From: a virus
Lineage: Duplodnaviria; Caudoviricetes
Length of the DNA: 64,000 nucleotides
IMG/VR virus record: IMGVR_UViG_3300037067_007193
Coordinates: 1-64,000 of that record
Direction: 5' to 3' (one strand)
A model generated the notes under the pieces. It had not been told where the DNA came from. It was given only the letters and a program-made list of their open reading frames with translations, and made no database searches. The position numbers and the translations under genes are program-made. Within the stretch, counting starts at the first letter, position 1. Every line of letters starts with the position of its first letter. Positions 1-64,000 of the stretch are shown here, one piece after another.

Positions 1-123
1 GATAAACTTACGCTTACATACATTCGCATTTTCATACGACCAGCATTCACCCGTTGTGCTGTTGCCACTGTTATAAAAGTCGTCATGGCAGCCACAACAA
101 AGTTGCTTGCTCTTTTTTACCAT
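1..123 (-). CDS. Phage hypothetical protein, 5' part (runs off window start)
   Basis: Hand translation MVKKSKQLCCGCHDDFYNSGNSTTGECWSY...; G-rich SD upstream; not in ORF track. Confidence 0.6.
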   Translation of the reverse strand, partial: MVKKSKQLCCGCHDDFYNSGNSTTGECWSYENANVCKRKFI

Positions 124-149
124 CCCCTCTACCCCCTCTTTAATTCTGC

Positions 150-224
150 TGGCGGGGCCGGGTGGCTCCCGGCTTGGCAGAAGTCATGTTCTACTGTTCG
201 GCCTCGACAAACCGCCGCCCACCA
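150..224 (-). ncRNA. tRNA-like cloverleaf RNA (element 1)
   Basis: UGGUGGG/CCCGCCA 7-bp closing stem; GUUUG/CGAAC arm; GUAGAA/UUCUGC arm; GCCGG-N7-CCGGC arm; intergenic; loops lack tRNA consensus. Confidence 0.5.
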
Positions 225-231
225 TGTCTGA

Positions 232-609
232 TTATTGCCAAGTTTCGATAATGGCACTATGTTTAATGCTGATCCTATGTATGCAGGAATCGGTCTTTAC
301 AACAAGGCCAACAAACTCCCACTGTGTCCGCGAGATGTCCTTATCTTTGCCGATCAATTTCCACAGTGAATCAACGCGAAGATAGTATTCCGGCTGCGCC
401 CCGAGTATCTCTTCATCTGCCTTGCGAGCGGCCCGATCAGAGGCGAGATCGAGTTCTTCCTCCCATGTTTTTTTTGCGGCTGACGCCGAATCGGGGTAGA
501 AATATTCACTTGCGAGTTGAAAACTTGCGAAAACGAAGCCTCCTACCATCAGAAGTATGATAAAAGCCCCTACCACACGCTGCGGCGTCCACGGATTAAT
601 CTTGCTCAT
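232..609 (-). CDS. Hypothetical protein with one N-terminal TM helix
   Basis: 125-aa ORF with hydrophobic VVGAFIILLMVGGFVFA segment; SD GGAGG. Confidence 0.75.
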   Translation of the reverse strand: MSKINPWTPQRVVGAFIILLMVGGFVFASFQLASEYFYPDSASAAKKTWEEELDLASDRAARKADEEILGAQPEYYLRVDSLWKLIGKDKDISRTQWEFVGLVVKTDSCIHRISIKHSAIIETWQ

Positions 610-769
610 CGCGATTTTCCTCCCCGTACTTCAATTTATCCAGTAATTTGCACGAGATATCGTCACAAGGTTCTACGTCGTTCGCGAACAAATCCACAAA
701 CTCTTCAAGGTATTCATCCGGTGCGGCGTAACTGTATACTTTTCCAGCATGTTCAAACCGAATTATCAT
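596..769 (-). CDS. Small hypothetical protein (57 aa)
   Basis: Hand translation MIIRFEHAGKVYSYAAPDEYLEEFVDLF...; overlaps the next start. Confidence 0.6.
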   Translation of the reverse strand: MIIRFEHAGKVYSYAAPDEYLEEFVDLFANDVEPCDDISCKLLDKLKYGEENRDEQD

Positions 770-807
770 TTATTTCCCACCCAAAGATTAAAAATCGGTT
801 AGCGGGG

Positions 808-957
808 CTATCTTCGCCCCATCAGCAAATCGTCTTTGTAGTCCTCTAACTCGTCCCGACTCATATCATAGAGCCGGTCCTCATCTACTTCCCGCGATTC
901 GTTATGCCATTCCAAAAATCTTACGTCTGAGCGCAGTTCTTCTTTCGACTTTCCCAT
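808..957 (-). CDS. Small acidic hypothetical protein (49 aa)
   Basis: MGKSKEELRSDVRFLEWHNE...; SD AAGGAG. Confidence 0.6.
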   Translation of the reverse strand: MGKSKEELRSDVRFLEWHNESREVDEDRLYDMSRDELEDYKDDLLMGRR

Positions 958-980
958 GCGTATCTCCTTTAAAATTCTGC

Positions 981-1045
981 TGGCGGGTGGACAAGTCTAT
1001 CGGTTGCTAACCGAGTCTCTATGTCGCTTGCCCTCATACCCGCCA
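981..1045 (-). ncRNA. Structured intergenic RNA (element 2, long irregular hairpin)
   Basis: UGGCGGGU/ACCCGCCA, GGGCAAG/CUUGUCC and UCGGU/ACCGA stems; shares the 15-nt 3' segment CCCGCCAGCAGAATT with element 1. Confidence 0.45.
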
Positions 1046-1060
1046 TGTTAAAGATCAGAC

Positions 1061-1165
1061 TCATTCCCCTTTCAACATTTTCCCGCATATAGGACAGACC
1101 CAAACGCCGCGTCGATACTCCATTTCCGACATACAGCGTAGACATGGGTGATCTTTATAATCCAT
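1061..1165 (-). CDS. Small Zn-ribbon protein (34 aa)
   Basis: CLRC...CPIC; start reassigned to ATG 1165 with SD GGGGAG. Confidence 0.55.
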   Translation of the reverse strand: MDYKDHPCLRCMSEMEYRRGVWVCPICGKMLKGE

Positions 1166-1179
1166 TCTACTCCCCCGGA

Positions 1180-1416
1180 TTACTGCAAAGCGCCTATAAC
1201 TGCCTTGCCGATTGTGATATAAAACACTGCCGGGATAGCAACCATACTGACCACGCAGAGTATCCACGCGACGATTGACAGGAACGGAAGCATGTTGTTG
1301 CACCAGAAGATGTATCCGGATTCGGCTTTCTTCCACAGCCACACACCAAGAAGCGCAAAGGTTCCGGCGACAACTACCAGCCCTGTTATTTTCAAAATCA
1401 GCCACAGAATTTCCAT
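1180..1416 (-). CDS. Small two-TM membrane protein
   Basis: 78 aa with two hydrophobic segments; abuts the recT stop. Confidence 0.65.
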   Translation of the reverse strand: MEILWLILKITGLVVVAGTFALLGVWLWKKAESGYIFWCNNMLPFLSIVAWILCVVSMVAIPAVFYITIGKAVIGALQ

Positions 1417-2430
1417 CTATTCCCCCTTCTCTGCGTGCTGTTCAAGCCAGAGTAGTGCCTTCTGAGCTTCTTCCTGCGTGAAGTCCCTGATGTCCAGCTT
1501 GCATATCTCAAGGGCTTTCCGGGCCTGTGTCAGCAGGGCAGAATCCCGGACGCGCATCTCATCTTGAAGCAGGAGAACATAGTCCTCTTTGGACTTGGGT
1601 GGGCGACCGCGTCGCGTCTGCTCCTGAACCGGGGCTTCCACTACCGTTGCCTGAACTTCTTCAGCCGGTAGTTCCTGTGTTGGTGCGGCGGTCAGCCTGT
1701 CAGCCAGATTCGATGTTTTCTCCCCGTCCTCAAGGGGTTCGATAGAAAACTCAGCCATGCCGATGGCCTTGTTGTCGGCTTCGATGGCCTTATCCAGTAA
1801 GTCAGAACTGCTTGGTAGGTACTTGAACAGGCGTCGCACGACTGTCTTGCGGGCCATTTCCTCGTAGTCTGTTACCCACGGCCCGGATTGTGCTGCCTTG
1901 CTGCGCTTGCGGATGCTGTCTATCTGTTCCTTGCTCATGTACTCAAACTGGTTTTCTCCATCCTTGAAGTTCGCCACGGCGTATGCACCGATAAGCGCAC
2001 CCCGTTCCTTGCGGAGTTCGGGCACATGCACCAACTTGGAATCTGTGCCGTATGACAGATCAAACTTGTCATTTTCGTAGACAAGGTGCGCTTCGATACG
2101 CGCCACATCCCCGGTACGTTTGGCAAGGTCGATAAATCCTCGATAACCCGGCATAAATTGCGCCTTGTCGCCGTACTTCACGAGATAGGCTTGTCCCTTT
2201 GCTGGTGTAAAATCCAGACCGAGTTCCGCTGCATTTACCACTGCCGTAAACAAGGATAGCGGCGTACATTCCTGAAGCTTATTATCTCTTGCCACAGCCA
2301 GAAGCGCCGACTTGAGAAACCGTTCAACATTGACGTGCTTAGGCAACATCTGTACGATTTCCGGTTTACGTTCCTCAATGAAGGCCTTGAGGGTTCTCGG
2401 TTGCTGTGTTGCTACTGCCGTTGTGGTCAT
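1417..2430 (-). CDS. recT: RecT-family single-strand annealing recombinase
   Basis: AAELGLDFTPAKGQAYLVKY, FMPGYRGFIDLA, GPWVTDYEEMARKTVVRRLFKYLP motifs. Confidence 0.95.
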   Translation of the reverse strand: MTTTAVATQQPRTLKAFIEERKPEIVQMLPKHVNVERFLKSALLAVARDNKLQECTPLSLFTAVVNAAELGLDFTPAKGQAYLVKYGDKAQFMPGYRGFIDLAKRTGDVARIEAHLVYENDKFDLSYGTDSKLVHVPELRKERGALIGAYAVANFKDGENQFEYMSKEQIDSIRKRSKAAQSGPWVTDYEEMARKTVVRRLFKYLPSSSDLLDKAIEADNKAIGMAEFSIEPLEDGEKTSNLADRLTAAPTQELPAEEVQATVVEAPVQEQTRRGRPPKSKEDYVLLLQDEMRVRDSALLTQARKALEICKLDIRDFTQEEAQKALLWLEQHAEKGE

Positions 2431-3361
2431 TCCGCCGTTCCTTTCTGTATCCGTGGTGTACGGCTGATGGATTCTTTCAGCATGGACTCATAGATTTCAG
2501 GGCACTCGGCCTTGAGTTTTTTCTGGTCAAGGATGCTCTTAACGGTAGAGTAGTAAGTCAGCACCCTACCGTCTCGGAGTTGCACGCCTTCCGCATCGCC
2601 AAGCGGGGTCAGAATACGGGACAGGGCTTCCTTCTCTACTTTCTCGGCGGCAAGCCGGGCGACACGGGCGTTGTCCCATGCGTCTATCAGTTCATCCGGT
2701 ACTTCGGCCCAAGTCTGCGGCACGCGCTGGACACGGCGGATGATGTCAAGGCTTCCAAGCCCGAAAGCATCTTCCGGCGGCGGCGTCTTGGAAACGACAT
2801 ACTTGTTCCAAAAATCTTCACCCTTCTGGATGATGGCTTGGATAATTGCCTCGTTGCGTTCCACCTTGTACAGTTCGCGCTTGAGGCCGTTCTTGCCCAT
2901 CAGGACAACCACATGGACGCGCTTTAGGTTGTGGCAAAGCATCTGTGCGTGTACCTGGACGTTACCCGGTCTGGAACGGCGTCTGTCCCCGGTTCGCCCC
3001 ATTCTTCAGAACGCGAGGTTGTCTTTGCCTCGATAGCCTCTTGTATATTTTCCTTCATTGTGCCTATTGCGGCATCCAGTGTAGCAGAAAAAATCGGATG
3101 TTGTTCGCACACGGAAAAAAGCCTGAACGGTTCGACAGATATTTGTACTCCCAACTCTTTCGCCGCCCACTCCAACAGCGGGGCTTCAAAGGCGTTTCCC
3201 ATGTCTAAGGCCTCGGACTGCACTTCCGGCTCGGCAACATTCGCCGTCTTGGACAGCCAGACATCCGCGCCCATTTTGAACGGGTCAAGGCCGAACAGGG
3301 CCGGGATGTCTGAAGCGCCAAGGTGCTTCTTTCTGAGTTCGCGTTGCTCTGGCGTAAGCAT
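2427..3361 (-). pseudogene. yqaJ: YqaJ-like (lambda-exonuclease family) exonuclease, split by a 1-nt deletion near 2961-2963
   Basis: N-half (LGASDIPALFGLDPF, FSATLDA, IEAKT) and C-half (QVHAQM...YKVERNEAII) are in different frames; span of 935 nt is one base short of a multiple of 3; may be a sequencing error. Confidence 0.85.
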
Positions 3362-3510
3362 CAGTAGTTCCTTGCCTTTCGGGTTATACCGCCAACGGCA
3401 CTTTCTATCTCGTTAATCGCATCCTGCAATTCCGAGATAATACCCTGAGTCTCTGCCAGTTCTTCTTCAAGCTCTTCTATTCGGCCCACAAGTTCATCCT
3501 CTCTGCCCAT
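3361..3510 (-). CDS. Small coiled-coil protein (49 aa)
   Basis: MGREDELVGRIEELEEELAE...; stop overlaps the yqaJ start. Confidence 0.65.
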   Translation of the reverse strand: MGREDELVGRIEELEEELAETQGIISELQDAINEIESAVGGITRKARNY

Positions 3511-3558
3511 TGCCTATCTCCATCCTTTCATCCATCTAATTTGCTGATCCTTTGTAAA

Positions 3559-3747
3559 TCACTGGTTCAAATGTGCATATTTCAATGTCTGTTTTTTCAG
3601 AACACCGCCGCACGCCGGACATGCCTTCGGATCAAGCCCTTGCACGCACCGTTCGCAATAAAGATTATAGCAACCTAAGCATTCCCATGTTCTTTCTGCC
3701 CATGTCGTGCGGCGGCATTCATCACAATTTCCGTTGAGGCAACTCAT
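3559..3747 (-). CDS. Cys-rich Zn-finger-like protein
   Basis: Multiple CxxC motifs in 62 aa. Confidence 0.65.
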   Translation of the reverse strand: MSCLNGNCDECRRTTWAERTWECLGCYNLYCERCVQGLDPKACPACGGVLKKQTLKYAHLNQ

Positions 3748-3959
3748 GCAAGTGCTTCAATCAGTACGCGCTTTCCCTTATGGATGAATTTCACCGGGAT
3801 AAACTCTCTATCCACTCGTATCCATCCAGTATCCGGGCGAGGCCTTAAACCAATTTTTACTGCTGCTCTTGCCACTTCAATCGACGGGTACGGATTTTCC
3901 TCCTGCTCCTGCTCGATCTCGTCTGCTGTACGCACCCAACGCCCGCCGATGTTAAGCAT
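3744..3959 (-). CDS. Hypothetical protein
   Basis: Likely start ATG 3959 (MLNIGGRWVRT), coupled to neighbours. Confidence 0.65.
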   Translation of the reverse strand: MLNIGGRWVRTADEIEQEQEENPYPSIEVARAAVKIGLRPRPDTGWIRVDREFIPVKFIHKGKRVLIEALA

Positions 3960-4293
3960 CTGCTTTCTCCCTCTCCATAACGGCATCAACAAATCGATGG
4001 CAATCCTTGGCGAGTAATTTTTCTGAACCATTTCCCGACCACCGTCCAAACCCTTCTGGCTGTGTGTTCTGACAGGCCAACTCACCTTGCAAAACACACC
4101 CAAGCAACCGGTCTTTCCTTGCCTTCTCGATCATCTCATCCAGCCAGTCAAGGCCGGAATCCGGTACGCACAGGTGGATTGCCGCGTACTGGCGGAGAGA
4201 CATGCCGGGTTCAAACGTATCGTTCCATTTGCCATCTGGATTCATTGCCTGTTGGCACGGGAACGCCGGTCCTCCATCTTTGATTTCACTCAT
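3952..4293 (-). CDS. Conserved phage protein of the 'GGPAFP...GMSLR' type
   Basis: MSEIKDGGPAFP...PGMSLRQYAA, a pattern common in phage early regions. Confidence 0.8.
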   Translation of the reverse strand: MSEIKDGGPAFPCQQAMNPDGKWNDTFEPGMSLRQYAAIHLCVPDSGLDWLDEMIEKARKDRLLGCVLQGELACQNTQPEGFGRWSGNGSEKLLAKDCHRFVDAVMEREKADA

Positions 4294-4583
4294 CTTGCCT
4301 CCCGTGTTTCTTCGAGGATCATCTGCGTGAGTACCTTTATCACTCCCCCTATCGTGTCGTGGAGTTCTGTCCTGTTGAATAGTTCGGCAAAAACGTGATA
4401 CCATTCATACCCGGACACCTTTTTGTATTCCTTCAGCAACATGCCGATAATCGCATCTTCTGTTGGACGGGGAATCCACTTGCCGTGCGGCTTGCTAACT
4501 GCCATTTCATCGTTGAGGATTAGACAGTCGTTGATTTGGGTATATCCCAACGCCGCCAGGGCATCTTTTATGTATTTTTTCAC
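4290..4583 (-). CDS. Hypothetical protein
   Basis: 97-aa ORF with overlapping start/stop coupling. Confidence 0.7.
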   Translation of the reverse strand: MKKYIKDALAALGYTQINDCLILNDEMAVSKPHGKWIPRPTEDAIIGMLLKEYKKVSGYEWYHVFAELFNRTELHDTIGGVIKVLTQMILEETREAR

Positions 4584-4807
4584 TCCGCCTCCTTGCGCGC
4601 TTTGATAGCCTGTTCGATATGCTGCATGAGTCGTTTTTTGCCACGCTCAAAATTGCTATCCGTGATGAATCCACGGACATAGCAACGGATAAGAGCATTG
4701 CAATCGCAATCAAGAGATTGCAGGGTAAGGACCGGAATTATGCCGTGAAGCTGCGATATAAGAGTCGGGCAACAAGGCCCGATTGAAATGTTTATTGGTT
4801 CTTTCAT
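4580..4807 (-). CDS. Hypothetical protein
   Basis: ATG 4807 with SD GGAGG. Confidence 0.65.
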   Translation of the reverse strand: MKEPINISIGPCCPTLISQLHGIIPVLTLQSLDCDCNALIRCYVRGFITDSNFERGKKRLMQHIEQAIKARKEAE

Positions 4808-4998
4808 TCCGCCTCCTTGCACGCTTGAGAACAGTAGAGATATTTTCCGTCCCGTATAGCCTTGTCAGAACAGTCAAGGCAGATCAACTTGCCGCAGTAC
4901 GAACACCTGATTTCGTCTTCCTCAAAGCACATATCGGGATAGTGACAAAAAACGCACTTGTCTTTTGTTTCCGGCGGGTCAGGTGGTTCCGGTGGCAT
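4804..4998 (-). CDS. Cys-rich Zn-finger-like protein
   Basis: CVFC, CSYC, CLDC and CSQAC motifs. Confidence 0.65.
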   Translation of the reverse strand: MPPEPPDPPETKDKCVFCHYPDMCFEEDEIRCSYCGKLICLDCSDKAIRDGKYLYCSQACKEAE

Positions 4999-5031
4999 GA
5001 TAATCCCTACAAAAGTTTTTGTTGATAAAAC

Positions 5032-5060
5032 TTGACAAAACGAAAGCCGTAAATTAGAAT
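5032..5060 (+). promoter_or_regulatory. sigma70-type promoter antisense to the early operon
   Basis: TTGACA-17-TAGAAT. Confidence 0.6.
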
Positions 5061-5070
5061 TATATGCCGA

Positions 5071-5301
5071 TTAAATGTGAGTCGCATCAAGAAGATGCTC
5101 TGCTATGCTTTCAAGCTCAGTGATGTAGACTGCGTTCTGGTGCAGCCTCCACGCGCCGTATGCGCTTACAATGGACAGCGCCAGTAGGCCAAGCCCGAAA
5201 TTGAGGTCACGCCAGTACCCGGACTTGAAGCAATCGTGTAGAAACAGGCAAAACATCCCGAATAGAAATGCGCTGATAGACCCGAACAGGTAGGTATGCA
5301 T
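5071..5301 (-). CDS. Small membrane protein
   Basis: MHTYLFGSISAFLFG..., two hydrophobic segments; SD lies within an AGGAGTCGCATCCT hairpin. Confidence 0.65.
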   Translation of the reverse strand: MHTYLFGSISAFLFGMFCLFLHDCFKSGYWRDLNFGLGLLALSIVSAYGAWRLHQNAVYITELESIAEHLLDATHI

Positions 5302-5338
5302 AGGATGCGACTCCTGGGTTTTTGTGAATCGGGTGTTG

Positions 5339-5665
5339 CTAAAGCGTTGGTGTTGTTTCAAGAATTTCATTCGCCATTTGATGAGTCAAAAGGCCACCTA
5401 AAAATCTTTTTGACATTTCGCAATACTGGCCTTCTGGCAATTTTTTCAACATGGACACAAGGGTAGAATCGGGTATCAGGGCGAAATTGCGGTAAAGAAT
5501 TGTTTCGAGATTATCAAGCGCGTTCTTGGCGTCCTGAAAGCTGAAACCGACTTTGAATAAATCGTTGTGTGCGTTCGGATTTTTTAAAAATCCGGACTTT
5601 AATTCTTCCCATCGTTTGTAAAAATGGGATCGGATTTCGGCGGCAACGGCAGCTTCATTAGACAT
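5339..5665 (-). CDS. Hypothetical protein
   Basis: 108-aa ORF in operon context. Confidence 0.7.
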   Translation of the reverse strand: MSNEAAVAAEIRSHFYKRWEELKSGFLKNPNAHNDLFKVGFSFQDAKNALDNLETILYRNFALIPDSTLVSMLKKLPEGQYCEMSKRFLGGLLTHQMANEILETTPTL

Positions 5666-5861
5666 GGGATTTTACCTTTCGGCGTGACGGGCCTTTTTCA
5701 AGGATGATCTCAGTTTCCGAAATTGTAGCTCCGAGTATTGTTATGTCCATGTTGTCCGCCACATGGATAAGCTGGTGATCGCGCCAGATAATCCGACCGC
5801 CCCAACCAAAAGAATGGGCGAGGTCAGTTAAGCGAATACAGAATATGTCGGGTTTGGACAA
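5658..5861 (-). CDS. Hypothetical protein
   Basis: 67-aa ORF, TTG start downstream of GGAG. Confidence 0.55.
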   Translation of the reverse strand: MSKPDIFCIRLTDLAHSFGWGGRIIWRDHQLIHVADNMDITILGATISETEIILEKGPSRRKVKSHV

Positions 5862-5882
5862 GGTGTTTGCGACTCCTAATTA

Positions 5883-5910
5883 AATATATATTATTAAAAC
5901 AAAAAGTCAA
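5883..5910 (-). promoter_or_regulatory. Leftward sigma70-type promoter
   Basis: TTGACT-16-TATATT, followed by the GGAGTCGCA motif. Confidence 0.55.
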
Positions 5911-5982
5911 GAAAACAGGCTGAAAAAATAAGGGGTCAAAACACGTTGCCAGGGCGTGACACCTGCGTAACTGTTTGACCGA

Positions 5983-6062
5983 GGCATAGGGACAGCGGGC
6001 AAATCATGGATTGCGACTCCTGGTACGCCCGTGCTGGTCGCCAGACCAGCGGTCCCTATGCC
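5983..6062 (-). promoter_or_regulatory. Structured intergenic element (three-way junction) carrying a GAGTCGCA loop
   Basis: Perfect 11-bp inverted repeat GGCATAGGGAC; inner GCTGGTC/GACCAGC and CGGGC/GCCCG stems. Confidence 0.55.
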
Positions 6063-6066
6063 GTTT

Positions 6067-6600
6067 TTATTTCGCCATCGCCTTAGCTATATCCTTGAGG
6101 CGTGAGGCAGTAATGTGGTAATACACCTGTGTCGAGTTGATGCTTGTGTGCCTGAGCCATGCCTGACATTCTTCCAGCGAGTACCCGGCCTGACTCATAG
6201 CCATCGCCCGGCTGTGTCTGAGAACGTGCGGGCCGTGATCGGGACAGACCTTGCGCCAGATGTTTTCAATGGCATCGCCGGTCAAGCCTTTGCCTTTGTA
6301 ACCAGGGAAAAGATACTCGTGCTGGTGGGACAACTTGAGTTCCAGGATGCGCCGTCGCAAGTCGCCCTCAAGCGGCATCAGGTAGCGTTCCCGCTCCCCG
6401 CCCTTGCGCCCGGACTTGAGGACGGTCACTACAACACCGTGTTCCGTAACGTCCGAACGCCGTATCAGGCTGACTTCCCCGCGCCTCAGTCCGAGATAGT
6501 AGACAAATTCCAGCAGAAGCGGATTGGCTGACTTGGATATCAACTTGCGGACCTCCCTGTCCTCAAGGTACTTGATGCTGCGTTGACCATAGGTTTGCAT
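6067..6600 (-). CDS. Small tyrosine recombinase (catalytic domain only, 177 aa)
   Basis: LGLRRGEV (R), VLKSG (K), HVLRHS (HxxR), WLRH, TQVYY (Y). Confidence 0.9.
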   Translation of the reverse strand: MQTYGQRSIKYLEDREVRKLISKSANPLLLEFVYYLGLRRGEVSLIRRSDVTEHGVVVTVLKSGRKGGERERYLMPLEGDLRRRILELKLSHQHEYLFPGYKGKGLTGDAIENIWRKVCPDHGPHVLRHSRAMAMSQAGYSLEECQAWLRHTSINSTQVYYHITASRLKDIAKAMAK

Positions 6601-6615
6601 GATGCCCCTCCCCTT

Positions 6616-7001
6616 CTAAAACGGCATGTCTGGATCGGCCCCGGCATGGGGTTTTTCTTCCTGCTGCTGCTTTTCCTTCTGGCCCTTGCCGCCGAAAAGA
6701 ATAACAAGCTCAGAAGCCAGTATTTCCGTGATGTACCGCTTCCCACCGTCAGCTTCCCAATGCCGGGTCTGAAGCGTCCCCTCAAGATACACCTGAGTGC
6801 CTTTTTTGCAATAGTTTGATATTATTTCCGCCAGCTTTTCCCATGCCACTATGCGATTCCATTCGGTAACTTCCTTGTCGCCCCATTGCCGGGAAGTAGC
6901 AACGGTAAAGTTCACTACGGTCTTGCCGTTCTGTGTCGTGTTTTTCTTGGGATCGTCCGATAAAAACCGAGGATGGTTACGTGATTGACGCTACGTGACA
7001 T
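6616..7001 (-). pseudogene. ssb: Single-stranded DNA-binding protein, frameshifted in a T-run at 6962-6966
   Basis: MSRSVNHVTILG shifts frame into LSDDPKKNTTQNGKTVVNFTVAT...VYLEGTLQTRHW...DMPF; one extra T restores a 128-aa SSB. Confidence 0.9.
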
Positions 7002-7141
7002 TGCGTTCTCCCGTTCTGTTTGTGGACCGAGCGGCGGACGGATGCTGCAAATGCGATATTCACAACACCCGCCCGTCTCAGTGCGACTCCTGGGGCAACT
7101 TCGCTTGCTTTTTGATAATAAATTATATAAGTTAAGTAACA

Positions 7142-7417
7142 ATGGAAGGTGTAACGTTTTATGTTGTGTCTACAGCGGGGTCGCAATGTGATACTAACAT
7201 AAGGGCCAACTTCGTGTCAATAAAAAAAAATCCAAAAATCGAACGTTTCCGTATTGAATCCGATTTGTCGCAAATTTTACATACGGTTGCCAATGAGATG
7301 CCCCGCATGACCAAAACGTTGTTGGTTGAAATAGCCCTTGACTATCTTCTGAGACAGCATTCTTTGGAACAGATTGCGCAGATTGTGGGTGACTATTTTA
7401 CGAGAAAGCGCGAATAG
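7142..7417 (+). CDS. Ribbon-helix-helix (CopG/Arc-like) DNA-binding protein; start uncertain
   Basis: RFRIESDLSQILHTVA...MTKTLLVEIALDYLL beta-alpha-alpha pattern; divergent from ssb. Confidence 0.55.
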   Translation: MEGVTFYVVSTAGSQCDTNIRANFVSIKKNPKIERFRIESDLSQILHTVANEMPRMTKTLLVEIALDYLLRQHSLEQIAQIVGDYFTRKRE

Positions 7418-7557
7418 TTACCCGCGTTTGCGATAGATGCCATACAACAACAAACACACCATTGGTTGAAAAAATTCGGGATGCCGGTAAATTATGCCAG
7501 CCAAAACACAACAACAAATGCCCTCACAGATCGCTATTAGTGTTTCATAAAAATCTT

Positions 7558-7758
7558 TCACGCCGACCTCCACACTGTTTTCCTTATGCGATTCCTGCCC
7601 GATGGAGCAACCACAACAAACTGCGTTCCGTGCCTGTATACCGCCGAAGCCACCAAGTCACGGGCCGAGACTTTCAAATCTTCCGGCGGCAGTCTGCACC
7701 TTGCGAATCCTACGGCTTGCAAAGACTCAAGCCGGTGCTGCTGTGAATGGGTTAGCAT
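7558..7758 (-). CDS. Hypothetical protein
   Basis: 66-aa ORF with SD AAGGAG. Confidence 0.6.
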   Translation of the reverse strand: MLTHSQQHRLESLQAVGFARCRLPPEDLKVSARDLVASAVYRHGTQFVVVAPSGRNRIRKTVWRSA

Positions 7759-8046
7759 CTATGACTCCTTTTTATTTCCGTTCCGGCGGTGCTTGATGTC
7801 GAGTTGAGCGATGGCGCGACGCAAGGCTATGGTGCGGCCAACGCGACGGCAAAATGGTTCTTTAAAAGAGCAGCGGCAATGCCCACCACCCCAAATAAAT
7901 TCACCCTTTAACAGCGTACAATTTGTTATCCGAAAGACGCGCTTACGTTCGTCGGGGTATGTTGTAAAATGGTGGTATCTCACTTCTGTTATCCCCGCTT
8001 CTTCCAGCACCTTTTCAACCGGTATGTCCAGCTTGCCCTGGATCAT
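7759..8046 (-). CDS. Hypothetical phage protein
   Basis: Likely start MIQGKLDIPV; C-terminal FCRRVGRTIALRRA motif. Confidence 0.7.
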   Translation of the reverse strand: MIQGKLDIPVEKVLEEAGITEVRYHHFTTYPDERKRVFRITNCTLLKGEFIWGGGHCRCSFKEPFCRRVGRTIALRRAIAQLDIKHRRNGNKKES

Positions 8047-8244
8047 ACTTTCCTCCCGCGACACATTATCCAGATGGTCAAGGTGGCAACACACAGGACT
8101 ATTGCCAAGTCCGCGCCCTGCCGCACCGTGAAGTTATCCAAAACAGAGGACAGGTAGGTCATGAATCAATCTCCCTGCTTAATTCTTGGATTATCCATGA
8201 AATTACAAACAGAAGTAGCGTCCCGAACAAAATGAAAATAATTT

Positions 8245-8439
8245 TCATGGTTCCTCCGGGATTATTTTTAATTCGGGATCGTTACAGAAAATCAGAGAGG
8301 CGTGACCAGCAGCAAAAGAAGGATAGACTATCTCGATTGACCACACCGGGCGACCACATAGGGCAGTCATACCGGTTATCCGGCCAGTCTCGATACCATC
8401 GGAGATAAGCGTACCAATGCGTGCAGTGAGCGGCGGCAT
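8245..8439 (-). CDS. Hypothetical protein
   Basis: 64-aa ORF with SD AAGGAG. Confidence 0.5.
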   Translation of the reverse strand: MPPLTARIGTLISDGIETGRITGMTALCGRPVWSIEIVYPSFAAGHASLIFCNDPELKIIPEEP

Positions 8440-8442
8440 AGG

Positions 8443-9165
8443 TTACTCCTTCTTGCGGTAATCGTGTACTATTGTTCCGCCATCCCATACCTTGTTCACC
8501 GAGCCGCCATCCCATACCCTGTTCACCGAGCCGCCATCCCATACCTCGTTCACCGAGCCGCCATCCCATACCTCGTTCGCCGAGCCGCCATCCCATACCT
8601 TGTTCACCGAGCCGCCATCCCATACCTCGTTCACCGAGCCGCCATCCCATACCTCGTTCACCGAGCCGCCATCCCATACCTTGTTCACCGAGCCGCCATC
8701 CCTGACCTTGTTCACCGAGCCGCCAGCCCTGACCTCGTTCACCGAGCCGCCATCCCATACCTCGTTCACCGAGCCGCCATCCAACACTTCTATTTTCCCG
8801 CCATACAACCTTTCAATTTCAACACCCTTTGCCACTACCCACTTCCCACCTAACAGGATTTTCTTTTTCCCGTTGGTAATGATTGCCGCTTTCGCCCTTG
8901 TGTGTAGTTTGCGCTCCCATTGGGACTTTATCTCATCCGTAAGCCAGTCGGGTTCTTCTTGGTCAATGCGGAGTGCGTATTTGGTAATATCAACCAAGTC
9001 TTTGGTGTCGTCCGTGGTATATTCCACACGGCACCAGTTATTTTTCTCCGCATCGCCGGAATCGTCCAGATCGAGGGCAAGCAAAAGCATTTCGTGGCTG
9101 TCTGTGGCATCGTGGGTAAAAACATCGCCATCACGGAAGGCAATACCGGAAAGGTATCTGCACAT
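8443..9165 (-). CDS. Phage protein with C-terminal 9-aa (GGSVNEVWD) beta-solenoid-like repeats
   Basis: Globular N-terminus plus 11 tandem GGSxNxVxD units. Confidence 0.85.
   Translation of the reverse strand: MCRYLSGIAFRDGDVFTHDATDSHEMLLLALDLDDSGDAEKNNWCRVEYTTDDTKDLVDITKYALRIDQEEPDWLTDEIKSQWERKLHTRAKAAIITNGKKKILLGGKWVVAKGVEIERLYGGKIEVLDGGSVNEVWDGGSVNEVRAGGSVNKVRDGGSVNKVWDGGSVNEVWDGGSVNEVWDGGSVNKVWDGGSANEVWDGGSVNEVWDGGSVNRVWDGGSVNKVWDGGTIVHDYRKKE
8477..8782. repeat. 27-bp tandem repeat, about 11.3 copies (coding)
   Basis: Unit approximately CCGCCATCCCATACCTCGTTCACCGAG, no spacers. Confidence 0.95.
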
Positions 9166-9244
9166 GGTGCGACTCCATGCGAAAGGATAAGTTTTAAAGC
9201 TGAAATTGTGGCACTGACGGGTTTGCGACTCCGTTTCTAAGTTA

Positions 9245-9272
9245 AATATAATATCAAAAAAAGTTTTGTCAA
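9245..9272 (-). promoter_or_regulatory. Leftward promoter of a divergent pair
   Basis: TTGACA-16-TATATT followed by GGAGTCGCA; a rightward TTGACA lies at 9304-9309. Confidence 0.6.
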
Positions 9273-9374
9273 GCGTTTGAACATAAATTTTTGTCCCGTT
9301 TGCTTGACAAACTGAATTTTTTTACGCATATATCTTAGGCATCTCTGCCATGAAACCAGGAGTCGCATCCAGGT

Positions 9375-10187
9375 ATGGTTAAAATCCCCGGCGGATACAT
9401 ACGCCTGCATCGCCAGTGCCTTGACAATGGCTGGCTCAGGAATCCACATCTGTGGACTTTCTGGTGCTATTGCCTGCTCAGGGCATCCCATGCCCCATTT
9501 ACCGCAAACATTGGCCTACAGTGTATAGATTTGGAGCCGGGGCAATTTGTCTGCGGAAGAAAACAGATTGCCAAAGAATTAAACATGACCGAAAGGCAAG
9601 TTCGATACTATTTCTCAACGCTGGAATTGCGCCAAAACTTGGTCATAAAAACGTCCAACAAATTTTCCGTTGTAACCGTTGTCAACTGGCAATCTTATCA
9701 ATTCAACGAAAATGAATTGTCCAACAAAGGGCCAACAAAGGGCCAACAAAGGGCCACATACAATAACATAAGAACAGAAGAACAAATACAAAAAACACTG
9801 TTCACTTATGAGCCAGTGAACGTAGATTTTTTTGAAACGTGGTGGAAAGTCTATCCGAAGAAAGCCGACAAGAAAGCCGCTCAAAAAGCCTGGAATAAAA
9901 TCAAACCCGACAGCACCAAAGCCGACCAGCTTATTCAAGCCGTCAAAAATCAAATCGCATGGAGAGAATTAGCAAGCGGTGAGTTCCGCCCGGCATGGAA
10001 AAACGGGGCCACTTGGCTTAATGGCGAATGTTGGAACAATCCAACCGACTCTGGTACTCCCGTGAATGTGTCCCATTCTGTCCGCTGCGCCAACCCCGAC
10101 AAATATCCGCCGTGCGGGACTGTCTGGAACCTGAATGAACGTTCCGCCTGCCCGCGTTGTGGCTGGAAATACGAGGAAAAGAAATGA
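9375..10187 (+). CDS. Phage replication initiator (lambda O/DnaD-like)
   Basis: GYIRLHRQ...LWTFWCYCLLRA, GQFVCGRKQIAKEL, FETWWKVYPKKADK; directly upstream of dnaB. Confidence 0.85.
   Translation: MVKIPGGYIRLHRQCLDNGWLRNPHLWTFWCYCLLRASHAPFTANIGLQCIDLEPGQFVCGRKQIAKELNMTERQVRYYFSTLELRQNLVIKTSNKFSVVTVVNWQSYQFNENELSNKGPTKGQQRATYNNIRTEEQIQKTLFTYEPVNVDFFETWWKVYPKKADKKAAQKAWNKIKPDSTKADQLIQAVKNQIAWRELASGEFRPAWKNGATWLNGECWNNPTDSGTPVNVSHSVRCANPDKYPPCGTVWNLNERSACPRCGWKYEEKK
9721..9756. repeat. Iterons (CCAACAAAGGG x3), likely replication origin
   Basis: 11-bp tandem repeats inside the initiator gene, as in lambda O. Confidence 0.7.
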
Positions 10188-11482
10188 CACATGAACAGAA
10201 CGAAGCCGCTGTTGTGTCCTGTATGCTTATGAACGCGGATGCCATAACCGAAGCTATTCAGCAATGCAGGCCCGAATATCTGTCAAACGAAAAGCTCCGC
10301 ACTCTGTACAGCGTGATTGTGTCCCTATATGAGCGCGGGATTGAGGTTGATATTCCCGTCCTAACAGACGAACTGAGAAAGAAAAACCGGTTGCAGGACA
10401 TAGGAGCGCCGTTTGTTTTCGAGGTTGCCCGTCAAGTTGCGGCATGGCAGAATATCGGGCATTACTGTACGCGGGTGCGGGAACACTGGCAGTTAAAGCG
10501 CCTGAAAGAAATAAGCGGAGAGATAGAGAACCAGATAGCACAGCCATTGGTTGACGCGGGTGAATTACTCGACAAAGTGGAAACCCAACTTGTTGCTATC
10601 CGGGATAGTAGTTTACAGCCGACAACCGCGCCGGTAAAAGACGGATTGCAGCAATTTGAATCTGAGCTTGAGGAACGCGGAAAGACTGGCAAGCTACCCG
10701 GCATACTGACAGGACTAAGGTCACTTGACCGCACCACTGGCGGCATGAGAAAGAAAAAATTAATCGTTGTCGCTGCCCGTCCGGGCATGGGAAAATCAGC
10801 CCTTGCCCTCACCATCTGTAAGAATCTGGCGGAACAATCCCCGCCTGTATCCAGCCTGATAATCAGCCTGGAGATGTCGCGAGATGAATTGATCGAGCGC
10901 CTCATGTGTCAGGAAACGGGTTACACGGTTTACGATTTCCGTGAGTCTGAGAGGATAGCAAGCATTGACTGGCCGAAAGTCAACATAGCTCTCAACAGAT
11001 TGTACAGTGATGAGATTTACATTGACGATGCACCGACACACACGCTGTTGGAAATACGGGCAATCGCCCGTAAGTGGAAACGTCAGGCCAATATTGGCTT
11101 GTTGGTAATCGACTACATGCAGTTGATCCATACGCGGGGCAGGACGCGGAACGAGGAAGTTGCAGAGATAAGCCGAGACTTGAAAAGGCTGTCAAAGGAG
11201 CTTGATATTCCCGTTATGGCAATCTCTCAGTTGAGCCGTAAGACAGAGGAAAGGGCCGACAAGCGGCCCTGTATGGCAGACCTGCGGGAATCAGGCAACA
11301 TCGAACAGGATGCGGATGAAATATGGTTTGTCTATCGCCCCTGGACAGCCGGGACACAAGAGATTGACGGGCGCTCAACCGAAGGGCTTGCGATTATTAT
11401 CGTCGAGAAAAACCGGGGCGGAGCGACCGGAGATATTGAGACTTATTTTGACGCGCCGCGTTTTGCATTCCGGGACTTATAA
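10184..11482 (+). CDS. dnaB: Replicative DNA helicase
   Basis: AARPGMGKS Walker A, ISLEMS, VIDYMQLI, ADLRESGNIEQDAD, KNRGG. Confidence 0.95.
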   Translation: MTHEQNEAAVVSCMLMNADAITEAIQQCRPEYLSNEKLRTLYSVIVSLYERGIEVDIPVLTDELRKKNRLQDIGAPFVFEVARQVAAWQNIGHYCTRVREHWQLKRLKEISGEIENQIAQPLVDAGELLDKVETQLVAIRDSSLQPTTAPVKDGLQQFESELEERGKTGKLPGILTGLRSLDRTTGGMRKKKLIVVAARPGMGKSALALTICKNLAEQSPPVSSLIISLEMSRDELIERLMCQETGYTVYDFRESERIASIDWPKVNIALNRLYSDEIYIDDAPTHTLLEIRAIARKWKRQANIGLLVIDYMQLIHTRGRTRNEEVAEISRDLKRLSKELDIPVMAISQLSRKTEERADKRPCMADLRESGNIEQDADEIWFVYRPWTAGTQEIDGRSTEGLAIIIVEKNRGGATGDIETYFDAPRFAFRDL

Positions 11483-11485
11483 CAC

Positions 11486-11519
11486 AAAAAAGCCCGGCTT
11501 TTGACCGGGCTTCCCTTTG
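11486..11519. terminator. Bidirectional intrinsic terminator between convergent units
   Basis: AAAAAAGCCCGG-loop-CCGGGCTT. Confidence 0.7.
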
Positions 11520-11537
11520 TCTGGCGTTGCCGTTGAA

Positions 11538-11747
11538 TCATGCCACGTTTACCCATTTCATGCAGGTTTGAATTGCGTGGTCGTAATCGCCGCTCATCGT
11601 CTCGTTTTGAAACTCCTTGATTTCTTCCGGCGGCACTTCTGCTCGGCGCAGGGCTTCGGAAACCCGTCCGATGATAGAAAAAACATTTCCGTCTTCTCTT
11701 GAAAGTTGTACGTCAACATCAGGATACTTGCATCTTTCTGTTTCCAT
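11538..11747 (-). CDS. Conserved small phage/plasmid protein
   Basis: DGNVFSIIGRVSEALRRA...SGDYDHAIQTCMKWV pattern. Confidence 0.75.
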   Translation of the reverse strand: METERCKYPDVDVQLSREDGNVFSIIGRVSEALRRAEVPPEEIKEFQNETMSGDYDHAIQTCMKWVNVA

Positions 11748-11760
11748 TTGCTCCCCCTGT

Positions 11761-11820
11761 GTTTTGTCCGGACTTGAGACCGGGCTTGTGGTTTACAGGG
11801 CTTGCGCCCTGCTCTCGCCT
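11761..11820 (-). ncRNA. Twister-like self-cleaving ribozyme candidate (permuted, P1 closed by GCAA)
   Basis: GGC-GAGAG-[CAGGGC GCAA GCCCUG]-UAA-ACC-AC-AAGC-[CCGG UCUCAAGU CCGG]-ACAAAA; T1 CUC/GAG and T2 AC/GU pairings fit; P2 imperfect. Confidence 0.45.
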
Positions 11821-11883
11821 TGTGTTGGCGGCGGGTCTCTGTTTTTGTTCATGTGCATCCTCGGCATGTAGCCGGGTTAAGGG

Positions 11884-12075
11884 TTAGCCGTTGTATTCTT
11901 CGCCGAAAATTTCCTCACAGTGTGCTATCCAGTCGTTATTCAGTTCTTCAAGGCAGAGTTCCATAACGCCTGGAACGGCTAAAATTGTTGCCACTTCAAG
12001 GCCAGCTATCCAGCCCGTGAATTTGTCATTGTCGTTGACCATTTCGCGGAGTTCTTTTTGCTTGTCTGGCTTCAT
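11884..12075 (-). CDS. Hypothetical protein
   Basis: 63-aa ORF, SD GGAGGG. Confidence 0.65.
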   Translation of the reverse strand: MKPDKQKELREMVNDNDKFTGWIAGLEVATILAVPGVMELCLEELNNDWIAHCEEIFGEEYNG

Positions 12076-12078
12076 CTT

Positions 12079-12291
12079 TCACCCCTCCACGCGGGCAGAG
12101 CCGCAGACGTTACCGTTGATGTCGCGCAAGGTGTCACAGAAAAGCGGTACGCCCTTTAAAACATTTTCAAAATCTACATTTTCTAAACTGCGGTATTCTT
12201 TCGCTGATCTTTCAAGTATCCGCGCAACCTCGGTTCCGGCGTAAGGATCAAACGCCTCGCCCTTCATGTCAATCTCAATCACCAGCTTCAT
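12079..12291 (-). CDS. Hypothetical phage protein
   Basis: MKLVIEIDMKGEAF...LRDINGNVCG; SD AGGAGG. Confidence 0.75.
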   Translation of the reverse strand: MKLVIEIDMKGEAFDPYAGTEVARILERSAKEYRSLENVDFENVLKGVPLFCDTLRDINGNVCGSARVEG

Positions 12292-12322
12292 TTGATGCCT
12301 CCTGAGAGTTAGGTTTGGTTTA

Positions 12323-12371
12323 TCCATCGACGGGCTTGCGCCCGTTTCGGCCTATGCCTCGTCAGGATGGA
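12323..12371 (-). ncRNA. Type I hammerhead ribozyme
   Basis: UCCAUC-CUGACGA-GGC AUAG GCC-GAAA-CGGGC GCAA GCCCG-UC^GAUGGA: full core, three stems, GUC cleavage triplet. Confidence 0.9.
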
Positions 12372-12372
12372 G

Positions 12373-12792
12373 TTAGTTTCCTTCTGAAAAGTCCGGGGCA
12401 AGGATAACATATCCGCCCCAATCCTTATAAATCCCGGTCAGTTTTTCACTCGGTCCCGTATGCAGCTTGAGCGCATACCCGCGAGGGTCACGGTTGATTT
12501 TTATATCCCCGGCGCGTTGCTTGCCGATAATCGCCGCCACCTTGTCGCGCAAGGCATCCGTCCAGGTGTCGAGTTTATCACCATCAATCCGACCGTCTGT
12601 ACCTTCAAGATCAGGATAAGGGGCCGGATTGGCGTTGCAGTATGCCAGCATAACACGCTCGGCTTTTGCTTCCAGCCGCCGCAGCTTGCGGCACAGGTCA
12701 AACGGGTCTGTTTCCGGCGGTAAGCCGAAAACGCGCTTTAAATTCTCGCCGTGCGCCTCGATTGCCTTGTACATCCTTTCTTTCTTGTTCAT
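12373..12792 (-). CDS. Hypothetical phage protein
   Basis: MNKKERMYKAIEAHG...INRDPRGYALKL...DWGGYVILAPDF. Confidence 0.75.
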   Translation of the reverse strand: MNKKERMYKAIEAHGENLKRVFGLPPETDPFDLCRKLRRLEAKAERVMLAYCNANPAPYPDLEGTDGRIDGDKLDTWTDALRDKVAAIIGKQRAGDIKINRDPRGYALKLHTGPSEKLTGIYKDWGGYVILAPDFSEGN

Positions 12793-12800
12793 GGTTTCCC

Positions 12801-12905
12801 TCACGCGAAAAGATACGCCAATTCGAGCAAAAGCCCGAACAGGACAATGAGAAAAACTATAAAGTGGACAGTCTCAGAAATAGTAAAGCTTGGTCTGTGC
12901 TGCAT
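12801..12905 (-). CDS. Small membrane peptide (34 aa)
   Basis: MQHRPSFTISETVHFIVFLIVLFGLLLELAYLFA; hand translated. Confidence 0.45.
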   Translation of the reverse strand: MQHRPSFTISETVHFIVFLIVLFGLLLELAYLFA

Positions 12906-12949
12906 TTGAAACCCTCGTGACAGGGTTAGGAGGTTGCGACTCGTGTATC

Positions 12950-12978
12950 ATTATAATAATAACAACAAAACTTGTCAA
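12950..12978 (-). promoter_or_regulatory. Consensus sigma70 promoter
   Basis: TTGACA-17-TATAAT, with GAGTCGCA at the transcript start. Confidence 0.8.
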
Positions 12979-13127
12979 GAGTTTGGGAGAGATTTTTTTA
13001 CAAGGCGGTCAATTATCATCCCGATTGACTCCCCTGTCCGCTCCCGCTCCAGCTCCAGGCGCTTAACCGTGTCAGGCAAAACGCTTGTTTGAACCATCCT
13101 AACTTTGTTGCTTTTTGGTCTGGCCAT
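12975..13127 (-). CDS. Small RHH/CopG-like DNA-binding protein (50 aa)
   Basis: MARPKSNKVRMVQTSVLPDTVKRLELERERTGESIGMIIDRLV; below ORF-track cutoff. Confidence 0.6.
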   Translation of the reverse strand: MARPKSNKVRMVQTSVLPDTVKRLELERERTGESIGMIIDRLVKKSLPNS

Positions 13128-13141
13128 TCAATCCCCCTGAG

Positions 13142-13324
13142 TTACCAGCCGCAGATAAAAGATACTTCACGGAAAGTTAAATCCGGGTTAGTTTCCCGCA
13201 AACCGGCATCCATGTTGTTAATTTCGTCATAGGCGTCAGACTTGTTTTCCGCTGCCAGCTTGACAACTTCCAGGATCAGGCCGGTTTTTACCTCTTGCTT
13301 GACTGCAAAAAATTGTCTGGTCAT
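13142..13324 (-). CDS. Hypothetical protein
   Basis: 60-aa ORF with SD. Confidence 0.6.
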   Translation of the reverse strand: MTRQFFAVKQEVKTGLILEVVKLAAENKSDAYDEINNMDAGLRETNPDLTFREVSFICGW

Positions 13325-13342
13325 CTTTTCCCCCTGAAAAGG

Positions 13343-13669
13343 TTAGGACTGAAAAACAGCCGCGCAAGCGCCATACATTTCGCTATATGTCAACGGGTCA
13401 AAGCCAAGATATTTTTCTGCGGTGCTTGTTAGCGCGTGCATGTACCTTACTTGCCCGGCATAGTTATACGCCGAAACAACAAAGGCCTCGGTCTGCTTAT
13501 TAGGGCTTTTGATAAAAGCAAAAAGCTCGTGCTGTAAATTAAATAGTCGTATTCCTCCCCCTGTGCGCTCGTAAAAGCCGTTTGCAGTCCTTCCGTTGAT
13601 CGGATGAAAAAGCGATTCGGTAAATTCCTTATCGTTCTGGCAATATGCCCGGTCGTTGAAAATAAGCAT
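13343..13669 (-). CDS. Hypothetical protein
   Basis: 108-aa ORF downstream of its own promoter. Confidence 0.7.
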   Translation of the reverse strand: MLIFNDRAYCQNDKEFTESLFHPINGRTANGFYERTGGGIRLFNLQHELFAFIKSPNKQTEAFVVSAYNYAGQVRYMHALTSTAEKYLGFDPLTYSEMYGACAAVFQS

Positions 13670-13721
13670 TTCCGCTCCGTGACAAGGTTTGAAAAGGATT
13701 TGAATTGTTTGCTACACTTAT

Positions 13722-13750
13722 ATCATAATCATAATACAAGGGTTTGTCAA
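13722..13750 (-). promoter_or_regulatory. sigma70 promoter
   Basis: TTGACA-17-TATGAT. Confidence 0.7.
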
Positions 13751-13888
13751 GGGCTTTTTCAAGAAATTTTCAAGCGCAAGGGCCAAGGGAAGGCTTTCTA
13801 TGCGGTTAAAGCGCCAACTATCACACAAGATTATAATAATAACAAAACAAGTTAAGATTTATAAAATGCATTTTTATTGCCCTTTTAC

Positions 13889-13917
13889 TTGACTTTTTTA
13901 ATCGCATTTTTTATATT
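13889..13917 (+). promoter_or_regulatory. sigma70 promoter toward terS
   Basis: TTGACT-17-TATATT; variant CAGGAGCCGCAATCCTG hairpin about 40 nt downstream. Confidence 0.7.
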
Positions 13918-13994
13918 AAAGTGGATACAGAATAATAATAAAAACAAAAGTTACGCCAGGAGCCGCAATCCTGTTTTAAAAAACGCACCACGCC

Positions 13995-14350
13995 CAAGCC
14001 AATATAAAGCATTTAAAGCTTTATATATTATATATACCCTAAGATATATAAGGTTTTTAAAAGCCTTTAAGTCTTTAAAGCCTTTAAAAGCCTTTATATA
14101 TATACCTACTCTTAGAATATTATAAGCCTTTGTTCTTTGTCTTTAATAAAGAAAGACTTTATTATGATTAATAAACTTACAAGAAATACCATTAATAAAG
14201 ACAATGGTCTTTTAAATAATAAAGAGGATATTAAAGAAAAGAATAAGAATATTAATACTCTTAATAAAGATAATAATATTAATATTACTAAAGAGAATAA
14301 GAATATTAATGTTGTTAAAGAGAATAATAAAGTTATTGGTACGCCTTTAA
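13995..14350. repeat. Very AT-rich low-complexity tract with TAAAG/AAAGCCTTTA repeats (candidate pac or terminus region)
   Basis: AAAGCCTTTA at 14060, 14077 and 14087; about 11 TAAAG copies; overlaps the 5' part of terS. Confidence 0.6.
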
Positions 14351-14952
14351 ATAATCCGTTCTATGAAGCCTTCTGTTTAATATATTCTAAGACTCTTAAT
14401 AAAACCAGTTCTTATCTTCAAGCAAGAAAAGCAATTAAAGGCGATTCCATTACCGATGAAAGCGCATGTACTTCTGCTATCCGATTGTTAGAAGATGAAA
14501 GTATAAGAACAAGGCTTGCAGAACTGTTTGACCATACAGCAAATAGCTTGCAGATAAACAAGACTGAAATCCTGGAAGGTATACAACACGAATTAGAGCT
14601 TGATCCGGCGACGGTGTTGGAATGGCAAGGCGATGCGCTGAAAATAAAAAGCCTTGAATCGATCCCGCTGCATATCCGGCGCACGATCAAGAGTATGAAA
14701 CAGGCTAAGGACGGCAGTATTGAAGTGCAGTTCTACGACAAGCAGCGCGCCCGTGAACAGCTTATGCGCTTCTTGGGCATGTTATCCGACAAGCTGGACA
14801 TTAATGTGACGCATGACATCGGAAATACCTTGGCGGAGGCTCATACACGCTATTTGAGGACTGCCAGAAGCGGCGAGGTTCAGGCCCCCGAAGGTATTCA
14901 GGACGTAGAATATACAGAAATCAAGCCAGACGGCGGGAATGGAACGCATTAG
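14137..14952 (+). CDS. terS: Terminase small subunit (start uncertain; N/K/I-rich N-terminus)
   Basis: YEAFCLIY...SAIRLLEDESIRTRLAEL, IEVQFYDKQRAREQLMRFLGM. Confidence 0.8.
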   Translation: MSLIKKDFIMINKLTRNTINKDNGLLNNKEDIKEKNKNINTLNKDNNINITKENKNINVVKENNKVIGTPLNNPFYEAFCLIYSKTLNKTSSYLQARKAIKGDSITDESACTSAIRLLEDESIRTRLAELFDHTANSLQINKTEILEGIQHELELDPATVLEWQGDALKIKSLESIPLHIRRTIKSMKQAKDGSIEVQFYDKQRAREQLMRFLGMLSDKLDINVTHDIGNTLAEAHTRYLRTARSGEVQAPEGIQDVEYTEIKPDGGNGTH

Positions 14953-15031
14953 AAGCCCGTACAGCAACGATCTAAGGCTTGTGCATAGTCCAGCATGGCG
15001 GAAAACGGCTCTTTGACAGGTGCAAGGCAAT

Positions 15032-15053
15032 AAAAAAGCCCGCCGGAGCGGGC
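15032..15053 (-). terminator. Intrinsic terminator
   Basis: GCCCGC-TCCG-GCGGGC-TTTTTT on the minus strand. Confidence 0.75.
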
Positions 15054-15072
15054 TGGAAAGCGGAGCGGTCTG

Positions 15073-15255
15073 TTATTCAGGGCACTTGCGGAACGCCGGA
15101 GGCTGTAGGGATTCGCGGTACTGGCTCCACCGTCCCGTCTGGCGCTCGATCAGGTCACACCGCGAACAGGTAACACGCTCCGGGCGCATGGTCTGGTCAT
15201 CGCCGTGGTTAATCTCTCCGCAGAGCGGGCCGTCATGCATAGCAAGGTGCGTCAT
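15073..15255 (-). CDS. Small Cys-containing protein with its own promoter and terminator
   Basis: 60 aa; promoter TTGACT-17-TATGAT at 15297-15325. Confidence 0.65.
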   Translation of the reverse strand: MTHLAMHDGPLCGEINHGDDQTMRPERVTCSRCDLIERQTGRWSQYRESLQPPAFRKCPE

Positions 15256-15422
15256 GTTGTCCCCTGTGACAGGTTAAAGGTTAGATGCGACAATTAATCA
15301 TATCATCCAGACCTGGAAAAGTCAAGTTTTCCCTGCCATGCTGACAGTTCAGACCTGATTTTTCAGGTGCAAGACAGGGCAAAACACATAAGGCAGTACA
15401 TAGCAACAAGATACAAGGCTTA

Positions 15423-15456
15423 TCAATTCCCGATTATGTATATAAACGGGAATTGA
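15423..15456. other. 34-bp dif/loxP-like site (14-6-14), candidate tyrosine-recombinase site
   Basis: TCAATTCCCGATTA-TGTATA-TAAACGGGAATTGA; arms match 13/14. Confidence 0.55.
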
Positions 15457-15687
15457 GACAGGATAAGGGCATGTACTGGACACCTGAAAAGATCATGCTG
15501 TATGCACAGCACTGGATACAAACGGGCGACAGATTCGACATTGAGGCGGGGAAAGATACTGGCCGAAAAAGAATGCTTCCCGGCGGGCATCGAGCGAAAA
15601 TTGACCCCGGAGGGGGGCAAGTCGGCCCGGATGGAACCATAAGGGAACCCATCTCTCTTGTCATTTCTTTGAGCGGGGTGTTTTTAG

Positions 15688-16020
15688 ATGACCGACAAAT
15701 TGAAGCATGTTTGTTTTTACTGTGGCGAACGGGTCGATTGGTTGAGTGATGGTTTTGTGGTTCTTGGGGCGAAGGTTCCATGGATGCCAAGGCCGTGTAG
15801 TAGATGTGAGTTGATACTGATTAAGGGTTTTGTGGCGCATGATGGCATGGGTCATATTGCGGAAGAGGCCAATCATCCGTCGAGAGTTTTGGTATGTGAT
15901 AAATGCGGATGCTCGGTGAGTTATGATTTTAACATTCGTATCGGCTGTGGCTGTAGGGGTGAGGATGGGTACGGCATTTCGGGTCGGATCATAGAGCGGG
16001 CGCGGGGCCGGAGATATTAG
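15688..16020 (+). CDS. Hypothetical Cys-rich protein
   Basis: CxxC motifs; overlapped by an alternative ORF 15453-15749. Confidence 0.4.
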   Translation: MTDKLKHVCFYCGERVDWLSDGFVVLGAKVPWMPRPCSRCELILIKGFVAHDGMGHIAEEANHPSRVLVCDKCGCSVSYDFNIRIGCGCRGEDGYGISGRIIERARGRRY

Positions 16021-16073
16021 GTGTCCTTTTCTCCTGTCGTTTATCCGAGACTTGCATTTTGGAGATTTGAGCA

Positions 16074-16322
16074 ATGAAACGTGAATCCATATTGGGGTTT
16101 TTGGGTGAATTGACGGAACTAACCAAGAAGTACCGGATAGCCGTTTCTTCTTCTCCGGATAGTGACTATCCCCTTTTGGTGGACCCGACTGACGAGGAGA
16201 CGTTGTGGGCCATAGACATGGATACGTTTAGGTGTGCGAAGTACGTTATTGCCAATGGGGATGATGTTGATGTGGAGGATCAATGGTTGATTAGGTTCCG
16301 TCTTGCGGCTGACGAAGAGTAA
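16074..16322 (+). CDS. Hypothetical protein
   Basis: 82-aa ORF with ATG and SD GGAG. Confidence 0.65.
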   Translation: MKRESILGFLGELTELTKKYRIAVSSSPDSDYPLLVDPTDEETLWAIDMDTFRCAKYVIANGDDVDVEDQWLIRFRLAADEE

Positions 16323-16943
16323 GGAGTTTTGCCATGCCAAGGAGCTTTAGATTGTACCGGTGTGGCACGCCGAAGGGGTTTCGGGATCGGATGGCTACAT
16401 GGATAAGGATAACCAGAAACGCCATCCGCTCTGGTCTGGCTGATGAGGGCGGTTTGTTAATGCTAAGAATCGTCGCTTCATCCATTCCGGGGAAGTAGAT
16501 GGGTGATTTTAACTTTCAAACAGGACAAGAGGATGCCTTTATCTCTTTATAGGAGGCTCGTGGCTGAACGATCTTTGTTCGGGCAGGAAAAGATACGTGA
16601 TTTTAGAGATCGTTGCCCAGAATTGAGCTAATGCGTTCAGGTGTTCAGAAACTTTTGCATTGTAGTGGGAAGGAAGAGGGTATTTAATCTTCAGCCTCAG
16701 TTTGGGATAGTGTTGAGGGGTAATATTTGTATATTTTGATACAATATCTGCGAATTGTGATGGTGGGTGTGTTTTGAAATGAACAAATAAGCGCAATGGC
16801 GTCTTCTGGCACGTTAAATGCTTGGGTATAAGCGGGGTTTTATACCTTTCTGCGTTTAAAACGTGAAAACCGGGGGATGCTTATGGGAAAATAAACCTGG
16901 ACATTCTTGGTTTTTAGTTAAAGACAACGCGGGAGATGTAGAA

Positions 16944-17600
16944 ATGGCTGGACATCCAGGGAATCGCGGATTTACGCTGATAGAGATTATCGTTGCGGTG
17001 GCGCTGGTGGCGATATTATCGGCGGCTGTGGCTCCGGGTGTGTTAAATAACATAGCCCAGGGGCGGTTTGCGAGGGCGCAGAGTGATGTTCAGATATTGG
17101 CGAGTGCGATAATGCGGTTCAAGTCGGATACGGGGGTATTCCCCCGGTGTGCGAAGGCGGCAAACCCCGATACTGCGGGGAACAAGTTTGATTTTCTGGC
17201 AAGCCGGGGCGGTGATTTCCCAAAGATGGGGTCCGGAAGCGACTGGTCCAGCGCGGCTTTCACCAATGGGACGGTGGCTCCTGGAAGTGTGGAGGATTTC
17301 ACCAACCACCTGATTAACGGATCGAGCCGCACCACGACATCGGACAGTCTGTATACAAGAGCGCCACAGGTCGAAGACCCCGGCAGTTTTGGTTTCCGTG
17401 GCGGGATTGTCAGTTCCGACCCTCCCGATCCGTGGGGCCACAAGTACATCTGCAACGTGGCGGCATTGGGGGAACCGGGTCAAGCGGTATGGGTTATCTC
17501 TGCCGGGCCGGATGGAGTAATAAGCACGCCGGTGGCTGACACCGGATTCGGCGCATCGGATGTACTTGGGAGTGACGATATAGGTTTCAGAATTCAGTAG
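16944..17600 (+). CDS. Type IV pilin / T2SS pseudopilin (GspG-like)
   Basis: Class III leader RG|FTLIEIIVAVALVAIL; C-terminal DPWGHKY and VISAGPDG motifs; ATG 16944 with SD GGGAG. Confidence 0.9.
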   Translation: MAGHPGNRGFTLIEIIVAVALVAILSAAVAPGVLNNIAQGRFARAQSDVQILASAIMRFKSDTGVFPRCAKAANPDTAGNKFDFLASRGGDFPKMGSGSDWSSAAFTNGTVAPGSVEDFTNHLINGSSRTTTSDSLYTRAPQVEDPGSFGFRGGIVSSDPPDPWGHKYICNVAALGEPGQAVWVISAGPDGVISTPVADTGFGASDVLGSDDIGFRIQ

Positions 17601-17635
17601 TGTGTGATATGACACATGGATGTGTGTGAAATAAC

Positions 17636-17670
17636 CCACGTTCCCCGTCTTTATCGGGCGGGGAACGTGG
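17636..17670. terminator. 14-bp hairpin downstream of the pilin gene (terminator or stabiliser)
   Basis: CCACGTTCCCCGTC/GGCGGGGAACGTGG; no + strand U-tract. Confidence 0.5.
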
Positions 17671-17965
17671 AATAAAAAGACAAACAGATGCTTTTATCCT
17701 GATAGCGGGACGCTTAGGTGGTGAAGATAGATAGGCAAAAACGTGACGATTGTGGCTTACGGGCTATGCGCCTGTACTTCAAGATGAGGGAAGAATTTTT
17801 GATGATGATTTTTCCGGTTATCCAAGAGATGAATACGAGAGAGACTTGAATGAATTGGGGCGTCTGTGTGGAACAGTAAGGAAGGCGATGAAGAAAAAAC
17901 GATCCGCATGATTTTATCCGGATACAAGGGCGATAAAACAAAGAGACGCGGGGTTACACTTCACA

Positions 17966-18319
17966 ATGGAACGCATGAAGTGGCTGTTGAAAGAGATTGA
18001 CGACCTGTACAAGAGCAAGCCGAACGGCGATTACACTGAGTCTGAGTTGCGCCGGGTGGTAGCCTTGGTGATGAAGATGCTACGCCGCAACGAGTATAAG
18101 CGGCTGATTTTCATACGTGGTGAGCGCGGGGATCGCGCCGAGACGAGATATATGTTTTGTTGTGAACTTGGTAGCAAGTTGGGCTGGCTGGAAGCCAAGA
18201 TGCGAGAGAAGGGCATCACCAGCACGAAAAAGGATGCTTACGCGGAGAAGAATTTCAGGCGGTTCATGGCTTACGGAGAAGCCTACCGTCAAAAATCGGG
18301 TGGTCAACCCACCATATAG
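17966..18319 (+). CDS. Hypothetical protein
   Basis: 117-aa ORF. Confidence 0.7.
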   Translation: MERMKWLLKEIDDLYKSKPNGDYTESELRRVVALVMKMLRRNEYKRLIFIRGERGDRAETRYMFCCELGSKLGWLEAKMREKGITSTKKDAYAEKNFRRFMAYGEAYRQKSGGQPTI

Positions 18320-18334
18320 CAGGGGAGCGAACCG

Positions 18335-18715
18335 ATGTGGCAGAAGCTTGAAGAGCCGGTGGTGTTTTTCAGGAAGCCGAATGGCGGTCACAGAACCGAA
18401 GCGATGATGAGTTTCGGGGATGAAGCGGGTAACTTCTGTCATCTGGCGCTGGAAGATGGGAAGGTTTCGTTGTGGCGTGGTGCGGAATACCGATACGAGC
18501 GGATGGTGGAGTGGCCGAGAGAGATACTGACAGCATTTGTTGATTGCCGACTTGATACGGTCATGTATGACGCAAGGCGGGAATTGGGCGGCATGGAAAT
18601 AGAATTGAAGCACCTACAGGATGGAAAGAAAGAAAGGACTGCGGGAAACAAGCCTGCACAGCCAGACAAGTATGAGTCGCACAAGCCCAAGAAGGTCAAG
18701 AATGCCAAGCACTGA
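18335..18715 (+). CDS. Hypothetical protein
   Basis: 126-aa ORF, SD GGGGAG. Confidence 0.7.
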   Translation: MWQKLEEPVVFFRKPNGGHRTEAMMSFGDEAGNFCHLALEDGKVSLWRGAEYRYERMVEWPREILTAFVDCRLDTVMYDARRELGGMEIELKHLQDGKKERTAGNKPAQPDKYESHKPKKVKNAKH

Positions 18716-18866
18716 ATTGGACGGGAAGATACAGGAGATTTCCGACAAGTTACTTTCGGTGGACAACTTGGCGTTTCCGCTTTTCCCCTGCCCGTGGATG
18801 GCAGAAGAGTGGCTGGCGGAACGGACAATGGAATTTGAGAAGTTAAGGGATGGGTCCGATGCTTAG
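18702..18866 (+). CDS. Small hypothetical protein
   Basis: MPSTELDGKIQEISDKLL..., overlap coupling. Confidence 0.5.
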   Translation: MPSTELDGKIQEISDKLLSVDNLAFPLFPCPWMAEEWLAERTMEFEKLRDGSDA

Positions 18867-18946
18867 ACTTCCTAAAGAGCATGTTCTGAGCTTGCGGGGA
18901 CGGTTTTGAAGCTCCTGAAGGCGAACGGTTACAAGGAGAACAAGGA

Positions 18947-19168
18947 ATGAAAAAGATTACTGCCGTTCCGGACGGAATGTTGGATTTCAGGAAGAAGCCA
19001 GTAGTTATACAGGCTATCCAGATAACCGAGACGTCTGAAGTCGATACCCTGGAAGGAACAATGCGGGGTAGTGTTGGTGACTTTTTGATTCGGGGGGTCA
19101 AGGGAGAACTGTATTTCTGCAAGCCGGATATTTTTAAATCCACCTACGAGCCGGTTGAAAAACAATGA
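18947..19168 (+). CDS. PGDYG-like phage protein
   Basis: KKPVVIQA, TLEGTM, GDFLIRGVKGELYFCKPDIF..TYE. Confidence 0.85.
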   Translation: MKKITAVPDGMLDFRKKPVVIQAIQITETSEVDTLEGTMRGSVGDFLIRGVKGELYFCKPDIFKSTYEPVEKQ

Positions 19169-19401
19169 GAACTTGTCCAGTAGATGGATGCACCACACAG
19201 ATAAAAGACAACGTGCTTTTCTGTCGGGATCACTGGTTCAGACTTCCGCGCTCCACTCGACGGCAGATATGCGGGCACGAAAGAGACCCCTTTCCGAAGA
19301 CGCTGTTGGTATTAAAGGCCGCAATGCGCGGGACACCGCTCGAAACGGTTTTGATTGAGAACACACCGGATGGGCCACGACAGGTGATGGCAGGAAGTTG
19401 A
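19165..19401 (+). CDS. Zn-finger-like hypothetical protein
   Basis: CPVDGC...FCRDHWFRLP. Confidence 0.7.
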   Translation: MRTCPVDGCTTQIKDNVLFCRDHWFRLPRSTRRQICGHERDPFPKTLLVLKAAMRGTPLETVLIENTPDGPRQVMAGS

Positions 19402-19428
19402 TTTCAACGGTTACAAGACGGAGAAAGA

Positions 19429-19641
19429 ATGAAAGTTAAACTTGAAACTGCGGCGATTGTGACGATTAAGAATGCCAGCGATATGACTCCTGAAGGTAGG
19501 GTTGCTATCGCGCAATGGTTGCGAGAACAGGCAAACTACTTAATCGAACACGGTTCTGAGTACAGCAAAAAGTGTATATTCCGGTATCAATATAGCCCAT
19601 ATTCGCTTGATATGGACGTTCCGCCTTTTGGGAAAATATGA
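19429..19641 (+). CDS. Hypothetical protein
   Basis: 70-aa ORF with SD GGAG. Confidence 0.7.
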   Translation: MKVKLETAAIVTIKNASDMTPEGRVAIAQWLREQANYLIEHGSEYSKKCIFRYQYSPYSLDMDVPPFGKI

Positions 19642-19668
19642 ATCCATCTGGAGAAAGTTGGCTAAATA

Positions 19669-20202
19669 ATGACAGCGATAGTGGGCATAGCGAAAGATGG
19701 CAAGGTCTGGATGGGCGCGGATAGCCAAATAAACTACGGCAATCTAAAAATGCCGCTGGCGGAAAACAAGATTTTTCTGAATGGGCCAGTTCTTTGTGGA
19801 TGTGCCGGGGATTACAGATTTACAAACATCGTTCAACACAACTTCAAAGCCCCTATAATTAATAAGTTTGAAGACGCATTTGAATACATGGTTAAAATAT
19901 TTATACCGGTATTGAGAGAAACAATAAAAGAAAGCGGTTGGATGAAGATTGAAAACAACAGAGAAGAGGCTGGACATCTTTTGGTTGGTGTAAAAGGGCG
20001 ACTGTTTGAGATTTGTGACGATTTTTCCGTCACTGAAGTGTTATGTGAATATAACGCCATCGGCTCTGGTAGTAATTATATGTTAGGCTCTTTGTACAAC
20101 TCCGCCGCAGAAGAACCGGAACAAAGAATTTTGCGTGCGCTTGCAACGGCGGCAGCCTTTGATTCCAATTCCGCCCCGCCTTTTGTGGTGAAGTCGATAT
20201 GA
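19669..20202 (+). CDS. NTN-hydrolase, HslV/proteasome-beta-like Thr peptidase
   Basis: M-T-A-I-V-G N-terminus, GADS, K33-like ENK, GCAG, AIGSG. Confidence 0.8.
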   Translation: MTAIVGIAKDGKVWMGADSQINYGNLKMPLAENKIFLNGPVLCGCAGDYRFTNIVQHNFKAPIINKFEDAFEYMVKIFIPVLRETIKESGWMKIENNREEAGHLLVGVKGRLFEICDDFSVTEVLCEYNAIGSGSNYMLGSLYNSAAEEPEQRILRALATAAAFDSNSAPPFVVKSI

Positions 20203-20396
20203 AGGTTAAATATTCAATCTCCGCGACAAGGCGAGGCATGTGGGGAGTCAGAAAACACGGATGTTGCAGATGCTCTAAAATCTTTTTTGACTACAAGGAT
20301 GCAATTGAATATGCCAGAAAGATGTGTTCTAAGCACGGCGGCGCTATCTACATTCATCGCCGCGATGGAAGCGTTGAAAGCCGGGAGGAATTTTAA
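20199..20396 (+). CDS. DUF2188-like protein
   Basis: WGVRK...FFDYKDAIEYAR...IYIHRRDGSV. Confidence 0.75.
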   Translation: MKVKYSISATRRGMWGVRKHGCCRCSKIFFDYKDAIEYARKMCSKHGGAIYIHRRDGSVESREEF

Positions 20397-20624
20397 ATGC
20401 GTTACTCAGACGAGGAACTTCACTTGGTACGGAGAATCCGGGATGGCCGTAGCGGGTGGGGAGTTCGCAAGGCTGGCGAGGACAGATGTATCCGGGTGTT
20501 TCCCTTCTGGCGTCAGGCGCTGAATTTCGGGCGGGTTCTGGCGCGTGGTTTCGGGTGTCAGTTGTACATACACCGTAGAGATGGGATAGTGGGGCGAAAG
20601 GAGAACTACAAGGATGTCTCATAA
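20397..20624 (+). CDS. DUF2188-like protein (tandem paralog)
   Basis: WGVRKAG...QALNFGR...LYIHRRDGIV. Confidence 0.75.
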   Translation: MRYSDEELHLVRRIRDGRSGWGVRKAGEDRCIRVFPFWRQALNFGRVLARGFGCQLYIHRRDGIVGRKENYKDVS

Positions 20625-20735
20625 CATTTTAAAGTCTGTCATCGACAACAGCATAGATGGCGACTACTGGCGAGAGTTGGGTTGGCGACCAGAGAAAAAG
20701 ACTTCTGTTCCGGAACTTCCCCCTAACCAGTACGA

Positions 20736-20966
20736 GTGGAGCGAATGATGCTTAGAAAGCTTTCTTTGCGTGGTGGACTGACGTATCTACGGGATAGTCC
20801 GGTTAAGGGGCTGACTTGGAAACAGTACAAGGCGGCACGGTTCTGGATTAAAAAGCACAAGAGAGAGTTGAACGGGATGTCTATATCCAGAACGATGGAG
20901 TTCATGCCGCGTGTCATTCGGTTGGCTTCTATTCTTTCGCCGCGTAAACACGGGTGGGATATATGA
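20736..20966 (+). CDS. Hypothetical basic protein
   Basis: 76-aa ORF. Confidence 0.55.
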   Translation: MERMMLRKLSLRGGLTYLRDSPVKGLTWKQYKAARFWIKKHKRELNGMSISRTMEFMPRVIRLASILSPRKHGWDI

Positions 20967-21122
20967 CGGACAGTATCAGGGAGGTATGCCCCGTGGACTT
21001 TTGTAAAATCTGCCACGGCATCATCAAGCATGGTGTGTGTTTGCAGTGTGGTCGAGACGATGACACTCCTGATTTTTGGGATGAGTCTGAACCAATAAAC
21101 ATGGAGAACGTGGGGCCGTAAG

Positions 21123-21317
21123 ATGATGCAGATAGAAGTTGAAGAATGTATTTGTTGTCCGTTTAGTACATTTGATTATTGTGAATATCCGATGTGCGCC
21201 ATTACGAATAAACACCTTGAACATAAAGACGATTTTACCTCAGATTGTCCTCTTATTGGCAATGTGATAAGAGTATCAAGAAGGATAGATGAATTAAACA
21301 AACAGGGTGGTGAATAA
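21123..21317 (+). CDS. Small Cys-rich protein
   Basis: CICCPF...C...CPL pattern. Confidence 0.6.
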   Translation: MMQIEVEECICCPFSTFDYCEYPMCAITNKHLEHKDDFTSDCPLIGNVIRVSRRIDELNKQGGE

Positions 21318-21505
21318 TGATGGCACTACACCCAAAACAAAACGATGATGATATTCCATTGCCTTTTATGGGTTTCCCAACCGATAGAACGCCATTAAGG
21401 TGGGATGGAAAACACTATAGAACAACACGCGCAATAAAGGCTGGTGAGACATTTGAATTTCAACTTAATGGTGAACTTATCGCTAAAAGCGGTGGTGAAC
21501 AATGA
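21317..21505 (+). CDS. Hypothetical protein
   Basis: 62 aa, translationally coupled. Confidence 0.6.
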   Translation: MMALHPKQNDDDIPLPFMGFPTDRTPLRWDGKHYRTTRAIKAGETFEFQLNGELIAKSGGEQ

Positions 21506-21693
21506 TTATCCGCGATGAAGATGTGCGATTGGAAACACTGCCAGATGAAGTGCAAGGATTGTTTGTTATAGAGATAAAAGAACTGGATTATTTCGATCCG
21601 GAATGGGTTTCAAGAAATGCTTTTTTGTTAAACAAGCATCAAGTATTGCAGTTAATGGAAGAGTTGCGCGAGTGGATGAAGAATAACGCATGA
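21502..21693 (+). CDS. Hypothetical protein
   Basis: 63 aa, translationally coupled. Confidence 0.6.
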   Translation: MIIRDEDVRLETLPDEVQGLFVIEIKELDYFDPEWVSRNAFLLNKHQVLQLMEELREWMKNNA

Positions 21694-21789
21694 ATAAACT
21701 ATTAAATCTGTGGTATGGATGTGTAATAATATTCTGGTTGTGCGTGTTAATTGTGTATGCGGGATGTGAATTTCTACAATGGAGGAAAG

Positions 21790-22077
21790 ATGGTTGCGAA
21801 TCCGAATGCGTGCGTTACAGCTGAAGTTCCCTTTACTCCGGCCTTCGCCTTGTGCGAACGGGTTGACCGCGTTTCGTCTCTCCGCGACAGGGCGCAGTCA
21901 ATTTCAGCCCTATGTGATTCGGTGGTGGACAAAATTCGAGGGTGCGAACCTTGTGTAACTGGCGCTCCCGAATGTACCACTCCCGCCCCCTGTTTTCTTT
22001 TGGGCCGTCTTGATATTGATTGTGACGATATAGAACACTGTCTCGGCGCGATTGAGAAACAACTTCGCAGATTGTAA
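21790..22077 (+). CDS. Hypothetical protein
   Basis: ATG 21790 after SD GGAGG. Confidence 0.65.
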   Translation: MVANPNACVTAEVPFTPAFALCERVDRVSSLRDRAQSISALCDSVVDKIRGCEPCVTGAPECTTPAPCFLLGRLDIDCDDIEHCLGAIEKQLRRL

Positions 22078-22081
22078 GACA

Positions 22082-22214
22082 TGGCTTCGGCGGCGTGGCG
22101 AGAAGGCGGGGGTTGCTCCCTGTAGGTGAAGCCCGTACAGAAAGAGGAACGCTATCCTCTGTAACCGTTGATTAGCGTGGCGGTCCTTGCCGGTTCAAAT
22201 CCGGCCCGAAGCCA
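22082..22214 (+). ncRNA. 133-nt tRNA-like RNA with canonical T-arm and extra arms (element 3)
   Basis: UGGCUUCGG/CCGAAGCCA closing stem; GCCGG-UUCAAAU-CCGGC T-arm; four internal hairpins; no identifiable anticodon arm or encoded CCA. Confidence 0.6.
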
Positions 22215-22453
22215 ACAGAATTGCTCCACTACCATGCGTAGCAGGAGTTACGAAGCCGTTTCTTTTCGGGCGGCTTCAGCCTTAAAACAACAGCCGGGGC
22301 GCTTAGGCGATACAAGAGGTGGACTTGCTTTACCGCTAAATGACCGGAAGGCCAATCCCCCGGCAACCCATTAAAACAAGCCCTTTGACTCAGAGCGCGG
22401 TTCTACCCCGCAAGGGCTATTTGAATTTTTCTTCCCTTGTCACGGAGGGACAG

Positions 22454-23659
22454 TTGACAGACAAGTATGCAGACACGAACGCACGTTTGGCAGACCTGAA
22501 ACAGATGTACAGTTTGTCTTCCCGCAAGATGGCTACCATGTGCGGGTCGGATGAGCGCAGCATCAGGCGGTATCTGAAAGGTTCCCGCACCTGTCCGGCA
22601 GAAGTAATCTCCGCGCTGGAAAACAATCTCCGGCCGTCCGCGATCAAGGCTTCCCCGGACTCAGAACTGAAGCAGAAAGTGATGTCGCTTGCGCAGGTCG
22701 GCGCGGTGTCGGTCGGCGAGATTTCCCGCCAGCTTGACCGAAGCAAGGAAACAGTTGTCCGGCTGATAGACGAACTCCACCAGGAAGGATACGAGATAGA
22801 GATAGACGAAGGCACGCGGCAGGTTGAATTGCGCCGGGAAACTAAGCGCGATTTCTCGTGGATAAATGTCAGCGACTTGTTCAAGAACCAACTCAAGTTC
22901 CTGATGGTTTCGGACTCGCATTTCGGAAGTAAGTACCAGCAGCCCACCCTACTCCATACCGCGTATCATATCGCCGCAGAAGAAGGCTGTGCGTTCGGGA
23001 TGCACGGTGGCGATTTGTCAGACGGACACCCCTCGATGCACAAAGGCATGATTTACGAACAGTGGTACAACGCCAACACCGATGATCTGGTTGACTACAT
23101 CACAGATGTCTACCCGCAAGCCCCGTTCAAGACGTACATCCTGGACGCCGGAACGCACGACACGATCTTTGTCAAGATGTTCGGCTACAACCTCGTGCGG
23201 AATGTCTGCCAACGCAGACACGATCTTGTCCAGCGCAAGGGCGACGAAGCGGTATTCGGGCATGACGGGCAGATACATTGCCGGTTGAGACACCCGACTG
23301 GCGGGGTGGCCTATGCCCGTAGTTACCACATCCAGAAGTACAACACGGCACTGATGGAACATGCCATGCACCTGATAGATGCTGGCGGCGCGGGAGAAGA
23401 ATACAACCCGCGTGCCGTGTACCCGCATGTTGTGGCGGTCGGGCATTATCACCTTTCCATGTACATGCCGATGGCCGGGAGTCATGTGTTCGGACTCCCC
23501 TGTTTCCAGAGCCAGACGCCGTATCTCCGGGACAAGGGACTGTTCCCGCAGGTGGGTTTCTGGATAGTGACCCTGCACTTTGACTGCGATGGCCGGGTAA
23601 GCAAGGTGGAGCCGCAGGCTTACCAGTGGACGCATCTGGTCAGGGAGAACGACTACTGA
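22454..23659 (+). CDS. HTH(x2)-calcineurin-like metallophosphoesterase
   Basis: N-terminal HTH segments; SDSHFG, GGDLSDG, AGTHD and GHYH motifs; TTG start after GGAGG (track start 22340). Confidence 0.85.
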   Translation: MTDKYADTNARLADLKQMYSLSSRKMATMCGSDERSIRRYLKGSRTCPAEVISALENNLRPSAIKASPDSELKQKVMSLAQVGAVSVGEISRQLDRSKETVVRLIDELHQEGYEIEIDEGTRQVELRRETKRDFSWINVSDLFKNQLKFLMVSDSHFGSKYQQPTLLHTAYHIAAEEGCAFGMHGGDLSDGHPSMHKGMIYEQWYNANTDDLVDYITDVYPQAPFKTYILDAGTHDTIFVKMFGYNLVRNVCQRRHDLVQRKGDEAVFGHDGQIHCRLRHPTGGVAYARSYHIQKYNTALMEHAMHLIDAGGAGEEYNPRAVYPHVVAVGHYHLSMYMPMAGSHVFGLPCFQSQTPYLRDKGLFPQVGFWIVTLHFDCDGRVSKVEPQAYQWTHLVRENDY

Positions 23660-23739
23660 TGAAGACCACGGCCCTGTTGCTTTTTCTGCTACTCTGGTTT
23701 GTGGCGCCGTAAGACAGCATTCTCAAGGAGAAAAAATAG

Positions 23740-24957
23740 ATGTCTGACTATACCGGCAGACCGCTTGTGTGTGTGGATTTTGACGGCACAATAGCCAAGT
23801 ATGACGGTTGGAAGGGCGTTGACAACTTCGGAGAACCAATTCCCGGAGCGCGTGAAGGATTGAACTGGCTGCGGGATAAAGGTTTCCAGATATGCGTCTG
23901 GACAACGCGGGGGAACAAGGACAAGATATGGGACTGGTTGGAAGACAATCAAATGCCCTTTGACTATATCAATGATGCCCCCGTGTTCGATCACCAGAAC
24001 CCCGGCAAGCCACCGGCCAAGTATTTCATAGACGACCGGGCCGTCAGGTTTGAGGGGAGTTGGCTGCGCGTTAGGCGACAGATTGAAGAACTGGAAGAGA
24101 TAGAACACACGCGGAATGGGGCGGCATACCACAACGGCATCGGCAAATCTGCAATCGGAATGCAAGATAGCCCGGATTCTAAACCGGCGTATCATTTTGC
24201 CGACTCCAGCAAAATGATAAAACCGGAAAACCATTTCGTTGACGCCGACAAAAAGGTCAGGTGTCCATCATGTCTCGAACCAATCAACCCCAAACCCGCA
24301 AGAGATCAAGTCGGAGTTTTGTCCGCAACGTGCCGTGATTGCAAGATAGAAATCAGGTTTGGCGGTGATGGTCATTCTGTTGACGCCACCGATATGATCC
24401 CCAAGTTTCGCGGAGTCTGTTTGTCGGGCAAGGCCCGGTCTGGTAAAGACTTGATATGTAAGATGTTGATAGACCGTCTTGGTGGTGACTGGCATAGAGA
24501 AGCTCTGGCCGATGCACTGAAGGTGACATATTTTGATCTGATGATGTCAGAAAACATTATCGGGAGAAGTATACCGGAATACCAAAAGGTCATTTTAATC
24601 GACGAGCAAAAATCGTTTAGTCCACAGATCAGGGACGCCCTCATTTCGCTTGGAAAACGGCATCGCTCGGAAGATAAGGACTACTGGATAAAACGGCTTC
24701 CGAACAAAGACCATGCCATAGTAACTGATTGCAGGTTTTTAAACGAACTGCAATTTTTCAAGGATAACGGTTATCTGACCGTCCGCCTTGAATGTACGGC
24801 AGAGACTTTGATTGCGCGTGGTCAGCCGCCGATAAACGACCCGAGCGAGACGGAACTGGATGGTCGGGATGACTTCGATGTTGTCATGGCAAACAACGCT
24901 GGTCTCGCAGTGCTTGAGAAGGCCGTGGATGAGATAGTTACTGCGCTTCGCTCTTGA
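23740..24957 (+). CDS. Fusion of HAD phosphatase, Zn ribbon and deoxynucleoside-monophosphate kinase
   Basis: VDFDGT/WTTR/K/IDD HAD motifs; CPSC..CRDC; GKARSGKD P-loop and TDCRFLNE. Confidence 0.85.
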   Translation: MSDYTGRPLVCVDFDGTIAKYDGWKGVDNFGEPIPGAREGLNWLRDKGFQICVWTTRGNKDKIWDWLEDNQMPFDYINDAPVFDHQNPGKPPAKYFIDDRAVRFEGSWLRVRRQIEELEEIEHTRNGAAYHNGIGKSAIGMQDSPDSKPAYHFADSSKMIKPENHFVDADKKVRCPSCLEPINPKPARDQVGVLSATCRDCKIEIRFGGDGHSVDATDMIPKFRGVCLSGKARSGKDLICKMLIDRLGGDWHREALADALKVTYFDLMMSENIIGRSIPEYQKVILIDEQKSFSPQIRDALISLGKRHRSEDKDYWIKRLPNKDHAIVTDCRFLNELQFFKDNGYLTVRLECTAETLIARGQPPINDPSETELDGRDDFDVVMANNAGLAVLEKAVDEIVTALRS

Positions 24958-25117
24958 CATTGATTTTCAATTCAGACGTGCAGAAGGGGCAGATAACGGT
25001 CTGAGGAAAAGCGCGGATAATTTCATTTTGAAGGTTTATTGTGTTTTTAAGCGCCTCGATTTCCTGAATAAGTTTCAGCGAAGGTCTTGATTTTGAACGC
25101 TTTGTCTGTGTTTCCAT
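24938..25117 (-). CDS. Small protein with C-terminal Zn ribbon and its own promoter
   Basis: METQTKRS...CPFC; TTGACA-17-TATTGT at 25153-25181. Confidence 0.55.
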   Translation of the reverse strand: METQTKRSKSRPSLKLIQEIEALKNTINLQNEIIRAFPQTVICPFCTSELKINVKSEAQ

Positions 25118-25217
25118 ATCGAACCCCCTGAAATGCGAAGCGTTTTGAATTAACAATATAGAGGTTTTGGTGGTTTGTCAAGAGGTGGGATAAAATTTCT
25201 GACATCGGGATATTAAA

Positions 25218-26216
25218 ATGAGGAAGACGTTTGTGGTGGTTTTGGTTTTGTGGTTCTGTTCCGGTCTATTGGCACAGGTAACAACGACGGCATGGGTAAC
25301 ATTTTCTACCCTGGATGATACTCTTGTTATAGGCAATCCCGTTAGGTCGATAACTGCGGATTTGACCGGACGTGTCTGGTGGGGAACGGCGCATGGATTA
25401 TATAAACAGAGTGGTGACTCATGCCTGAGATATATTTATGATGATTCAAGTTTTGCTCAGAAGTCCAGAAATAACATTCTTTCTGTGGTGACAACGGTTG
25501 CTGGTGATCTGTTTAGTGCTTCTCCTGTCGGCTTAACTCAACACTCCGGTTTCAGTTTTACGTCCGATTCGCTGATTACATATCCGATTTTACCAGATAG
25601 TGAAGTTACTATGTTGTGTCCCGACTCATCCGAAGATGGATTGATCTGGGGAGCTGGTGAGCAATGCTTGTGGCTGTGGGCCGACACGGTAGAAGCTAAA
25701 TTGACTACCACGAGTGGTCTGGCTGGATATAAGGTCTACGATATGGTTCATGATTCTACACATTCATTCTGGATAGCCACCAATGGTGGTGTTAGTCGTC
25801 TAATAGATAACCATTGGATAACTTATACTACTGTCAATAGCGGATTGAATGGTAATGTTTGTTATACCATTGCCGTATCCGGGCGAGATTCAAGTATCTG
25901 GTTCGGCGGGGATGACGGACTTGTCCAGTTTGATGGCGACACCACATGGACGGACTGGACGGATAGCCTTCCGAATCACCGGGTAAAAGATTTGGCCTTC
26001 TGCGCGGAAGATACGACCATGTGGGTGGCAACAGACAGTGGACTCGCAGCGTACAAGCCGAACCGCCCCTACCCTATCAGCACATGGAGAAAGTATTTCC
26101 CTGAAACCACCGGGGACAGCCTTCCGCAGTACCGGATTTTCTGTGTGTATCCCGACAGCGGTAAGTGCGTGTGGATCGGGCATTCGACCGGGGTTACAAG
26201 GCTGAAGGAGAACTGA
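25218..26216 (+). CDS. Secreted beta-propeller (two-component regulator propeller-like repeats)
   Basis: Signal peptide ...LLA|Q; repeats SGLAGYKVYDM, SGLNGNVCYTIA, SLPNHRVKDLA and WxAT/GG blades. Confidence 0.8.
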   Translation: MRKTFVVVLVLWFCSGLLAQVTTTAWVTFSTLDDTLVIGNPVRSITADLTGRVWWGTAHGLYKQSGDSCLRYIYDDSSFAQKSRNNILSVVTTVAGDLFSASPVGLTQHSGFSFTSDSLITYPILPDSEVTMLCPDSSEDGLIWGAGEQCLWLWADTVEAKLTTTSGLAGYKVYDMVHDSTHSFWIATNGGVSRLIDNHWITYTTVNSGLNGNVCYTIAVSGRDSSIWFGGDDGLVQFDGDTTWTDWTDSLPNHRVKDLAFCAEDTTMWVATDSGLAAYKPNRPYPISTWRKYFPETTGDSLPQYRIFCVYPDSGKCVWIGHSTGVTRLKEN

Positions 26217-26422
26217 TGATGAATGGGTTCGGCGCAATGAGGATTTGGGCATTTCAAAGGCAAAAAGAAACAAGCAAGCGAGGTGTGGCGTGGTTTAACG
26301 ACCAAGTGGGTCGCTTTGAAAAGGGCAAATACGATGCCCTGGAATTTGTTTTTATTAAAATGCTTTTGCAAATGTATCGCGATGAATTGTTTCAGGAAGA
26401 ATGGAACGAAGACGATGTGTGA
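26216..26422 (+). CDS. Hypothetical protein
   Basis: 68 aa, TGATG coupling. Confidence 0.55.
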   Translation: MMNGFGAMRIWAFQRQKETSKRGVAWFNDQVGRFEKGKYDALEFVFIKMLLQMYRDELFQEEWNEDDV

Positions 26423-26454
26423 ATTTTTTTAGCCGCCAATAACGGGAGCAGGAA

Positions 26455-26865
26455 ATGAATAGGTCTGGATTTTTTAAGAAGACGCTTACGGTTGCTGCGG
26501 CTGTTCCGGTGTTTAATTTACAATCCGATCTCGAAACAAAGCAACAAAAATTAAATATTTTCCCCGGTAAACATCCGAGATCATACGCGCATTTTATTCA
26601 AGAATGGGATAATAACAATGTTGTTATAATCACCCCGGAACTACAGTTTGAGTCCGAAAGATTCATGCGCTATCATAAGAAAACATATTTAGATAAAATA
26701 AAGTTGGGGTGTGACCCTACTATTTATTCTGGATGGGGTGTTTTCCACAACAACAATAAAGATGCAATAGATTTCTCATATAAATTCAAAGATTGGTGTG
26801 ATAAAAATTTCAAAGAACAGGGGTTAAACGATATAAAAATATATATTGGTCCCTATCTTGTGTAA
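26455..26865 (+). CDS. Hypothetical protein with degenerate Tat-like N-terminus; AT-rich
   Basis: MNRSGFFKK...AAAVP. Confidence 0.65.
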   Translation: MNRSGFFKKTLTVAAAVPVFNLQSDLETKQQKLNIFPGKHPRSYAHFIQEWDNNNVVIITPELQFESERFMRYHKKTYLDKIKLGCDPTIYSGWGVFHNNNKDAIDFSYKFKDWCDKNFKEQGLNDIKIYIGPYLV

Positions 26866-26904
26866 TTCTTAGCCACTTTTTAACGGAGGAATTATGAGCG
26901 CGAC

Positions 26905-28404
26905 ATGGCATTTCAGGCAACGAGAGCGGATGACGAACTCGTAAAGTATCTGGCTCAGTTCTGCGAAGACCCGCTTGGCTTTGTCATGGCTGTATATCCG
27001 TGGCAGAAACAAGGGACGCTATTAGAAAACGAAACCGGCCCCGATACGTGGCAGGCTGAATATCTGACAGAACTTGGGAAGCAAATCAAAGAATGTCACG
27101 AGGGCAAGCGCGAGATAGTTCAGATAGCCACCGCCAGCGGTCATGGGCCGGGCAAAACTTGTCTTGTGGCGTGGATAATTCATTGGTTTGAAAGCACTTA
27201 CCCGGACGCCCACCTTAACGTTACCGCCAATACCCAAGCGCAGTTGTCCGACAAGACGTGGCGCGAGTTGGCAAAGTGGAAAGCCCTTGCGATAAATGGA
27301 CACCATTTTGAATGGACGGCAACATCGTATCGGTTTCTTGGCAGAAAAGAAACTCAATATGCGATGGCGATTCCGTGGTCAGAGCATAATTCCGAAGCCA
27401 TAGCCGGTCTGCATGAGAAATATGTAGGGGTAATTTTCGATGAAGCGAGTGGAATTGCCAACATAATTTGGGAAGCTATATCCGGGGCGATGACCACTCC
27501 GGGCGCGATATGGCTGGTATTCGGCAACATGACCCGCGCATCAGGTAGATTTTTTGATTGCTTCCACAAAGAACGGCATCGCTGGAAGACGTTCTCGGTT
27601 GATTCTCGTACCGCGAAAAAAGCCAACAAGAAACTATTCCAGCAGTGGATTGATGACTACGGGATTGACAGCGATTATGTCCGGGTGCGCGTTCGCGGAC
27701 TTCCTCCAAAACAGGCTTCTCTACAGTTCATTGCGACAAACACAGTTGAAGATGCCCTCAGGCGAGAAATATCCCCCGACACCTACCGACACGCGGCAAA
27801 AATTCTTTCGGTCGATGTGGCGCGGTACGGGGATGATTCCACCGTATTCACGCTGCGTCAGGGATTGAAACTGTTCTGGAAGAAGAAGTATCGCGGCCTG
27901 AACACGATGGAAGTGGCGCAACTGACGGCGAGATTTGAAGACGAGGAAGAGCCGGATGCTGTATTTGTTGATGTTGTCGGTATTGGCGCTGGTGTAGTTG
28001 ATCGGGGTAGGCAACTCGGCAGGCAATGGCAAGAACACAACGGGGCGCACTCGTCATCGGATAAGCAGTTCGCAAATAAGAGGGCGCAGTGTTGGGGAGA
28101 AATGCGGTGGTGGCTCGAAAAGGCGGACATGAGTGCAATCCCGCAAGAACAGCGTCAGGAATTGATAGATGACCTCACCGGAATAGAATATTCGTATGAC
28201 CGCGTAGACAGACTCATCCTTGAGAAAAAAGAAGATATGAAGGCGCGTGGATTGGCCTCCCCCGACAACGCCGACTCTCTGGCCATCTCGTTTACACAGA
28301 AGGTTATTCCCCGCCAGATGATCCAAGACGAGTATGACTACCAAGAACATGAAAGGGCGACACGCAAGGCAGACTCTTCTCGTAACCCGATAACCGGATA
28401 TTAA
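26905..28404 (+). CDS. terL: Terminase large subunit
   Basis: ASGHGPGKT Walker A, VIFDEASG Walker B, SVDVARYGDD and PDNADSLA RNase H motifs. Confidence 0.95.
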   Translation: MAFQATRADDELVKYLAQFCEDPLGFVMAVYPWQKQGTLLENETGPDTWQAEYLTELGKQIKECHEGKREIVQIATASGHGPGKTCLVAWIIHWFESTYPDAHLNVTANTQAQLSDKTWRELAKWKALAINGHHFEWTATSYRFLGRKETQYAMAIPWSEHNSEAIAGLHEKYVGVIFDEASGIANIIWEAISGAMTTPGAIWLVFGNMTRASGRFFDCFHKERHRWKTFSVDSRTAKKANKKLFQQWIDDYGIDSDYVRVRVRGLPPKQASLQFIATNTVEDALRREISPDTYRHAAKILSVDVARYGDDSTVFTLRQGLKLFWKKKYRGLNTMEVAQLTARFEDEEEPDAVFVDVVGIGAGVVDRGRQLGRQWQEHNGAHSSSDKQFANKRAQCWGEMRWWLEKADMSAIPQEQRQELIDDLTGIEYSYDRVDRLILEKKEDMKARGLASPDNADSLAISFTQKVIPRQMIQDEYDYQEHERATRKADSSRNPITGY

Positions 28405-28434
28405 TGTCTTCTTATAGACAACTCTTCTTATGCA

Positions 28435-30474
28435 GTGGAGATTTACGCAATGGCAATGGAAGTTGCAAATCCCGAAAAAGTAAAACGCAACAAGGGTGTA
28501 AAGAAACTTCTCGATTTCATCGGTGAACTGAACATAGCCGACAAGTTCAACGATGTAGACGGGCAGCGCGAGTTGGATGAGATCGGGCATCTTGTCTGTG
28601 ACGAGTTCAAGATAGACAAGGAAAGCCGCAAGGATTGGGAAACTCAGATGGAAATAGCGGACAAACTTGTCCGTCTGTTGGCTGAGAGAAAGACTTTCCC
28701 GTGGGACGGGGCCAGCAATGCCATCTATCCCCTAATGGCACAGGCGGCGATACAGTTCAACTCCCGCAGCCTGCCCCTGATGACAAAAGCGCAACGCGCT
28801 ACGAAGTGCCGTGTCAACGGTCCCGACCCACAAGGCATCAAGGCAAAAATAGCCGATCTTGTTGGTGAACACATGAGTTGGCAGTTACTTGACGAGATGG
28901 ATGACTGGCTTGGCGAACAGGACTCCATGCTTCTGGCGCTGCCGATCATGGGTTGCGCCTTCAAGAAGGTGTACCGCGACATCCCGAACCAGCGCAATGC
29001 CTCTGAATACTATTCCCCGATGGACATAGTAATAAACTACAAAGCCCGGAACATGCAGTCGGCAAAGCGTATCACGCACGTGTTCGAGTTGTCCAAGCGC
29101 GAGATAGTGGAGCGCCAGCGTGCGGGGATTTTCCTTGAGATAGACTTGGGGCATGGAGACCAGAAGGCCGAGACGGGTGACATCAAAGAACAAGACCCGT
29201 CATTCGTTCTTCTGGAACAGCACCGTTGGCTTGACTTGGATGATGACGGTCTGGATGAGCCATACATCGTGACCGTTCACCAGGATTCTGAAAAGGTTCT
29301 GCGCATCCGCCCGCGCTATGATGAGCGCGGAATCGTCCTGACAGCGGATGAGAAGCGCATAGCCAGAATAAAGCCAATTCAGTTTTTCGTGCGGTATCTG
29401 TTTATGCCATCCCCGGACAGGAACATCTATGGCTACGGCTTCGGGCAACTACTTCTGCATCCGAGCGTCCTGATTAACAGTATCATCAACCAGACGATAG
29501 ATGCCGGGACGTGGTACAACACGAACGCCGGATTCGTGTCGCGTGATTTAGGGGCCGGGCGCGGTTTGGTGACATTCCAGCCGAATGAGAAGAAAGTAGT
29601 CGATTCGGTCGATGACATCAACAAGAAGATATTCATGCTTCCGGCCCGCGAACCGAGTCAGACTTTGTTCAGTGTTCTTGGGCTTCTGCTTGAGGCGTCT
29701 GAGCGGCTTGGAAACAGCGTGGATGTCCTGACCGGAGAACACAGCACATCCAACCAGCCCGCCAGCACGACACTCGCCCTGATCGAACAGGGGTTAAAGT
29801 TCTACAAGGCGGCGATCGGAAGACTGTTCAAGGGCTTGAAAGACGAGTTCAAGTTGCTGTTCGACCTGAATGCCCGGTATATGTCCGCGACCGAGGAACA
29901 GTTCTTCCGCTTGTTTGAGACGGAGGACAGAACCATATCCGGCGCGGCGTACAACACCGAATCGCTGGACGTGGTTCCGGTGAGTGCGAACGAGGAAGTA
30001 ACTGTTGTCGAGAAACTGATAAAGGCGGAACAGTTGCAGCAGTGGTCGGCGCAGCGCGGCTTCCCGTGGCAAGTTCAGAGGAACATAGACCTCCGCTATC
30101 TTGAGGCGTTGGGACAGGAAGACATTGACGCAATACTTCCTCCACCCGATTGGCAACCACCGACAGACCCGAAGGTTGAACTGGACAGAATGAAACTTGA
30201 ACTGGATGCCAAGAAGTTGAAGAACGAAGACATGAAGATGGGTATGGAGTTGCAGAAGCTTCCTCTGGAACTGATGAAACTGAAACTTGAGTTGCTGGAA
30301 AAGAAGGAAGGCATCAAGGACAAGGCACTCAAGGCGCAGGTGGATGCCGCAGCGAAAATCGCGGATTCGGACACAAAGAGAAAGAAGGTTGAAGTTCAGG
30401 ATAAGATGGCAGATAACCAGGTCAAGATTGCGGCAAGCAAGCCGAAACCCAAAGCGACGGGAGCGAAGAAATGA
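28435..30474 (+). CDS. Portal protein (podovirus-type)
   Basis: 679 aa after terL; PWDGASN, DSMLLALPIMGCAFKKVY; coiled-coil barrel C-terminus. Confidence 0.9.
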   Translation: MEIYAMAMEVANPEKVKRNKGVKKLLDFIGELNIADKFNDVDGQRELDEIGHLVCDEFKIDKESRKDWETQMEIADKLVRLLAERKTFPWDGASNAIYPLMAQAAIQFNSRSLPLMTKAQRATKCRVNGPDPQGIKAKIADLVGEHMSWQLLDEMDDWLGEQDSMLLALPIMGCAFKKVYRDIPNQRNASEYYSPMDIVINYKARNMQSAKRITHVFELSKREIVERQRAGIFLEIDLGHGDQKAETGDIKEQDPSFVLLEQHRWLDLDDDGLDEPYIVTVHQDSEKVLRIRPRYDERGIVLTADEKRIARIKPIQFFVRYLFMPSPDRNIYGYGFGQLLLHPSVLINSIINQTIDAGTWYNTNAGFVSRDLGAGRGLVTFQPNEKKVVDSVDDINKKIFMLPAREPSQTLFSVLGLLLEASERLGNSVDVLTGEHSTSNQPASTTLALIEQGLKFYKAAIGRLFKGLKDEFKLLFDLNARYMSATEEQFFRLFETEDRTISGAAYNTESLDVVPVSANEEVTVVEKLIKAEQLQQWSAQRGFPWQVQRNIDLRYLEALGQEDIDAILPPPDWQPPTDPKVELDRMKLELDAKKLKNEDMKMGMELQKLPLELMKLKLELLEKKEGIKDKALKAQVDAAAKIADSDTKRKKVEVQDKMADNQVKIAASKPKPKATGAKK

Positions 30475-30725
30475 TTCTGGTGGAAGGCATCAGCAAGGAA
30501 GATTTTGAGGCGTGGAAGTCGGCTATCCTGACGCAGCATATCTTAGCGTCAGTCCGAAAAGCCCGCGATGAGAAAGGCGATTACATGCGGCGCGGTCAAA
30601 CTCTGGACGCAAACAGCGCAGAACGCACGCAAGCCTTGACAGCAGAGGCTTTTGGATATTGTGCCGCCCTGAACGATGTCCTAACGATGGAAGCCGATGA
30701 AAAAATAAATCCCGTTATCTCTTGA
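30471..30725 (+). CDS. Conserved small protein downstream of portal
   Basis: 84 aa, ATGA coupling. Confidence 0.7.
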   Translation: MILVEGISKEDFEAWKSAILTQHILASVRKARDEKGDYMRRGQTLDANSAERTQALTAEAFGYCAALNDVLTMEADEKINPVIS

Positions 30726-30750
30726 CAAAAAGGTCTTTTTATATTATATT
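30722..30750 (+). promoter_or_regulatory. sigma70 promoter
   Basis: TTGACA-17-TATATT. Confidence 0.75.
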
Positions 30751-30764
30751 GGAGATGAGAGAAT

Positions 30765-30950
30765 ATGGAACGTTCTCAACTTTTCCGTTTGATACAGGAA
30801 AAGATTGATGCGGAGATAGGAAACAAGCTGAACGGGCGTGTGGTTTTTACCGTAAGTCTTGGAGATGGTGGTATCCGGTTGTGCGAGTGCCAGACGACCG
30901 AGATTCTTCAGATACAGAAAAAGCCCGAACTGAAGGTGATAGCAAAGTAA
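30765..30950 (+). CDS. Small hypothetical protein
   Basis: 61 aa downstream of the 30722 promoter. Confidence 0.65.
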   Translation: MERSQLFRLIQEKIDAEIGNKLNGRVVFTVSLGDGGIRLCECQTTEILQIQKKPELKVIAK

Positions 30951-30953
30951 ATT

Positions 30954-31128
30954 ACGCGGCGGGCTTTGTCCCGCACCCCCCCCGTTGCGACTCTTTAGCG
31001 TTGTGGGAGCCGCCCGCCGCGTGAACATATTGTAGTAAAGATTCGGCACTAAGAATCTCGCCCCAAAGGGCGACCATTCGATAGCCCGGATGGAAGAGGA
31101 TAAAACCTCTCCTGTCCGGGCCTTTTTT
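30954..31128 (+). ncRNA. Structured 3'-UTR RNA / candidate sRNA ending in an intrinsic terminator
   Basis: 11-bp ACGCGGCGGGC stem, UCCCGCA/UGUGGGA, loop CGACUCUU, two further hairpins, GCCCGGA/UCCGGGC plus U-tract; G-U pairs favour the + strand. Confidence 0.55.
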
Positions 31129-31157
31129 ATTTTACCCCTATCCAGAAGGCGACAGCC

Positions 31158-31526
31158 ATGCAGAAAACCCCTCTACTCACCCGCGAAACAATGAAAACCC
31201 GCACTGAGGACTGCCCTCCCGGAAGACCGGCAGGACACCGACTCCTTGTGCGAGTTGAAACCAAAGAAGAAAAAGTCGGAAGCATTATTATTCCCGAACA
31301 ACACGGAGAGGCCTGTGAACGGGCCAAGGTGTTGTGCGTGGGAGAAAACGCTTTTATGGGATACGGCGACAGCCATCCGTGGTGCGAAGCTGGCGACATA
31401 ATTCATTTCGTGCGCTATGCTGGTAAGGAAGTCGTGTTTTTAGGCGACACCAGCAAATACCGGGTGATTAATGACGAGGATGTCTATTGGGTTTGCGACA
31501 AGGAAGCGGGGGTGACTCGTGGCTGA
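31158..31526 (+). CDS. groES: GroES-like co-chaperonin
   Basis: PAGHRLLV, GSIIIP, KVLCVG, GDIIHFVRYAG, VINDEDV. Confidence 0.85.
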   Translation: MQKTPLLTRETMKTRTEDCPPGRPAGHRLLVRVETKEEKVGSIIIPEQHGEACERAKVLCVGENAFMGYGDSHPWCEAGDIIHFVRYAGKEVVFLGDTSKYRVINDEDVYWVCDKEAGVTRG

Positions 31527-32442
31527 TGAAAAGAAACCCCTCGAAGTTGGAGATCGGATTTTCCCGCCGGAAGATGGGGGAGATGCCAAGGACGGCGACA
31601 ATACAGAAGATTATGGCGGATATACACCCGACAGTGATGTAGTGAAACTGGCATCTTCGCATGGTTGGAAGCCCAAGAACGAACACAAGGGCGACCGTGA
31701 ATGGGTTGACCCGTACAAGTTTGTGGATGCTCAGTGGATTATCAACGGGGCTACCAAGAACGCGAATAAAAATCTTGAACGGCAGGTTGACCAGTTGACG
31801 CAGAAACTCAATCAGGTCACGCAGCATTTCGATGAAATGAACCGCCGGGAACAGGATAAGGTTCACTCCGAACTCAAGGCCATGAAGGTAGAGGCCATCA
31901 AAGAGGGCGATGCTGACAAGGTTGAAGAAATAGATGCGAAGATAAGCGAACTCAAGGAAACCGCGCCCTCGCGTGGCAATGCGGCTGACCCCGCTATCTC
32001 GCAGTGGTTGACCGACAACCCGTGGTACAGGCCAGAAGGCCAAGGTGCTGATGCGGATGTCTCGGACGTGATTGAACTCGTTGAAGAACTCAACACGCAG
32101 TACAAAGACCTCTCACCCAAGTTCCGCCTTGCCAAAATCGACCGCGAAGTTGCCGACTACATCGAGTTGCGCCGTCCGGAACTGAAAGAGAAGTACAAGT
32201 TCGCCGGGATACGGCAGGCCAATACCGCCGCTCCGAAAGATGATGATGCCGGTGAACGCAAGGAACGCAAGGCCATCTCGGATGTTGAGGGCAACGCAGT
32301 CGGCGGCAGTCGGCGTGGTAAGGACATCACCTATTCCCAACTCACCCCGGAAGAGAAAGCCGCCTGTGACTCTACGGTAGCTGAAGTCCAGGGAATGACC
32401 CGCGAAAAGTGGCTTGCCGGTTACAGCAAGCTGAGAGGATAA
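31519..32442 (+). CDS. Scaffolding protein (probable)
   Basis: GWKPKNEHKGD..WVD; coiled coil; position before the capsid genes. Confidence 0.7.
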   Translation: MADEKKPLEVGDRIFPPEDGGDAKDGDNTEDYGGYTPDSDVVKLASSHGWKPKNEHKGDREWVDPYKFVDAQWIINGATKNANKNLERQVDQLTQKLNQVTQHFDEMNRREQDKVHSELKAMKVEAIKEGDADKVEEIDAKISELKETAPSRGNAADPAISQWLTDNPWYRPEGQGADADVSDVIELVEELNTQYKDLSPKFRLAKIDREVADYIELRRPELKEKYKFAGIRQANTAAPKDDDAGERKERKAISDVEGNAVGGSRRGKDITYSQLTPEEKAACDSTVAEVQGMTREKWLAGYSKLRG

Positions 32443-32446
32443 CCCC

Positions 32447-33286
32447 ATGTCCATAGACATTTGCAAAACCTACGCACTGTCCTTCAAGGGCGGTCTGTAC
32501 GTCAAGGCGGATGGCAACCCGATAGACACGCGGTATGCCAACATAGTCCGCTCCAAAATGGAAAAAGACGGACTCAAGGTGGTCATCATGCCCTTGAATC
32601 CCTTAGACCCCAAGAAAGTTGGAATAAAAGTGCATGACCCAAGCAAGGCTACAGAGCCTACCCCCGAAACGGCAGTAACAGAAGCGCCCAAGAAACCCGC
32701 AGAGGGTGAAGAAAAATCCATAGAGGATTTGCGCAAGGAAGTGGCTGAGTTGAAGGAACGCCGGGAGTTGGAACGCGAACTGGCAGACCTGAAAGGTGAG
32801 GACGCTCCCACTCAGGAATTGTCACGCGGCAACGCTCCAAGCGGCAGACCGAGACGCAAGCCCTTCAAAAGAGATGTTCTTGATTTACCCTCGACTCCTG
32901 GGTTTGAACGCAGATGGGTGAATGACGTACAGGACGGGATGCGCATTGCTGGATTAAAAGAAGAGGGATGGGAAGTTGACCCCGATCAGACAGCCACACT
33001 GGATGTCGATGGGGACGTAAACCGTCCGAGTCAGTTTGGTTCAGCTACATCCCGGCATGTCGGCGTAAAAACCGATGGCAGTGCCATGAAGGCCGTCCTG
33101 ATGCGCAAGCGCAAGGACTGGTACGATGAGGACCGCGCCGAAGGACAGAAGGAAGAGGACAGGAAGATGGCTAATCTTGTCGCTCCTCCGAAAGGTCTTC
33201 GCGGCATCAAAGGTCCGGATGGCAATATCAGTCCGCTGGCGCTCCAGGTCGAGGGTTACGAATCGGAAGTTGAAAGACGCATTTAA
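32447..33286 (+). CDS. Conserved head-module protein
   Basis: FERRWVND...GWE...AVLMRKRKDWYDED motif; position in head module. Confidence 0.7.
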   Translation: MSIDICKTYALSFKGGLYVKADGNPIDTRYANIVRSKMEKDGLKVVIMPLNPLDPKKVGIKVHDPSKATEPTPETAVTEAPKKPAEGEEKSIEDLRKEVAELKERRELERELADLKGEDAPTQELSRGNAPSGRPRRKPFKRDVLDLPSTPGFERRWVNDVQDGMRIAGLKEEGWEVDPDQTATLDVDGDVNRPSQFGSATSRHVGVKTDGSAMKAVLMRKRKDWYDEDRAEGQKEEDRKMANLVAPPKGLRGIKGPDGNISPLALQVEGYESEVERRI

Positions 33287-33307
33287 TCGTAACCTGGAGT
33301 TTTTAAA

Positions 33308-33952
33308 GTGGCAAATACTGATCGAGTCAATGGGTTTAGGCCCGTTGGCACTCTTGGTGGAGGGCTTGGCAATCTCGGCTTCATCCAGAAATGCCTTGTG
33401 GATGAGGACGATTCCACCGCCCTTGCTGTGAATGATGTTGTAAAACTGGCTTCCGGCAACGAAAGTCTCGGCCTCGCTACCGTGACCGCCGCTGCCGCTG
33501 GCAACACGCCCTACGGTGTTGTTGTCGGTTTCGAGAATTGGGACGGTTCGGACAGTTCGGTGACTCAGACCCTTGAGAAACCGCGTATCCGTTCTGCCTC
33601 TGTTCGTGGTTATGCCCTCGTTGCAATCGCCCCCGACCTGATTATGGAAACTCAGATTTCCACGGGTGGCGATCTCGAAGACGGCGACATCGGTGCTAAG
33701 GCCGATCTGACTGCCGCTGGTGCTGACACCACGGCGCAGACCTCCGGTATGGAACTCGACTACAGCACGATGGCCGCTACCGCTACTCTGATGTTCCACA
33801 TCCTTCAGATGGTTGAGCGTGCGGATAACGCCCTTGGCGCTCATGCGAAGGTGTGGGTGACGTTCAACGCCCACGAACTCGGACGCGGCTGCTACTACTT
33901 AGACACTGGTGGATCGGCTGACGTGGCTGGACAAGTTGGTGTTCACGCTTAA
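33308..33952 (+). CDS. Head decoration / minor capsid protein (probable)
   Basis: MANTDRVNGFRPVG N-terminus directly upstream of the major capsid gene. Confidence 0.65.
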   Translation: MANTDRVNGFRPVGTLGGGLGNLGFIQKCLVDEDDSTALAVNDVVKLASGNESLGLATVTAAAAGNTPYGVVVGFENWDGSDSSVTQTLEKPRIRSASVRGYALVAIAPDLIMETQISTGGDLEDGDIGAKADLTAAGADTTAQTSGMELDYSTMAATATLMFHILQMVERADNALGAHAKVWVTFNAHELGRGCYYLDTGGSADVAGQVGVHA

Positions 33953-33975
33953 TCCCTGGCTAATGGAGAATTGAA

Positions 33976-34893
33976 ATGGCTATTACTCGCGGTTCTTTGA
34001 GTAAGATGCTCGTACAGGGACTGAACGCCATCTATGAACAGTCCTACAACGAGTACGCACCGATTTACCCCAAAGTGTTCATGTACAACAAGTCCTCGAA
34101 GGCTTACGAAGAGGACGCTGGCATTGTCGGAACCGGTCTGGCCCCAATAATCACCGAGGGTGCGCCGGTTTCGATGGACACGATCACTCAGGGCTTCATT
34201 CAGCGGTATACCCACACCAAGTACGGCTTGGGCTTTACCGTGACGATGGAAGCATACGAGGACAATCAGTATCGGCTTACGCAGCAGATGCTCCGCAGTC
34301 CCCGCGCTCTTGGCCGTTCCATCCGCGTGACGCAGGAAACGATTGCGCACAACGTATTCAACCGCGCCTTCAACAGTTCCTACAAGGGTGCTGATGGCAA
34401 GGAAATGTGCGCGACCGACCACCCGAACGCTGGTGGTGCTGGCGGAACGTACCAGAACGAACCTACCACTCCCGCCGACCTGAGCGAAGCGGCTCTTGAA
34501 CAGGCCAAGATCACGATTTCCCGGTGGACTGACTCTCGTGGTCTGCCCGTGAATGCACGTATCAAGACCCTGTTTGTCCCGTCCGACCTGTCGTTTGAGG
34601 CGTACAGGATAACCAAGAGCGTGCTGCGCACCGGCTCTGCCGAGAATGACCCGAACGCTCTTCGCGCTATGGGCATCATTCCGGAAGTAATCGAAAGCCC
34701 GTACCTGACAGATACGGATGCGTGGTTCCTCATCACCGACGTACCTGACGGCCTGAAGTATTTCGAGCGTCTGGCCCCGAAGTTTGACGAGGACAACGAT
34801 TTCTTGACGGACAACGCGATGTACAAAGCGGTGTTCCGTGCCTGTTGGGGATGGACCGATCCCAAAGGAATATGGGGAAGTCCGGGAAAATAG
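33976..34893 (+). CDS. Major capsid protein (HK97 fold)
   Basis: 305 aa; SSKAYEE, YTHTKYGLGFTVT, YLTDTDAWFL, GWTDPKGIWGSPG. Confidence 0.9.
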   Translation: MAITRGSLSKMLVQGLNAIYEQSYNEYAPIYPKVFMYNKSSKAYEEDAGIVGTGLAPIITEGAPVSMDTITQGFIQRYTHTKYGLGFTVTMEAYEDNQYRLTQQMLRSPRALGRSIRVTQETIAHNVFNRAFNSSYKGADGKEMCATDHPNAGGAGGTYQNEPTTPADLSEAALEQAKITISRWTDSRGLPVNARIKTLFVPSDLSFEAYRITKSVLRTGSAENDPNALRAMGIIPEVIESPYLTDTDAWFLITDVPDGLKYFERLAPKFDEDNDFLTDNAMYKAVFRACWGWTDPKGIWGSPGK

Positions 34894-34969
34894 GCAATTC
34901 GTTGCATTGGATGATGAAGGTGCGGAGGTCTGTGCGTACTCCGCACCGAGTCTTACAGGACACGAGACA

Positions 34970-35686
34970 ATGAAAATACGCCACACGTGCAGTATGCCCG
35001 GATGCAACAAGCGGGTTGTTTCAAACGGACTATGCGATACACACAGGAAACGAGTAGAACGGCATGGATCGACCGAACAGACTCGTGCCGCTGATTGGGG
35101 CAAGCGAGAAAAGCATCCATTATATCACGCTTGGTTGTGGTATGTACACTTTCGCAAATCATTGCTTTGTGAAAGGTGGCACGACTTCTGGAATTTTGTA
35201 GAGGACGCAGGAGAAAGACCATCTCCCGATTACAAGTTACGCCGAATTGATGAAAACAAAAACTATTGTAAGGAAAATTGTGAATGGGTTGAGTGTGTCA
35301 AAGGGTCCGGTTCCGACGGTGAGTACAGGCGTGAATACGCAAAATTGTGGAGAACTAAAAACCAAGATAAAACAAAAGCCATAAACGTACGGAAGTTGGG
35401 ATTGTCAATACTGCAATATAACCTCTTGGAAAAAGGTCAGCATGGACTATGTGCGATTTGTGGCAAACAAGAACACGTAATGGTTAAGAGTACAGGCAAA
35501 CCTCGCGCCCTTGCCGTAGACCATAACCACGAGACGGGGGATATTCGCGGACTGCTTTGCACGAATTGCAATAAGGCACTTGGTCATTTTAAAGACAACG
35601 TTGAACTCTTGGCAAAGGCGATTGTCTATCTACAAAAAGAACCCGCGATACCGTTTTCAAAGACCTCGTTGAAAGTAGTTAATTAA
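34970..35686 (+). CDS. Free-standing homing-type endonuclease (endonuclease VII His-Me domain)
   Basis: N-terminal Zn finger CSMPGC..LCDTH; CAICG..LAVDHNHETGDIRGLLCTNCN. Confidence 0.85.
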   Translation: MKIRHTCSMPGCNKRVVSNGLCDTHRKRVERHGSTEQTRAADWGKREKHPLYHAWLWYVHFRKSLLCERWHDFWNFVEDAGERPSPDYKLRRIDENKNYCKENCEWVECVKGSGSDGEYRREYAKLWRTKNQDKTKAINVRKLGLSILQYNLLEKGQHGLCAICGKQEHVMVKSTGKPRALAVDHNHETGDIRGLLCTNCNKALGHFKDNVELLAKAIVYLQKEPAIPFSKTSLKVVN

Positions 35687-35746
35687 AAAATATCCGAACT
35701 ACGGGTATTCCACAATGACGGCATGTCCGTCCGTAGGAGAGAATAA

Positions 35747-36661
35747 ATGGCAGGATCGAATTTTAATCATGGGTTCAGTGGCGGGTTGGTGGTGCAGAAC
35801 CTTCCGGTTCAGCCGCTCGTGAATCCATATAACAAAGTATACTGGGTCGATGCGAACGCCGCACAGAACAGCGACGGTTCGTACAAGAAGCCCTTTGGTG
35901 CGATAGCGGATGCGCTGAGTGTGGCTATCACTGGCGATGTGATTTATGTCGCTGCGGGACATACCGAAAGTCTGTCCGGAGCGACAATCTTTGCCATGTC
36001 CACTGAGGGCGTTACGGTAATCGGACTTGGTGAGGGTCAGCGGGTTCCGACTTTCACGACTACCGCTACTGATGGCGCGGTGATGGTGACTGCGGCCAAC
36101 TGCACGCTGAAGAACCTGAAGTTCGTGGCTGGTATCGACAACACCGTTCAGGCCATAGACCTTTCGGCTGCTGCTGACGGCGCGAGAATCAGCGGATGCG
36201 TGTTCCGTGATACTGCCGCCGATCAGGAATTTCTGAAACACATTGACATTGCCACGACAATCGCTGATGTGATTATCGAGGACTGCGATTTCTCGTGCGT
36301 AGCCGGTGGCGGGATGACGAGTTCGATTTTCTTCACCGGTACAAGTTCGGATGTGGTTATCCGCAACAACGTGTTCTATGTCGATTGCTCTGCGTCTGTC
36401 ATCGACCATCTGGCTGACATTCCGACCAACATCCTGATACACGACAACCGTATCGTGAATCTGGATGACACCGGCACTCTCGGACTTGGCCTGAAATCGG
36501 ATGGAGCCGGGACCGGGCAGGTGTTTGATAACTACGTCTGGTGCAACGAAGCGGCTTCGGCCATCTTCGCCGTCACCAACGACTTCTTCGTCTGCGAGAA
36601 CTACTGCGCTAACAACATCAACGCCAGCGGCGTTCTGAATCCCGCTGCCGATACCATCTAA
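35747..36661 (+). CDS. Right-handed beta-helix virion protein A
   Basis: GDVIYVAAGHTE and I.I.N/DN repeats typical of the pectate-lyase fold. Confidence 0.7.
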   Translation: MAGSNFNHGFSGGLVVQNLPVQPLVNPYNKVYWVDANAAQNSDGSYKKPFGAIADALSVAITGDVIYVAAGHTESLSGATIFAMSTEGVTVIGLGEGQRVPTFTTTATDGAVMVTAANCTLKNLKFVAGIDNTVQAIDLSAAADGARISGCVFRDTAADQEFLKHIDIATTIADVIIEDCDFSCVAGGGMTSSIFFTGTSSDVVIRNNVFYVDCSASVIDHLADIPTNILIHDNRIVNLDDTGTLGLGLKSDGAGTGQVFDNYVWCNEAASAIFAVTNDFFVCENYCANNINASGVLNPAADTI

Positions 36662-36677
36662 CCCCTGACAACGGGAG

Positions 36678-37595
36678 ATGAAAATGGCTGGATTTGCAAG
36701 CGGTTCAATCAGTCCCATTGTCGAGGGACTTGATCTGGTGAATTATCCGCCAGTAAGCAACAAAGCGATATGGGTTGACTCCAATGGTATCGGCAGGGCC
36801 GATGGCACGCGGAATACCCCGTACACTACGATAGCTGCGGCTCTGGCTAAGGCGGCTACCGGTGACACTATTCTTATCGCCGCCGGGCATACGGAAAACC
36901 TGTCTGCGGCTACCACGTTCGCTATTTCCACGGCTGGTATCACGATCATCGGACTTGGGACTGGCAACCGCATTCCTACGTTCAGCGCCACGGCTGATGT
37001 CGGGGCCGTGATGATTACGGCGGCCAATTCGGTGCTACAGAACCTCAAGTTCGTAGCCAACGTGACTGACGGCGCTGTTCAGGCGATTGACCTGTCTGCC
37101 GCCGCAGACGGAACGATTATCCGCAACTGTGTGTTCAGGGATACTACGGCCACGAAAGAGTGGCTGAAGCATATCGACATCGCCACCACGATAGCCAACG
37201 TGGTTATTGAGGGTTGCGATTTCACGACTGCCGCCGGTTCAATGACCAGTTCCATCTTTTTCACCGGGACGAGCGACCATTGCACTATCCGCAATAACAG
37301 GTGGCAGGTAGATGCTTCCGCTTCTGTGATAGATCACCTGACTGGTGTTGCCACGCGCCTGATGATTTACGGCAACCGTATCGTGAATATCGACACGGAC
37401 GCCGGGCTGGTTGTGGGCGTGAAGTCCGATTCCACCTCCACTGGAATCATCTACGACAACTATATCCAGTCACCGAAGGCTGGTGCGGCTGTTCTTGCGG
37501 CTACAAACGATTTCTTTGTGGCTCAGAACTTCGCCAGTAACAACATCAACACCAGTGGCGTGCTTGACCCCGGTGCTGATACTTACGCGACTTAA
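36678..37595 (+). CDS. Right-handed beta-helix virion protein B (paralog of A)
   Basis: Shares QAIDLSAAADG, CVFRDT, LKHIDIATTIA, MTSSIFFTGTS and NDFFV with A. Confidence 0.7.
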   Translation: MKMAGFASGSISPIVEGLDLVNYPPVSNKAIWVDSNGIGRADGTRNTPYTTIAAALAKAATGDTILIAAGHTENLSAATTFAISTAGITIIGLGTGNRIPTFSATADVGAVMITAANSVLQNLKFVANVTDGAVQAIDLSAAADGTIIRNCVFRDTTATKEWLKHIDIATTIANVVIEGCDFTTAAGSMTSSIFFTGTSDHCTIRNNRWQVDASASVIDHLTGVATRLMIYGNRIVNIDTDAGLVVGVKSDSTSTGIIYDNYIQSPKAGAAVLAATNDFFVAQNFASNNINTSGVLDPGADTYAT

Positions 37596-37613
37596 TCCCA
37601 TTCTGCCCGTGAT

Positions 37614-37635
37614 GCCGGGGCTTAACCGCCCCGGC
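37614..37635. terminator. GC-rich hairpin between structural genes
   Basis: GCCGGGGC-TTAACC-GCCCCGGC; weak U-tract. Confidence 0.4.
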
Positions 37636-37658
37636 TCATTCAAATTGGAGGAAAACAC

Positions 37659-38912
37659 ATGAGGCCAGTAAGCATTACAATCGGCCTATCTCCGGCGGAT
37701 GCGGATGGGATATGCGCGGCTCAGACTGTTGCCGCTGCCGGTGAGTTGAGTTTAAGCAGCGGGGCGTTGTCGTCTGCGGTTGGTGTCGCCCGAATGGTAA
37801 CTGCCACGAAGATTACGATTACATGCGCGGCTGACGAGAGTGCAAGGAAGTTTACCGTCACCGGGAAAGACGCATACGGAAGGCAGATTGTAGAAAAGAT
37901 CACCGGAGTGAGTGGGACTGCCGCCACCAGTGGCCTGTACTACACGGAAGTGTCACGCATCGAGATTGACGGTGCTACAACCGGAAACGTGAGCGCTGGA
38001 GTGTCGGGTGATGCCGATGCCATCCTGACGGTGGCAACGCTTTCCGCCGCTGCTGCGTTCACGCTGAACGGAATATTCACCTATGAATCCACGATGCGCG
38101 GCATTGCCGATAACCATGCCCCCGTAGCCATAAAGATCACGTCTGCCGGTGATGACAGCGGGATCACCTTCACGGTGTACGGCCAGGACGGGAATTACGA
38201 TGACTGCACCGAGGTTATCACCGGCGCGAATGCGGGTGTGGCTTCCGGGACAACGACATTCCAGAAGGTCTACGCAATCTACGCAAGCGGCGCTGCTGCC
38301 GGTGCCGTGTACGCCGGATGGCCGAACGATCTTGACGGCATAGCGGCTTCGCAGTCCGTGTCTGGCGGTGCTGGTTATCTGGTGATGAACGGTGCCTATT
38401 GCGACCCGCAGCCCCGCCATATCAGCATCACATCCGCCAGTGACGACGAGAGCGGAAAGACTTTCACCATCACGGGTACAGACTGGCGGGATGAAGCTCT
38501 GACCGAAACGCTGGCCGGGCCGGGTGCGGGTCTGACGGTGAATGGTGACAAGAACTTCAAGACCGTCCGGGCCGTCTATTGCAGCGCGGCGTTGGCTGGA
38601 AACGTCACTGTCGGTTCCGCTGATGAGTGCGAAAGCCAGCCGATTGTCATTGACCATCGCTACAACGAATCCACAGTGGCGATTGACCACTCCGCCGATT
38701 CAGACCTGAACCATCGCTTTTTATACACGATGGATGACCTTCTTGCCGGGCCGCGATACGAGAACAATGCAAGATGGCACGTCAAGACAGAGGAAAAGGG
38801 CGCATCGGAACTCATTGCAGACCTTGAGGCTTGCAAGGCTGTACGCCTTGAAGTGGCTGGTCATGTACGCGGCGTTGTGGATTTGACGCTGACATTCCCG
38901 ACGGGATACTGA
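37659..38912 (+). CDS. Virion protein with three internal beta-rich repeats
   Basis: Repeats of I.ITS...D.SG.TFT..G.D....E...G......F..V. Confidence 0.65.
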   Translation: MRPVSITIGLSPADADGICAAQTVAAAGELSLSSGALSSAVGVARMVTATKITITCAADESARKFTVTGKDAYGRQIVEKITGVSGTAATSGLYYTEVSRIEIDGATTGNVSAGVSGDADAILTVATLSAAAAFTLNGIFTYESTMRGIADNHAPVAIKITSAGDDSGITFTVYGQDGNYDDCTEVITGANAGVASGTTTFQKVYAIYASGAAAGAVYAGWPNDLDGIAASQSVSGGAGYLVMNGAYCDPQPRHISITSASDDESGKTFTITGTDWRDEALTETLAGPGAGLTVNGDKNFKTVRAVYCSAALAGNVTVGSADECESQPIVIDHRYNESTVAIDHSADSDLNHRFLYTMDDLLAGPRYENNARWHVKTEEKGASELIADLEACKAVRLEVAGHVRGVVDLTLTFPTGY

Positions 38913-38916
38913 ACAC

Positions 38917-39195
38917 ATGGGACGCAGGGGTAAATACAGGCCGGGCGACCATCTGGTGATGTGCGAACTTTGCGCGATCAACTACTATCGCTCGGAGTGC
39001 CGCAAGAACTGGAAGGGCCAGATAGTGTGCGAGGACTGTTGGGAACCCCGGCATCCGCAGGATTTCGTGAAGGTGAAGCCCGACATAGCCAAGCCCAGGG
39101 ATGTGCGCCCGGATGGTAACGTTACGTTGAGTCAGACTTCATGCGGCAATGTCACAGCCGCAGACCTGCACGAGTATGACGGCGATCCGCTGTAA
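38917..39195 (+). CDS. Small Zn-binding conserved phage protein
   Basis: CELC...VCEDCWEPRHPQDFV. Confidence 0.75.
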   Translation: MGRRGKYRPGDHLVMCELCAINYYRSECRKNWKGQIVCEDCWEPRHPQDFVKVKPDIAKPRDVRPDGNVTLSQTSCGNVTAADLHEYDGDPL

Positions 39196-39206
39196 TTGAG
39201 GTTGCA

Positions 39207-39380
39207 ATGCCGCACCCGAAGAAAGGCGAGAAGCGCGGTGATTACGTGGGCCGCGCTATCCCGATCATCAAGTCAGAACATCCCGAACTTTCGCAGCGTG
39301 CGGTAGTGGGACGCGCATACGGGATGTTTGACTTTTACAAGAAAAAGAAGCGCCACCGCAAGCCTTTGACTGAAGGATAA
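39207..39380 (+). CDS. Small basic protein (57 aa)
   Basis: MPHPKKGEKRGDYVGRAIP...; SD GAGG; below track cutoff. Confidence 0.6.
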   Translation: MPHPKKGEKRGDYVGRAIPIIKSEHPELSQRAVVGRAYGMFDFYKKKKRHRKPLTEG

Positions 39381-39383
39381 TCC

Positions 39384-40331
39384 GTGGCTACAAGCGGAGT
39401 GGTTACAGTAAGCACCAGCCAGGATGCGCTTATGCGCCGGGCTTTCAGGCTTCTTGGGATGATAAAAGTCAGTGGAACGCGCCCCGGCGAAGAGATGGAT
39501 AATGCCGCCGAAGCCCTGAATGCCATGCTCAAGGAGTGGGATGCTCATGGTGTAGGACTTTGGCTTACCAAGCCTGTTACGCTTTATCCTCAGATGTCCA
39601 CGGCTTCTTTCAGTCTTGGGCCTTCAGGGGATAATGCAACGCTGTCCGGTGTCAGCACCGAGACCGCCGCAGCCGCTTCAAGCGGCGACAGCACAATCAC
39701 CGTGGATAGTGCAACTGGAATCAGCGACGGATACTACATCGGTGTTGAACTGGACAGCGGTTCTTTCCAATGGACTACCGTGAACGGCACACCCGCAAGT
39801 ACGACCGTGACATTGACGGCTGCACTTACCGATGATGTGGATGATGCCGCCACGGTGGTCTGCTATGAAACAAAGATCAACCGTCCGTTAAGGGTCAAAA
39901 ATGTCCGTTATAAGGACTCAAGTGGTTACGAGCGTCCGGTGGATATATGGGACCGCAGCACGTATTTCAACATCACGAACAAGACTACCGAATCCGATGG
40001 TCCCGTTGCCGTGTACTATGATCCGCAGTTGACCGATGGCAAGTTGTATATCTGGCCTTGCTGCAACGGCGTGGACGGCGAAATCCTGTTAGACGCTCAG
40101 ATGCCGATGGAGATACTGAACGCACGCACTGATGAGCCGCTGTTCGCAAACGAGTGGCAGAATACTATTGCCCTGAACCTTGCGGCGCTTATCGGCATGG
40201 AATACCCGCGAGAGGTAGACAAGCAGCATCTCATGTGGATTAAACGCGAGGCGCTGGAAGCGTATTCCAAGCTCCGCAATTTTGACAACGAAGACACGAG
40301 CGTATCCTGGGGTGTGCGTACCAGTTTTTAA
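39384..40331 (+). CDS. Head-tail adaptor (P22 gp4 / tubular protein A-like) with inserted domain
   Basis: RAFRLLG...ALNAMLKEW, YYDPQL...LYIWP, EWQNTIALNLA. Confidence 0.7.
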   Translation: MATSGVVTVSTSQDALMRRAFRLLGMIKVSGTRPGEEMDNAAEALNAMLKEWDAHGVGLWLTKPVTLYPQMSTASFSLGPSGDNATLSGVSTETAAAASSGDSTITVDSATGISDGYYIGVELDSGSFQWTTVNGTPASTTVTLTAALTDDVDDAATVVCYETKINRPLRVKNVRYKDSSGYERPVDIWDRSTYFNITNKTTESDGPVAVYYDPQLTDGKLYIWPCCNGVDGEILLDAQMPMEILNARTDEPLFANEWQNTIALNLAALIGMEYPREVDKQHLMWIKREALEAYSKLRNFDNEDTSVSWGVRTSF

Positions 40332-40334
40332 ACT

Positions 40335-40363
40335 AATTTAAGACATTCTCATCTGTATATGCT
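40335..40363 (+). promoter_or_regulatory. Candidate box-type late promoter (copy 1)
   Basis: AATTTAAGACATTCT starting 23 bp before TATGCT; the same box occurs at 55332. Confidence 0.45.
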
Positions 40364-40377
40364 TTTGGAGATTTAGC

Positions 40378-41424
40378 ATGACACCACGCAGCTTGATTAA
40401 TTCATCTCTGAGGGCCATTGGCGCGATACAGGCCAACGAGGTTCCAACGAATGACATGTTTGAAGACGCCCGTGAATTGCTGAATATGCTGATGGATTCA
40501 TGGAGCGCCGAAGAACTTTTGCCGCACGATTACATCCAGGAGTCTTACACGCTCTCTTCCGGGGTCGCCAACTATACCATCGGTAGCGGGGTGGCTACAG
40601 GAGCCACTACGGGGATCGTAGCCGCTGCGGCGGCATCCGGAACAACCCCCATGACAATCAATGCCGCGAGTGTTGCCGACCCGGTGATTGTTGCCAGCGG
40701 AGTAGCCACGTTAGACATTCCGCGTCATGTTGTAATGACTGTAAGTGCGGCGTCAAACAGCGCCGGTATAACACTCACCGTTGCCGGAACAAACACCTAC
40801 GGAGATGTCATAAGCGAATCGTTCGCGGTTCCCACGTCCGGCGGTGGAACTATTCACGGAACCAAACAGTTTAAAACCGTAACTTCTGTTACGCCTTCGG
40901 CTACAACCACCAGTACCATAGCCTTTGGCGTAGACGCCATCATTAACATCCGCCGCCCGATAAAAATAGTGGATGCTTTTGTCCGGTCGTCTACTACGGA
41001 TACTCCGGTTTATGCCGCCGCCCGCGAACGCTATAATGAATTATCCGCGAAAAGCACGACCGGAACGCCCACGAGATTTTATTACGACCGCCTGTATCCG
41101 AGTGGGGAGATATATCTATATCCCGTTCCGGCGGTGGCAACGCTGACACTGTATCTCGACTTGTGGCTTCCTTTTGTTACTATCGCCTCGACAGCCCTTG
41201 ACACTGCCATAAACCTGCCGGGAGAATACATTCTGGCTTTCCGCTGGAATCTGGCCGCTGAACTGGCCCCTGAATACGGCAAGGAAGTAAAAGAGTTTGT
41301 GTTTGTCCGTGCACAGGAAACCAAGAACACCATTCGCAAGCTGAACAGTTTGCCGCCCAAACCGCTTAACCTCAAGACACCGATGGCCGTTATTGATGGT
41401 CAGCCAGCAGCCAATTCCAATTAA
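40378..41424 (+). CDS. Second head-tail adaptor paralog with inserted domain
   Basis: SLRAIG...LNMLMDSW, FYYDRLYPSGEIYLYPVP, AFRWNLAAELAPEYG. Confidence 0.7.
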   Translation: MTPRSLINSSLRAIGAIQANEVPTNDMFEDARELLNMLMDSWSAEELLPHDYIQESYTLSSGVANYTIGSGVATGATTGIVAAAAASGTTPMTINAASVADPVIVASGVATLDIPRHVVMTVSAASNSAGITLTVAGTNTYGDVISESFAVPTSGGGTIHGTKQFKTVTSVTPSATTTSTIAFGVDAIINIRRPIKIVDAFVRSSTTDTPVYAAARERYNELSAKSTTGTPTRFYYDRLYPSGEIYLYPVPAVATLTLYLDLWLPFVTIASTALDTAINLPGEYILAFRWNLAAELAPEYGKEVKEFVFVRAQETKNTIRKLNSLPPKPLNLKTPMAVIDGQPAANSN

Positions 41425-41438
41425 ACGGTGTCTGATCC

Positions 41439-44400
41439 ATGCCAAGAGTTCCCTTCCCCATAGTCGGCGGCTCGTATAGCGGCGTATCCAAAGACGCCAA
41501 TCCGCAACGTTCGATCAACCTGTATCCTGAATATGACAAGACGGGAGGTCGTAATATTCTGCGCGGCACTCCCGGACTTGTCGAGTACAAGGACATGAAG
41601 ACCGAATCGTTGGCCGATGAACAGATAACCAACGGAGATTTTGCGGACACGGATACGGCGTGGACCCTGGATGAGACATGGGCGGTTACTGGTGAACAAC
41701 TGGTAAAGAGTGCGCCGGAATCGGTTGATTTCGAGGGCGGTGAATCCACTTCAACCGTTCTCGGCTCCGAAATGATAACCAATGGAGCCTTTGCCAGTGA
41801 CGCTACCAGTTGGACACTTGGGGATAAGTGGGAATACGACTCGGATGGCGACCGCCTTTCGTATGTCGGCACTACGGGTGAGACAGATACTTCTCCCGCC
41901 AGTCCTGAGTGCCTGACCAATGGAGATTTTGCCACCGGTTCTACGAAATGGTACGTCAACTCCAACCGTGGGGCCGCACCGAACCTTCCACCATCTCCCA
42001 CCACCAATACCAAGTGGACATTCACTGGTGGCAATCTTGTGTTTCAGGATACAGCCACGACCGATCCGTGGAACCAGATGCGCGGCACGGATGGAGAGGA
42101 GCATGTCTGGCAAAAACTCAGCGACATGGCCGTTCCGATAAGGGACGGTGTTCCCTACCAGATAGAAATAACACTTGCCGCCGGAGCCGATCTGAAAGGT
42201 GGACGACTGGAGGTGTCTCTTGGCAAGATGTTCAACGAGGCGCACAAAGATATAAAGACGGTCTACAGACGAGTTTTGCGGGAAGAATGTGCCGCGTTGC
42301 AGATTGATATTGGAGAGTGGGAAGCCGATCAGAATACTTCGCCGGGAAAATTCTGGACCTACGCCCCCGCCACTACCCCCACAAACAACTACAGATTTAC
42401 CGATCCGTATTTATCGACTGAAACCGGATGGTCGTGGGGTATGGTTATCCCACAATCCTTTATGGTGGATGGCAGTACATCGGGCGATGTCGTGGGAACG
42501 TTCCGCGAAACATGTACACCCCGCCGCAGTTCCGATATGTGGTGCTATCGTCCTGATGGTTTGATGCCCTGCGATGACGCCGACTCCGGACTGAGATTAG
42601 CCTTTGTGCGCGGAACGGAATCCGGATACGCCAGCTTCACGATTACGGGCATAAGCGTCAAGGAAATAGCGGTTGCCGCACCCGGAGCAGCGGTGGTGGC
42701 GGAAGCGGCATCTCAGGCAGTTGCCGACATGGTGGCAACTCCCGCAGAAGGCACAAATTACCTTCTTGAATACACCGTGACCGCAACCAGCGGTTCGGTT
42801 ACTCCCTATCTCAGTGGTAATGCCGGAACCGCAAGATCGGTCAGCGAGACCTACACTGAATCCATCAACTGCGGTTCGGATGGGACGGGATTGGAATTTG
42901 TTCCGAGTTCTGATTTTGTTGGAACGATTGACACCGTAAGCATGAAAGAGTTCCCCCGCACGGTGACTACTTACACCCATCTTCCTGCTCCTGTTCTTGG
43001 TTCTGAGATGATAACCAACGGGACGTTCACGGATGGAAGTGACGGTTGGGAACGTGATTTCTATTGGAAGTGGACTCCCGATGAACTCTATTTTGAGGTA
43101 AGTAACGATGCGGGTTTGCTTAATGGGACATTCGATACCGATACGTCCCATTGGATAAAGCTTGGGAGTACGGGAGATGCTTATGCGTCAGTGTCTGACG
43201 GGGTTCTTATGCTGGCTGCGGGAGGGTACGTGGCCGGGGGAATAGTTCTATATCAAGATTTCACGACAATCCCTGGTGGTGTCTACACGGTAACTTGGAC
43301 GTTTGTTGATAAAGGATCGGAATACGGTAATCCTGTTTCGTATCCGGGGTTCGCTTTCGGGTTCGAGGTAGCGGGCTTTGAGTATTGGTATTATGTCGCT
43401 GGAACTCATTCTATAGTATTCACGGCCACAGAAACTAAGTATAGAATAAATATATGCTGCTACAATTATTCGTATATAAAATTCGATAATATTATAGTTA
43501 CTGCCGATGTAGAGGGGATACAGAACACACTGACACAAAAAAACGCCAGCCTGACCAAAGATTTCGCGCCAGAAAACAAATACTATATGTCGTTTGATAT
43601 TTCGGATTGTACTGCGGGGATGCTGACCGTAGCCGTTGGAGATGACAAACGCAATAAAAAGGTGTTTACGACAAACGGCACACGGGAAATGTATCTTGAA
43701 AATGTCGCTGCCGGTTCGGATGTCGTGTTTTCGGCCAGTGCGGACTTTGATGGACATCTTGATAACGTCTCTCTTTGCGAAGCCATAACCAGTTCCTCTC
43801 CTGCCCTTGCCCGCCAGTACAACGCCGATATGGTGACTCCGGTTGTAAAAGACCATCTCTACCGGGTGGATTTTACGGTGGAATCCATATCCGATGGAAA
43901 GGTCACTGTAACTCTCGGTGGAACACAGTACACGTATCCAATAGTTTCCGCCGATGACTACTCCCTTGACATCGCCGCAGCGGAAGACAGTGGACTTGTT
44001 TTCACCGCTGACTACACGACAGAAGTTACGCTCGATGATGTCAGCGTCAAAGAGATCACCTACCCACCTTATCAGGTGCGTGGCCTTCTGCCTATCGGGA
44101 CTGACCTGTACATCCTGTACGGCCCGTACCTGTCAAAGTTGACCAGCGCCGGGGATTTCTCTGTCCTCAACGAAGATTCCCCGATGGCAAGCAAGTCAGG
44201 ACTTGTCACGATGGCGCATATCAAGTACGGCGCTGGCTACCAGATAATGATATGCGATGGTTCGGACAAGGTAGCCTATCTGTACGACACCACTACAAGT
44301 CTGTTCACCGTGTTGACCGAAGGCGAACACGAGTTCCAGGGCGGCGGGACGGTCTGTGCGATAGATGGATATTTCCTGTCGAATCAGGTCAACGGTGACA

Positions 44401-45359
44401 GGATATACTATTCCGAAACCACCGATGGCCTTTCTTGGGACGCCTCCGATGACACGCGGGCATGGATAAAGACATCCAACATCCAGCGGGTGTTCGCGCA
44501 TTCGCAACTCGTGTGGGCGTTCAAGGAAGACAGCATTGAATTATTCTACAACACCGGGGAACCGGGTGACGCCACGCCGACATTCGGGCGTGTCCAGGGT
44601 GGTGCGTTCAATATTGGATTGCTGGCTGATTGGAGCGTTGCCGCAATAAAAGAACGTCTATTCTGGCTGGCATCCGACAAGACGGTTCAGATGGCCGTCG
44701 GCCAGTCTATCAATACAGTCAGCACCCCGCAACTGAGTTACCAGATAGAGCAGATGACAACTGCGAGTGATGCAGTGGCGTACTGCTACACGGAAGAAGG
44801 GCATGACTTCTATGTCATTTCCTTCCCCACCGCTGATGTAACCTATGTGTACGATGTCTCAACCGGAGAGTGGCATGAACGACAGTCATACGATTCCGAC
44901 CGTGGCGTGGATGGAAGACACCGTAGTAACTGCTATGCCTATTTTCGGGACAAGCATGTCGTCGGTGACTTCTCCAACACAAAACTGTATGAACTTGACA
45001 CTGCGGTATATACCGATGACGGAAACAGAATAATCCGTCGCCGCGTGACACAGAACGTCAATGAGCAAAACCTGATGTGTTTCTTCAATGAGTTTGAGGT
45101 TCGGTTTGAAGGTGGAGTTGGCGTGTTAAGCGGTCAGGGTTCAAGCCCGAAGGCCATCCTGAGAATAAGCAAGGACGGTGGACACACATGGAGTTCTCCC
45201 GTTGAAGCGACAATGGGAAGCCGTGGTGGATACGGTGTTCGTTCGGTCTGGCGCAGACTCGGAAGCGGGCGGGATTTCGCTGCGGAAGTGAGTGTTTCCG
45301 ATCCGGTAAAGGTAGTGGCTGTTGACGGACATCTGACCTACGAACAGGGGTATGCGTGA
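41439..45359 (+). CDS. P22 gp10-like tail nozzle with a large (~820-aa) insertion of CBM-like domains
   Basis: N-terminus GGSY...QRSINLYPE..LRGTPGL; C-terminal gp10-like core (DGYF, EEGHDFYVISFP, WRRLGSGRD); internal ITNG.F repeats. Confidence 0.8.
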   Translation: MPRVPFPIVGGSYSGVSKDANPQRSINLYPEYDKTGGRNILRGTPGLVEYKDMKTESLADEQITNGDFADTDTAWTLDETWAVTGEQLVKSAPESVDFEGGESTSTVLGSEMITNGAFASDATSWTLGDKWEYDSDGDRLSYVGTTGETDTSPASPECLTNGDFATGSTKWYVNSNRGAAPNLPPSPTTNTKWTFTGGNLVFQDTATTDPWNQMRGTDGEEHVWQKLSDMAVPIRDGVPYQIEITLAAGADLKGGRLEVSLGKMFNEAHKDIKTVYRRVLREECAALQIDIGEWEADQNTSPGKFWTYAPATTPTNNYRFTDPYLSTETGWSWGMVIPQSFMVDGSTSGDVVGTFRETCTPRRSSDMWCYRPDGLMPCDDADSGLRLAFVRGTESGYASFTITGISVKEIAVAAPGAAVVAEAASQAVADMVATPAEGTNYLLEYTVTATSGSVTPYLSGNAGTARSVSETYTESINCGSDGTGLEFVPSSDFVGTIDTVSMKEFPRTVTTYTHLPAPVLGSEMITNGTFTDGSDGWERDFYWKWTPDELYFEVSNDAGLLNGTFDTDTSHWIKLGSTGDAYASVSDGVLMLAAGGYVAGGIVLYQDFTTIPGGVYTVTWTFVDKGSEYGNPVSYPGFAFGFEVAGFEYWYYVAGTHSIVFTATETKYRINICCYNYSYIKFDNIIVTADVEGIQNTLTQKNASLTKDFAPENKYYMSFDISDCTAGMLTVAVGDDKRNKKVFTTNGTREMYLENVAAGSDVVFSASADFDGHLDNVSLCEAITSSSPALARQYNADMVTPVVKDHLYRVDFTVESISDGKVTVTLGGTQYTYPIVSADDYSLDIAAAEDSGLVFTADYTTEVTLDDVSVKEITYPPYQVRGLLPIGTDLYILYGPYLSKLTSAGDFSVLNEDSPMASKSGLVTMAHIKYGAGYQIMICDGSDKVAYLYDTTTSLFTVLTEGEHEFQGGGTVCAIDGYFLSNQVNGDRIYYSETTDGLSWDASDDTRAWIKTSNIQRVFAHSQLVWAFKEDSIELFYNTGEPGDATPTFGRVQGGAFNIGLLADWSVAAIKERLFWLASDKTVQMAVGQSINTVSTPQLSYQIEQMTTASDAVAYCYTEEGHDFYVISFPTADVTYVYDVSTGEWHERQSYDSDRGVDGRHRSNCYAYFRDKHVVGDFSNTKLYELDTAVYTDDGNRIIRRRVTQNVNEQNLMCFFNEFEVRFEGGVGVLSGQGSSPKAILRISKDGGHTWSSPVEATMGSRGGYGVRSVWRRLGSGRDFAAEVSVSDPVKVVAVDGHLTYEQGYA

Positions 45360-45696
45360 TATGGCAACGATAAACGTCCGCGCCCCGATGGAAACACCGA
45401 TGTTCGATGGCAACGACAAGATGGCCGTGGCATGGCAGCGGTATTTCAGCACGCTTGGGGATAAACTCTCGACCGCCTTTGGCAGCATAACAGAAAGCAC
45501 CCTTACGACAGTGACCATTGGTTCGGATGCCGTGGATGTAACAACCCCCGTGGCTGTAACCGGTACGGACAGCGTTGACCTGACCGCGCTCAACGTGACA
45601 CTTGCGACTCTGGCGACTGAAATAAATGCGATAGTGACTGTACTAAACGCACTGAATGACAAACTGGTTCAAACCAACCTGATGACAGAATTGTAA
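45352..45696 (+). CDS. Small tail protein
   Basis: MAVAWQRYF motif; position after the nozzle. Confidence 0.6.
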   Translation: MRDMATINVRAPMETPMFDGNDKMAVAWQRYFSTLGDKLSTAFGSITESTLTTVTIGSDAVDVTTPVAVTGTDSVDLTALNVTLATLATEINAIVTVLNALNDKLVQTNLMTEL

Positions 45697-45730
45697 AAAG
45701 ACACAGTTTTCTTTTGTTGCAGGAGCAAAG

Positions 45731-46393
45731 ATGTTCGGGATAGACGATTTGATAGGTGGGACGGTGGGTGCGGTAGGAAGTATCGTTGGGGCGGTTGGTG
45801 GTTACAAGGCGCAGAAGCGGGCGATAAACGACGCCATTGCCACAGAGAAAGAGTCACTGGCCGATCTTGAGCCGTGGCAGGTGGCCGGTGAAGAAGCCCT
45901 TGGCGCGTGGAAAGAAAAGGTGATGGCTGGCCCCGGAGAGTTCACGGAAAGCGAAGGCTATAAATGGACTCTTGGCGAGGGCGAGAAGGCAATCAAGCGG
46001 GCGTCTTCCACCAGCGCCGGGTTTGGAACCGGGGCGATGGGTAAAAGTCTTATACGCCACGCCCAGGGACTCGCCTCCAATGAATATGATAAGTTCCAGG
46101 ACAGGTATTTGAAAAGCATTACGCCCTATTCTCAGTTGGCCGGTGTGGGACAGTGGGCTATCGGAAACCAAATTGGCGTGCGTGACAGGATAGCAGACCT
46201 GACCGTAGACAAGGGGATGGCTAAGGCGAACGCATGGGCAACCGGAGCCAATGCAATCCGTGGTGGGATACAGGATGCGGTGTCCCTGAGTGAGTTGAGC
46301 GGCAACCGCACACCGATAAATACAGGTGGCTTTACAACTGCATCCAGCCAGCCGTTATGGGATTATTCCAAAGTCGGCCAGTTCGCCCGTTAA
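45731..46393 (+). CDS. Ejection (DNA transfer) protein, gp7-like
   Basis: Gly/Ala-rich; LEPWQVAG, GYKWTLGEG, QGLASNEY. Confidence 0.7.
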   Translation: MFGIDDLIGGTVGAVGSIVGAVGGYKAQKRAINDAIATEKESLADLEPWQVAGEEALGAWKEKVMAGPGEFTESEGYKWTLGEGEKAIKRASSTSAGFGTGAMGKSLIRHAQGLASNEYDKFQDRYLKSITPYSQLAGVGQWAIGNQIGVRDRIADLTVDKGMAKANAWATGANAIRGGIQDAVSLSELSGNRTPINTGGFTTASSQPLWDYSKVGQFAR

Positions 46394-46405
46394 GGAGAAA
46401 GATAA

Positions 46406-47257
46406 ATGTCTCGCATTCCGTTGATACCAGTAGAGACCGGCCCGATCATCGCTCCGGCCTTGCAGGTTGCGAACCAGATAAGAGAAGGCAGGGCGCGGGT
46501 ATCCATGCTGGAAACGGAAGCCAAAGGCTACCCCGAAGAAGTTGCTATACGGCGTTCTATGCTGGGGGAACAGTTAAAATCTGCCCCAGTGGATAGAAGG
46601 AAAAAGGAACTGGATATTGAACACGCGGGGACACAAGAAGCCCGTGCCGCATCTCAAGAAGAACGAACCGCAAAACAGGATAAGCGGCAGCAATGGGCCG
46701 ATGCTAACAAGATGTATGAGACTGCACTCCCACGAATGAGAGATGCGCGTTCTCACAATGTCGCCGTGCGGAGCATAGCAGAACGGACTGGAGTTCCCGT
46801 TGAAGAGTTAGGTGGATTGCTTGAGGAAAATATGAAACAAGAAGATTTCGTTAAGCACATGGAAAAAATGATACCTACCTTCTACGAGGCCCAATACAAG
46901 CACGGTTTAGAGATGGAGGAAATCGAGGCCCGGAATAAAGGGCAGGAAAAGGTAGCTAATGTCTATGCCAAGAGTCGTGCTGACGAAGCTGCTGAAAATA
47001 GAGAAGCAGATAGATTAAAGAATCAAGGCATAGATAACGCAACTATAAGAGGTATATTGCAAGATTCTCGTACAGAGTATGGTGCTGAGAACTATAAGAA
47101 CGTGGGGACCGAAGAAAATCCGATATGGGAGAAACTACCCACTGCTATCTCGTATGAAAAATGGTTGCCTAAGTATATCAAAAGGGCGGTTAGTGCTTAT
47201 TCTCAAGCGAAGCAACTCGGCAACCCTTCCAACAAACGTGAACCCTTGGAATACTAA
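46406..47257 (+). CDS. Ejection protein (probable)
   Basis: Helical charged protein between gp7-like and giant ejection genes. Confidence 0.6.
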   Translation: MSRIPLIPVETGPIIAPALQVANQIREGRARVSMLETEAKGYPEEVAIRRSMLGEQLKSAPVDRRKKELDIEHAGTQEARAASQEERTAKQDKRQQWADANKMYETALPRMRDARSHNVAVRSIAERTGVPVEELGGLLEENMKQEDFVKHMEKMIPTFYEAQYKHGLEMEEIEARNKGQEKVANVYAKSRADEAAENREADRLKNQGIDNATIRGILQDSRTEYGAENYKNVGTEENPIWEKLPTAISYEKWLPKYIKRAVSAYSQAKQLGNPSNKREPLEY

Positions 47258-50200
47258 TGCCATCGAGCATTGAAAAACTCTATACTGCCGGAAGCAAGTA
47301 TTACGACTTGGGCGGATTTGATGTCTTCTCTACCAAGATGACGAATCCTGAAAGTCGGCAGAAGGTATATGATGCTCTGTCCGCACATTATGACCTTGGG
47401 GATTACGATACCTTTGATAGCAAGGTTACGGGGGGATTGCGTCCGGTTGGTCCGATAGAAGAAGCGCCTATCCAACAGGCCGAAGCGCAGCCACAGACAC
47501 CATTCGGGATGGTCAACCGTTTTGTACAGGATAGCGTTGCGAATGACCCTGACCTTGCGGGGCTTGACGCTGAACTGAATAATGACCTGTTCGGGCCGGA
47601 AGTTGGCAGGCCGCAATTAGCGACTTCTCCGGATACTGGTGGCGTTGGTGTTGAGCTGGAAGAAGCGCCAGCCGTCCAAGATGACGGACGCAGTTATCCT
47701 GAAAAAGTGAAAGAGTCCTTCCGCCGTGGTATGGTTTCGGCTGATCTGGATGAAGAAGGATTCGATCTATACATGAAACAGGGATTTGGTGGAGATGTAG
47801 AAGAAGCAACCCAAGACTGGCTTAGACGCCGTGCCGATTTCCAGAGGCAGCAACAGGAAGACCCAGTTACGAGTGGTAATCCTTTGAGCAAGGCTTTCCT
47901 GTCAGCCGTAGAAATGACAGGCCCAATGGCGAAAGGCACGCTTGAAGGACTGATATTCGGTGGTATAGCCGCTGGAACCACTGGGCCAGCGGCCGTTGCT
48001 ACTGCCCCAATCGCTACCATGATCGGTGCAGGACAATATTGGACACGGCAAGGCTTCGGTTCCATGTATGCCGCGAATCTGGAAAAGGGTATAGACCCCA
48101 AGGTGGCTGGTGCTATTGCCGGTGGGATGGCCCCGATATATGCGGCGATAGAGTTTTCTCAGGTAAGCAAGATTGCACCCGGACTCGAAAAGGCTATGGT
48201 GCGTAAACTCTCTGACAGTGCCACTAAGATAGTCGCCAAAGCTGCCGCGAAATATGGTGCTGACATATTCACTGAATCCGGTGAAGAGGTGTTGCAGGAA
48301 GTGACACAGATGGCAGCGGAAGAAGGCGCGATTGCAATCAACAACCTGATGCACGACACACCAGAAATAAAACACACATCCGCGCAACAGGCGTGGGACA
48401 GGGTTTACGAAACGTTTAAGAGTACGCTTGCACCTATGGCTATTCTGCTTGGCCCGAAGCGCATACATGGGACGGCTGCTGATGTCAAGGCCCGCAAGGA
48501 ACTGGAAAAGGAAGTCCAGAATCTTGATGCTGACCAACTCAAGTCTCTTGGCCTGACCGAAGAAAAACTGAAAACGGATTTCGGAATTGACCTGAAAGGC
48601 AAACCGACCGAGGCGCAACAGAAACGCACTGATGAATATATGTCTGGCGCAGAAGAAAGTATAAAGCGTCAAGTTTCTGAAGCTATGAAGCCCAAGGACG
48701 AAGTTACTCAACCCTTCACCAAGGAACTTTCTCCTGAAGCCGAAGCCGTAATCAAGGAAGCGGAAGCAGAAAAGGCTCCGGCTGTAGAAACTGACAAAGA
48801 GGTCGAGGACATCCTTTCGGGATTCGCCGAGGATGAATCTGAACAAGTAACACAGCCCGTTTCTGAGACTAAAACGACTGAGGCTATATCCGAGGTTGCC
48901 CAAGAAGAGAAAGCGCCTAAAGTTGTCCCTACGGCTTCACCAGAGGCTCAAGGCGAAACGATCTCTACTCGGCCTACCTCCGGTATACCCCAAGAGGAAA
49001 AACCGACAGAGACGGAGCGTAAATTTGTCGCCGCGTTAGACGAAGAGGAAAGATTACAAGCCGAAGCGGAAGCCGTCGAAGAAGAAAGATTGGTGGCAGA
49101 ATACAAGGCAGAGCAGCAACCAACTATTAAGGAAAATTTAATAGTTGACCCAGTTGTTGCAGAAAAAGCAACAACTGGGTCTACTGCCGATGTTTCTGCT
49201 GCACCGGTAACAGAAAAACCACTCGGTAACATTGAAGATGTTAAAGCGCAAAAAGAACCGTGGGAAATGACGGCAAAAGAGTTTGATGCTGAGTTCATGT
49301 TTCATGGCAAAGGTGAGAGCCATCCGCTATTTGGAAAAGAAAAAATCACCGGTGGGGCAACTAAGCATTATTCTTTAGCCTCTGGATATGCAACAGGAAG
49401 CACTACACAACCAGGGAAAGGAGAAGTTCATCTTGTCCGCCGGTCCGAACTACCCGTAGGCGCTATCCAGGAGATGAAAGATACTGGTAGGGTGGACGTA
49501 ATATCAGGAATGGGTGTCGTTCCTGCAAAGTCGGCCGGAATTATACCTACTGGGTTAGAAAATCCGCACCAATATATAATAGAAAAGGCTCTTTCCGAAG
49601 GCCGTCCCGTTTCGCCTGAAGTGCTGAAGGATTATCCTGACCTTGCGGCGAAGTACGGGAAGACTGCGCCCTCTTCGGAAACACCTTCTCTCGTCTTCGC
49701 CACTTCTGGCCGTCCTTTCAAGACTGAAAAGGCCGCGCTGAACTATGCCAGACACAAGGGTTCTGGCTATACCGCAGTCCCGGTTGAAGGTGGATTTGCA
49801 GTAAAAGAACCTGAAGTTACCGCTGCGCCCAAGTCGGAAGGCAAGGTCATATCCCAAGCAGAAGCCGACAAGATAGTTGAAAGAGAACTCAACCGGCTGG
49901 AAAAAGAAAATCTGTCTTGGGAACAAGATGTGAAGTTCTCGGCAAGGCCAGTTTCTACTGCTACCGCACAGCCTTTAGGCATGGGTGTCATCCAGGTTGA
50001 ACGCATTCTCCGTCCGCTCAAGGGCAAGCTGAATATCCCTGTCCGTGTCATCGGCTCCATTGAGGACATAGAAGACCTGAAGAACCGTGCCGCCGCTATC
50101 TACGAACAGCGCAAGGACAACGTGGTATCCGGGTACTATGACGAAAAAAGCAACGAGATAGTAGTTATTGCTGATGGTGTTCACAGCGAGAAGGAACTTA

Positions 50201-53200
50201 TCTATGACTTAATGAACCATGAAATAATGCACTATGGCACGGCGGGTCTACTTGGTGAAAAAGGCTATGCCGGTTTCCTGTCTGACTTACAGAAGGACAA
50301 GGTTATCGGCCCGCAGATAAAGAAACTGGCAGAAGATTATGGATGGGGGTCTGAATACGCCGCCTCCGAGTGGTGGGCGATGCAGAGCGAAGGCAGAGAC
50401 ATTGAAAAACTGCCGACAAATATCATCAACCGCATCCTGTTCTACATCCGCAAGTGGCTGAGAGAGAGATTCGGCGCTGACCGCGTAGGCTTCACCCGTA
50501 ATGAACTTCTCGACCTGATGCGCCAGTCGTATGCGTATGCATTAGGTGGTGAAGCAACAGCCAAAACAGCCGAAGGTGAAACCGCTTTCCGCGTTCAGGA
50601 AAGCGCCGCTACTGTGTTGCGTCAACTCAAGGAAGTCTACTCTGCAATTGAGACGCTTCCACCTGTCAGGAGTGGACAGTCTACTTCCGGTATCCGCCAG
50701 AGGCTTGAAGCCAAAGCGCAAGAACTTGAGAATAGGATTCAAAGCGGTGAAGTAAGGTTCCGTTCTCAGCCTTCCGGACCGCGTCTGGAAAAAATAGTGC
50801 AGGGGATGGAACGCGCCTTAGCGGAAAGGTTCGCTGAAAGCGTCAAGCAGGGATTGGCAGGAGAAGGTTCCAAGAAAGATTACATAAAGAAACACTATTC
50901 TGATCTTATCCGTGAACGTATCAAGGCCATAAAGCAGGGGCATCTTATCGGCGGGCGGGGCTTGAAGGAATCCCTGGATGAAGTCAAGCGGTTTATTCTG
51001 AACTACGCCCGCGAGTACCTGCCGAAAGAAGGTATCACCCGTGGTCAGGTGAAGCCCCTGTTGACTGCCGTTGCCACTGCCGAAAATGCCGATGACATGC
51101 TGGTTGCCTATGACCGTGTGGACAAAATTACCAGAACCGTGACGGAAAAGGAATTGCGTGGCGACATTTCCAAACTGGTGAAAAAATACAAAACGGTAAG
51201 GAAAGACAACAGACTCAAAGGCAAGTTGGTGGCGGATGAGCAACACAGGGTTGATGACATCAACGCTATTATCCGCATGAAGCCCGATCAGGTTAAGGCC
51301 GAGATGGAGAAAATTTTCGAGGCCATGAACAACCGGGCGAAAGATCAGAACAATCCCGATGCCGGTGAAGCGACCGCCTTAGAAAATGAAATGCTTTACC
51401 GGCTGGACAAATTTGGTGATTTGCGGCACAAGACGGTGGGGCAGTTGCGGGCGGCGAAAGCCGAACTGGAAGAGATTATCGCCACTGGCAAGAGCAAGCG
51501 TCAAGCCAAAGACGAGGCCCGCAGGGAAAAGATGAATCAGTTTGTGGGCGGACAGCTTGAGTTGCTGACCAGCCACAAGGGTATTCTGAGCGAAGAGCAG
51601 GTTGCCGCGCTCGGCAAGCAGAAGAAAGAGGGCATAATCACTCTCGGCCTTCAGGGACAGTTCAGTTTCGAGTACCTGCTGGATGAACTGAACAAGGCAC
51701 AGAAGGATGCCAAACCCCTGCACACCGCACTGAACAACTTCTTCATGCCGAAGATTCACACGGCGCGGAACTCAGAAACCAAGGGCATCCGCGAAACCAT
51801 GAAGATGGTTCAGGAGAAGATGGCCGAGATTTACGGAACCAAGAGCGCCAACGAACTCCTGAAACTCGCCACCAAGAACACCGTCCCGGAAGACACTGGT
51901 GTCAAGGTGAAGCAGGGTGAAACCGAAGTCCCGCTGATTCTCAGCCAGGAACAGGCGTACAAACTCTGGCAGGAGTGGCAAGACCCCACACTTGCCGAGA
52001 CGTTTGAAAAGATGGGCTATACTCAGGAAACGATAAACGGGCTTGAGAAATTCATCACTCCTGAAAACATGAAGTGGGCCAAGTGGCAACTCGATGAGTT
52101 CTACCCGCAATACTATGAAAGCGTAAACAAGGTATTCCGCGAACGCTATGACGTTGACCTGCCGTTCAACCCGGTCTATTCCCCTATCGCCCGCAGATAC
52201 AACCGGAACGATGCGGAAGATGACCTGATGTTGAACGAGAATAAGTCGTACTTCTCCGGGGTGTACAGTCGCCACCTGATGTCGAGAGTGAACAATACAC
52301 GCGGGCTGAAGTTGCTTGGCGGGGATACCACGTTGATAAACCATATCCTTGAGATGGAGCATTTCAAGGCGTGGGCGGAACCGATGCGGGAGATGCGTTC
52401 GTTCTTCTCCAATGAGAAGGTGCGCACGGCGATAAAGCAGAACTTCGGGCCGCACACGATGCGCAAGGTCGATGATTTCCTGAACGATATGGCGCGTGGA
52501 AAGCTCGATCCCCGTGGTGTAGACCACTTCCTTGATGCCATGCGCCGGAACTTTACCACTGCCGTGCTTGGGATAAACCTGACGCTGATTCCGAAGCAGA
52601 TGGCTTCCTTCCCGGCGTATTGGGCCGAGATACCGACAACCGACTTTTGGGGTGGATTCGTTGACTTCATGCGCAACCCGCGCAAGGCGATGGATGTGCT
52701 TGCCGAATCCGAAACCCTGAAGGCGCGGTATGGAGAAGGCTTTGACCGGGACATAATGCTGGCGTGGCATAAGACTTCACAGCATGAACTTTCCGGCAAG
52801 CGCAGTTGGCGGGACATTGTAATGTTCCCGACTCTCGTTGGTGACAAGGTGGCTGTAGTCATGGGCGGGTGGTCTGTATACCGCTATCACTACCGCAAGG
52901 CGCTTGGGGTCGGGATGTCAGAAGCCGATGCCAAGAAGAAAGCCATGTACGAATTTGAGATGTCCACGAACCGTTCACAACAGGCGGGCAATATCGAAGA
53001 CCTGCCTTCCTTGATGCGCGGGAACTCGTGGGCGAAACTGTTCACCATGTTCCAGACTGCCCCGAACTCGTATTTCAGGATAGAAGCATCCGCTATCCGG
53101 AACCTTGTGCGCGGTCGCGGCAACACAGCCGAGAACCTGAAGCGTCTTGCCGTCTCTCACTTTGTTCTCCCGATGCTGTTCCAGTTTGTAGCCAATGGTT

Positions 53201-54093
53201 TCAGATGGAAAGATGATGACCAGTTCCGGGCCGCCCTTCTTGGTTCTCTGAATGGGCTTCTGATTGTGGGTAACTGGTTGGAAGACATTGCTCAGGCCGG
53301 TGTGTCCACCGCCATGAAACTCCCCTACTTCATTGGAGAGACGGGCGGGAACCCGGTCTTTGAGAACTTCACGCAACTGAAAGATGCCGTTATCCGCGCA
53401 GCAAAGGTAGCACGAGACGGTGATTATACATGGAAAGACATCACCTTTGTCATCGACAAGTCGGCTGACTTTATCGGCAAGGCTATCGGTGTCCCGGTAG
53501 GCGCTCCGCTGAGAATTGGCGAAGGCGCTTATCGTTTCATGGAGCGCGGGGAAATCAAGCCGCTGGAACTGCTTGGATATTCCCAATACGCACTCGGAGA
53601 ATCAAACCCGAAGCGTCAATTGCTCAACTCCCTGGAAGAATACTACGAAGTCCCGAAAGACGAACGCGACCCGCGCCAGTTGCAGCAGTTGAAGGCTGAC
53701 ATCGAGGAATACAACAAGAACGCATACAAGAACGAGTCGGCCCTGATCCGGGAGGAAGAAACCAAGCGCCTGTCCCGCGAACCAAAACAAGTGGCGATGG
53801 AACTTCTGAGTTCCAGTTCCGAGCGGGTACTGAGCGACAATTCTGTGAAACTGTTCAGGCATAAACTGAATCTGGCCCTGGAACACGGCGCGATCACTCA
53901 GAAGCAGTACGACCGCTACTTGGGCGACTTCAACACGAACCAGGAAGCACAGAAGGCCTTGAAAGAGACGTACTACAAGTTGGGCGAAGAACCGCCGAAG
54001 AAATCAAACAGGGCGATACCGGGGCAACCGCGCCCGCCGCAGCCGCCAAGACAGAACAGAACCAACAGAACACCTTTGATATATACACAGTAA
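47257..54093 (+). CDS. Giant ejection / polyvalent protein (2278 aa)
   Basis: Position in ejection module; internal NHEIMHYG (HExxH) zincin-like motif; helical C-terminal region. Confidence 0.75.
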   Translation: MPSSIEKLYTAGSKYYDLGGFDVFSTKMTNPESRQKVYDALSAHYDLGDYDTFDSKVTGGLRPVGPIEEAPIQQAEAQPQTPFGMVNRFVQDSVANDPDLAGLDAELNNDLFGPEVGRPQLATSPDTGGVGVELEEAPAVQDDGRSYPEKVKESFRRGMVSADLDEEGFDLYMKQGFGGDVEEATQDWLRRRADFQRQQQEDPVTSGNPLSKAFLSAVEMTGPMAKGTLEGLIFGGIAAGTTGPAAVATAPIATMIGAGQYWTRQGFGSMYAANLEKGIDPKVAGAIAGGMAPIYAAIEFSQVSKIAPGLEKAMVRKLSDSATKIVAKAAAKYGADIFTESGEEVLQEVTQMAAEEGAIAINNLMHDTPEIKHTSAQQAWDRVYETFKSTLAPMAILLGPKRIHGTAADVKARKELEKEVQNLDADQLKSLGLTEEKLKTDFGIDLKGKPTEAQQKRTDEYMSGAEESIKRQVSEAMKPKDEVTQPFTKELSPEAEAVIKEAEAEKAPAVETDKEVEDILSGFAEDESEQVTQPVSETKTTEAISEVAQEEKAPKVVPTASPEAQGETISTRPTSGIPQEEKPTETERKFVAALDEEERLQAEAEAVEEERLVAEYKAEQQPTIKENLIVDPVVAEKATTGSTADVSAAPVTEKPLGNIEDVKAQKEPWEMTAKEFDAEFMFHGKGESHPLFGKEKITGGATKHYSLASGYATGSTTQPGKGEVHLVRRSELPVGAIQEMKDTGRVDVISGMGVVPAKSAGIIPTGLENPHQYIIEKALSEGRPVSPEVLKDYPDLAAKYGKTAPSSETPSLVFATSGRPFKTEKAALNYARHKGSGYTAVPVEGGFAVKEPEVTAAPKSEGKVISQAEADKIVERELNRLEKENLSWEQDVKFSARPVSTATAQPLGMGVIQVERILRPLKGKLNIPVRVIGSIEDIEDLKNRAAAIYEQRKDNVVSGYYDEKSNEIVVIADGVHSEKELIYDLMNHEIMHYGTAGLLGEKGYAGFLSDLQKDKVIGPQIKKLAEDYGWGSEYAASEWWAMQSEGRDIEKLPTNIINRILFYIRKWLRERFGADRVGFTRNELLDLMRQSYAYALGGEATAKTAEGETAFRVQESAATVLRQLKEVYSAIETLPPVRSGQSTSGIRQRLEAKAQELENRIQSGEVRFRSQPSGPRLEKIVQGMERALAERFAESVKQGLAGEGSKKDYIKKHYSDLIRERIKAIKQGHLIGGRGLKESLDEVKRFILNYAREYLPKEGITRGQVKPLLTAVATAENADDMLVAYDRVDKITRTVTEKELRGDISKLVKKYKTVRKDNRLKGKLVADEQHRVDDINAIIRMKPDQVKAEMEKIFEAMNNRAKDQNNPDAGEATALENEMLYRLDKFGDLRHKTVGQLRAAKAELEEIIATGKSKRQAKDEARREKMNQFVGGQLELLTSHKGILSEEQVAALGKQKKEGIITLGLQGQFSFEYLLDELNKAQKDAKPLHTALNNFFMPKIHTARNSETKGIRETMKMVQEKMAEIYGTKSANELLKLATKNTVPEDTGVKVKQGETEVPLILSQEQAYKLWQEWQDPTLAETFEKMGYTQETINGLEKFITPENMKWAKWQLDEFYPQYYESVNKVFRERYDVDLPFNPVYSPIARRYNRNDAEDDLMLNENKSYFSGVYSRHLMSRVNNTRGLKLLGGDTTLINHILEMEHFKAWAEPMREMRSFFSNEKVRTAIKQNFGPHTMRKVDDFLNDMARGKLDPRGVDHFLDAMRRNFTTAVLGINLTLIPKQMASFPAYWAEIPTTDFWGGFVDFMRNPRKAMDVLAESETLKARYGEGFDRDIMLAWHKTSQHELSGKRSWRDIVMFPTLVGDKVAVVMGGWSVYRYHYRKALGVGMSEADAKKKAMYEFEMSTNRSQQAGNIEDLPSLMRGNSWAKLFTMFQTAPNSYFRIEASAIRNLVRGRGNTAENLKRLAVSHFVLPMLFQFVANGFRWKDDDQFRAALLGSLNGLLIVGNWLEDIAQAGVSTAMKLPYFIGETGGNPVFENFTQLKDAVIRAAKVARDGDYTWKDITFVIDKSADFIGKAIGVPVGAPLRIGEGAYRFMERGEIKPLELLGYSQYALGESNPKRQLLNSLEEYYEVPKDERDPRQLQQLKADIEEYNKNAYKNESALIREEETKRLSREPKQVAMELLSSSSERVLSDNSVKLFRHKLNLALEHGAITQKQYDRYLGDFNTNQEAQKALKETYYKLGEEPPKKSNRAIPGQPRPPQPPRQNRTNRTPLIYTQ

Positions 54094-54105
54094 GGAGCAG
54101 TTGTT

Positions 54106-55326
54106 ATGGCAGACCGCGCTTTAATGGTTCTCGCGCCACGGTACAAAAGCTGGAAAAACGACGGCACGGTTAATTCCGGTGGCAAGGTGTATTTTTATGA
54201 GGCTGGAACCACCACGCTTAAAGACACTTATGAGGATGCCGAATGCACCACGGAGAATGCCAACCCGGTGGTTCTGGACAGTCGGGGTGAAGCCGCTATT
54301 TACGGACGCGGGGCGTACAAGATCGTCGAGTACGACAGCAGCGATAACCAACTTGGCGATGCAATGGATGGGATATTACTTCCCGACATGACTGCCGCTG
54401 CGCTTGGATTTCTGAACGATGCCACTACAACCGCGATGCGCACCACGCTTGGGCTTGGGACTGCGGCGACAAAAGATACCGGAACATCTGCGGGGAATGT
54501 GGTGGTGCTGGATGACGAAGGTGCGCTACCTGCTGTCAGTGGCAAGAATCTGACCGAGATTGCCGCCGGAGCCGTCGCCCTGCCCCGTGGATACTTGAGT
54601 GGATTTACACTTTCCCGTTCTGCCGTTACAACCCTTGGCATTGCAGCCGGATCGTGTGCAGACAGTACGAACGGGGCCAACATGAGCCTGAGTTCCGCGT
54701 ACACCAAGACACTGGCATCATGGGCTGTCGGAACCGGAAAGGGTTCGCTGGATTCTGGTTCGATAGCTATAAGTACTTGGTATAGCGTATTTTGCGTCTA
54801 TAATGCAACATCTACGACAACGGATATTCTTATATCCAAAAGCGCCACCAGCCCGACCATGCCGAGTGGATATGGGTATTCCCGCAGAATAGGTTCGTTC
54901 AAGACGGACAGTTCGGCACAGATAACCAATTTTAGTCAGTATGGGGATGAGTTTCTATGGTTGGACGGCCCGGAAGACCTGAATCAAGCGGGCGATGGCT
55001 ACCTTGACGCCAGCGCAACCAATGTTACACTGACTGTTCCAACCGGTGTGAAAGTGTGGGCAATAATCAACGCAACAGCAGGGAACAGCGGTTCTGCAAC
55101 CAACGTGTATTTCAGTTCGCCGGACGTTGACGATGAAGGCCCAAGTTCCTACACTACCCCGCCGTTTGGACAACTCAACGTGGCGACAACGAGTTTGCGT
55201 TATTCAAGCGGGCAGATGAGGATACGCACCAACACCAGTGCGCAGATTCGGGTGCGTCCAGACCAAGATGACACGGCGGTTGATATTTTCACCGCCGGTT
55301 GGATTGATCTGAGAGGGAAAGATTAG
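54106..55326 (+). CDS. Tailspike / tail fibre with P22-type head-binding N-terminus
   Basis: GGKVYFYEAGTTTLKDTY..NPVVLDSRG; LGLGTAATKDTGT fibre motif. Confidence 0.8.
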   Translation: MADRALMVLAPRYKSWKNDGTVNSGGKVYFYEAGTTTLKDTYEDAECTTENANPVVLDSRGEAAIYGRGAYKIVEYDSSDNQLGDAMDGILLPDMTAAALGFLNDATTTAMRTTLGLGTAATKDTGTSAGNVVVLDDEGALPAVSGKNLTEIAAGAVALPRGYLSGFTLSRSAVTTLGIAAGSCADSTNGANMSLSSAYTKTLASWAVGTGKGSLDSGSIAISTWYSVFCVYNATSTTTDILISKSATSPTMPSGYGYSRRIGSFKTDSSAQITNFSQYGDEFLWLDGPEDLNQAGDGYLDASATNVTLTVPTGVKVWAIINATAGNSGSATNVYFSSPDVDDEGPSSYTTPPFGQLNVATTSLRYSSGQMRIRTNTSAQIRVRPDQDDTAVDIFTAGWIDLRGKD

Positions 55327-55331
55327 TCCTG

Positions 55332-55360
55332 AATTTAAGACATTCTTGTATTGATATAAT
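55332..55360 (+). promoter_or_regulatory. Candidate box-type late promoter (copy 2)
   Basis: AATTTAAGACATTCT starting 23 bp before TATAAT. Confidence 0.5.
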
Positions 55361-55377
55361 TTTATCAGGAGGACACG

Positions 55378-56364
55378 ATGGGAAAACTCAGAGACTATAG
55401 AAATGTTCTTTTTAAAATCTTCAATCGAGGATCGGAAATGTTAGTCCGCAGATGTGTATTGATCTTTCTTGTACCATTGCTGCTGGTGGGCGCTCCCCTA
55501 CTGGCACAGAATACAAATTCTTCCTCTACCGACCTTGACATCGTGAGTCCGTTGAGCGGAGATGACAACTTGCGCGTGGAAGTACCGGCTTATCTGATGG
55601 CGGACAACCGCGTGGGTTCTCTGGTGTCCGCATGGAGTACAGGGGCTACGGTTGACTCGATACTTTCCTATGCGGATGGACAGGAAATGTATTGGGTGGT
55701 TTCGGTGGAATCTTTTTCAGCGGATTCCATTGCGATTCTGAAGATTGAGGAACTGCGACCCGGCTCTTCAAAGGTGCTGAAGGTTTACCGCGAAACGGTG
55801 GATTGGGGAGCCAGATCAACAGCGCACCGCGAGGATAGTTTGGGAAGCGCCCCGATGGGCTTGAATATAACGGTGTGTGCGGCTTCCGCCATTGCACCCT
55901 TGAGCCAGACCGTACGTTCCTCCTGGCGTTGGTATTTGTACCTGAGCAAGACTAAAACCATTGATGGTTCAAGGGACGGTGCGGTTGCCACATGGTCTAA
56001 GCCTATGCTGGATACGTTGACCATTTCGGGCAGAGACACACTGGCTGAAGGTTCTTTAGGGGACACGCTGTTTACCAAAGCCATTCCAGGTAGCTTCGGA
56101 TATGTCACTCTATTTATTCAGGGTGACAGCGCGGCGGCGGTCAATATCTCGTCTCAGGTGAAGTACAACGGTGGGGATTGGGCTGGCCCACTGGATACCA
56201 CGTTCGCATTCTTTTCCATCTTGGACAACGTAGTAGTCAGTTCAACGGGGCCAAAAGCCTACTGGACATCCGGAACCCCATCCGACTCCACGCGCTTTGT
56301 GATTATAAACAAGATGGATGGCCGTGGACTCATCCAGTTCATTAAAGCCCTGTGGAGGGACTAA
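55378..56364 (+). CDS. Secreted protein (Sec signal peptide)
   Basis: RRCVLIFLVPLLLVGAPLLA|QNT; alternative start 55438. Confidence 0.7.
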   Translation: MGKLRDYRNVLFKIFNRGSEMLVRRCVLIFLVPLLLVGAPLLAQNTNSSSTDLDIVSPLSGDDNLRVEVPAYLMADNRVGSLVSAWSTGATVDSILSYADGQEMYWVVSVESFSADSIAILKIEELRPGSSKVLKVYRETVDWGARSTAHREDSLGSAPMGLNITVCAASAIAPLSQTVRSSWRWYLYLSKTKTIDGSRDGAVATWSKPMLDTLTISGRDTLAEGSLGDTLFTKAIPGSFGYVTLFIQGDSAAAVNISSQVKYNGGDWAGPLDTTFAFFSILDNVVVSSTGPKAYWTSGTPSDSTRFVIINKMDGRGLIQFIKALWRD

Positions 56365-58016
56365 TGCGAAAACTGATCCTGTTCCTCTTGCTTCCCGGCC
56401 TGCTGTTGGCACAGACCGAAAAAAAAGTCGGTAACTTGTTGACCGTGAAACAGGTTCAGACGGCGAAAGCCGAGACTCCGCCGCACATGGTCAAGCGCAT
56501 GGGCAAGCAGACAGACTGTGTCACTGTGTATCAGGACTCCGCGCACTTTGCCCGCAAGGAGTATGACAAAGGGCGGTTCAAGGCGGAAATATCATCTGTC
56601 CCGATACGCTGGAACGACGCCGGGACGTTGAAAGACTTTGACCTCGCGCCAGTGAAATCCAGCCGTGCGGGATACGATCAGCGGGTGCGCATGGGCAAAA
56701 CCACGGTCGATATCGATTCCACCGGACGGGTGTACTACGAGAAAGGCGGGCAAGGTTTTGAGATTATCCCGAACGCGGCGACCGCGGAAATCAGGAAAGA
56801 GGTCGAGTTTTCCACAACCCGGATGAAAGAGTTGCTGATCGTGGGCGCAAAAGACCCGCGTCACTTGGGTTGGAGGATAAACGGCGACATTGAAATCGCC
56901 AGGCGGAAGATCGAGCCGTTCACAGCCTGGGACAGGAAAGGCAAACCCGTGGAGGTGTCAGGAAAATGGATGGGCGACAGCCTGACCGTGGACCTGCCCG
57001 CGGGGGAAATCTGGCTCGATCCAACTGTAAACGATACCATTATCAGTGCAAGCAGCGGCGGGTTTGAGTCTTACGTTAATGCGACATTCGCAGAAAACAG
57101 AGACGATCCGTCAGCATCTATGACTGCTCAACAGTGGGGTTCAGTGGGACAGTTACTCCGTACGGGCGGGGGGGATGCGAAAACTGTTTGTCGTGTCTTT
57201 ATGACAATTAAAGTGCCCACAATAGTTGGGGTGATAATCGATTCTGGGAGAGTGCATATCCGTGTCGGTAACGGCAACCAGATGGTTGATAGTCTATCTG
57301 TTTTCGGTGTGTGGGGAACATGGACAGGAGGGGTGTTATCCATCACATGGTGGAATAAGTTTCAGGGGCAGCAGACGGGAGCGCCACATACGAGTGTTAA
57401 CCCGTTTTCTGATCTGATACATGTGTCTAAGCTGGGAGATTTTGAGGATAGTCTCGCGTGGAAAAGCGCCCTGTTTACAGCCGCAGCACTGGACACGATA
57501 GCAGCCAAAATGGATGGTGTGGGTGACGATTCGGTGAGAATCGCCCTGATTGGACGTGCAGATATGTATAATAGTGGGGCGGTGGGGCAAGCGACATGGG
57601 AGCCGATGAGTTATCCGTATATTTCGCTTTTCTATCACATAGGATCGGCTCCTGGCCTATCAACACTGGCCGACAGCGCACGCGCTTCCGCTATCCTGGT
57701 TGGGAAAATAGACTCCACGGGCGGGCTAAACTGCACGTCGCGGGGCTTCGAGTGGTGGATTGACGCCGACACTACCGAGATGAGCAAGAGTGGATCATTC
57801 ACCGCCGGGGCGTTCCAGGATACAATCGAGGTATTGCCGATTGGAGTGACAGTCAGCTACCGTTGTTTTGCTGAAAATCCGAAAGGAAAGACCTATGGGG
57901 ATGTAAAGACATTCACCACCGGCGCGGGCGGGGGGGGGGATGCTGATACTATTTACATCAACACCAGGGCTACATCGACAGGACGCGGACCACGTAGGTT
58001 TGAAGGAAAGAGATGA
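56364..58016 (+). CDS. Secreted multidomain protein with FN3-like C-terminal region
   Basis: MRKLILFLLLPGLLLA|Q; EIWLDPT motif; SRGFEW..YRCFAEN..G..YG FN3-like segment. Confidence 0.7.
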   Translation: MRKLILFLLLPGLLLAQTEKKVGNLLTVKQVQTAKAETPPHMVKRMGKQTDCVTVYQDSAHFARKEYDKGRFKAEISSVPIRWNDAGTLKDFDLAPVKSSRAGYDQRVRMGKTTVDIDSTGRVYYEKGGQGFEIIPNAATAEIRKEVEFSTTRMKELLIVGAKDPRHLGWRINGDIEIARRKIEPFTAWDRKGKPVEVSGKWMGDSLTVDLPAGEIWLDPTVNDTIISASSGGFESYVNATFAENRDDPSASMTAQQWGSVGQLLRTGGGDAKTVCRVFMTIKVPTIVGVIIDSGRVHIRVGNGNQMVDSLSVFGVWGTWTGGVLSITWWNKFQGQQTGAPHTSVNPFSDLIHVSKLGDFEDSLAWKSALFTAAALDTIAAKMDGVGDDSVRIALIGRADMYNSGAVGQATWEPMSYPYISLFYHIGSAPGLSTLADSARASAILVGKIDSTGGLNCTSRGFEWWIDADTTEMSKSGSFTAGAFQDTIEVLPIGVTVSYRCFAENPKGKTYGDVKTFTTGAGGGGDADTIYINTRATSTGRGPRRFEGKR

Positions 58017-58059
58017 ATGTTTTTAGCCTCTTAAAACTCCCAAGGCAGGAAACCATGTA

Positions 58060-58410
58060 ATGACAGCCGCCAGAGGAAAGCCGGGCCTACCAGAAACCGT
58101 AGCCGCACTTGAGGCTAAGGTTGAAAACGGCGCAAGGCGCGATGATGAAGCGCGTGAGAAGTTTACAAAACTGTTTGACCGCGTTGAGAGTATAGACCAC
58201 AACATTGCCACTACGCGGGAAGAGATGAAGGAAACCTTTGGGGAAATAAAGACTGCGATAGCCACTGAGTTTGGAACATTGCGGAGCGATCTTACCGGTC
58301 TGAAGGAACGATACAGCCGTGATGCCAAGTGGGTTGCAATGAAGTGGTCTGCCGCGATAACGCTGGTTGTGGGTTTTATTCTTCTTTGGGCCGACAAGGT
58401 TTGGCCGTGA
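58060..58410 (+). CDS. Coiled-coil plus C-terminal TM protein (holin/antiholin-like)
   Basis: Single C-terminal TM, upstream of the endolysin. Confidence 0.55.
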   Translation: MTAARGKPGLPETVAALEAKVENGARRDDEAREKFTKLFDRVESIDHNIATTREEMKETFGEIKTAIATEFGTLRSDLTGLKERYSRDAKWVAMKWSAAITLVVGFILLWADKVWP

Positions 58411-58420
58411 TGAGGTGTGA

Positions 58421-58828
58421 ATGAAACTGACGGAGCATTTCACGCTTGAAGAATTTCGCTGCCGTTGCGGGTGCGGGTGTGAAAAAGACTGGATAGATGA
58501 GTGCCGCAAGACGGCAGAGATATTAGAAGAACTCCGCACTGTTATAGGGAACAAGCCCATCACGATCACTTGTGGAGTTAGGTGTCCCAAACACAATGCC
58601 AACGTGGGGGGTAAACCTCATAGCAAGCATTTGTCAACTGATTACCAGGGTGCGGCGGATACGTTTGTTCCTGATATGCCCGCTGAGATTTGGGCGCGTG
58701 CCGCATTCAGGAAGTTTCCGGGCTGCATTTTGTATACCAAGAAACATTTCGTTCACGTTGACCGTCGCCGCAACGAGAGTTACTACGCCATAGACGGGAA
58801 AAACGTGGACAACTTTGAGGAGGCTTGA
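58421..58828 (+). CDS. Peptidase M15 family endolysin
   Basis: HFTLEEFRCRCG, ITCGVRCPKHN..VGG...SKH, AAD, FVHVD. Confidence 0.9.
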   Translation: MKLTEHFTLEEFRCRCGCGCEKDWIDECRKTAEILEELRTVIGNKPITITCGVRCPKHNANVGGKPHSKHLSTDYQGAADTFVPDMPAEIWARAAFRKFPGCILYTKKHFVHVDRRRNESYYAIDGKNVDNFEEA

Positions 58829-59094
58829 AGATGGATGGTATTCTCGCTGTGTTTCAAAACAACTGGTATGAAATTCTTACCACCGTGTTGAGCTTAGGGT
58901 TTTTCCTGAAGTACGTGGTAGTTCGCAGGGTTGTCGGTGAGTTCGCGGACTTCCTGAAGGTTAAGGTAGAGGCCCGGCGCAACGGTCAGATAACCGATGC
59001 TGAGTACGCGCTTATCGGCAAGAAGGCCGTGGCGCTGACCGATACGCTTTGGGGTGTTATCGTTGGTCTATTCCCGAACAAGAGCAAACTGTGA
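58825..59094 (+). CDS. Holin-like membrane protein
   Basis: N-terminal TM, in the lysis module. Confidence 0.55.
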   Translation: MKMDGILAVFQNNWYEILTTVLSLGFFLKYVVVRRVVGEFADFLKVKVEARRNGQITDAEYALIGKKAVALTDTLWGVIVGLFPNKSKL

Positions 59095-59101
59095 GGTTGT
59101 T

Positions 59102-59263
59102 ATGGCTTGGAAAGGTTTTGGATGGTTTAGGGCAATACTGTGCGCCCTCAAGATAGTAGCCCCCCTGACCAAGGGAAACGGTGATGACAAGGTGGCAGAT
59201 GCCGGTGAAAAGATAGTGACCGCCGCTGAACAGATTGAGAAAGAAATTCGCGGTGAAAAATGA
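59102..59263 (+). CDS. Small lysis-module protein (53 aa)
   Basis: MAWKGFGWFRAILCALKIVAP...; SD GAGG. Confidence 0.55.
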   Translation: MAWKGFGWFRAILCALKIVAPLTKGNGDDKVADAGEKIVTAAEQIEKEIRGEK

Positions 59264-59409
59264 TCGTTATCCTCATCTGCCGCTGCGGTGCGCGGAATGA
59301 GTTTGACAGATGGGGATTGCCGTGTCTCAAGTGCGGTCTGGTGACTAAACCGTCGTGGGAGATAGAAGAAACCATGTGCAGGAAAAAGGGCGGCAAAGGC
59401 AGGAAATAA
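59260..59409 (+). CDS. Small Zn-ribbon protein (49 aa)
   Basis: CRCG..PCLKCG; ATGA coupling. Confidence 0.5.
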   Translation: MIVILICRCGARNEFDRWGLPCLKCGLVTKPSWEIEETMCRKKGGKGRK

Positions 59410-59412
59410 ACA

Positions 59413-59437
59413 AAGCCCCGGCGATGAACCGGGGCTT
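59413..59437. terminator. Bidirectional terminator ending the late operon
   Basis: AAGCCCCGG-loop-CCGGGGCTT. Confidence 0.7.
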
Positions 59438-59456
59438 CTTGCCGCTGGTACTGCTA

Positions 59457-59628
59457 TCATTGGGCCTTGGCAGATTTTTCCTTTAGTCTGTTAGAAAAAG
59501 ATTCTTTTACTGAGTGCCGCCGACCAGAAAGACTTTGCCACGGGTATTCAGTAATGCGTGCCCGAACAACGCTTCCTCTTGACCATCCAAAATCAGAAAG
59601 TGCTTGTTGTTCTGCTGTTACAAAATTT
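59457..59628 (-). pseudogene. 3' part of a 77-aa phage ORF interrupted by the IS
   Basis: Joins in frame across the target duplication with 63807-63876. Confidence 0.75.
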
Positions 59629-59643
59629 GGTAGTGTCCTAATT

Positions 59644-60456
59644 TCAATCCAATAGATCATAAATATTCCAAAATCTATTTGTAATGCCCGCAGCCATAGC
59701 GGGTGTCACGCTAAGGCTTTTATGGGCGCGAACAAAGTTATAATGCGCGAAATGCAACGCGACTGCGGCGCGAAGATTTTCAATCTTCTTACTAAACGCA
59801 TTAGTAAGTCTTGTAAATCGCCTCATGCTCATTCGCATCGTGAGATTCTGGCGCTCAACGTAACTTGTCGAAATGCGTGCTATTTCTGGATGTCCACTAA
59901 CAGCACCACGCGCCGCACTCACAACTTTGGGTGGGCTGTAGCGGCCAGGGCCGATTGCTTCGGCTTCATATGTTTTGACTAATTGACCATAATCCACATT
60001 GCAACCAAATGCAGTTTCTATAGCTTCGGCGTATGCACTAAGGGCATCAGATGAAATCTGTACTCTATTTGCAAGACGTTCGGAAAGATCAACCATAAAT
60101 TTCGTAGCAGTCTCAAGATTTCTTTTGCCTACGATATGAGAAGGAACAAGTTTTGAGTCTGCATCAATCGCTACAAAAGTCCACTGATCCCCAACACGCT
60201 CAGGATTGTCAGTAAGGGTTACGTGCCTCTGTTTTTTCTGAACATAAGTCCATATTTCATCTACCTGAATGTGACCGCAAGGAAGATTTCGCAATGTTTC
60301 ATTCATAATATTTGCGCAGTTCTCTCCCGTAGAGACCGCCAGTCGCATGATGGTATCCCTGTGTACGCCGGTCATGCGCTCTGTAGATCGAATGGAATTG
60401 CCTTCAATCAGGCAACTTATTACCTGCACCCTTTTATCTTTCTTTAGTTTATTCAT
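59644..60456 (-). CDS. IS1-family DDE transposase (single ORF)
   Basis: HTH EGNSIRSTERMTGVHRDTI; QVDEIW (D), SSDA (D), STSYVERQNLTMR (E); stop abuts the left inverted repeat. Confidence 0.9.
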   Translation of the reverse strand: MNKLKKDKRVQVISCLIEGNSIRSTERMTGVHRDTIMRLAVSTGENCANIMNETLRNLPCGHIQVDEIWTYVQKKQRHVTLTDNPERVGDQWTFVAIDADSKLVPSHIVGKRNLETATKFMVDLSERLANRVQISSDALSAYAEAIETAFGCNVDYGQLVKTYEAEAIGPGRYSPPKVVSAARGAVSGHPEIARISTSYVERQNLTMRMSMRRFTRLTNAFSKKIENLRAAVALHFAHYNFVRAHKSLSVTPAMAAGITNRFWNIYDLLD

Positions 60457-60481
60457 GGTTGTATCCCCCCTTTACTATAAA

Positions 60482-60587
60482 TGTAGCAACAAAAAGCCCA
60501 CATGTCAAGTTATTGTCTTGATTTGTAGTCACAAAAGTGCTACATTATAAATGAGGGTTGACTTGTAGTCACAAAAGGGATACATTA
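60482..60587. promoter_or_regulatory. Divergent promoters with repeated operators
   Basis: Minus strand TTGACA-17-TACATT; plus strand TTGACT-17-TACATT; 30-bp direct repeat at 60518 and 60558; TGTAGYMACAAAA x3. Confidence 0.7.
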
Positions 60588-60604
60588 ACTAACACGGAGG
60601 AAAG

Positions 60605-60799
60605 ATGGAAAAAACAGAATCCATAAGAATCAGGCTTGAAGCAGAAGAAAAAAAGGCGTTTCAACAAGCGGCGGATTTATCAGGTCTTGGATTATCAACA
60701 TGGGCAAGGGAGCGCTTGCGGCGCTCGGCTATAAAAGAATTGGAAGAAGCCGCAATCCCCATAAAGTTTCTATTGCCAATAGAGCGGGAGGAAACATAA
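60605..60799 (+). CDS. RHH (DUF1778-like) regulator
   Basis: SIRIRLEAEEKKAFQQAADLSGLGLSTWARERL. Confidence 0.75.
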   Translation: MEKTESIRIRLEAEEKKAFQQAADLSGLGLSTWARERLRRSAIKELEEAAIPIKFLLPIEREET

Positions 60800-62503
60800 A
60801 TGGCCCAATTGCCCGAATCAATTGAATTTGAGATTAAGGGAATCGGAGAAGTACTGGCACAGAATCGCTTGGCTGTGCCTCTTAATCAAAGGGAATATTC
60901 GTGGGAAGAAGAACATATCAATGATTTATACACCGACTATGCCAATGCCATAGCAAAAGGACAAGGAAGTTATTTTTTAGGAACCATAGTTCTTACGCGG
61001 GGCGAAGGTGATGTTCCAGAAGTATCTGATGGGCAGCAGCGCCTTGCAACGTCCACAATCTTATTGGCGGCTATACGAGATTATTTTTTTAATAACGGCG
61101 ATAATGTTAGAGCCACATCAATTGAACAAGAATATTTATTAAAAACTGACATAACAACCACAGATATTGTTCCTCAACTCCGGCTAAATGTCGATGATAA
61201 TGAATTTTTTAGCAAATCCATTCTATCATCTCCGAGCAGTCCAGACAGGAATATAAAAGCCACCAAACTGTCTCATGAACGAATAGAGCTTGCCGCTAAA
61301 ACAGCGGCTGACCATATCGGAAATATAGTCAAACCCTTTGAAACAAAACCAAATCTCAAGACTGATCGCCTTCTTGAGTTGATAAAATTTATACGCAGGG
61401 GCGCACAAGTTATTCTACTTCGCGTTCCTACCCATCTTAATGCTTTTCTAATGTTTGAAACCCTTAATGATCGAGGATTAAAAATATCTCAAGCCGATTT
61501 ATTAAAGAATCATCTTTTTAGTTTTGCTGGTGACAGAATGAGAGAAGCGCAACACAAATGGTCAAAAATGTCTGGAATATTAGAATCTTTGGGAAAGGAA
61601 GATATCACTGTTACATTCCTCCATCATCTTTTAATCACAAAATACGGCCCCACAAAAGAAAGAGAAGTTTTTGATAAGGTCAGGCAGTTAGTTACCAGCC
61701 AGAATCGCTCAATTGAATTTTTGGAGGAGTTGGCCGATTCGGCGAACGACTACGCTGCGCTTTTTAATCCAGACCACAAGAAATGGAATGAATATGGAAC
61801 GACAACAAGAAAGAATATCTCTACAATAAACCGTGACTTGCGCATCGAACAGATTCGCCCGCTTATGTTTTCGGTGGCACGCCATTTTTCTGTTGAAGAA
61901 GGCAAGGCGGCTTTTCGCCTCTTCGTTTTTTGGTCTGTAAGAATTCTTGTTTATGGCACTCGTGGCGGATTTTTAGATCGTAATTATAGTATGCGGGCAC
62001 AAGATATCGCAGATAGGAAGATTACCACGGCGGATGGCCTGAGAGAATCATTAACCGATGTTATACCTACAGATGCAATGTTTGAATCTGCTTTCGCGGA
62101 AGCACGCACTTCGCATCCTTATCTTGCGAGATATTATCTTCGGGCTTTGGAATTAAAACGCAAAGGTGATCCCGAACCTGAATTTGTTCCCTCGGATGAG
62201 GAACAATCAATCAACCTGGAACATGTTCTTCCAGAAAATCCAACCCCCGCCGAATGGTCAGATATTGATGCAGACACGGCGAAGGCTTTTTATTCAAAAA
62301 TTGGGAATATGGTTATCTTACAGGCTAAAAAGAATACTTTGATAGGTAATAGCCGCTTCGACATTAAGAAGCCCGTTTTGAGAGAGTCTGCCTATATACT
62401 CACACAGCAGGTGGCAGAATATTCAAAATGGGGAATAGATGAGATTAAAGACAGGCAGAAAAAGCTGGCCGCATTGGCAGTGCAAACATGGCCGTTAACA
62501 TAG
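60800..62503 (+). CDS. DUF262-DUF1524 nuclease (GmrSD/SspE-like defence protein)
   Basis: VPLNQREYSW, YFLGTIV, DGQQRLAT, FETLNDRG; C-terminal LEHVLP...IGNMVIL...N. Confidence 0.9.
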   Translation: MAQLPESIEFEIKGIGEVLAQNRLAVPLNQREYSWEEEHINDLYTDYANAIAKGQGSYFLGTIVLTRGEGDVPEVSDGQQRLATSTILLAAIRDYFFNNGDNVRATSIEQEYLLKTDITTTDIVPQLRLNVDDNEFFSKSILSSPSSPDRNIKATKLSHERIELAAKTAADHIGNIVKPFETKPNLKTDRLLELIKFIRRGAQVILLRVPTHLNAFLMFETLNDRGLKISQADLLKNHLFSFAGDRMREAQHKWSKMSGILESLGKEDITVTFLHHLLITKYGPTKEREVFDKVRQLVTSQNRSIEFLEELADSANDYAALFNPDHKKWNEYGTTTRKNISTINRDLRIEQIRPLMFSVARHFSVEEGKAAFRLFVFWSVRILVYGTRGGFLDRNYSMRAQDIADRKITTADGLRESLTDVIPTDAMFESAFAEARTSHPYLARYYLRALELKRKGDPEPEFVPSDEEQSINLEHVLPENPTPAEWSDIDADTAKAFYSKIGNMVILQAKKNTLIGNSRFDIKKPVLRESAYILTQQVAEYSKWGIDEIKDRQKKLAALAVQTWPLT

Positions 62504-62504
62504 A

Positions 62505-62834
62505 ATGATAAGCAAGGGAATTAACCCAATGGAAGAAAACGTTGACGAATTGCAAAAAGGGATTGAGCAACTACAAAAATGCAAAGCCAATCTTTTGGAA
62601 TCCGCTCCTATATCAGAGACATTTCAGGATAAGACCGTTTGGCAGGGAATTGTTTATGTGTTTTCTCTGATTGGACATCCGACAGCAACAAAATGTTATG
62701 CGTGGTCTTCGCCGATAGAGGGTAGTAAAAAACGGCGAATCTATACGGTTTTGAATGTGCCGCCCGTGGACTCACCAGAAAAAGCTGTCCGTGCCGCTAT
62801 TGTTTCTGATTATAAATCAGGACAATTGAAATAG
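62505..62834 (+). CDS. Small IS-associated protein of unknown function
   Basis: ETFQDKTVWQGIVYVFSLIGHP...CYAWSS...PPVDSPEKAVRAAIV; alternative start 62529. Confidence 0.75.
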   Translation: MISKGINPMEENVDELQKGIEQLQKCKANLLESAPISETFQDKTVWQGIVYVFSLIGHPTATKCYAWSSPIEGSKKRRIYTVLNVPPVDSPEKAVRAAIVSDYKSGQLK

Positions 62835-62892
62835 ATCATACATGACCGGAATTATCCCTTTCCAAACCCTAAAATTTTTTTTGCTCTATCTC

Positions 62893-62996
62893 TTGACAAA
62901 AGGATACGAATATCTTATATTGAAGTGTAGAGGAATTTTCTCTACTTTTATTCACTTGGGGCTGTGCGGAGCCGCGCCTTCGCATAGCCCTTTTTT
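62893..62996 (+). ncRNA. Promoter plus ~70-nt ORF-less transcript ending in a strong terminator (candidate sRNA)
   Basis: TTGACA-17-TATATT (62893-62921); GTAGAG/CTCTAC hairpin; 12-bp GGGCTGTGCGGA stem plus U6. Confidence 0.5.
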
Positions 62997-63059
62997 GTTT
63001 GTATAGCACATCATGTTTTGGACGAAAAATTTATGGAAAATCTAATTGCAATATCAATT

Positions 63060-63653
63060 TTATGCGGAGTCGTTGGGGCTTTGCCTGTTATTTTGTTTGA
63101 GATAATCTCTCAGCGTTGCAATGGCAATTTCGACATCTTTGTCAATATTTTTGTACGGATAAGAAACGGCTATATGTTTGTAAAAGGGAAACTCTGCTAA
63201 CCGCTTAAGGGTGGAGGCTGACAATTTGTCGGCAGACATTTCACGTCTGGCTAACATTAATAAAAGTTTGTACAAGTTGATTTTATTCCAAAGGTCGTCA
63301 ATCTGCTCTAAATTAATCGCCCGATTAACAGCCACTGCGAATCCACAACAAAGGCTTAAAACATCTCTTGGTGCAACGGCTGAATTTGTGGTTACTACAC
63401 ATTGCAATCCAGAAGCCTTGTTTTGAACATTTTTGAGCTTGTTTTCTTTCTCGGATGAATCGCGGGCTACGATAAATTCGTTAAAGGCCGAAAATAATAA
63501 ACGGAAAAATTCTAATTTGTCCTTGTATAAACATTGGCCGTACTGATGTTTTTGGGTTGAGCGCATAACCACATAAGTACATAGGCTGGCGATTAAGCTG
63601 CTTACAAGGGCGACCGCCAAGGAATTATATATTGATTCCAAACACACAGACAT
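63060..63653 (-). CDS. IS passenger: membrane-anchored hypothetical protein (197 aa)
   Basis: ATG 63653 with SD AAAGG; N-terminal TM; promoter TTGACA-17-GATAAT at 63696-63724. Confidence 0.7.
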   Translation of the reverse strand: MSVCLESIYNSLAVALVSSLIASLCTYVVMRSTQKHQYGQCLYKDKLEFFRLLFSAFNEFIVARDSSEKENKLKNVQNKASGLQCVVTTNSAVAPRDVLSLCCGFAVAVNRAINLEQIDDLWNKINLYKLLLMLARREMSADKLSASTLKRLAEFPFYKHIAVSYPYKNIDKDVEIAIATLRDYLKQNNRQSPNDSA

Positions 63654-63806
63654 AGCCTTTCTTGAAATTAAAAAAGGACGGCTTTTGACCGTCCCATTAT
63701 CACACTCTGACAATCTGCTGTCAATCTATTTTTCTTTCCGATCCTTTCCCTTCTTCGGCGGCTTCGTCTCCAAATAAAAATCTCATTTTCAAATTAGGAC
63801 ACTACC

Positions 63807-63876
63807 CAAAATTTGGTGCTTGAAGCATTGCAGATGCTATCATGTATCCATCAGAGATGTCTATATCGTATTTCAA
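63807..63876 (-). pseudogene. 5' part of the IS-interrupted phage ORF
   Basis: TTG start with SD AAGGAG; MKYDIDISDGYMIASAMLQAPNF continues as VTAEQQALSD at 59620. Confidence 0.75.
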
Positions 63877-64000
63877 TCCCTCTCCTTTTTCTCGAAGTGG
63901 GGGCAGGCTTTGTCGTTAAACTTCGCATCCTTGCGGTATTCCGCCCAACTGTAACAATGAAGTCCCGAAAAATATTTGCACTTTCCGCACGTTTTGGCAT
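63873..64000 (-). CDS. 3' part of a small Cys-rich phage protein (runs off window end)
   Basis: ...KTCGKCKYFSGLHC...ACPHFEKKERD*. Confidence 0.65.
   Translation of the reverse strand, partial: AKTCGKCKYFSGLHCYSWAEYRKDAKFNDKACPHFEKKERD

Follow-up and report, generated by a model that had tools for sequence, protein, structure and literature searches.

A short oriented word at promoters and ribosome-binding sites of the early genes of an uncultured temperate-type phage, a putative RNA-level operator

Oriented words joined to the start regions of early genes have been known since 2011, when the start-associated sequence (SAS) of Cluster K mycobacteriophages was described (Pope et al. 2011, PMC3203893), and they still lack a mechanism. 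The SAS is 13 bp long (GGGATAGGAGCCC) and present in 11 to 19 copies, almost all of them 3 to 7 bp before a start codon; its function was still open in PMC12699233. Another type of repeated site is the stoperator of Cluster A mycobacteriophages, a 13-mer with over 20 copies scattered genome-wide, which an HTH repressor (L5 gp71) binds as a monomer on double-stranded DNA (PMC9283540, PMC6550527).

We analysed a repeated word in an uncultured phage with a genome of 75.6 kb, of which positions 1-64,000 form the stretch studied here, hereafter the window. The phage looks temperate, as it encodes an integrase, an HTH_17 protein and RecT/RecE-like genes. The contig ends overlap, and the early region extends from about 75.1 to 14 kb on the circular map.

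The word and its placement in the early region

The repeated word of the early region, (CCAG)GAGTCGCA, has a core of 8 to 12 nt. The window contains 12 exact copies of GAGTCGCA, and the whole genome 13; shuffling gives 1.76 +/- 1.39 copies for the window, and none of 100 shuffles attains 12. One-mismatch variants, taken together, are not enriched (43 versus 48.8 expected). Exact copies lie at 5079+, 5306-, 5868-, 6012-, 7082-, 9168-, 9224-, 9360+, 12935- and 18674+, and a variant, GAGCCGCA, at 13960+, all with the coordinates and strands given in a preliminary description of this DNA; its figure of about 0.25 copies expected in the 8.9-kb span is also right (2 x 8893 / 65536 = 0.27). We add three exact sites absent from that earlier list, at 30986- and 45603- in the window and at 75132- beyond it, and a second variant, GGGGTCGCA, at 7177+. 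Three exact copies fall outside the early region, which is not clearly above the 1.4 to 1.5 expected by chance (scaled from 1.76 per 64 kb). The early set considered below comprises 12 sites, namely ten exact copies and the two one-mismatch variants (7177+ and 13959+); with all 13 exact copies of the genome, 15 copies and variants were examined.

The invariant part of the word is GAGUCGCA, CCAG being conserved in only 7 to 10 of the 12. In the fuller consensus, CCAGGAGTCGCA, GGAG is present in eight of the ten exact early copies and in the variant at 13959+, the other variant having GGGG. The bases UCGCA offer no further pairing to the canonical 16S 3' end, from which the host's own 16S rRNA may differ.

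Placement is strongly biased. Each of the eight copies of GGAGTCGCA lies either in non-coding DNA or at a gene start, in a genome that is about 14% non-coding (P ~2e-7). The 12 early copies are all co-oriented with local transcription, in line with the earlier claim that they lie on the sense strand (the copy at 5079+ is sense to promoter P5032(+) and antisense to gene 5071-5301). Since six of the 12 do not act as a Shine-Dalgarno (SD) sequence, this orientation is not forced by ribosome-binding site (RBS) use. Among the ten strongest sigma70-like promoters between 1 and 16 kb, five have a sense copy at most 60 nt past the -10 (binomial P ~7e-7); every early copy is 3' of a -10, and none is inside or 5' of a core promoter. 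Within the early promoter windows it is the only shared word apart from the extended -35. No palindromic operator common to these promoters was found, so that the word is their only candidate operator.

Several copies lie close to a transcription start. P12978 (12950..12978, minus strand; TTGACA-17-TATAAT, 12/12 match), whose -35 is overlapped by the stop codon of a 50-aa RHH-like gene, is followed 7 nt past its -10 by CGAGTCGCAAC (12935..12942, minus strand), at about +1 of the transcript; this is a non-RBS copy, the first gene having its own SD 20 nt further. GGAGTCGCAAAC (9224..9232, minus strand) is 13 nt past the -10 of P9272 (9245..9272, minus strand; TTGACA-16-TATATT, 11/12), at about +7, and no start codon comes after it. 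On the plus strand, TGAGTCGCATC (5079..5086) lies 18 nt past the -10 of P5032(+) (TTGACA-17-TAGAAT, 11/12), which is directed antisense into gene 5071-5301, and the variant CCAGGAGCCGCAATCC (13959..13967) lies 42 nt past the -10 of P13889(+), with a 5-bp stem CAGGA/UCCUG. CCAGGAGTCGCA itself (7082..7090, minus strand) is in the SSB leader, about 75 nt 5' of ATG 7001 and 24 nt past the -10 of a weaker promoter, P7142 (9/12). The variant at 7177..7185 (plus strand) is in the leader of the RHH-like gene 7142-7417(+), to which it is sense.

Other copies sit at gene starts. At 9168..9176 (minus strand), GGAGTCGCA forms the SD of a 240-aa gene, 2 nt before ATG 9165, and folds into the best of the hairpins (7-bp stem, CGCAUGG/CCAUGUG). 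CCCAGGAGTCGCATCC (5306..5314, minus strand) is the SD of the gene of a 76-aa two-TM protein, 4 nt before ATG 5301, with no promoter upstream; the copies at 5079 and 5306 together make a 10-bp inverted repeat. AGGAGTCGCAAAC (5868..5876, minus strand) combines both situations, being 7 nt past the -10 of P5910 and serving as SD of a 67-aa ORF, 6 nt before its TTG start at 5861. In the leader and RBS of a DnaD-like gene, CCAGGAGTCGCATCC (9359..9367, plus strand) precedes ATG 9375 by 7 nt and lies 3' of two rightward promoters, P9223 and one with TTGACA at 9304. CCAGGAGTCGCAATCC (6012..6020, minus strand), within the structured gap that follows a truncated integrase-like gene, is 4 nt from an ATG that opens only 23 codons. 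The exact copy at 75132 (minus strand), 1 nt from its start codon, is an RBS copy of the same leftward early operon, given that the contig ends overlap. Five or six of the 12 copies provide a correctly spaced SD and start codon, and these gaps bear out the earlier observation that copies follow transcription starts or overlap the SD and start codon. Strict co-orientation, confinement to transcribed leaders and RBSs, and the lack of any other shared word besides the -35 support the view that the early genes share one regulatory word, read on the sense strand.

An operator on RNA or on DNA

We tentatively favour a putative RNA-level operator, placed on early leaders and RBSs and read by one trans-acting factor. 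The word would be a cis-acting tag, located 1 to 45 nt into the RNAs that start at most early sigma70-type promoters, and would double as the SD region of several early genes. A single factor recognising it on RNA could shut all tagged units off together, masking the SD and start codon at the RBS copies and blocking, destabilising or prematurely terminating the transcript at the 5'-leader copies. Such a shut-off might serve prophage immunity or an early-to-late switch. The factor could be a protein of the phage that belongs to no described family, or else a candidate structured phage RNA at 30951-31135, acting through its apical loop. Enrichment, non-coding location, co-orientation, transcribed position, promoter association and the status of sole shared word argue for such an operator, as do the use as SD and start-codon region, a weak excess of apical-loop hairpins, the complementary RNA loop and a Twister-P5 ribozyme in the same early operons, which means that early mRNA of this phage does contain a self-cleaving element. 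Against it stand the lack of comparative support, a hairpin signal lost at stems of at least 4 bp, the failure to find an RNA-binding family among the roughly 69 early proteins, a loop match possibly due to chance, two copies 7 nt past a -10 and the adjacency of RHH-like genes.

How far do the hairpins support a reading on RNA? The stems quoted in the preliminary description do exist, and are mostly 3 bp long; their length is close to random, as the best enclosing stem averages 3.7 bp, versus 3.6 bp at random genome positions. In minimum-energy folds, UCGC is in the apical loop for 7 of the 12 copies, versus 3.5 +/- 1.1 after exchanging the 3' flanks among copies, an excess seen only at 3-bp stems (P 0.00 to 0.14 across the sizes of folding window) and gone at 4 bp or more. 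None of the three non-early copies has such a hairpin. The earlier conclusion that the element is RNA rather than DNA is therefore not established, because the hairpins behind it are marginal and orientation also matters for DNA sites of the stoperator type (PMC9283540).

The main rival, possible and on balance doubtful, is a network of polar operators on DNA, similar to stoperators: a phage repressor would bind the asymmetric 8- to 12-bp site on duplex DNA, just 3' of early promoters and at some gene junctions, and a block of initiation or elongation acting in one orientation only would keep the early genes silent in the lysogen. The layout agrees with published stoperators, which are asymmetric, lie at promoters or in short intergenic spaces and have an orientation tied to transcription (PMC9283540), and the word is the only candidate operator in a temperate-looking phage with no recognisable cI-type repressor. 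Copies at +1 of P12978 and P5910 also fit. A start 7 nt after the -10 is a classic position of an operator on DNA, and RHH-like proteins typically bind DNA. Two such candidates adjoin copies of the word. One is a 50-aa RHH-like protein (12975..13127, minus strand), a candidate DNA-binding regulator recognised as an ESM Atlas lead only, with no Pfam or PDB match; the other is an ORFan that looks RHH-like over its C-terminal two-thirds (7142..7417, plus strand), the sole plus-strand gene of the leftward early block, and its leader includes a variant copy. However, the copies are single, whereas an RHH dimer normally requires at least two subsites side by side. Scanning the early proteins, most of them ORFans, against Pfam and PHROGs revealed no HTH repressor resembling gp71. 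The sites number about 12 and are limited to the early region, as opposed to more than 20 genome-wide in Cluster A phages. Moreover, at five or six genes GGAG acts as a genuine SD, a property that a DNA site would not need, and the weak hairpin tendency also speaks for RNA.

A purely translational operator such as those of RegA or CsrA, as once proposed, does not account for the copies at 5079, 7082, 9224, 12935 and 13959, none of which is followed by a start codon at the spacing of an RBS. CsrA, RegA, RegB, N and NusG-type families were not found among the roughly 69 early proteins. CsrA/RsmA sites have GGA in a hairpin loop, in an A(N)GGA context, GGA being the conserved part; here the invariant part is the one given above, and the predicted hairpins have GGA in the stem. 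Lambda-type nut/boxB antitermination relies on an N-like protein and on a stable hairpin, conserved in its loop and present about once in each early operon. The boxB-like signal also put forward is at odds with the copy number and with stems that are weak, variable and mostly of 3 bp, and one leader has two copies while others are internal.

A structured RNA with a complementary loop

The suggestion that the word is an antisense target now has one concrete candidate. Between 30951 and 31135 (plus strand), 3' of promoter P30722 and a 61-aa ORF, lies a candidate structured RNA of four hairpins, the last being a terminator; it lies in a moron-like unit with its own sigma70 promoter. This RNA (188 nt) folds far better than its own shuffles (z = -7.4), and a 26-nt apical loop, unpaired in the centroid structure, holds UUGCGACUCUU (30985-30995), which is complementary to AGGAGUCGCAA over 10 to 11 nt. 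About 0.1 chance copies are expected antisense in late non-coding DNA, and the complementarity of loop 30985-30995 may be due to chance. Predicted duplexes of the loop reach -16 to -24 kcal/mol with motif sites, versus a median of -14.6 and a best of -25.6 with other RBSs, and the two groups are not clearly separated because the C8 run of the loop pairs with any G-rich SD.

Taken to the extreme, this single phage RNA could be a protein-free global repressor, its loop UUGCGACUCUU pairing with GAGUCGCA, possibly in a loop-loop kissing interaction, and targeting about 12 leaders and RBSs in seven or more early transcription units, so that RNA by itself would bring about immunity or the early shut-off. 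We regard this putative scheme as unlikely.

Rather improbable, too, is a passive cassette, i.e., a favoured leader or RBS sequence spread among early genes by recombination and hence a junction or boundary sequence, with no dedicated factor. It would account for RBS-type copies that are alike over up to 16 nt, as for AAACCCAGGAGTCGCA at 5306 and at 75132. However, promoter-proximal copies have no flanks in common with these, and five copies are away from any start codon. Five invariant bases past GGAG are superfluous for an SD, other genes of the phage using GGAGGAA or AAGGAG, and in a 65%-identical DnaB relative the upstream gene has a different RBS. Finally, that the opposite strand is the functional one, TTGCGA being the -35 hexamer of promoters that share their AT-rich -10 with the early promoters, is very improbable: the promoter scan does give TTGCGA-18-TATAAT at 9223(+) (10/12), which shares its -10 region with P9272 and whose -35 is the reverse complement of copy 9224, and TTGCGA-16-TATTAT at 5867(+) (9/12), built on copy 5868, but this covers at most 2 to 3 of 12 copies, the required A follows in only 8 of the 15 copies and variants, and the RBS copies and conserved GAG are left unexplained.

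Comparison with described systems

The system is compact, with an 8- to 12-nt word and some 12 sites, and its sigma70 promoters and SDs are canonical enough to be expected to function in E. coli reporters. Candidate partners are few, namely the two RHH-like proteins and the complementary RNA loop, so that a choice between DNA and RNA is open to direct testing.

The SAS and the word are alike in being short and asymmetric, with an SD core AGGAG and conserved bases that do not pair with 16S RNA; both occur at non-structural genes only, run in one direction with the genes, precede unrelated genes and may have either an RNA or a protein as partner. In contrast, the word has a core of 8 to 12 nt of unrelated sequence that does not match the SAS consensus, and it is flanked by canonical sigma70 and AGGAG-type promoter and SD signals. 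Half of its copies are at transcript 5' ends or in leaders devoid of a start codon, so that only five or six of 12 are placed before a start codon as virtually all SAS copies are. Unlike the SAS, which is conserved across related phages, the word was found in no relatives: it is absent from homologous genes in other contigs (45 to 65% identity), and no variants of the phage's proteins at 90% identity or more were found.

With stoperators, the word shares asymmetry, location at promoters and in short intergenic gaps, and transcription-tied orientation, all suggesting one factor for many units. It differs in its restriction to about 12 copies between roughly 75.1 and 14 kb, in the lack of a recognised repressor of that type and in its overlap with working SDs.

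T4 offers a precedent for post-transcriptional early shut-off through an RBS signal, RegB targeting GGAG in early SDs and RegA having its own operators. The word proposed here would likewise coordinate the silencing of early genes at their RBSs; it differs in the lack of a family match among the scanned proteins, in a conservation that extends 5 nt past GGAG and in its non-RBS copies.

The c4 RNA of P1 and P7, the CI RNA of P4 and sar of P22 are stable structured phage RNAs that expose a stretch complementary to repeated leader or RBS targets, and they act on one operon with two targets. In silico, the candidate RNA at 30951-31135 has the same makeup, a terminated structured RNA with an exposed complementary loop. 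It differs from described antisense RNA families in having no Rfam match (for 30700-31260, none even at E up to 5, bar one spurious snoRNA row), and its loop would face some 12 targets dispersed over seven or more units. If this loop is indeed the partner of the word, antisense-RNA immunity would no longer be a matter of one operon but would cover an entire early regulon, far beyond P1 c4 and P4 CI.

Occurrence and orientation of the repeated word

The two ends of the 75,588-bp IMG/VR contig, whose first 64 kb form the window, overlap, so that the map is circular or terminally redundant; about 86% of it is coding. Leftward early genes begin at about 9.3 kb, cross position 1 and continue as far as about 64 kb; RecT, a RecE/YqaJ-like protein, SSB and a truncated integrase-like protein are encoded among them, with a full integrase, an HTH_17 protein and RusA further along. 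A rightward DnaD-like/DnaB pair begins at 9375, a second leftward block occupies 13.7 to 11.5 kb, and the late genes, which are rightward, start at about 14 kb. The SSB gene (6916-7003, -) is split by a frameshift, its first 13 codons (ATG at 7001) being out of frame with a 99-aa PF00436 ORF (6616-6915) and the frames joining at a five-T run near 6965; the frameshift is either genuine or due to an error in sequencing. The gene for a 240-aa early protein (8443-9165, -) contains 11 tandem 27-bp repeats (8499-8795) that encode nonapeptides, and the phage contigs L251 and L255 carry homologues with similar 27-bp repeats. A type-P5 twister ribozyme (11768-11819, -; Rfam RF02684, 49 bits for a gathering score of 37.6) separates two small early genes, and a weak hammerhead-like match at 12324-12390(-) falls under the gathering score (27.5 bits, E = 0.3).

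The window contains 12 copies of the word GAGTCGCA, where dinucleotide shuffles give 1.76 +/- 1.39, and the whole genome contains 13. Ten exact copies fall within 75132 to 12942 of the circular map; the three others, at 18674(+), 30986(-) and 45603(-), are not clearly in excess of the 1.4 to 1.5 or so expected by chance. There is no general enrichment of one-mismatch words, and two of them, GGGGTCGCA at 7177(+) and GGAGCCGCA at 13959(+), are grouped with the early copies because they have the same extended context. The consensus of the aligned copies is CCAGGAGTCGCA followed by a C-rich stretch, the GAGTCGCA part being essentially invariant, and all eight copies of GGAGTCGCA lie in non-coding DNA. 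As the preliminary description had proposed, the word is placed on the sense strand: 12 of the 12 early copies are co-oriented with local transcription.

No Rfam family was found on any copy of the motif, and a literature search for the word itself returned primers only. A tRNA-like reading of GAGUCGCACCA was rejected, no tRNA being predicted by ARAGORN, as was a GcrA/CcrM connection, GANTC being not depleted (258 sites for about 295 expected). CTAG is missing altogether from the 75.6-kb genome (about 86 expected under a Markov model), and GATC (162 versus 357), CCWGG (83 versus 146) and AGCT (112 versus 196) are depleted too, a pattern that points to strong avoidance of restriction or to a bias specific to the host.

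The early region has no DNA match among GenBank phages, where no close relative was found and where the portal protein reaches at most about 40% identity. Scanning IMG/VR with three patterns (the motif plus ATG, two copies 35-65 nt apart, and the divergent pair) returned chance hits and coding tandem repeats only, and revealed no relative. All relatives reached through the DnaD-like protein, the portal, DnaB, RecT and the 240-aa and 108-aa proteins are distant (65% identity or less), and GAGTCGCA occurs in their DNA at or below expectation (none in 161 kb, six in 441 kb). It is absent from homologues of the 240-aa protein (45-53% identity, including a phage family of about 70 kb), from the DnaB relative at 65% identity, from homologues of the 108-aa protein and from RecT-bearing prophages. 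None of the phage's proteins has a variant at or above 90% identity, their 90% clusters being singletons, and one contig (L266) duplicates the window with 100% identity. One landfill metagenome run has 43% of the k-mers of the region and another has 18%; no RNA run is listed among the sequencing runs that share them.

Position at promoters and ribosome-binding sites

The copies had been described as lying just after transcription starts or on the SD and start codon, and both position classes are indeed present. Next to predicted sigma70-like promoters, named here by position, the word stands 7 nt 3' of the -10 of P12978 (12/12 consensus), 7 nt 3' of P5910, 13 nt 3' of P9272, 18 nt 3' of P5032 (+) and 24 nt 3' of the weaker P7142, and a variant copy stands 42 nt 3' of P13889 (+). 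A sense copy is present within 60 nt of 5 of the 10 promoter-like sites scoring at least 10/12 in the 1-16 kb region (binomial P about 7e-7). Besides the extended -35, it is the sole word common to the early promoter windows, in which no shared palindromic operator was found. At 75132, 9168, 5306, 9360, 5868 and 6012, the GGAG of the word is the SD and the start codon follows 1-7 nt beyond the word, the ORF opened at 6012 having only 23 codons. The copies at 5079, 7082, 9224, 12935 and 13959 serve no start codon, and the word is therefore more than a ribosome-binding site.

Other features of these regions deserve mention. In two places, 9223-9272 and 5867-5910, promoters on opposite strands (P9272(-) with P9223(+), P5910(-) with P5867(+)) have one AT-rich -10 region in common, and the -35 of each lies inside the initial transcribed region of its partner. 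The strong P5032(+) runs antisense into 5071-5301, which encodes a 76-aa protein with two hydrophobic segments, and a terminator-like hairpin is found 3' of it at 5573-5597(+); the arrangement is reminiscent of small membrane proteins under antisense control. YTGTCACRGRG is a second word linked to starts: at 12917(-), 13679(-) and 15266(-) it directly precedes the start codon of the gene that opens a leftward early unit, and at 22437(+) that of the gene at 22454. In two of these places it folds into a small hairpin together with the SD. The stretch 13980-14130, which separates the divergent promoters from a small-terminase-like gene, is AT-rich and contains AAGCCTTTA and TATATATA as repeated units; it is possibly an origin, a pac site or a region of late control.

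Hairpins and candidate partners

A hairpin with the word at its apex had been claimed for each copy. The quoted stems do exist, short as they are. For the longest stem around the word the mean length is 3.7 bp, and random genome positions give 3.6 bp. In a stricter test, which asks for UCGC in the apical loop of the minimum-energy fold with a closing stem of at least 3 bp, 7 of 12 copies qualify, against 1.3 with shuffled flanks and 3.5 when 3' flanks are swapped between copies (flank-swap P = 0.00 to 0.14, depending on window size). Closing stems of at least 4 bp show no excess over the flank-swap control, and none of the three non-early copies has the apical-loop fold. We take the hairpin for a weak tendency that is real at 9168, 9360, 7082 and 13959; it does not define the word.

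Among about 69 early proteins, Pfam and PHROGs searches revealed no CsrA, Hfq, RegA, RegB, N or NusG-type family, and no cI-type or gp71-type repressor. Two small proteins look RHH-like, by ESM Atlas only: a 50-aa protein (12975-13127), the gene for which ends with its stop codon on the -35 of P12978, and the C-terminal part of an ORF (7142-7417) with the variant word in its own leader. For the latter, a 91-aa ORFan, the AF2 model was unusable (pLDDT 44). The 108-aa product of the first gene of the P13750 operon (13343-13669, -), from a family of about 183 representative sequences, is modelled with confidence (pLDDT 95); it has no Pfam family and no PDB fold match (Foldseek E >0.2; VIA-align Z <=3.6), and hence provides no clue to the partner of the word.

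A candidate RNA partner lies at the copy 30986(-), where the + strand RNA reads UUGCGACUCUU, within the 26-nt apical loop of a predicted 188-nt structured RNA (30951-31135, +; z = -7.4 versus shuffles). This RNA, which matches no Rfam family, is preceded by a consensus sigma70 promoter at 30722 and by a 61-aa ORF, and has a terminator at its end. Its loop is complementary to AGGAGUCGCAA over 10-11 nt; by chance alone, late non-coding DNA should have about 0.1 copies in this antisense orientation. Duplex energies do not separate the motif sites from other ribosome-binding sites, because the C8 run of the loop pairs with any G-rich SD. That this loop is the partner seems doubtful.

Possible modes of action and known systems

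How could the word act? We tentatively favor, at something short of even chances, a reading on the sense strand of the transcript by one factor: a trans-acting factor would read early transcripts at the word. This is suggested by the strict co-orientation, including that of six copies on which SD use does not impose it, by placement in transcribed leaders only, by overlap with working SDs and by the weak hairpin tendency. A protein of no known family would then be a somewhat likelier partner than the 30.9-kb RNA loop.

The strongest rival, rather unlikely in our opinion, would have the word act as a polar operator on DNA, in the manner of stoperators. Such an operator accounts for the orientation and the +1 positions, as well as for the absence of any other operator and for the RHH-like genes nearby. 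However, RHH proteins usually require subsites in pairs, and no protein is recognisable as a monomeric repressor. A passive recombination cassette covers only part of the pattern and is improbable, and a -35 role on the opposite strand, which is likewise partial, is very improbable indeed.

The main value of this system lies in its small size, its canonical promoters and SDs and its short list of testable partners. The closest layouts are the start-associated sequences of Cluster K mycobacteriophages (PMC3203893), the function of which was still open in 2025 (PMC12699233), and the stoperators of Cluster A phages (PMC9283540). The sequence of the word is unrelated to either. In contrast to start-associated sequences, half of the copies here are away from start codons; in contrast to stoperators, the word has few copies, restricted to the early region, and no protein is recognisable as its cognate repressor. 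Lacking defining features of both systems, the word is a member of neither, and by analogy of layout it would work in a manner like theirs.

Follow-up and report, generated by a model that had tools for sequence, protein, structure and literature searches.

A bare type I hammerhead ribozyme and a twister ribozyme in the intergenic gaps of a predicted four-gene phage transcription unit

Why would a phage place a self-cleaving RNA directly behind the stop codon of one of its own genes? The question is raised by a locus on a 75,588-bp IMG/VR viral contig, which is judged to be about 90% complete and encodes a terminase, DnaB, RecT and two integrase-family genes. The window, that is, the whole stretch of DNA that was analysed, comprises the first 64 kb (64,000 nucleotides) of this contig. 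Before the question of purpose can be approached, it has to be asked whether the motif is a hammerhead at all, whether it belongs to a message that could be cut, and whether its placement looks like the work of selection. The first of these points concerns the following features:

12373..12792, minus strand: gene A, an open reading frame of 139 aa with no annotated function
12323..12371, minus strand: minimal type I hammerhead ribozyme (evidence: the sequence itself, a descriptor scan with shuffles and the custom model R1)
12328..12329, minus strand: predicted scissile bond, after C12329 of GUC and before G12328, deduced from the H17 position in the hammerhead consensus
12079..12291, minus strand: gene B, 70 aa, phrog_9027 (a PHROG with no annotated function), with the Shine-Dalgarno (SD) sequence AGGAGG at 12303-12298

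Read along the minus strand from 12371 to 12323, the element is UCCAUC-CUGACGA-GGC(AUAG)GCC-GAAA-CGGGC(GCAA)GCCCG-UC-GAUGGA. CUGACGA, GAAA and GUC follow one another in the order of the hammerhead core, and all 13 of the 13 core positions are intact (C3U4G5A6N7G8A9, G12A13A14, the A15.1-U16.1 pair, and C as H17). Stems I, II and III have 6, 3 and 5 bp, respectively (6 bp for stem III if the A-U pair is counted); a 4-nt loop, AUAG, closes stem II, and a GNRA loop, GCAA, caps stem III. Because stem I is open and stems II and III are closed by loops, the element is of type I, with the topology 5'-I-CUGANGA-II hairpin-GAAA-III hairpin-UH-I-3'. The stop codon of gene A (TAA, 12375-12373) ends 1 nt before stem I, and 37 nt separate the predicted cut from the ATG of gene B at 12291. 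A preliminary description of this DNA had placed a canonical hammerhead, with a full core and three helices, right after a stop codon, and its cut after GUC at 12329/12328, 37 nt ahead of the next start codon; on both points it agrees with the sequence.

How readily would such a motif arise by chance? A descriptor consisting of CUGANGA, GAAA, UH and three perfect helices was run over both strands of the window and matched only once, at 12371..12323. In first-order Markov shuffles the expectation is 0.003 matches per window for a loose form of the descriptor (minimum stem lengths 5, 2 and 3 bp), and none of 300 shuffles reached the quality of the observed hammerhead. As far as sequence can tell, the hammerhead at 12371..12323 is confirmed as genuine, with cleavage itself as a prediction.

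The Rfam models, on the other hand, do not recognise it. When the whole window was searched at gathering thresholds, no hammerhead family was reported, only Twister-P5, and Hammerhead_1 (RF00163), the check that the preliminary description had proposed, gave no match even at E<=10 in a permissive 1-kb search. The sole Rfam hammerhead match (1 kb, E<=10) was to RAGATH-1-hammerhead (RF03152), whose threshold is 56.3 bits and which scored 27.5 bits here. RAGATH-1 resembles the window copy in its hammerhead core, its short stem II and its phage-type gene context, but membership was rejected on the score and because the model includes an upstream hairpin that is poorly aligned here and lies within the gene A reading frame. 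With RF00163 (clan CL00010) the window copy shares the core, the three-way junction, the open stem I and the cut after GUC; it differs in its 6-bp stem I and in a stem II that is very short, just 3 bp closed by a loop of 4 nt.

A custom covariance model, R1, was built from 14 bare type I hammerheads of viral contigs. It scores the window hammerhead at 59.5 bits (E 4e-16), a value that is partly so by construction, since this copy is in the training set; the model is useful for copies elsewhere. In the entire genome (the window and the remaining 11.7 kb), the window hammerhead is its only match, and no additional ribozymes came out of a permissive Rfam search that covered positions 1-22000 together with the final 11.7 kb of the genome. 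The relatives of the locus, which are described below, fare little better in Rfam: the syntenic hammerhead of locus L007 reaches 32.1 bits with RF00163 against a threshold of 34, so that it and L008 (two copies of one) fall just short, and five others are unmatched. The failure of Rfam at the window hammerhead is a problem of sensitivity and not counter-evidence. Since bare, minimal type I hammerheads mostly escape Rfam, surveys based on it probably undercount phage ribozymes.

Folding predictions are less clear-cut. The minimum free energy structure of the 49-mer is a rod-like alternative (-23.6 kcal/mol, as against -20.7 kcal/mol for the hammerhead fold, by nearest-neighbour calculation), and stem II has a low probability in longer folding contexts. 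No tertiary contact or pseudoknot between stem I and stem II is recognisable, the 6-bp stem I being without bulge or loop, and loop II can pair with the flanks over 3 bp at most, a value equalled by 98% of shuffles. The activity of the ribozyme, or its speed, at physiological Mg2+ is therefore uncertain. Many natural hammerheads show no known tertiary contact (Perreault 2011, PMC3088659).

The motif can also be followed into related loci. Gene A has 121 homologues, none with a Pfam domain. Its structure model is confident (pLDDT 89.6), with no Foldseek match at E<=0.001 and an uninformative best VIA-align Z of 4.3, and a profile search of the PDB returned nothing below E 0.1. About 85 loci encoding gene A relatives were fetched from viral, metagenome and genome collections. 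In several lineages, at 38-48% protein identity, a hammerhead lies 0-6 nt past the stop codon of the homologue (L007/L008/L074/L082/L083, L060, L066/L070 and L067). The core is invariant in these syntenic copies (that of L067 is without C3), while stems I and II are wholly exchanged (in L007 they are AGCCUU/AAGGCU and GUCC-UGAA-GGAC) and stem III, CGGGC/GCCCG, is often kept. Stem I has 5-6 bp in all of these lineages. The layout also recurs: a stop codon, the ribozyme, an A-rich spacer, an SD sequence and a start codon, with 21-37 nt from the cut to the start.

In the model-aligned set, 94.7% of the pair cells hold standard pairs, compared with 65.5% after shuffling and 19-41% if the partners are slid; both sides have changed in 10 of 15 pairs. 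This pairing count is partly circular, since the tools that found the sequences, a descriptor or a model, favour paired bases. No such circularity attaches to a core that stays intact in a syntenic intergenic slot where alignment is otherwise impossible. Could the motif still be a chance or degenerate look-alike, whose GC-rich hairpins act as an intercistronic stabiliser or as a protein-binding site? Such a view would accommodate the sub-threshold Rfam scores, the minimum-energy fold that is not a hammerhead, and the plain GC-rich hairpins that fill the slot in other homologues, but it is made very improbable by the 0.003 matches per window expected by chance, by a core intact at 13 of 13 positions, and by syntenic copies that keep this core while their stems covary.

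The slot can also hold a hammerhead of another topology. L101 (3398-3453) has a hammerhead of the permuted type II, 1 nt past the stop codon of its gene A homologue, and in L084 (1461-1515) the same slot holds a decayed type II hammerhead, in which CUGGAUGG replaces CUGAUGAG. Since the type II hammerhead of L101 and the decayed copy of L084 share the slot, it is the slot that is conserved and not the topology. Rfam detected no other ribozyme class beside the gene A homologues in 50 loci, one sub-threshold type II hammerhead excepted. In L079, L009 (two copies) and L104, a hammerhead is found upstream of the gene A homologue instead.

Some of the collected loci show further arrangements. The two hammerheads of L009 (632-691 and 927-986) have an identical stem I and an identical 27-nt leader with SD sequence, and different genes behind them. 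L026 and L016 have four type I hammerheads each, and those of L026 use one common stem I, GGUUAA/UUAACC, with differing stems II and III. A subgroup of type I hammerheads (L037, L024, L031, L018 and L036) has conserved flanks, ..CAUCUGGCCCGGCA.. upstream and ..CCUGCCGGGGAAUA downstream, which suggests an extended outer helix or a second conserved element. Directly past the stop codon of the gene A homologue, in the slot that holds the hammerhead in other lineages, L053 (784-835) and L103 (1519-1570) have a 50-nt predicted three-way junction (about -23 kcal/mol) that is without a hammerhead core and, in L053, without an Rfam match at E<=0.05.

What kind of message, then, would the hammerhead interrupt? 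Rightward genes for DnaD-like and DnaB-like replication proteins end at 11482, a rightward gene for the small terminase subunit begins at 14137, and a leftward block fills the space between them. In addition to gene A, the hammerhead and gene B, the block includes the following features:

12950..12978, minus strand: perfect sigma-70 consensus promoter, TTGACA-17-TATAAT, with transcription start at about 12943
11884..12075, minus strand: gene C, 63 aa, starting 3 nt past the stop codon of gene B in a translationally coupled layout
11768..11819, minus strand: type-P5 twister ribozyme (RF02684), a full-length match with 49 bits in Rfam against a gathering threshold of 37.6
11538..11747, minus strand: gene D, 69 aa, phrog_1933 (E 3.5e-25), a PHROG with no annotated function
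11481..11512, minus strand: intrinsic terminator with an 8-bp GC-rich stem and a U tract, common to the convergent dnaB-like gene

The predicted unit thus reads: a 5' UTR of ~150 nt, gene A, hammerhead, gene B, gene C, twister, gene D, terminator. Apart from a gap of 81 nt and another of 136 nt, each of which holds one ribozyme, its genes leave no sizeable space between them. The twister lies 503 nt downstream of the hammerhead in the same orientation, and it is the only Rfam twister found in the genome; its cut presumably falls between U11795 and A11794, as read from the U/AA of the twister consensus. An in-frame ATG at 12327, which would make gene B longer, sits within the 3' strand of stem I and is without an SD sequence; the phrog_9027 profile, of 72 positions, suits the 70-aa form. 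Searched against Pfam, NCBIfam and PHROGs, the flanking proteins yielded only these two PHROGs.

The consensus promoter suggests transcription by the host polymerase. The preliminary description takes the unit for an early operon. The phage is probably temperate, and the unit could equally be a moron expressed from a prophage, considering its position as a leftward insert between replication and terminase genes, its moron-like form of promoter, genes and terminator, and the integrases of the phage. No match to the region by blastn or to gene A by tblastn was found in INPHARED, and no host can be inferred from DnaB, because its INPHARED matches are all below 37% identity. In a scan of bacterial genome contigs, all matches were MAG contigs, assigned to many phyla and probably phage sequences binned in error, and they indicated no host.

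Three other elements lie in or near the unit. A 50-aa ORF (12975-13127, minus strand) has by eye the look of a ribbon-helix-helix protein, with no Pfam or NCBIfam match, and its stop codon overlaps the -35 box of the consensus promoter. A GAGTCGCA motif is found 7 nt past the -10 box of the same promoter. In the divergent region ahead of the small terminase gene there is a long hairpin (14043-14102, plus strand), to which Rfam gives weak matches, far below threshold, of a microRNA-precursor look-alike kind.

What can be read directly from the locus and its relatives is that the motif is there, that it is no random occurrence, that it has been conserved through compensatory changes, and how the operon is built. 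The preferred reading is that a real type I hammerhead lies within a four-gene mRNA and, together with the twister, cuts this message into three pieces; its probability is put at roughly 0.7, with cleavage in vivo, the ends of the fragments and the effect on expression being what we infer beyond the observations. Host RNA polymerase would make a transcript of ~1.46 kb, beginning at about 12943 and terminating near 11485. Hammerhead stems II and III would fold locally while this RNA is still being synthesised, and stem I would close last, once its 3' strand has been made. The hammerhead would then cut itself after C12329, and the twister after U11795.

The first piece, of about 615 nt, would carry gene A and bear a 2',3'-cyclic phosphate at its 3' end; owing to the type I layout, almost all of the ribozyme (stems II and III) would remain on this piece and form its structured terminus. 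The second, of 534 nt, would carry genes B and C, with a 5'-OH at one end and the other end in the twister P1 hairpin. Its leader would be 37 nt long, unstructured and A/C-rich, with a strong SD sequence, and its first six nucleotides would be a former strand of stem I. The third, of about 310 nt, would carry gene D, begin with a 5'-OH and a hairpin near the 5' end, and finish at the terminator. In this way the cuts would uncouple the three blocks in their decay and translation, with no need of host RNases and no halt to transcription.

Analogous outcomes are known from T7 early mRNA, which RNase III of the host cuts between genes, and from synthetic ribozyme insulators such as RiboJ: a message is divided between cistrons so that the upstream part ends in a hairpin and the downstream part begins with a defined leader. 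In contrast to RNase III processing, cutting of the present message would be autocatalytic and independent of host enzymes, and it would produce a 2',3'-cyclic phosphate and a 5'-OH rather than a 3'-OH and a 5'-phosphate. The effect of a 5'-OH on RNA stability differs between hosts with RNase E and hosts with RNase J.

The same two cuts might serve another end. Hammerhead and twister could excise the 534-nt B-C RNA (12328..11795) with ends that RtcB can join, and RtcB of the host would then turn it into a circular, exonuclease-proof mRNA. There is hardly any likelihood of this; no RtcB is encoded by the phage, and the ends of the 534-nt piece have no significant complementarity (their duplex, at -15.9 kcal/mol, is matched by 14% of shuffles).

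It is also conceivable that the ribosome takes part. By terminating at the gene A stop codon, it would melt stem I and so time the cleavage or release the downstream piece. The stop codon is 0-6 nt from the first helix, or overlaps it, in all lineages and in both topologies, and stem I is just 5-6 bp throughout, as such coupling would have it; yet tight intergenic packing is normal in phage genomes, so that the abutment may be mere compaction, and the hammerheads of L079, L009 and L104 lie upstream of gene A homologues at other spacings. Coupling to translation is accordingly regarded as quite unlikely, and it is in any case a refinement of the cutting of the message into three pieces, not a replacement for it.

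Is the hammerhead kept for what it does to the message, or does it merely travel with the phage genome? A maximum-likelihood tree of 64 gene A proteins shows that loci bearing a hammerhead are scattered over at least five lineages. The nearest gene A relatives of the window (L095, L096 and L001) are without one, as are L073 and L103, whose gene A protein is nearly that of L007. L067, on the other hand, has nearly the same gene A protein as L066/L070 and a different hammerhead. The genes 3' of the hammerhead are different in each lineage. At most of about 60 homologous loci the slot holds a hairpin only, or nothing, and in many of those without a hammerhead the hairpin is stable and GC-rich. 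Since near-identical gene A alleles (L073, L103) and most homologous loci do without it, the hammerhead is dispensable. From the scattered, swapped and missing copies it follows that it is an exchangeable part of the junction, quickly gained, swapped and lost.

This pattern is what would be expected if the hammerhead were a selfish or neutral passenger, active or recently so, that marks a junction of mosaic recombination between gene cassettes and brings no benefit for expression: its presence is scattered over the gene A lineages, near-identical gene A genes are followed by different hammerheads (L067 and L066/L070) or differ in whether they have one (L007/L074 and L073/L103), the downstream genes change from lineage to lineage, and some copies are decayed (L084, and L067 with its missing C3). 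Against this stands the position of the ribozymes. Hammerheads of two topologies are both found 0-6 nt past the stop codon and 21-37 nt ahead of an SD-led start codon, which points to selection on placement; an unrelated class of ribozyme, the twister, occupies the other gap of the unit; and the core has stayed intact across 38-48% protein identity. The hammerhead as a passenger is, on balance, an unlikely explanation.

If the preferred reading of a message cut into three pieces is adopted, how far does the locus differ from what is known? That phages carry hammerheads, as the preliminary description had remarked, is well established (PMC3088659, PMC6765202). [quoted passage not shown] The window has the arrangement described by Perreault 2011, with two co-oriented ribozymes in the intergenic gaps of one phage gene block. 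Like the clusters of that study and of PMC6765202, it combines small hypothetical phage genes with co-oriented, gap-filling ribozymes of mixed classes in one block. It differs from the Perreault 2011 clusters in having two ribozymes only, one per class, in being delimited as a unit by a consensus promoter and a terminator, and in that its hammerhead is bare, minimal and undetected by the Rfam models.

The preliminary description had gone further, seeing in the hammerhead, a twister-like element about 500 bp away and tRNA-like spacers alongside a systematic self-segmentation of the message. The twister is borne out by its Rfam score. Self-segmentation is upheld in part, inasmuch as ribozymes fill both gaps of a unit that runs from promoter to terminator, but it can hardly be called systematic with one hammerhead and one twister genome-wide. 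The spacers have to be left out of the account, lying as they do more than 10 kb away in other transcription units and being unrecognised by ARAGORN and Rfam. They are these:

150-224, minus strand: tRNA-like element
981-1045, minus strand: tRNA-like element
22082-22214, plus strand: tRNA-like element

All have closing stems of 7-9 bp, UGG(C/U)...CCA, and in the last, of 133 nt, the T arm, GCCGGUUCAAAUCCGGC, looks canonical and there is a 3' GCCA. ARAGORN, run over the window, reported no tRNAs and called none of the three elements, and Rfam gave nothing at 150-224 and 981-1045. Taking the tRNA-like elements and the two ribozymes together, the phage could use several kinds of RNA processing signal.

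What does the locus mean for the biology of these phages? Phage genes punctuated by ribozymes have been known since 2011, and the locus is a clean example of this and not a new phenomenon. Its most likely role, the cutting of mRNA, has been put forward before for hammerheads and twisters of bacteria and phages (PMC3088659, PMC6765202), and it is a hypothesis there and here. The additions are modest: a blind spot of Rfam, a gene A family with two hammerhead topologies in one slot, and a small, delimited unit. That the gene A family repeatedly precedes hammerheads of two topologies, placed right behind its stop codon, supports selection on the cut and not on the RNA fold. With one promoter, four small genes, two ribozyme classes and one terminator in 1.46 kb, the locus is a compact test case for the purpose of phage hammerheads and twisters, a question that goes back to 2011-2014.

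Follow-up and report, generated by a model that had tools for sequence, protein, structure and literature searches.

Whether a short structured RNA encoded next to the head genes of a phage could control the early genes of the same phage, or merely resembles their complement by coincidence, is the question raised by the locus described here. The DNA analysed, referred to as the window, comprises bases 1-64000 of a 75,588-base IMG/VR phage record. An initial annotation had proposed that an RNA transcribed from a host-type promoter in the head operon exposes, in an apical loop, the complement of a word repeated in the early region, and that this RNA acts in trans on many early genes as an immunity system or an early-to-late switch.

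The RNA belongs to a small transcription unit, hereafter the cassette, which is separated from the portal gene upstream by an 84-aa ORF and is followed directly by the gene for a GroES-like co-chaperonin (Table 1). Farther upstream, a 499-aa protein matches PHROG 5902, a family without an assigned function, and is possibly the large terminase, judged by its position. A blastn search of phage GenBank records gave no match. Among 20 ORFs scanned for lifestyle genes none was CI-like, in agreement with the initial annotation, and the integrase-type evidence consisted of a 177-aa tyrosine recombinase only; the phage is at most putatively temperate. The portal protein has six relatives at 66-71% identity, with none closer among 5.8 billion proteins, and five of these six loci were recovered (L002, L003, L081, L092 and L082, the last being contig Ga0307928_10000169). 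As a single query the portal protein found nothing in IMG/VR; the portal alignment A1 used as the query found two close loci in IMG/VR and three in metagenomes, and no close locus in GTDB genomes. Two relatives, G001 (53.9 kb) and G002 (58.8 kb), were read whole.

Table 1. Features of the cassette, of its surroundings and of the early region, with the slot contents of relatives. Positions refer to the window unless a relative or the whole genome is named.
Feature	Position	Strand	Remarks
PHROG 5902 protein, 499 aa	26905		family match without function
Portal gene	28435-30474		5' of the cassette
Sigma-70-type promoter	30722-30750	+	TTGACA-17-TATATT; 11/12 consensus positions
Small ORF, 61 aa	30765-30950	+	invariant GG.R motif; kept in five relatives
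Compound hairpin, GC-rich, 72 nt	30952-31023	+	13-bp and 7-bp stems, apical loop of about 26 nt, C8 run; slot content of the window
UUGCGACUCUU	30985-30995	+	in the apical loop; complement of (AG)GAGUCGCA(A)
Hairpin A	31040-31056	+	from the fold; 3' part ACUAAGA partly kept in sequence (alignments A2, A3)
Hairpin B, GC-rich	31058-31073	+	structure conserved, sequences differ
Intrinsic terminator	31084-31133	+	15 pairs within stem 31084-31121, then U6-A-U4
GroES-like co-chaperonin gene	31158-31526	+	Pfam Cpn10 2e-11, PHROG 3188; first gene 3' of the cassette
Cys-Asp-Ser run, one-mismatch anti-word copy	32365
Major head protein gene	33976
Cys-Asp-Ser anti-word copies in relatives	L082:9197, L092:9480	-
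Early region with 9 of 11 with-transcription word copies (proposed targets)	5079-12942
Remaining two with-transcription word copies	18674; genome position 75132		the latter outside the window
Word class CCAGGAGTCGCA, close to the start codon	5306, 6012, 9168, 9360, 75132		1-6 nt 5' of ATG
Word class CCAGGAGTCGCA, further upstream of the start	7082
Word class GAGTCGCAA	5079, 5868, 9224, 12935		6-18 nt 3' of the -10 box
Slot of L002	L002:12894-13161 (tRNA genes)		tRNA-Ser(CGA), tRNA-Ser(GCU), tRNA-Tyr(GUA), then about 200 nt of folded RNA
Slot of L003	L003:12960-13240 (strongly folded RNA)		second small ORF, then about 280-370 nt of folded RNA of unknown kind
Slot of L082	L082:7425-7592 (strongly folded RNA)		82-aa and 187-aa ORFs, then about 170 nt of RNA
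Slot of L092			ORFs of 144, 96 and 87 aa

A promoter-to-terminator frame upstream of the GroES gene

The promoter postulated at 30722 was confirmed and is the top-scoring site within 26-38 kb. At the equivalent place, 5' of the small ORF, all five relatives carry a promoter of the form TTGAC(A/T)/TTGCAT ... TATTAT. Elsewhere in the window, a promoter at 62893-62925 nearly matches that of the cassette in the -35 flank and the -10 region (ATCTCTTGACAAAAGG ... TTATATTG). The 61-aa ORF that the initial annotation placed downstream of the promoter also held up: homologues of 54-59 aa occupy the equivalent place in the five relatives, those of L002, L092, L082 and L081 were matched by tblastn (E 6e-13 to 9e-5), and the alignment of the small ORF (A4) has six members. 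Neither Pfam nor PDB returned a match for its product, for which a DUF2292-like lead is weak; from the sequence comparison we regard the ORF as a real gene.

The RNA that follows the ORF (30951-31135) has a predicted fold of -81.9 kcal/mol (z = -6.9 against dinucleotide shuffles) and a U6 tail, which bears out the earlier description of a multi-stem RNA ending at a terminator. The terminator has a GC-rich stem-loop and, on the transcribed strand, a U run behind it, and 25 nt separate its end from the GroES start codon. In the relatives, this 3' module is made up of hairpin B, a short linker, a near-invariant terminator stem, a U run and the GroES ribosome-binding site. For hairpin B, RNAalifold on alignment A3 gives six pairs, several of which are maintained by changes on both sides. 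The terminator is the DNA of the locus most conserved across the five relatives, with its pairs kept, and it is strand-specific because of conserved G-U pairs. Apart from the 3' module, no DNA at the locus aligns when the window is compared with L003 by blastn, and the covariance model of the module (R1) matches these phages only among 92 sources. The module was not found with this model in more distant portal relatives, which keep the synteny of portal and GroES genes without the small ORF and the 3' module. Over 31058-31133, compared with L002, L003, L082 and L092, the terminator stem is almost invariant though the flanking genes no longer align as DNA, and three G-U pairs in it are conserved; judged from these alignments, the constraint on the stem exceeds the need of a plain terminator.

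From this arrangement we infer that host RNA polymerase would start at the near-consensus promoter, transcribe the conserved small gene (55-61 aa) first and the content of a hypervariable slot next, and stop at the module of hairpin B and terminator. As transcription would stop before the GroES gene, cassette transcripts would stay out of the head genes, and late transcription coming from upstream would have to read through the terminator.

With its own promoter, its own terminator, a position among late genes and a content that varies among relatives, the cassette resembles the phage morons, which are an established kind of unit with promoter and terminator in late operons (PMC7067206). As in lambda lom and bor, a small unit set among late structural genes has a strong host-type promoter at one end and an intrinsic terminator at the other; in the present case, however, the frame is conserved in six phages and only the inner slot varies, and the cargo is an RNA and not a protein. 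By analogy with morons, the cassette could be expressed from a repressed prophage.

A variable slot and the hairpin of the window

At 208 nt, the slot that separates the small ORF from the 3' module is shorter in the window than in the relatives (about 570-1,550 nt), where it holds tRNA genes, other small ORFs or folded RNAs (Table 1). The non-coding RNAs in the slots of L003 and L082 are strongly folded (z about -5); in Rfam, no match of the L003 RNA at E<=10 reached the gathering score, and none of the L082 RNA reached it either. The 72-nt hairpin of the window is absent from the slots of all five relatives, none of which shows significant similarity to it, and no homologue was found among the sequences compared, including an IMG/VR search with the loop, in which the exact loop 16-mer occurred in seven unrelated contigs. 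Because the content of the slot differs in each relative, the hairpin is, on comparative grounds, window-specific cargo in the hypervariable slot of a moron-like cassette.

Several candidate counterparts were considered and rejected. The 5' domain of the L003 slot RNA begins with the same 17 nt after the stop codon, but its score as a homologue of the hairpin lay within that of shuffles. The L082 sequence GUUGCGACCCUUAAG is identical to the loop at 13 of 15 positions, which was not significant, and it is mostly paired in its own fold; the word complementary to UUGCGACCCUU of L082 would be GGGTCGCA. L102 has four copies of the word, but these stand in coding-like contexts and the phage is unrelated.

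The compound hairpin is supported by both the MFE and the centroid fold, and its perfect 11-nt inverted repeat occurs nowhere else in the window. The claim that its apical loop exposes the complement of the early word proved correct: the exact 8-mer TGCGACTC, here called the anti-word, stands at 30986-30993 and costs about 2 kcal/mol to open in every transcript context folded, with per-base unpaired probabilities across 30985-30995 mostly of 0.5-0.98. In an alternative form, the loop comprises 8 nt on a weak 5-bp stem and exposes CGACUCUU. The predicted duplexes of the loop with 11 early sites range from -14 to -24 kcal/mol, and at six of these sites the pairing can be extended from the exact 8-mer to 10-11 bp, as had been suggested. 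The additional proposal that the C8 tract pairs with G-rich Shine-Dalgarno sequences fails on geometry, since the tract lies 5' of the anti-word and faces the sequence 3' of the word; a G run is present there at one target only (7082). No minus-strand promoter fits that would turn the site at 30986 into a with-transcription copy of the word. The C4/CI family of Rfam gave no gathering-score match in the window, no Rfam family matched 30700-31200 at E<=10, and no tRNA-like feature was detected by ARAGORN in the window or by Rfam in 30700-31200.

The repeated early word

The window has 12 copies of the counterpart of the anti-word, GAGTCGCA, where 1.76 are expected (0 of 100 shuffles reached this). 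In the 75.6-kb genome there are 13 copies against about 1.4-2 expected, and no other 8-mer of the genome is as over-represented. Eleven of the 13 copies are oriented with transcription and stand at early promoters and ribosome-binding sites, in the two sequence classes listed in Table 1; those at 5306, 6012, 9168, 9360 and 75132 overlap Shine-Dalgarno sites. The CCAG prefix of the word looks like the ordinary ribosome-binding-site context of the clade, judged from sequence, and CAGARGG is found at the ribosome-binding site of the GroES genes in all relatives.

The initial annotation placed the early words in loops, and this held for most of them. Eight of the 11 with-transcription copies lie in small local hairpins presenting GUCGCA, whose summed energy is -34.7 kcal/mol versus -13.4 +/- 4.9 kcal/mol in shuffled flanks with the core fixed (0 of 500 shuffles). 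The words themselves, however, are no easier to open than background 8-mers of the early region (4.9 vs 4.1 kcal/mol in contexts of +/-80 nt). The position of the stem relative to the word varies from site to site, and the eight nucleotides are invariant. The word probably acts at the RNA level as a linear sequence, and its reader could be a base-pairing RNA or a single-strand-binding protein. We also considered the word as a presumed complement of 16S rRNA and dropped this reading.

A protein reader is the main alternative for the GAGUCGCA word and, by analogy with phage T4, would make the hairpin irrelevant. RegB and RegA of T4 bring about the post-transcriptional shut-off of early messages (PMC3014915), and there too a short early Shine-Dalgarno sequence marks many messages for one trans factor, which in T4 is a protein (PMC3014915).

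G001 and G002 contain GAGTCGCA once each, in G001 inside a tRNA-Ser gene, and the Ser-GCU tRNA gene of L002 holds the only copy of that genome. A search for an analogous word in G001 and G002 by k-mer enrichment yielded tandem repeats and ordinary words only; RRTCGCA in G002 was rejected, as it showed no pattern. Five word-tagged proteins gave no tblastn hits in G001 and G002, where the early modules are not homologous. In IMG/VR, the replication initiator had partial matches of 27-43% only, with no close relative of the early module, and DnaB had none. The pattern CCAGGAGTCGCA-N4-ATG was rejected as evidence of a shared word system in IMG/VR, where it was found in one contig as four copies of one long repeat. 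This contig, L140 (IMGVR_UViG_3300018489_000058), belongs to an unrelated phage; its repeat, with copies at 5117, 5555, 14739 and 17340, is at least 70 nt long and has CCAGGAGTCGCA-N4-ATG at its end. The twelve letters of CCAGGAGTCGCA are a ribosome-binding-site context elsewhere too.

Other features of the early region were recorded along the way. On the minus strand, 7178-7220 contains a good promoter (TTGACA-18-TAGTAT) whose transcript would begin with AUUGCGACCCC, which complements the word with one mismatch. About 95 nt farther downstream this transcript would carry the word copy at 7082, and pairing in cis is possible. About eleven tandem 27-nt repeats (8496-8790) lie inside a word-tagged ORF of 240 aa (8443-9165, minus strand), and a different repeat of period 27 stands at the end of G001 (53741-53893). 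A match to the Twister-P5 ribozyme scores 49 bits against a gathering score of 37.6 at 11768-11819 on the minus strand. After promoters, the element UAACCUU(U)AAC ... CAGGGGAC occurs in the window at 15290-15325 and at 12900-12978 (minus strand) and in G002 at 52631 and 56404 (plus strand); this leader element is common to the window phage and G002 despite their non-homologous early genes.

Coincidental match or regulatory pairing

At a per-position expectation of 0.9-1.4e-5 per strand, the chance of finding one anti-word in the transcribed strand of the non-coding DNA (about 7.5 kb) is 0.07-0.11, and it falls to about 0.03-0.04 if an accessible position is also required. Of anti-oriented copies the late region has two, at 30986 and, in coding DNA, at 45603, where 0.5-0.8 would be expected. 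The anti-word is also present in coding DNA of relatives, in a conserved Cys-Asp-Ser codon run of a scaffold-like gene that follows GroES (Table 1); since this run creates anti-words, such matches arise easily. The match between loop and word is real but cannot be separated from chance, and the caveat of the initial annotation that a single 8-mer match lies within chance is upheld. Word and hairpin are both unique to this genome among the sequences compared, a pattern that would fit a pair acquired together and would also fit chance.

Our preferred reading, which as a whole we hold tentatively, is that of a moron-like cassette with a cis-acting or otherwise unrelated cargo hairpin that matches the early word by coincidence; the cassette architecture taken alone is highly probable. 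This reading builds on the observed architecture, the conserved frame, the variable slot, the fold and the accessible loop. The 72-nt hairpin would form the start of the 3' UTR and would most likely serve in cis as a stabilising structure or one for RNase III-type processing, or else be a cargo RNA of unrelated function, and a role in trans on the early genes would be absent. Promoter, small ORF and terminator module are kept in five relatives whose portals are 66-71% identical, the slot changes from genome to genome with nothing like the hairpin in any relative, and a non-coding anti-word would turn up by chance in roughly one genome in ten; all this argues for cargo and coincidence. Against coincidence, the matched word is not an arbitrary one but the most over-represented 8-mer of the genome, and its eight invariant nucleotides, its orientation and the varying position of the stems point to linear recognition at the RNA level, which base pairing would explain well. 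Moreover, within this stand-alone transcript the most stable hairpin carries the anti-word where it is most accessible, and the restriction of both word and hairpin to this genome is what would be expected of a regulator gained together with its targets.

The view of the initial annotation, a trans-acting antisense RNA, we consider unlikely. In this model the loop UGCGAC(UC) would base-pair with GUCGCA loops or GAGUCGCA words that stand at the 5' ends and ribosome-binding sites in about 10 early transcripts. The RNA would be the whole message of roughly 370 nt or a processed 3'-UTR fragment, and pairing would block translation or trigger decay, giving an immunity-like or shut-off control that includes the replication-initiator gene at 9375 among its targets; this lineage would have gained word and anti-word jointly. 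The exact complementarity, its extension at six sites and the strong predicted duplexes make the pairing thermodynamically feasible, the loop is cheap to open, and the targets lie in mini-hairpin loops well beyond what shuffled flanks produce, with a variable stem position that suits base pairing better than a protein reading a fixed hairpin. The RNA also belongs to an independent transcription unit, whose strong host-type promoter could allow expression from a prophage as in a moron, or constitutive expression as for c4 (PMC12197685), and the word that it matches is the one word of the genome that needs a reader. Yet chance could account for the match, the hairpin is found in none of the relatives, and relatives without the word system also have the frame. 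In loop-loop (kissing) antisense pairs such as CopA/RNA I, each partner offers its complementary bases in a hairpin loop. On the predicted folds, 8 of 11 targets are in mini-hairpins; on the side of the regulator, the anti-word stands in a floppy apical loop, about 26 nt long, that is not a pre-organised kissing loop, or else in 8 nt on a weak 5-bp stem. The words, moreover, are no more accessible than background 8-mers. Furthermore, the RNA offers no complement to the conserved CC that precedes the word in its ribosome-binding-site form, and the C8 tract cannot reach the Shine-Dalgarno sequence of the same site. Because the cassette promoter and the early promoters share one host-polymerase type, the sequence offers no delay for an early-to-late switch, and the RNA would be co-expressed with its targets.

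Known systems provide precedents for such an RNA by analogy, at some distance. The c4 RNA of P1/P7 pairs at the ant ribosome-binding site through loop sequences (PMC12197685). Like c4 and the CI RNA of P4 (Rfam C4), the cassette RNA is a small structured phage RNA with a loop complementary to ribosome-binding-site words, but it has no match to the C4/CI covariance model and its targets are not in the same operon. Whereas c4 and CI are released by RNase P and have two target sites within the operon that encodes them, the cassette RNA is a 3' UTR of the late region with about 10 proposed targets 18-26 kb away on other transcripts; the mechanism would be c4/CI-like in principle, but its genome-wide scale is not described in the review (PMC12197685). 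STnc6030 of the Salmonella prophage BTP1, an RNA from the late region with its own promoter and proposed targets in the phage's own messages, gives superinfection exclusion (PMC7067206). It is a 786-nt cis-antisense RNA overlapping its targets (PMC7067206), whereas the cassette RNA is sense to its neighbours and would act in trans through a word of 8-11 nt. The cassette also has features of a third group. Bacterial small RNAs derived from 3' UTRs consist of a structured 3' UTR that shares the intrinsic terminator of the message and has a long U tail. The cassette RNA is likewise a structured 3' UTR with the terminator of its message, but its putative seed is in an internal hairpin loop and not in a single-stranded 5' region.

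That the hairpin is a cargo RNA with another function in trans (a decoy, an anti-defence RNA or a processed stable RNA), the anti-word being irrelevant, is improbable in our judgement. The slot does hold other RNAs in relatives: large folded ones in L003 and L082, and in L002 three tRNAs. A perfect 13-bp stem has about the length of the stack of tRNA acceptor stem and T arm, a shape accepted by RNase P-type enzymes, and the stem of the hairpin could be likened to it. On the other hand, ARAGORN and Rfam see nothing tRNA-like in 30700-31200, and the hairpin has no homologue among the sequences compared. A leader that decides on read-through into the GroES and head genes, by attenuation or antitermination in the manner of lambda PR'-tR', is less probable still. 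The terminator lies directly 5' of the GroES ribosome-binding site with no promoter between them, and the sequence of its stem and hairpin B are unusually conserved, which speaks for such a leader; but no convincing antiterminator pairing was found, a conserved protein gene, together with tRNAs or ORFs in relatives, is unexpected in a sensing leader, and the part that bears the anti-word is the non-conserved one.

We return to the moron-like cassette with a coincidental match as the preferred reading. Even if the pairing is not real, the cassette clearly illustrates how a promoter-to-terminator frame can be conserved within a cluster of head genes. From one related phage to the next its inner slot exchanges tRNAs, unknown RNAs and small genes, which makes the cassette useful for finding new phage RNAs; without real pairing it would otherwise be an ordinary kind of feature. 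Control through a repeated word is known for protein repressors (stoperators, RegB), but we know of no such case for a trans-acting phage RNA. Should the pairing prove true, a single short RNA of the phage would govern many early genes at scattered positions by means of a repeated word, which would provide RNA-based immunity or early shut-off in a phage without a recognisable repressor, and the GAGUCGCA word would gain its missing reader.

What the first reader, a model, noticed from the sequence alone, without database searches (positions are those of the whole stretch)
59621..63814. Recent IS1-family 'transporter' element delivering a GmrSD-like defence nuclease into a phage
Perfect 16-bp terminal inverted repeats and an 8-bp target duplication define 4,178 bp. 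Removing it restores an in-frame 77-aa phage ORF, so the insertion is recent. One transposase plus four passengers (RHH, DUF262-DUF1524, a small protein, a membrane protein) and a possible sRNA lie inside a single pair of ends. IS1 elements with passengers are known (ISMhu11 subgroup). A self-contained defence-carrying IS hitch-hiking on a phage would let the lysogen restrict modified-DNA competitors.
Basis: partly seen in the sequence, partly recalled or inferred. Interest (0 to 1): 0.8.

Follow-up and report, generated by a model that had tools for sequence, protein, structure and literature searches.

The report
IS1-type transposon carrying phage-defence nuclease
A 4.2-kb jumping gene of the IS1 family has landed as one unit inside a small gene of a phage, carrying a GmrSD-like (HEC-06 type) anti-phage nuclease; it belongs to a large, apparently undescribed lineage with two fixed genes and an interchangeable slot that mostly holds defence genes.

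Summary
There are perfect 16-bp inverted ends (59629-59644 / 63791-63806) and an 8-bp duplication (CAAAATTT). The element is 4,178 bp. Removing it rebuilds a 77-codon phage ORF that is translationally coupled to the gene upstream.

The transposase is IS1-type: it passes the Pfam gathering score and has an intact D66/D137/E201 triad.

The predicted sister elements exist. In bacterial MAGs and one metagenome contig, 29 loci with transposases 58-74% identical all carry the identical 16-nt end motif. Of 21 complete elements, 19 have perfect 8-bp duplications at different sites.

Only two blocks are conserved between sisters: the transposase and the 109-aa ORF. So that ORF is a core gene, not a passenger. 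The slot between them holds HEC-06, HEC-04, AbiU, AbiL, SoFic, DpdB-like, Schlafen-like and other genes. Cargo types are interleaved on the transposase tree.

The 217-aa "membrane protein" has no homologue anywhere. The sRNA-like unit is not conserved in the closest sister.

I found no empty site and no second copy, so "recent" rests on the intact duplication, intact genes and a GC content about 10 points lower than the flanks.

Earlier reports of this scan noted the same element family on at least seven other genomes. I found no paper describing it.

The parts
59621..59628 (.). Left copy of the 8-bp target-site duplication (CAAAATTT)
   Evidence: It is identical to 63807-63814.
59629..59644 (+). 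Terminal inverted repeat on the transposase side (GGTAGTGTCCTAATTT). The transposase stop codon abuts its inner edge.
   Evidence: The same 16-mer ends all relatives of the closest clade.
59644..60456 (-). IS1-type DDE transposase, 270 aa, single ORF. It has an N-terminal HTH and the conserved residues D66, D137 and E201 with an ERxN...R motif.
   Evidence: Pfam PF03400 scores 35.6 bits against a gathering score of 24.1. NCBIfam IS1 is the best hit but lies below its cut-off. The invariant residues come from 128 relatives. PGAP names relatives 'IS1 family transposase'.
60480..60587 (.). Divergent control region. Two 30-nt direct repeats (60518-60547, 60558-60587) each look like a promoter with an internal TTGT..ACAA palindrome. 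Promoter-like sites face both the transposase and the cargo operon.
   Evidence: (family D1, 90% identity, 40-nt spacing). Operator function is inferred.
60605..60799 (+). Ribbon-helix-helix protein, 64 aa, first gene of the cargo operon. It is the likely repressor of the repeats upstream.
   Evidence: Pfam NikA-like scores 28.8 bits against a gathering score of 27, and there is a weak RelB-like hit. Homologues hold the same position in sister elements.
60800..62503 (+). GmrSD-like nuclease of the HEC-06 type, 567 aa. It has a DUF262 domain with DGQQR and a DUF1524 His-Me finger (LEHVLP...N..N).
   Evidence: Pfam GmrSD_N 3e-27 and GmrSD_C 6e-22. PADLOC HEC-06 matches at 8.6e-170 over the full length. 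The motifs are aligned to 9jfl and SspE. HEC-06 is reported as an antiviral system in 10.1101/2024.01.29.577857.
62505..62834 (+). Core gene of the lineage ('p109'). The conserved part starts at the ATG at 62529. It sits tightly behind the cargo gene and its function is unknown.
   Evidence: tblastn finds it in every complete sister element. At least 7,829 clusters exist, all unnamed and without Pfam. The AF2 model has pLDDT 85.6 with an alpha-beta4-alpha layout and no structural match.
62893..63000 (+). Promoter-like site (TTGACA-17-TATATT), a small hairpin, and a strong terminator hairpin with a T-run. This is either a roughly 75-nt RNA or simply the operon terminator.
   Evidence: z = -6.1. 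No Rfam family matches. The region is not conserved in the closest sister L234.
63060..63713 (-). 217-aa ORF (probably 197 aa from the ATG at 63653) with one N-terminal hydrophobic segment. It is an ORFan unique to this copy.
   Evidence: The only match in 5.8 billion clusters is itself. The Atlas model is poor, with pLDDT 0.54. There is no significant Pfam or PADLOC hit.
63675..63724 (-). Near-consensus promoter (TTGACA-17-TG-GATAAT) overlapping a terminator-like hairpin, just inside the end. It may insulate the element from phage read-through and drive the 217-aa ORF.
   Evidence: The function is inferred.
63791..63806 (-). Terminal inverted repeat on the cargo side
63807..63814 (.). Right copy of the 8-bp target-site duplication
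59457..59628 (-). C-terminal part of the interrupted 77-aa phage ORF. The N-terminal part is 63815-63876.
   Evidence: One search gives the reconstruction. One search gives the upstream ORF, whose stop overlaps the TTG start. No PHROG match was found.

Best explanation
The stretch 59629-63806 is one intact unit transposon (a 'transporter IS') of the IS1 family. It inserted by a DDE transposase cut with an 8-bp stagger into the last small gene of a leftward phage operon, next to the lysis cassette of a ~75.6-kb phage that encodes integrases.

Its backbone is two conserved modules. One is the single-ORF IS1-type transposase, which recognises the invariant end GGTAGTGTCCTAATTT(GA). The other is a ~100-aa protein of unknown function.

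Between them lies an exchangeable slot. Here it holds a two-gene module. The first gene is a ribbon-helix-helix protein that most likely represses the two repeated promoter-operator units in the divergent control region. The second is a HEC-06-type GmrSD-like enzyme (DUF262 NTPase plus DUF1524 His-Me nuclease), which most likely restricts incoming phage DNA and so protects a lysogen or host that carries the element.

Shown: the element's boundaries, family relations, conserved backbone, cargo exchange among relatives, and intact catalytic motifs.

Inferred: current mobility, repression by the RHH protein, restriction activity and its substrate, and any role of the 109-aa and 217-aa ORFs.
For: - Ends, duplication and ORF restoration.
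- IS1-type domain above the Pfam gathering score; relatives named IS1 family transposase.
- D66/D137/E201 invariant in 128 relatives.
- 28 genome loci (58-68% identical transposase, mostly 62-68%) plus the closest sister L234 (74%) all carry the identical 16-nt end motif. Of 21 complete elements, 19 have perfect 8-bp duplications at different sites.
- Only the transposase and the 109-aa gene are conserved at nucleotide level between sisters.
- The slot holds HEC-06, HEC-04, AbiU, AbiLi/ii, SoFic, DpdB-like, Schlafen-like, XRE-M78 and other genes.
- Cargo types are interleaved on the transposase tree.
- The nuclease matches PADLOC HEC-06 at 8.6e-170 with DGQQR and His-Me motifs. HEC-06 is reported as antiviral.
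- Element GC is ~0.39-0.44 against ~0.50-0.55 in the flanks.
- Phage context: endolysin phrog_894 at 58421-58828, phrog_2045 downstream, tyrosine recombinases on the record, CheckV completeness 90%.
Against: - There is only one copy on the record.
- No empty site was found in viral or metagenome contigs, and no close relative of the phage was available for comparison.
- The NCBIfam IS1 equivalog score (63.8) is below its cut-off of 100, so the transposase is a distant IS1 relative.
- The end motif is invariant across the lineage, so perfect ends say nothing about age.
- No activity of any gene has been tested.
- The interrupted 77-aa ORF has no known homologue.
Confidence: 0.82

Rival explanations
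1. The insertion is old and the element is now a fixed, immobile part of this phage lineage rather than a recent arrival.
For: No empty site and no second copy were found. The 16-nt ends are invariant across relatives that differ by 30-40% in protein sequence. Perfect duplications persist in 19 of 21 sisters. So these features do not date the event.
Against: GC is about 10 points below the flanks with sharp borders. All element genes are open, the DDE triad is intact, and the duplication is 8/8. The split ORF still joins in frame, with no further decay in either half.
Confidence: 0.15
2. The RHH-nuclease pair acts mainly as a toxin-antitoxin-like addiction module that stabilises the transposon, or the prophage that carries it, rather than as a true anti-phage defence.
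For: The RHH protein gives weak RelB/TacA-type antitoxin hits. Sister slots often hold toxin-like genes such as Fic, AbiL and XRE-M78 pairs. The same RHH-nuclease pair also occurs free-standing.
Against: The antitoxin hits are below the curated cut-offs. The nuclease matches the HEC-06 model over its full length, and that family was reported to protect against phages. The two roles are not mutually exclusive.
Confidence: 0.12
3. The junctions are an assembly artefact: an IS from a bacterial genome was wrongly joined into a phage contig.
For: Metagenome assemblers can join contigs at repeats. The record is a metagenome-derived virus record with a single copy of the element.
Against: A chimera would not create an 8-bp direct duplication, nor flanks that rejoin into one translationally coupled ORF. 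Phage genes lie on both sides.
Confidence: 0.03

Closest known systems
IS1 of Escherichia coli and the IS1 family as defined in ISfinder (including the single-ORF subgroups; ISMhu11 subgroup from my own recollection)
   Same: It has an IS1-type DDE domain (Pfam PF03400). The TS.VERQN...R..R.T.AFSKK block resembles the IS1 InsB motif as I recall it. The ends begin GGT..TG, the target duplication is 8 bp, and the transposase reading frame runs up to the inverted repeat.
   Different: The transposase is a single 270-aa ORF with no insA/insB' frameshift. It scores below the NCBIfam IS1 equivalog cut-off. The element is 4.2 kb rather than 0.77 kb. It has a conserved second gene of unknown function that is unrelated to InsA, and a cargo slot.
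Transporter IS (tIS) and mobile insertion cassettes (MICs), concepts of the ISfinder group (tIS defined in PMC9330008)
   Same: The passenger genes lie inside a single pair of IS ends and move with the transposase. A transposase-less derivative also exists: L145, 790 bp, with perfect ends and duplication.
   Different: Here the cargo is systematically defence-type, and it sits in a fixed slot between two conserved modules.
HEC-06, a GmrSD-like single-protein defence (bioRxiv 10.1101/2024.01.29.577857); more distantly GmrSD, BrxU, SspE
   Same: The match to the PADLOC HEC-06 model is full-length (8.6e-170), and the DGQQR and His-Me motifs are present.
   Different: HEC-06 was described as embedded in Hma systems. 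Here it is preceded by an RHH gene and carried on a transposon in a phage. Its substrate is unknown.
Tn7-like transposons with defence cargo (PMC8649781)
   Same: These are transposons whose variable cargo is rich in defence systems.
   Different: The transposition machinery is unrelated (one small DDE enzyme against TnsABC+D/E). The elements here are much smaller (2.6-6.8 kb) and usually hold one system per element.

Membership tests
IS1 family (ISfinder) | DDE transposase with the IS1-type catalytic domain | tested here: met
   PF03400 scores 35.6 bits against a gathering score of 24.1. The invariant residues D66, D137 and E201 and the ERxN..R block are present. Relatives at 48-52% identity are annotated 'IS1 family transposase'.
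IS1 family (ISfinder) | Score above the NCBIfam IS1 equivalog cut-off (NF033558) | tested here: not met
   The score is 63.8 bits against a cut-off of 100. IS1 is still the best-scoring IS family, ahead of IS6 and IS481. This makes it a distant member, not IS1 proper.
IS1 family (ISfinder) | Terminal inverted repeats beginning GGT..TG and a target duplication of 8-9 bp (features recalled from ISfinder) | tested here: met
   The ends read GGTAGTG..., with 16/16 inverted repeats and an 8-bp duplication. The same holds in 19 of 21 sisters.
IS1 proper (IS1A type) | insA and insB' joined by a programmed -1 frameshift | tested here: not met
   The transposase is one uninterrupted 270-aa ORF that aligns end to end with relatives.
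ISMhu11 subgroup of IS1 | Sequence relationship to ISMhu11 and its relatives | not testable with these tools
   No ISfinder sequences were available, and the name occurs in no paper of the library.
Transporter IS (tIS) | Passenger genes inside one pair of IS ends, flanked by one target duplication | tested here: met
   The definition is in PMC9330008.
GmrSD-like defence, HEC-06 type | N-terminal DUF262 with DGQQR, C-terminal DUF1524 His-Me finger, and a full-length match to the HEC-06 model | tested here: met
GmrSD-like defence, HEC-06 type | Restriction of phage DNA (modified or otherwise) | not testable with these tools
   This needs a plaque assay. The family's activity is taken from the preprint.
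Type II toxin-antitoxin (RHH antitoxin) | An antitoxin family match above the cut-off, and a cognate toxin | tested here: inconclusive
   RelB_antitoxin scores 23.6 bits against 50, and TacA1 scores 14.2 against 21. NikA-like RHH is just above its gathering score.

The most novel reading that the evidence does not exclude
This copy is one member of a very large lineage of IS1-like unit transposons that I could not find described. The lineage is built as a dedicated shuttle for small defence systems.

Its fixed backbone is the transposase plus a ~100-aa protein of new fold and unknown role, represented by at least 7,800 sequence clusters. The end sequence is invariant. The slot exchanges one- or two-gene defence systems faster than the transposase diverges. 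Insertion often occurs exactly 7 bp upstream of a -35-like TTGAC box.

Such elements could be one route by which systems such as HEC-04 and HEC-06 become scattered into phages, plasmids and other defence loci.
Probability: 0.4. Interest if true: 0.75.

Novelty: new variant of a known kind. Interest (0 to 1): 0.55.

Why it matters
Defence genes are known to travel on prophages, satellites, integrons and Tn7-like transposons. A minimal IS-sized vehicle would add a very small and very abundant layer to that traffic. This one has one transposase and one unknown helper, exchanges defence cargo, and can land in a phage.

It also gives concrete handles for experiments:
- an invariant 16-18-nt end;
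- a conserved protein with no known fold match, whose role in transposition, regulation or cargo control can be tested;
- a natural series of elements that differ only in cargo.

For this phage, the insertion would turn it into a carrier of a type IV-like restriction enzyme. That could change competition between phages in the host population.

Tried and rejected
- **Empty site:** I searched a 29-mer in viral contigs and a 24-mer in metagenome contigs. Both returned nothing.
- **Related phages for comparison:** the 178-aa neighbour gave no relative, and the endolysin gave only 33-45% identical hits. The phage has no close relative in IMG/VR.
- **Second copy on the record:** none.
- **Function of the 109-aa protein:** Pfam, NCBIfam and PADLOC gave nothing. 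Foldseek against PDB and BFVD gave no match at E <= 0.001. The exhaustive VIA search gave a best Z of 5.7, which is only generic alpha+beta / cystatin-like resemblance. I considered a HicA/dsRBD-like reading and dropped it for lack of any hit.
- **The 217-aa ORF:** no homologue, and the Atlas neighbours are at chance level.
- **sRNA:** Rfam gave only a sub-threshold SR6-antitoxin hit (25.7 bits against a gathering score of 55), which I rejected.
- **L234 context:** its flank shares nothing with this phage.
- **Link to Hma-embedded genes:** only 3.1% of Hma-embedded genes encode mobility proteins, so there is no direct support.
- **Literature:** 'ISMhu11' gave 0 papers. Searches for IS1 with defence or passenger genes found no description of this lineage.
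Full report
**Observation.**
- The 16-nt sequence GGTAGTGTCCTAATTT at 59629-59644 is the perfect reverse complement of 63791-63806. CAAAATTT flanks both ends, at 59621-59628 and 63807-63814. The element is 4,178 bp.
- Removing it with one duplication copy gives a minus-strand frame that is open for 90 codons. It contains a 77-codon ORF from a TTG at 63876-63874.
- That TTG is preceded by AAGGAG and overlaps the stop of the upstream 97-aa ORF (TTGA). This argues that the ORF is a real, translationally coupled last gene of a leftward phage operon.
- The operon is convergent with the lysis cassette: endolysin phrog_894 lies at 58421-58828, and a bidirectional terminator lies at 59412-59438.
- The window is bases 1-64000 of a 75,588-bp virus record, estimated 90% complete. 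The record carries two tyrosine-recombinase matches and only one copy of the element.
- Element GC is 0.39-0.44, against 0.50-0.55 in the flanks.

**Transposase.** The 270-aa ORF at 59644-60456(-) passes the Pfam gathering score for DDE_Tnp_IS1.
- IS1 is its best NCBIfam family, but the score of 63.8 bits is below the equivalog cut-off of 100.
- Relatives at 48-52% identity on plasmids of cultured Mesorhizobium, Acidiphilium and Hoeflea are annotated 'IS1 family transposase'.
- In an alignment of 128 relatives, D66, D137 and E201 are invariant, as is the block around E201-R202-x-N204. All are present here.
- It is a single ORF without an insA/insB' frameshift. I therefore read it as a distant, single-ORF member of the IS1 family.

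**Sister elements.** A scan of one genome per prokaryote species found more than 571 relatives.
- The 28 closest are 58-68% identical (mostly 62-68%). Most come from Alphaproteobacteria MAGs, with others from Syntrophobacteraceae, Acidobacteriaceae, Myxococcales and Gammaproteobacteria.
- All of them carry the same 16-nt motif at their ends.
- Of 21 complete elements (2.65-6.8 kb), 19 have perfect 8-bp duplications, each at a different site.
- The largest two contain nested IS1380-like and IS66 insertions.
- The closest relative overall is a metagenome contig, L234: transposase 74%, RHH 72%, nuclease 77%, 109-aa protein 59%. It has about 70% nucleotide identity from 59626 to 62803 and diverges after that.
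- A more distant subclade has the ends GGTAGTGnnTCAGTTTGAA. I found it in many IMG/VR contigs and genomes. It also has 8-bp duplications and cargo, but a different conserved small basic gene.

**Backbone and slot.** Pairwise nucleotide comparison of sisters shows similarity in only two blocks: the transposase gene and the homologue of the 109-aa ORF.
- The 109-aa ORF is present in every complete element of the clade. It is usually coupled to or overlaps the preceding gene.
- A 790-bp transposase-less derivative with perfect ends and duplication carries this gene alone.
- It has at least 7,829 sequence clusters in the 5.8-billion-protein collection. All are unnamed and have no Pfam family.
- The AlphaFold model is confident (pLDDT 85.6; helix, four strands, helix). 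It has no convincing match in PDB or BFVD.
- It is therefore a core gene of unknown function, not a passenger.
- The slot between it and the transposase holds the following:
  - HEC-06-type nucleases, usually behind an RHH gene (this element, L234, L066, L067, L072, L074, L078, L081, L084);
  - HEC-04 (3e-203), AbiU/AIPR, AbiLi+AbiLii and SoFic;
  - a DpdB/DndB-like pair and Schlafen/AlbA_2-HATPase proteins;
  - an XRE-M78 pair, an AAA_14-DUF4143 ATPase, and P63C, DUF433 and DUF5343 proteins;
  - several genes with no match.
- On a maximum-likelihood tree of the transposases, cargo types are interleaved. Near-identical transposases carry different cargo, and HEC-06 occurs in at least five separate places.
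- This element's nuclease is closer (61-68%) to free-standing RHH-nuclease pairs that have no transposase nearby than to most transposon-borne ones (38-46%). That points to repeated capture.

**The cargo here.** The nuclease (567 aa) has GmrSD_N and GmrSD_C domains, the DGQQR motif and the LEH...N..N His-Me motif.
- It matches the PADLOC HEC-06 model end to end at 8.6e-170.
- HEC-06 is reported as an antiviral, GmrSD-like single-protein system distinct from BrxU and SspE.
- The RHH gene abuts the nuclease gene.
- Upstream lie two 30-nt direct repeats, 40 nt apart. Each resembles a promoter with an internal TTGT..ACAA palindrome. Promoter-like sites also face the transposase. I infer autoregulation by the RHH protein.

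**Uncertain parts.**
- The 217-aa ORF has no homologue other than itself and only a weak model. The gene caller of the source record called a shorter 168-aa version.
- The promoter-hairpin-terminator unit at 62893-63000 is real as sequence and folds well. It matches no Rfam family and lies in the part not shared with L234. The terminator may simply end the cargo operon.

**Recency.** I found no empty site. The phage has no close relative to compare with. The perfect ends are a family constant, so they do not date the event. What supports a young insertion is:
- the 8/8 duplication;
- the in-frame rejoining of the split ORF;
- the intact genes;
- the compositional contrast with the flanks.
A chimeric assembly is very unlikely, because the duplication and the rejoining ORF would not arise that way.

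**Comparison and novelty.**
- The kind of element is known. It is a transporter IS (PMC9330008) of the IS1 family.
- The cargo family is known (HEC-06).
- Transposon-borne defence is known for Tn7-like elements (PMC8649781).
- I could not find described the lineage-level pattern: an invariant end, a two-module backbone with an unknown conserved protein, and rapid exchange of defence cargo.
- Earlier reports of this scan noted the same family on at least seven other genomes. One of them was in a phage packaging gene. My analysis reached the same picture independently from this window.
- One of those notes proposed insertion at a fixed distance from promoters. I tested this. In 10 of 45 rebuilt target sites, TTGAC starts exactly 7 nt beyond the duplication on the transposase side. 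This element's own site is not of that type.

**Verdict.** It is a new variant of a known kind. It is of moderate interest as a single case and of higher interest as a family.

Noticed in passing
L069, L076, L088, L013, L030, L035, L099, L104, L129 and others (rebuilt target sites): In 10 of 45 insertion sites with perfect duplications, a -35-like TTGAC starts exactly 7 nt beyond the duplication on the transposase side. Only 3 other TTGAC occurrences appear anywhere in the 88-nt windows. This suggests oriented targeting just upstream of promoters. The site in this window does not show it.
   Followed up: partly
L145:6707-7496: A 790-bp transposase-less derivative has perfect 16-nt ends and the 8-bp duplication CGCGGCGG, and encodes only the homologue of the 109-aa protein. 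L153 and L156 look similar but less clean.
   Followed up: partly
L008-L042, L093-L138; L248 (Mesorhizobium loti plasmid CP050295.1): A sister subclade with the ends GGTAGTGnnTCAGTTTGAA has its own conserved small basic gene next to the distal end (KKPKRPRD...GRLGGLKGGKARA motif, annotated 'histone H1' by PGAP). Its cargo includes XRE-M78 peptidase pairs, P63C proteins and a DNA methylase.
   Followed up: partly
L235-L243 (metagenome contigs): RHH plus HEC-06-type nuclease pairs that are 61-68% identical to this one occur without any transposase, 109-aa gene or end motif nearby. These are probable sources or sinks of the cargo module.
   Followed up: no
L072:1985-3325 and L092:4559-6211: Other insertion sequences (IS1380-like DDE_Tnp_1_4, and IS66) are nested inside two sister elements, which explains their larger size. 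The transposase in L086 carries an internal stop.
   Followed up: no
window 63675-63724 (-): A near-consensus extended -10 promoter overlaps a terminator-like hairpin immediately inside the cargo-side end. Read-through from the interrupted phage operon would enter the element here.
   Followed up: no
L234:148-2772: The closest sister element sits downstream of a CBM_5_12 protein and a Laminin_G_3 / glycine-rich 587-aa protein, which look like phage tail-fibre-type genes. That copy may also lie in a phage, but its flank shares nothing with this window.
   Followed up: partly
ON529850.1 (Brevundimonas phage vB_BpoS-Gurke) 174800-175666: The only cultured-phage record with a relative of this transposase has 32% identity over the full length, with no feature annotated there.
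   Followed up: no
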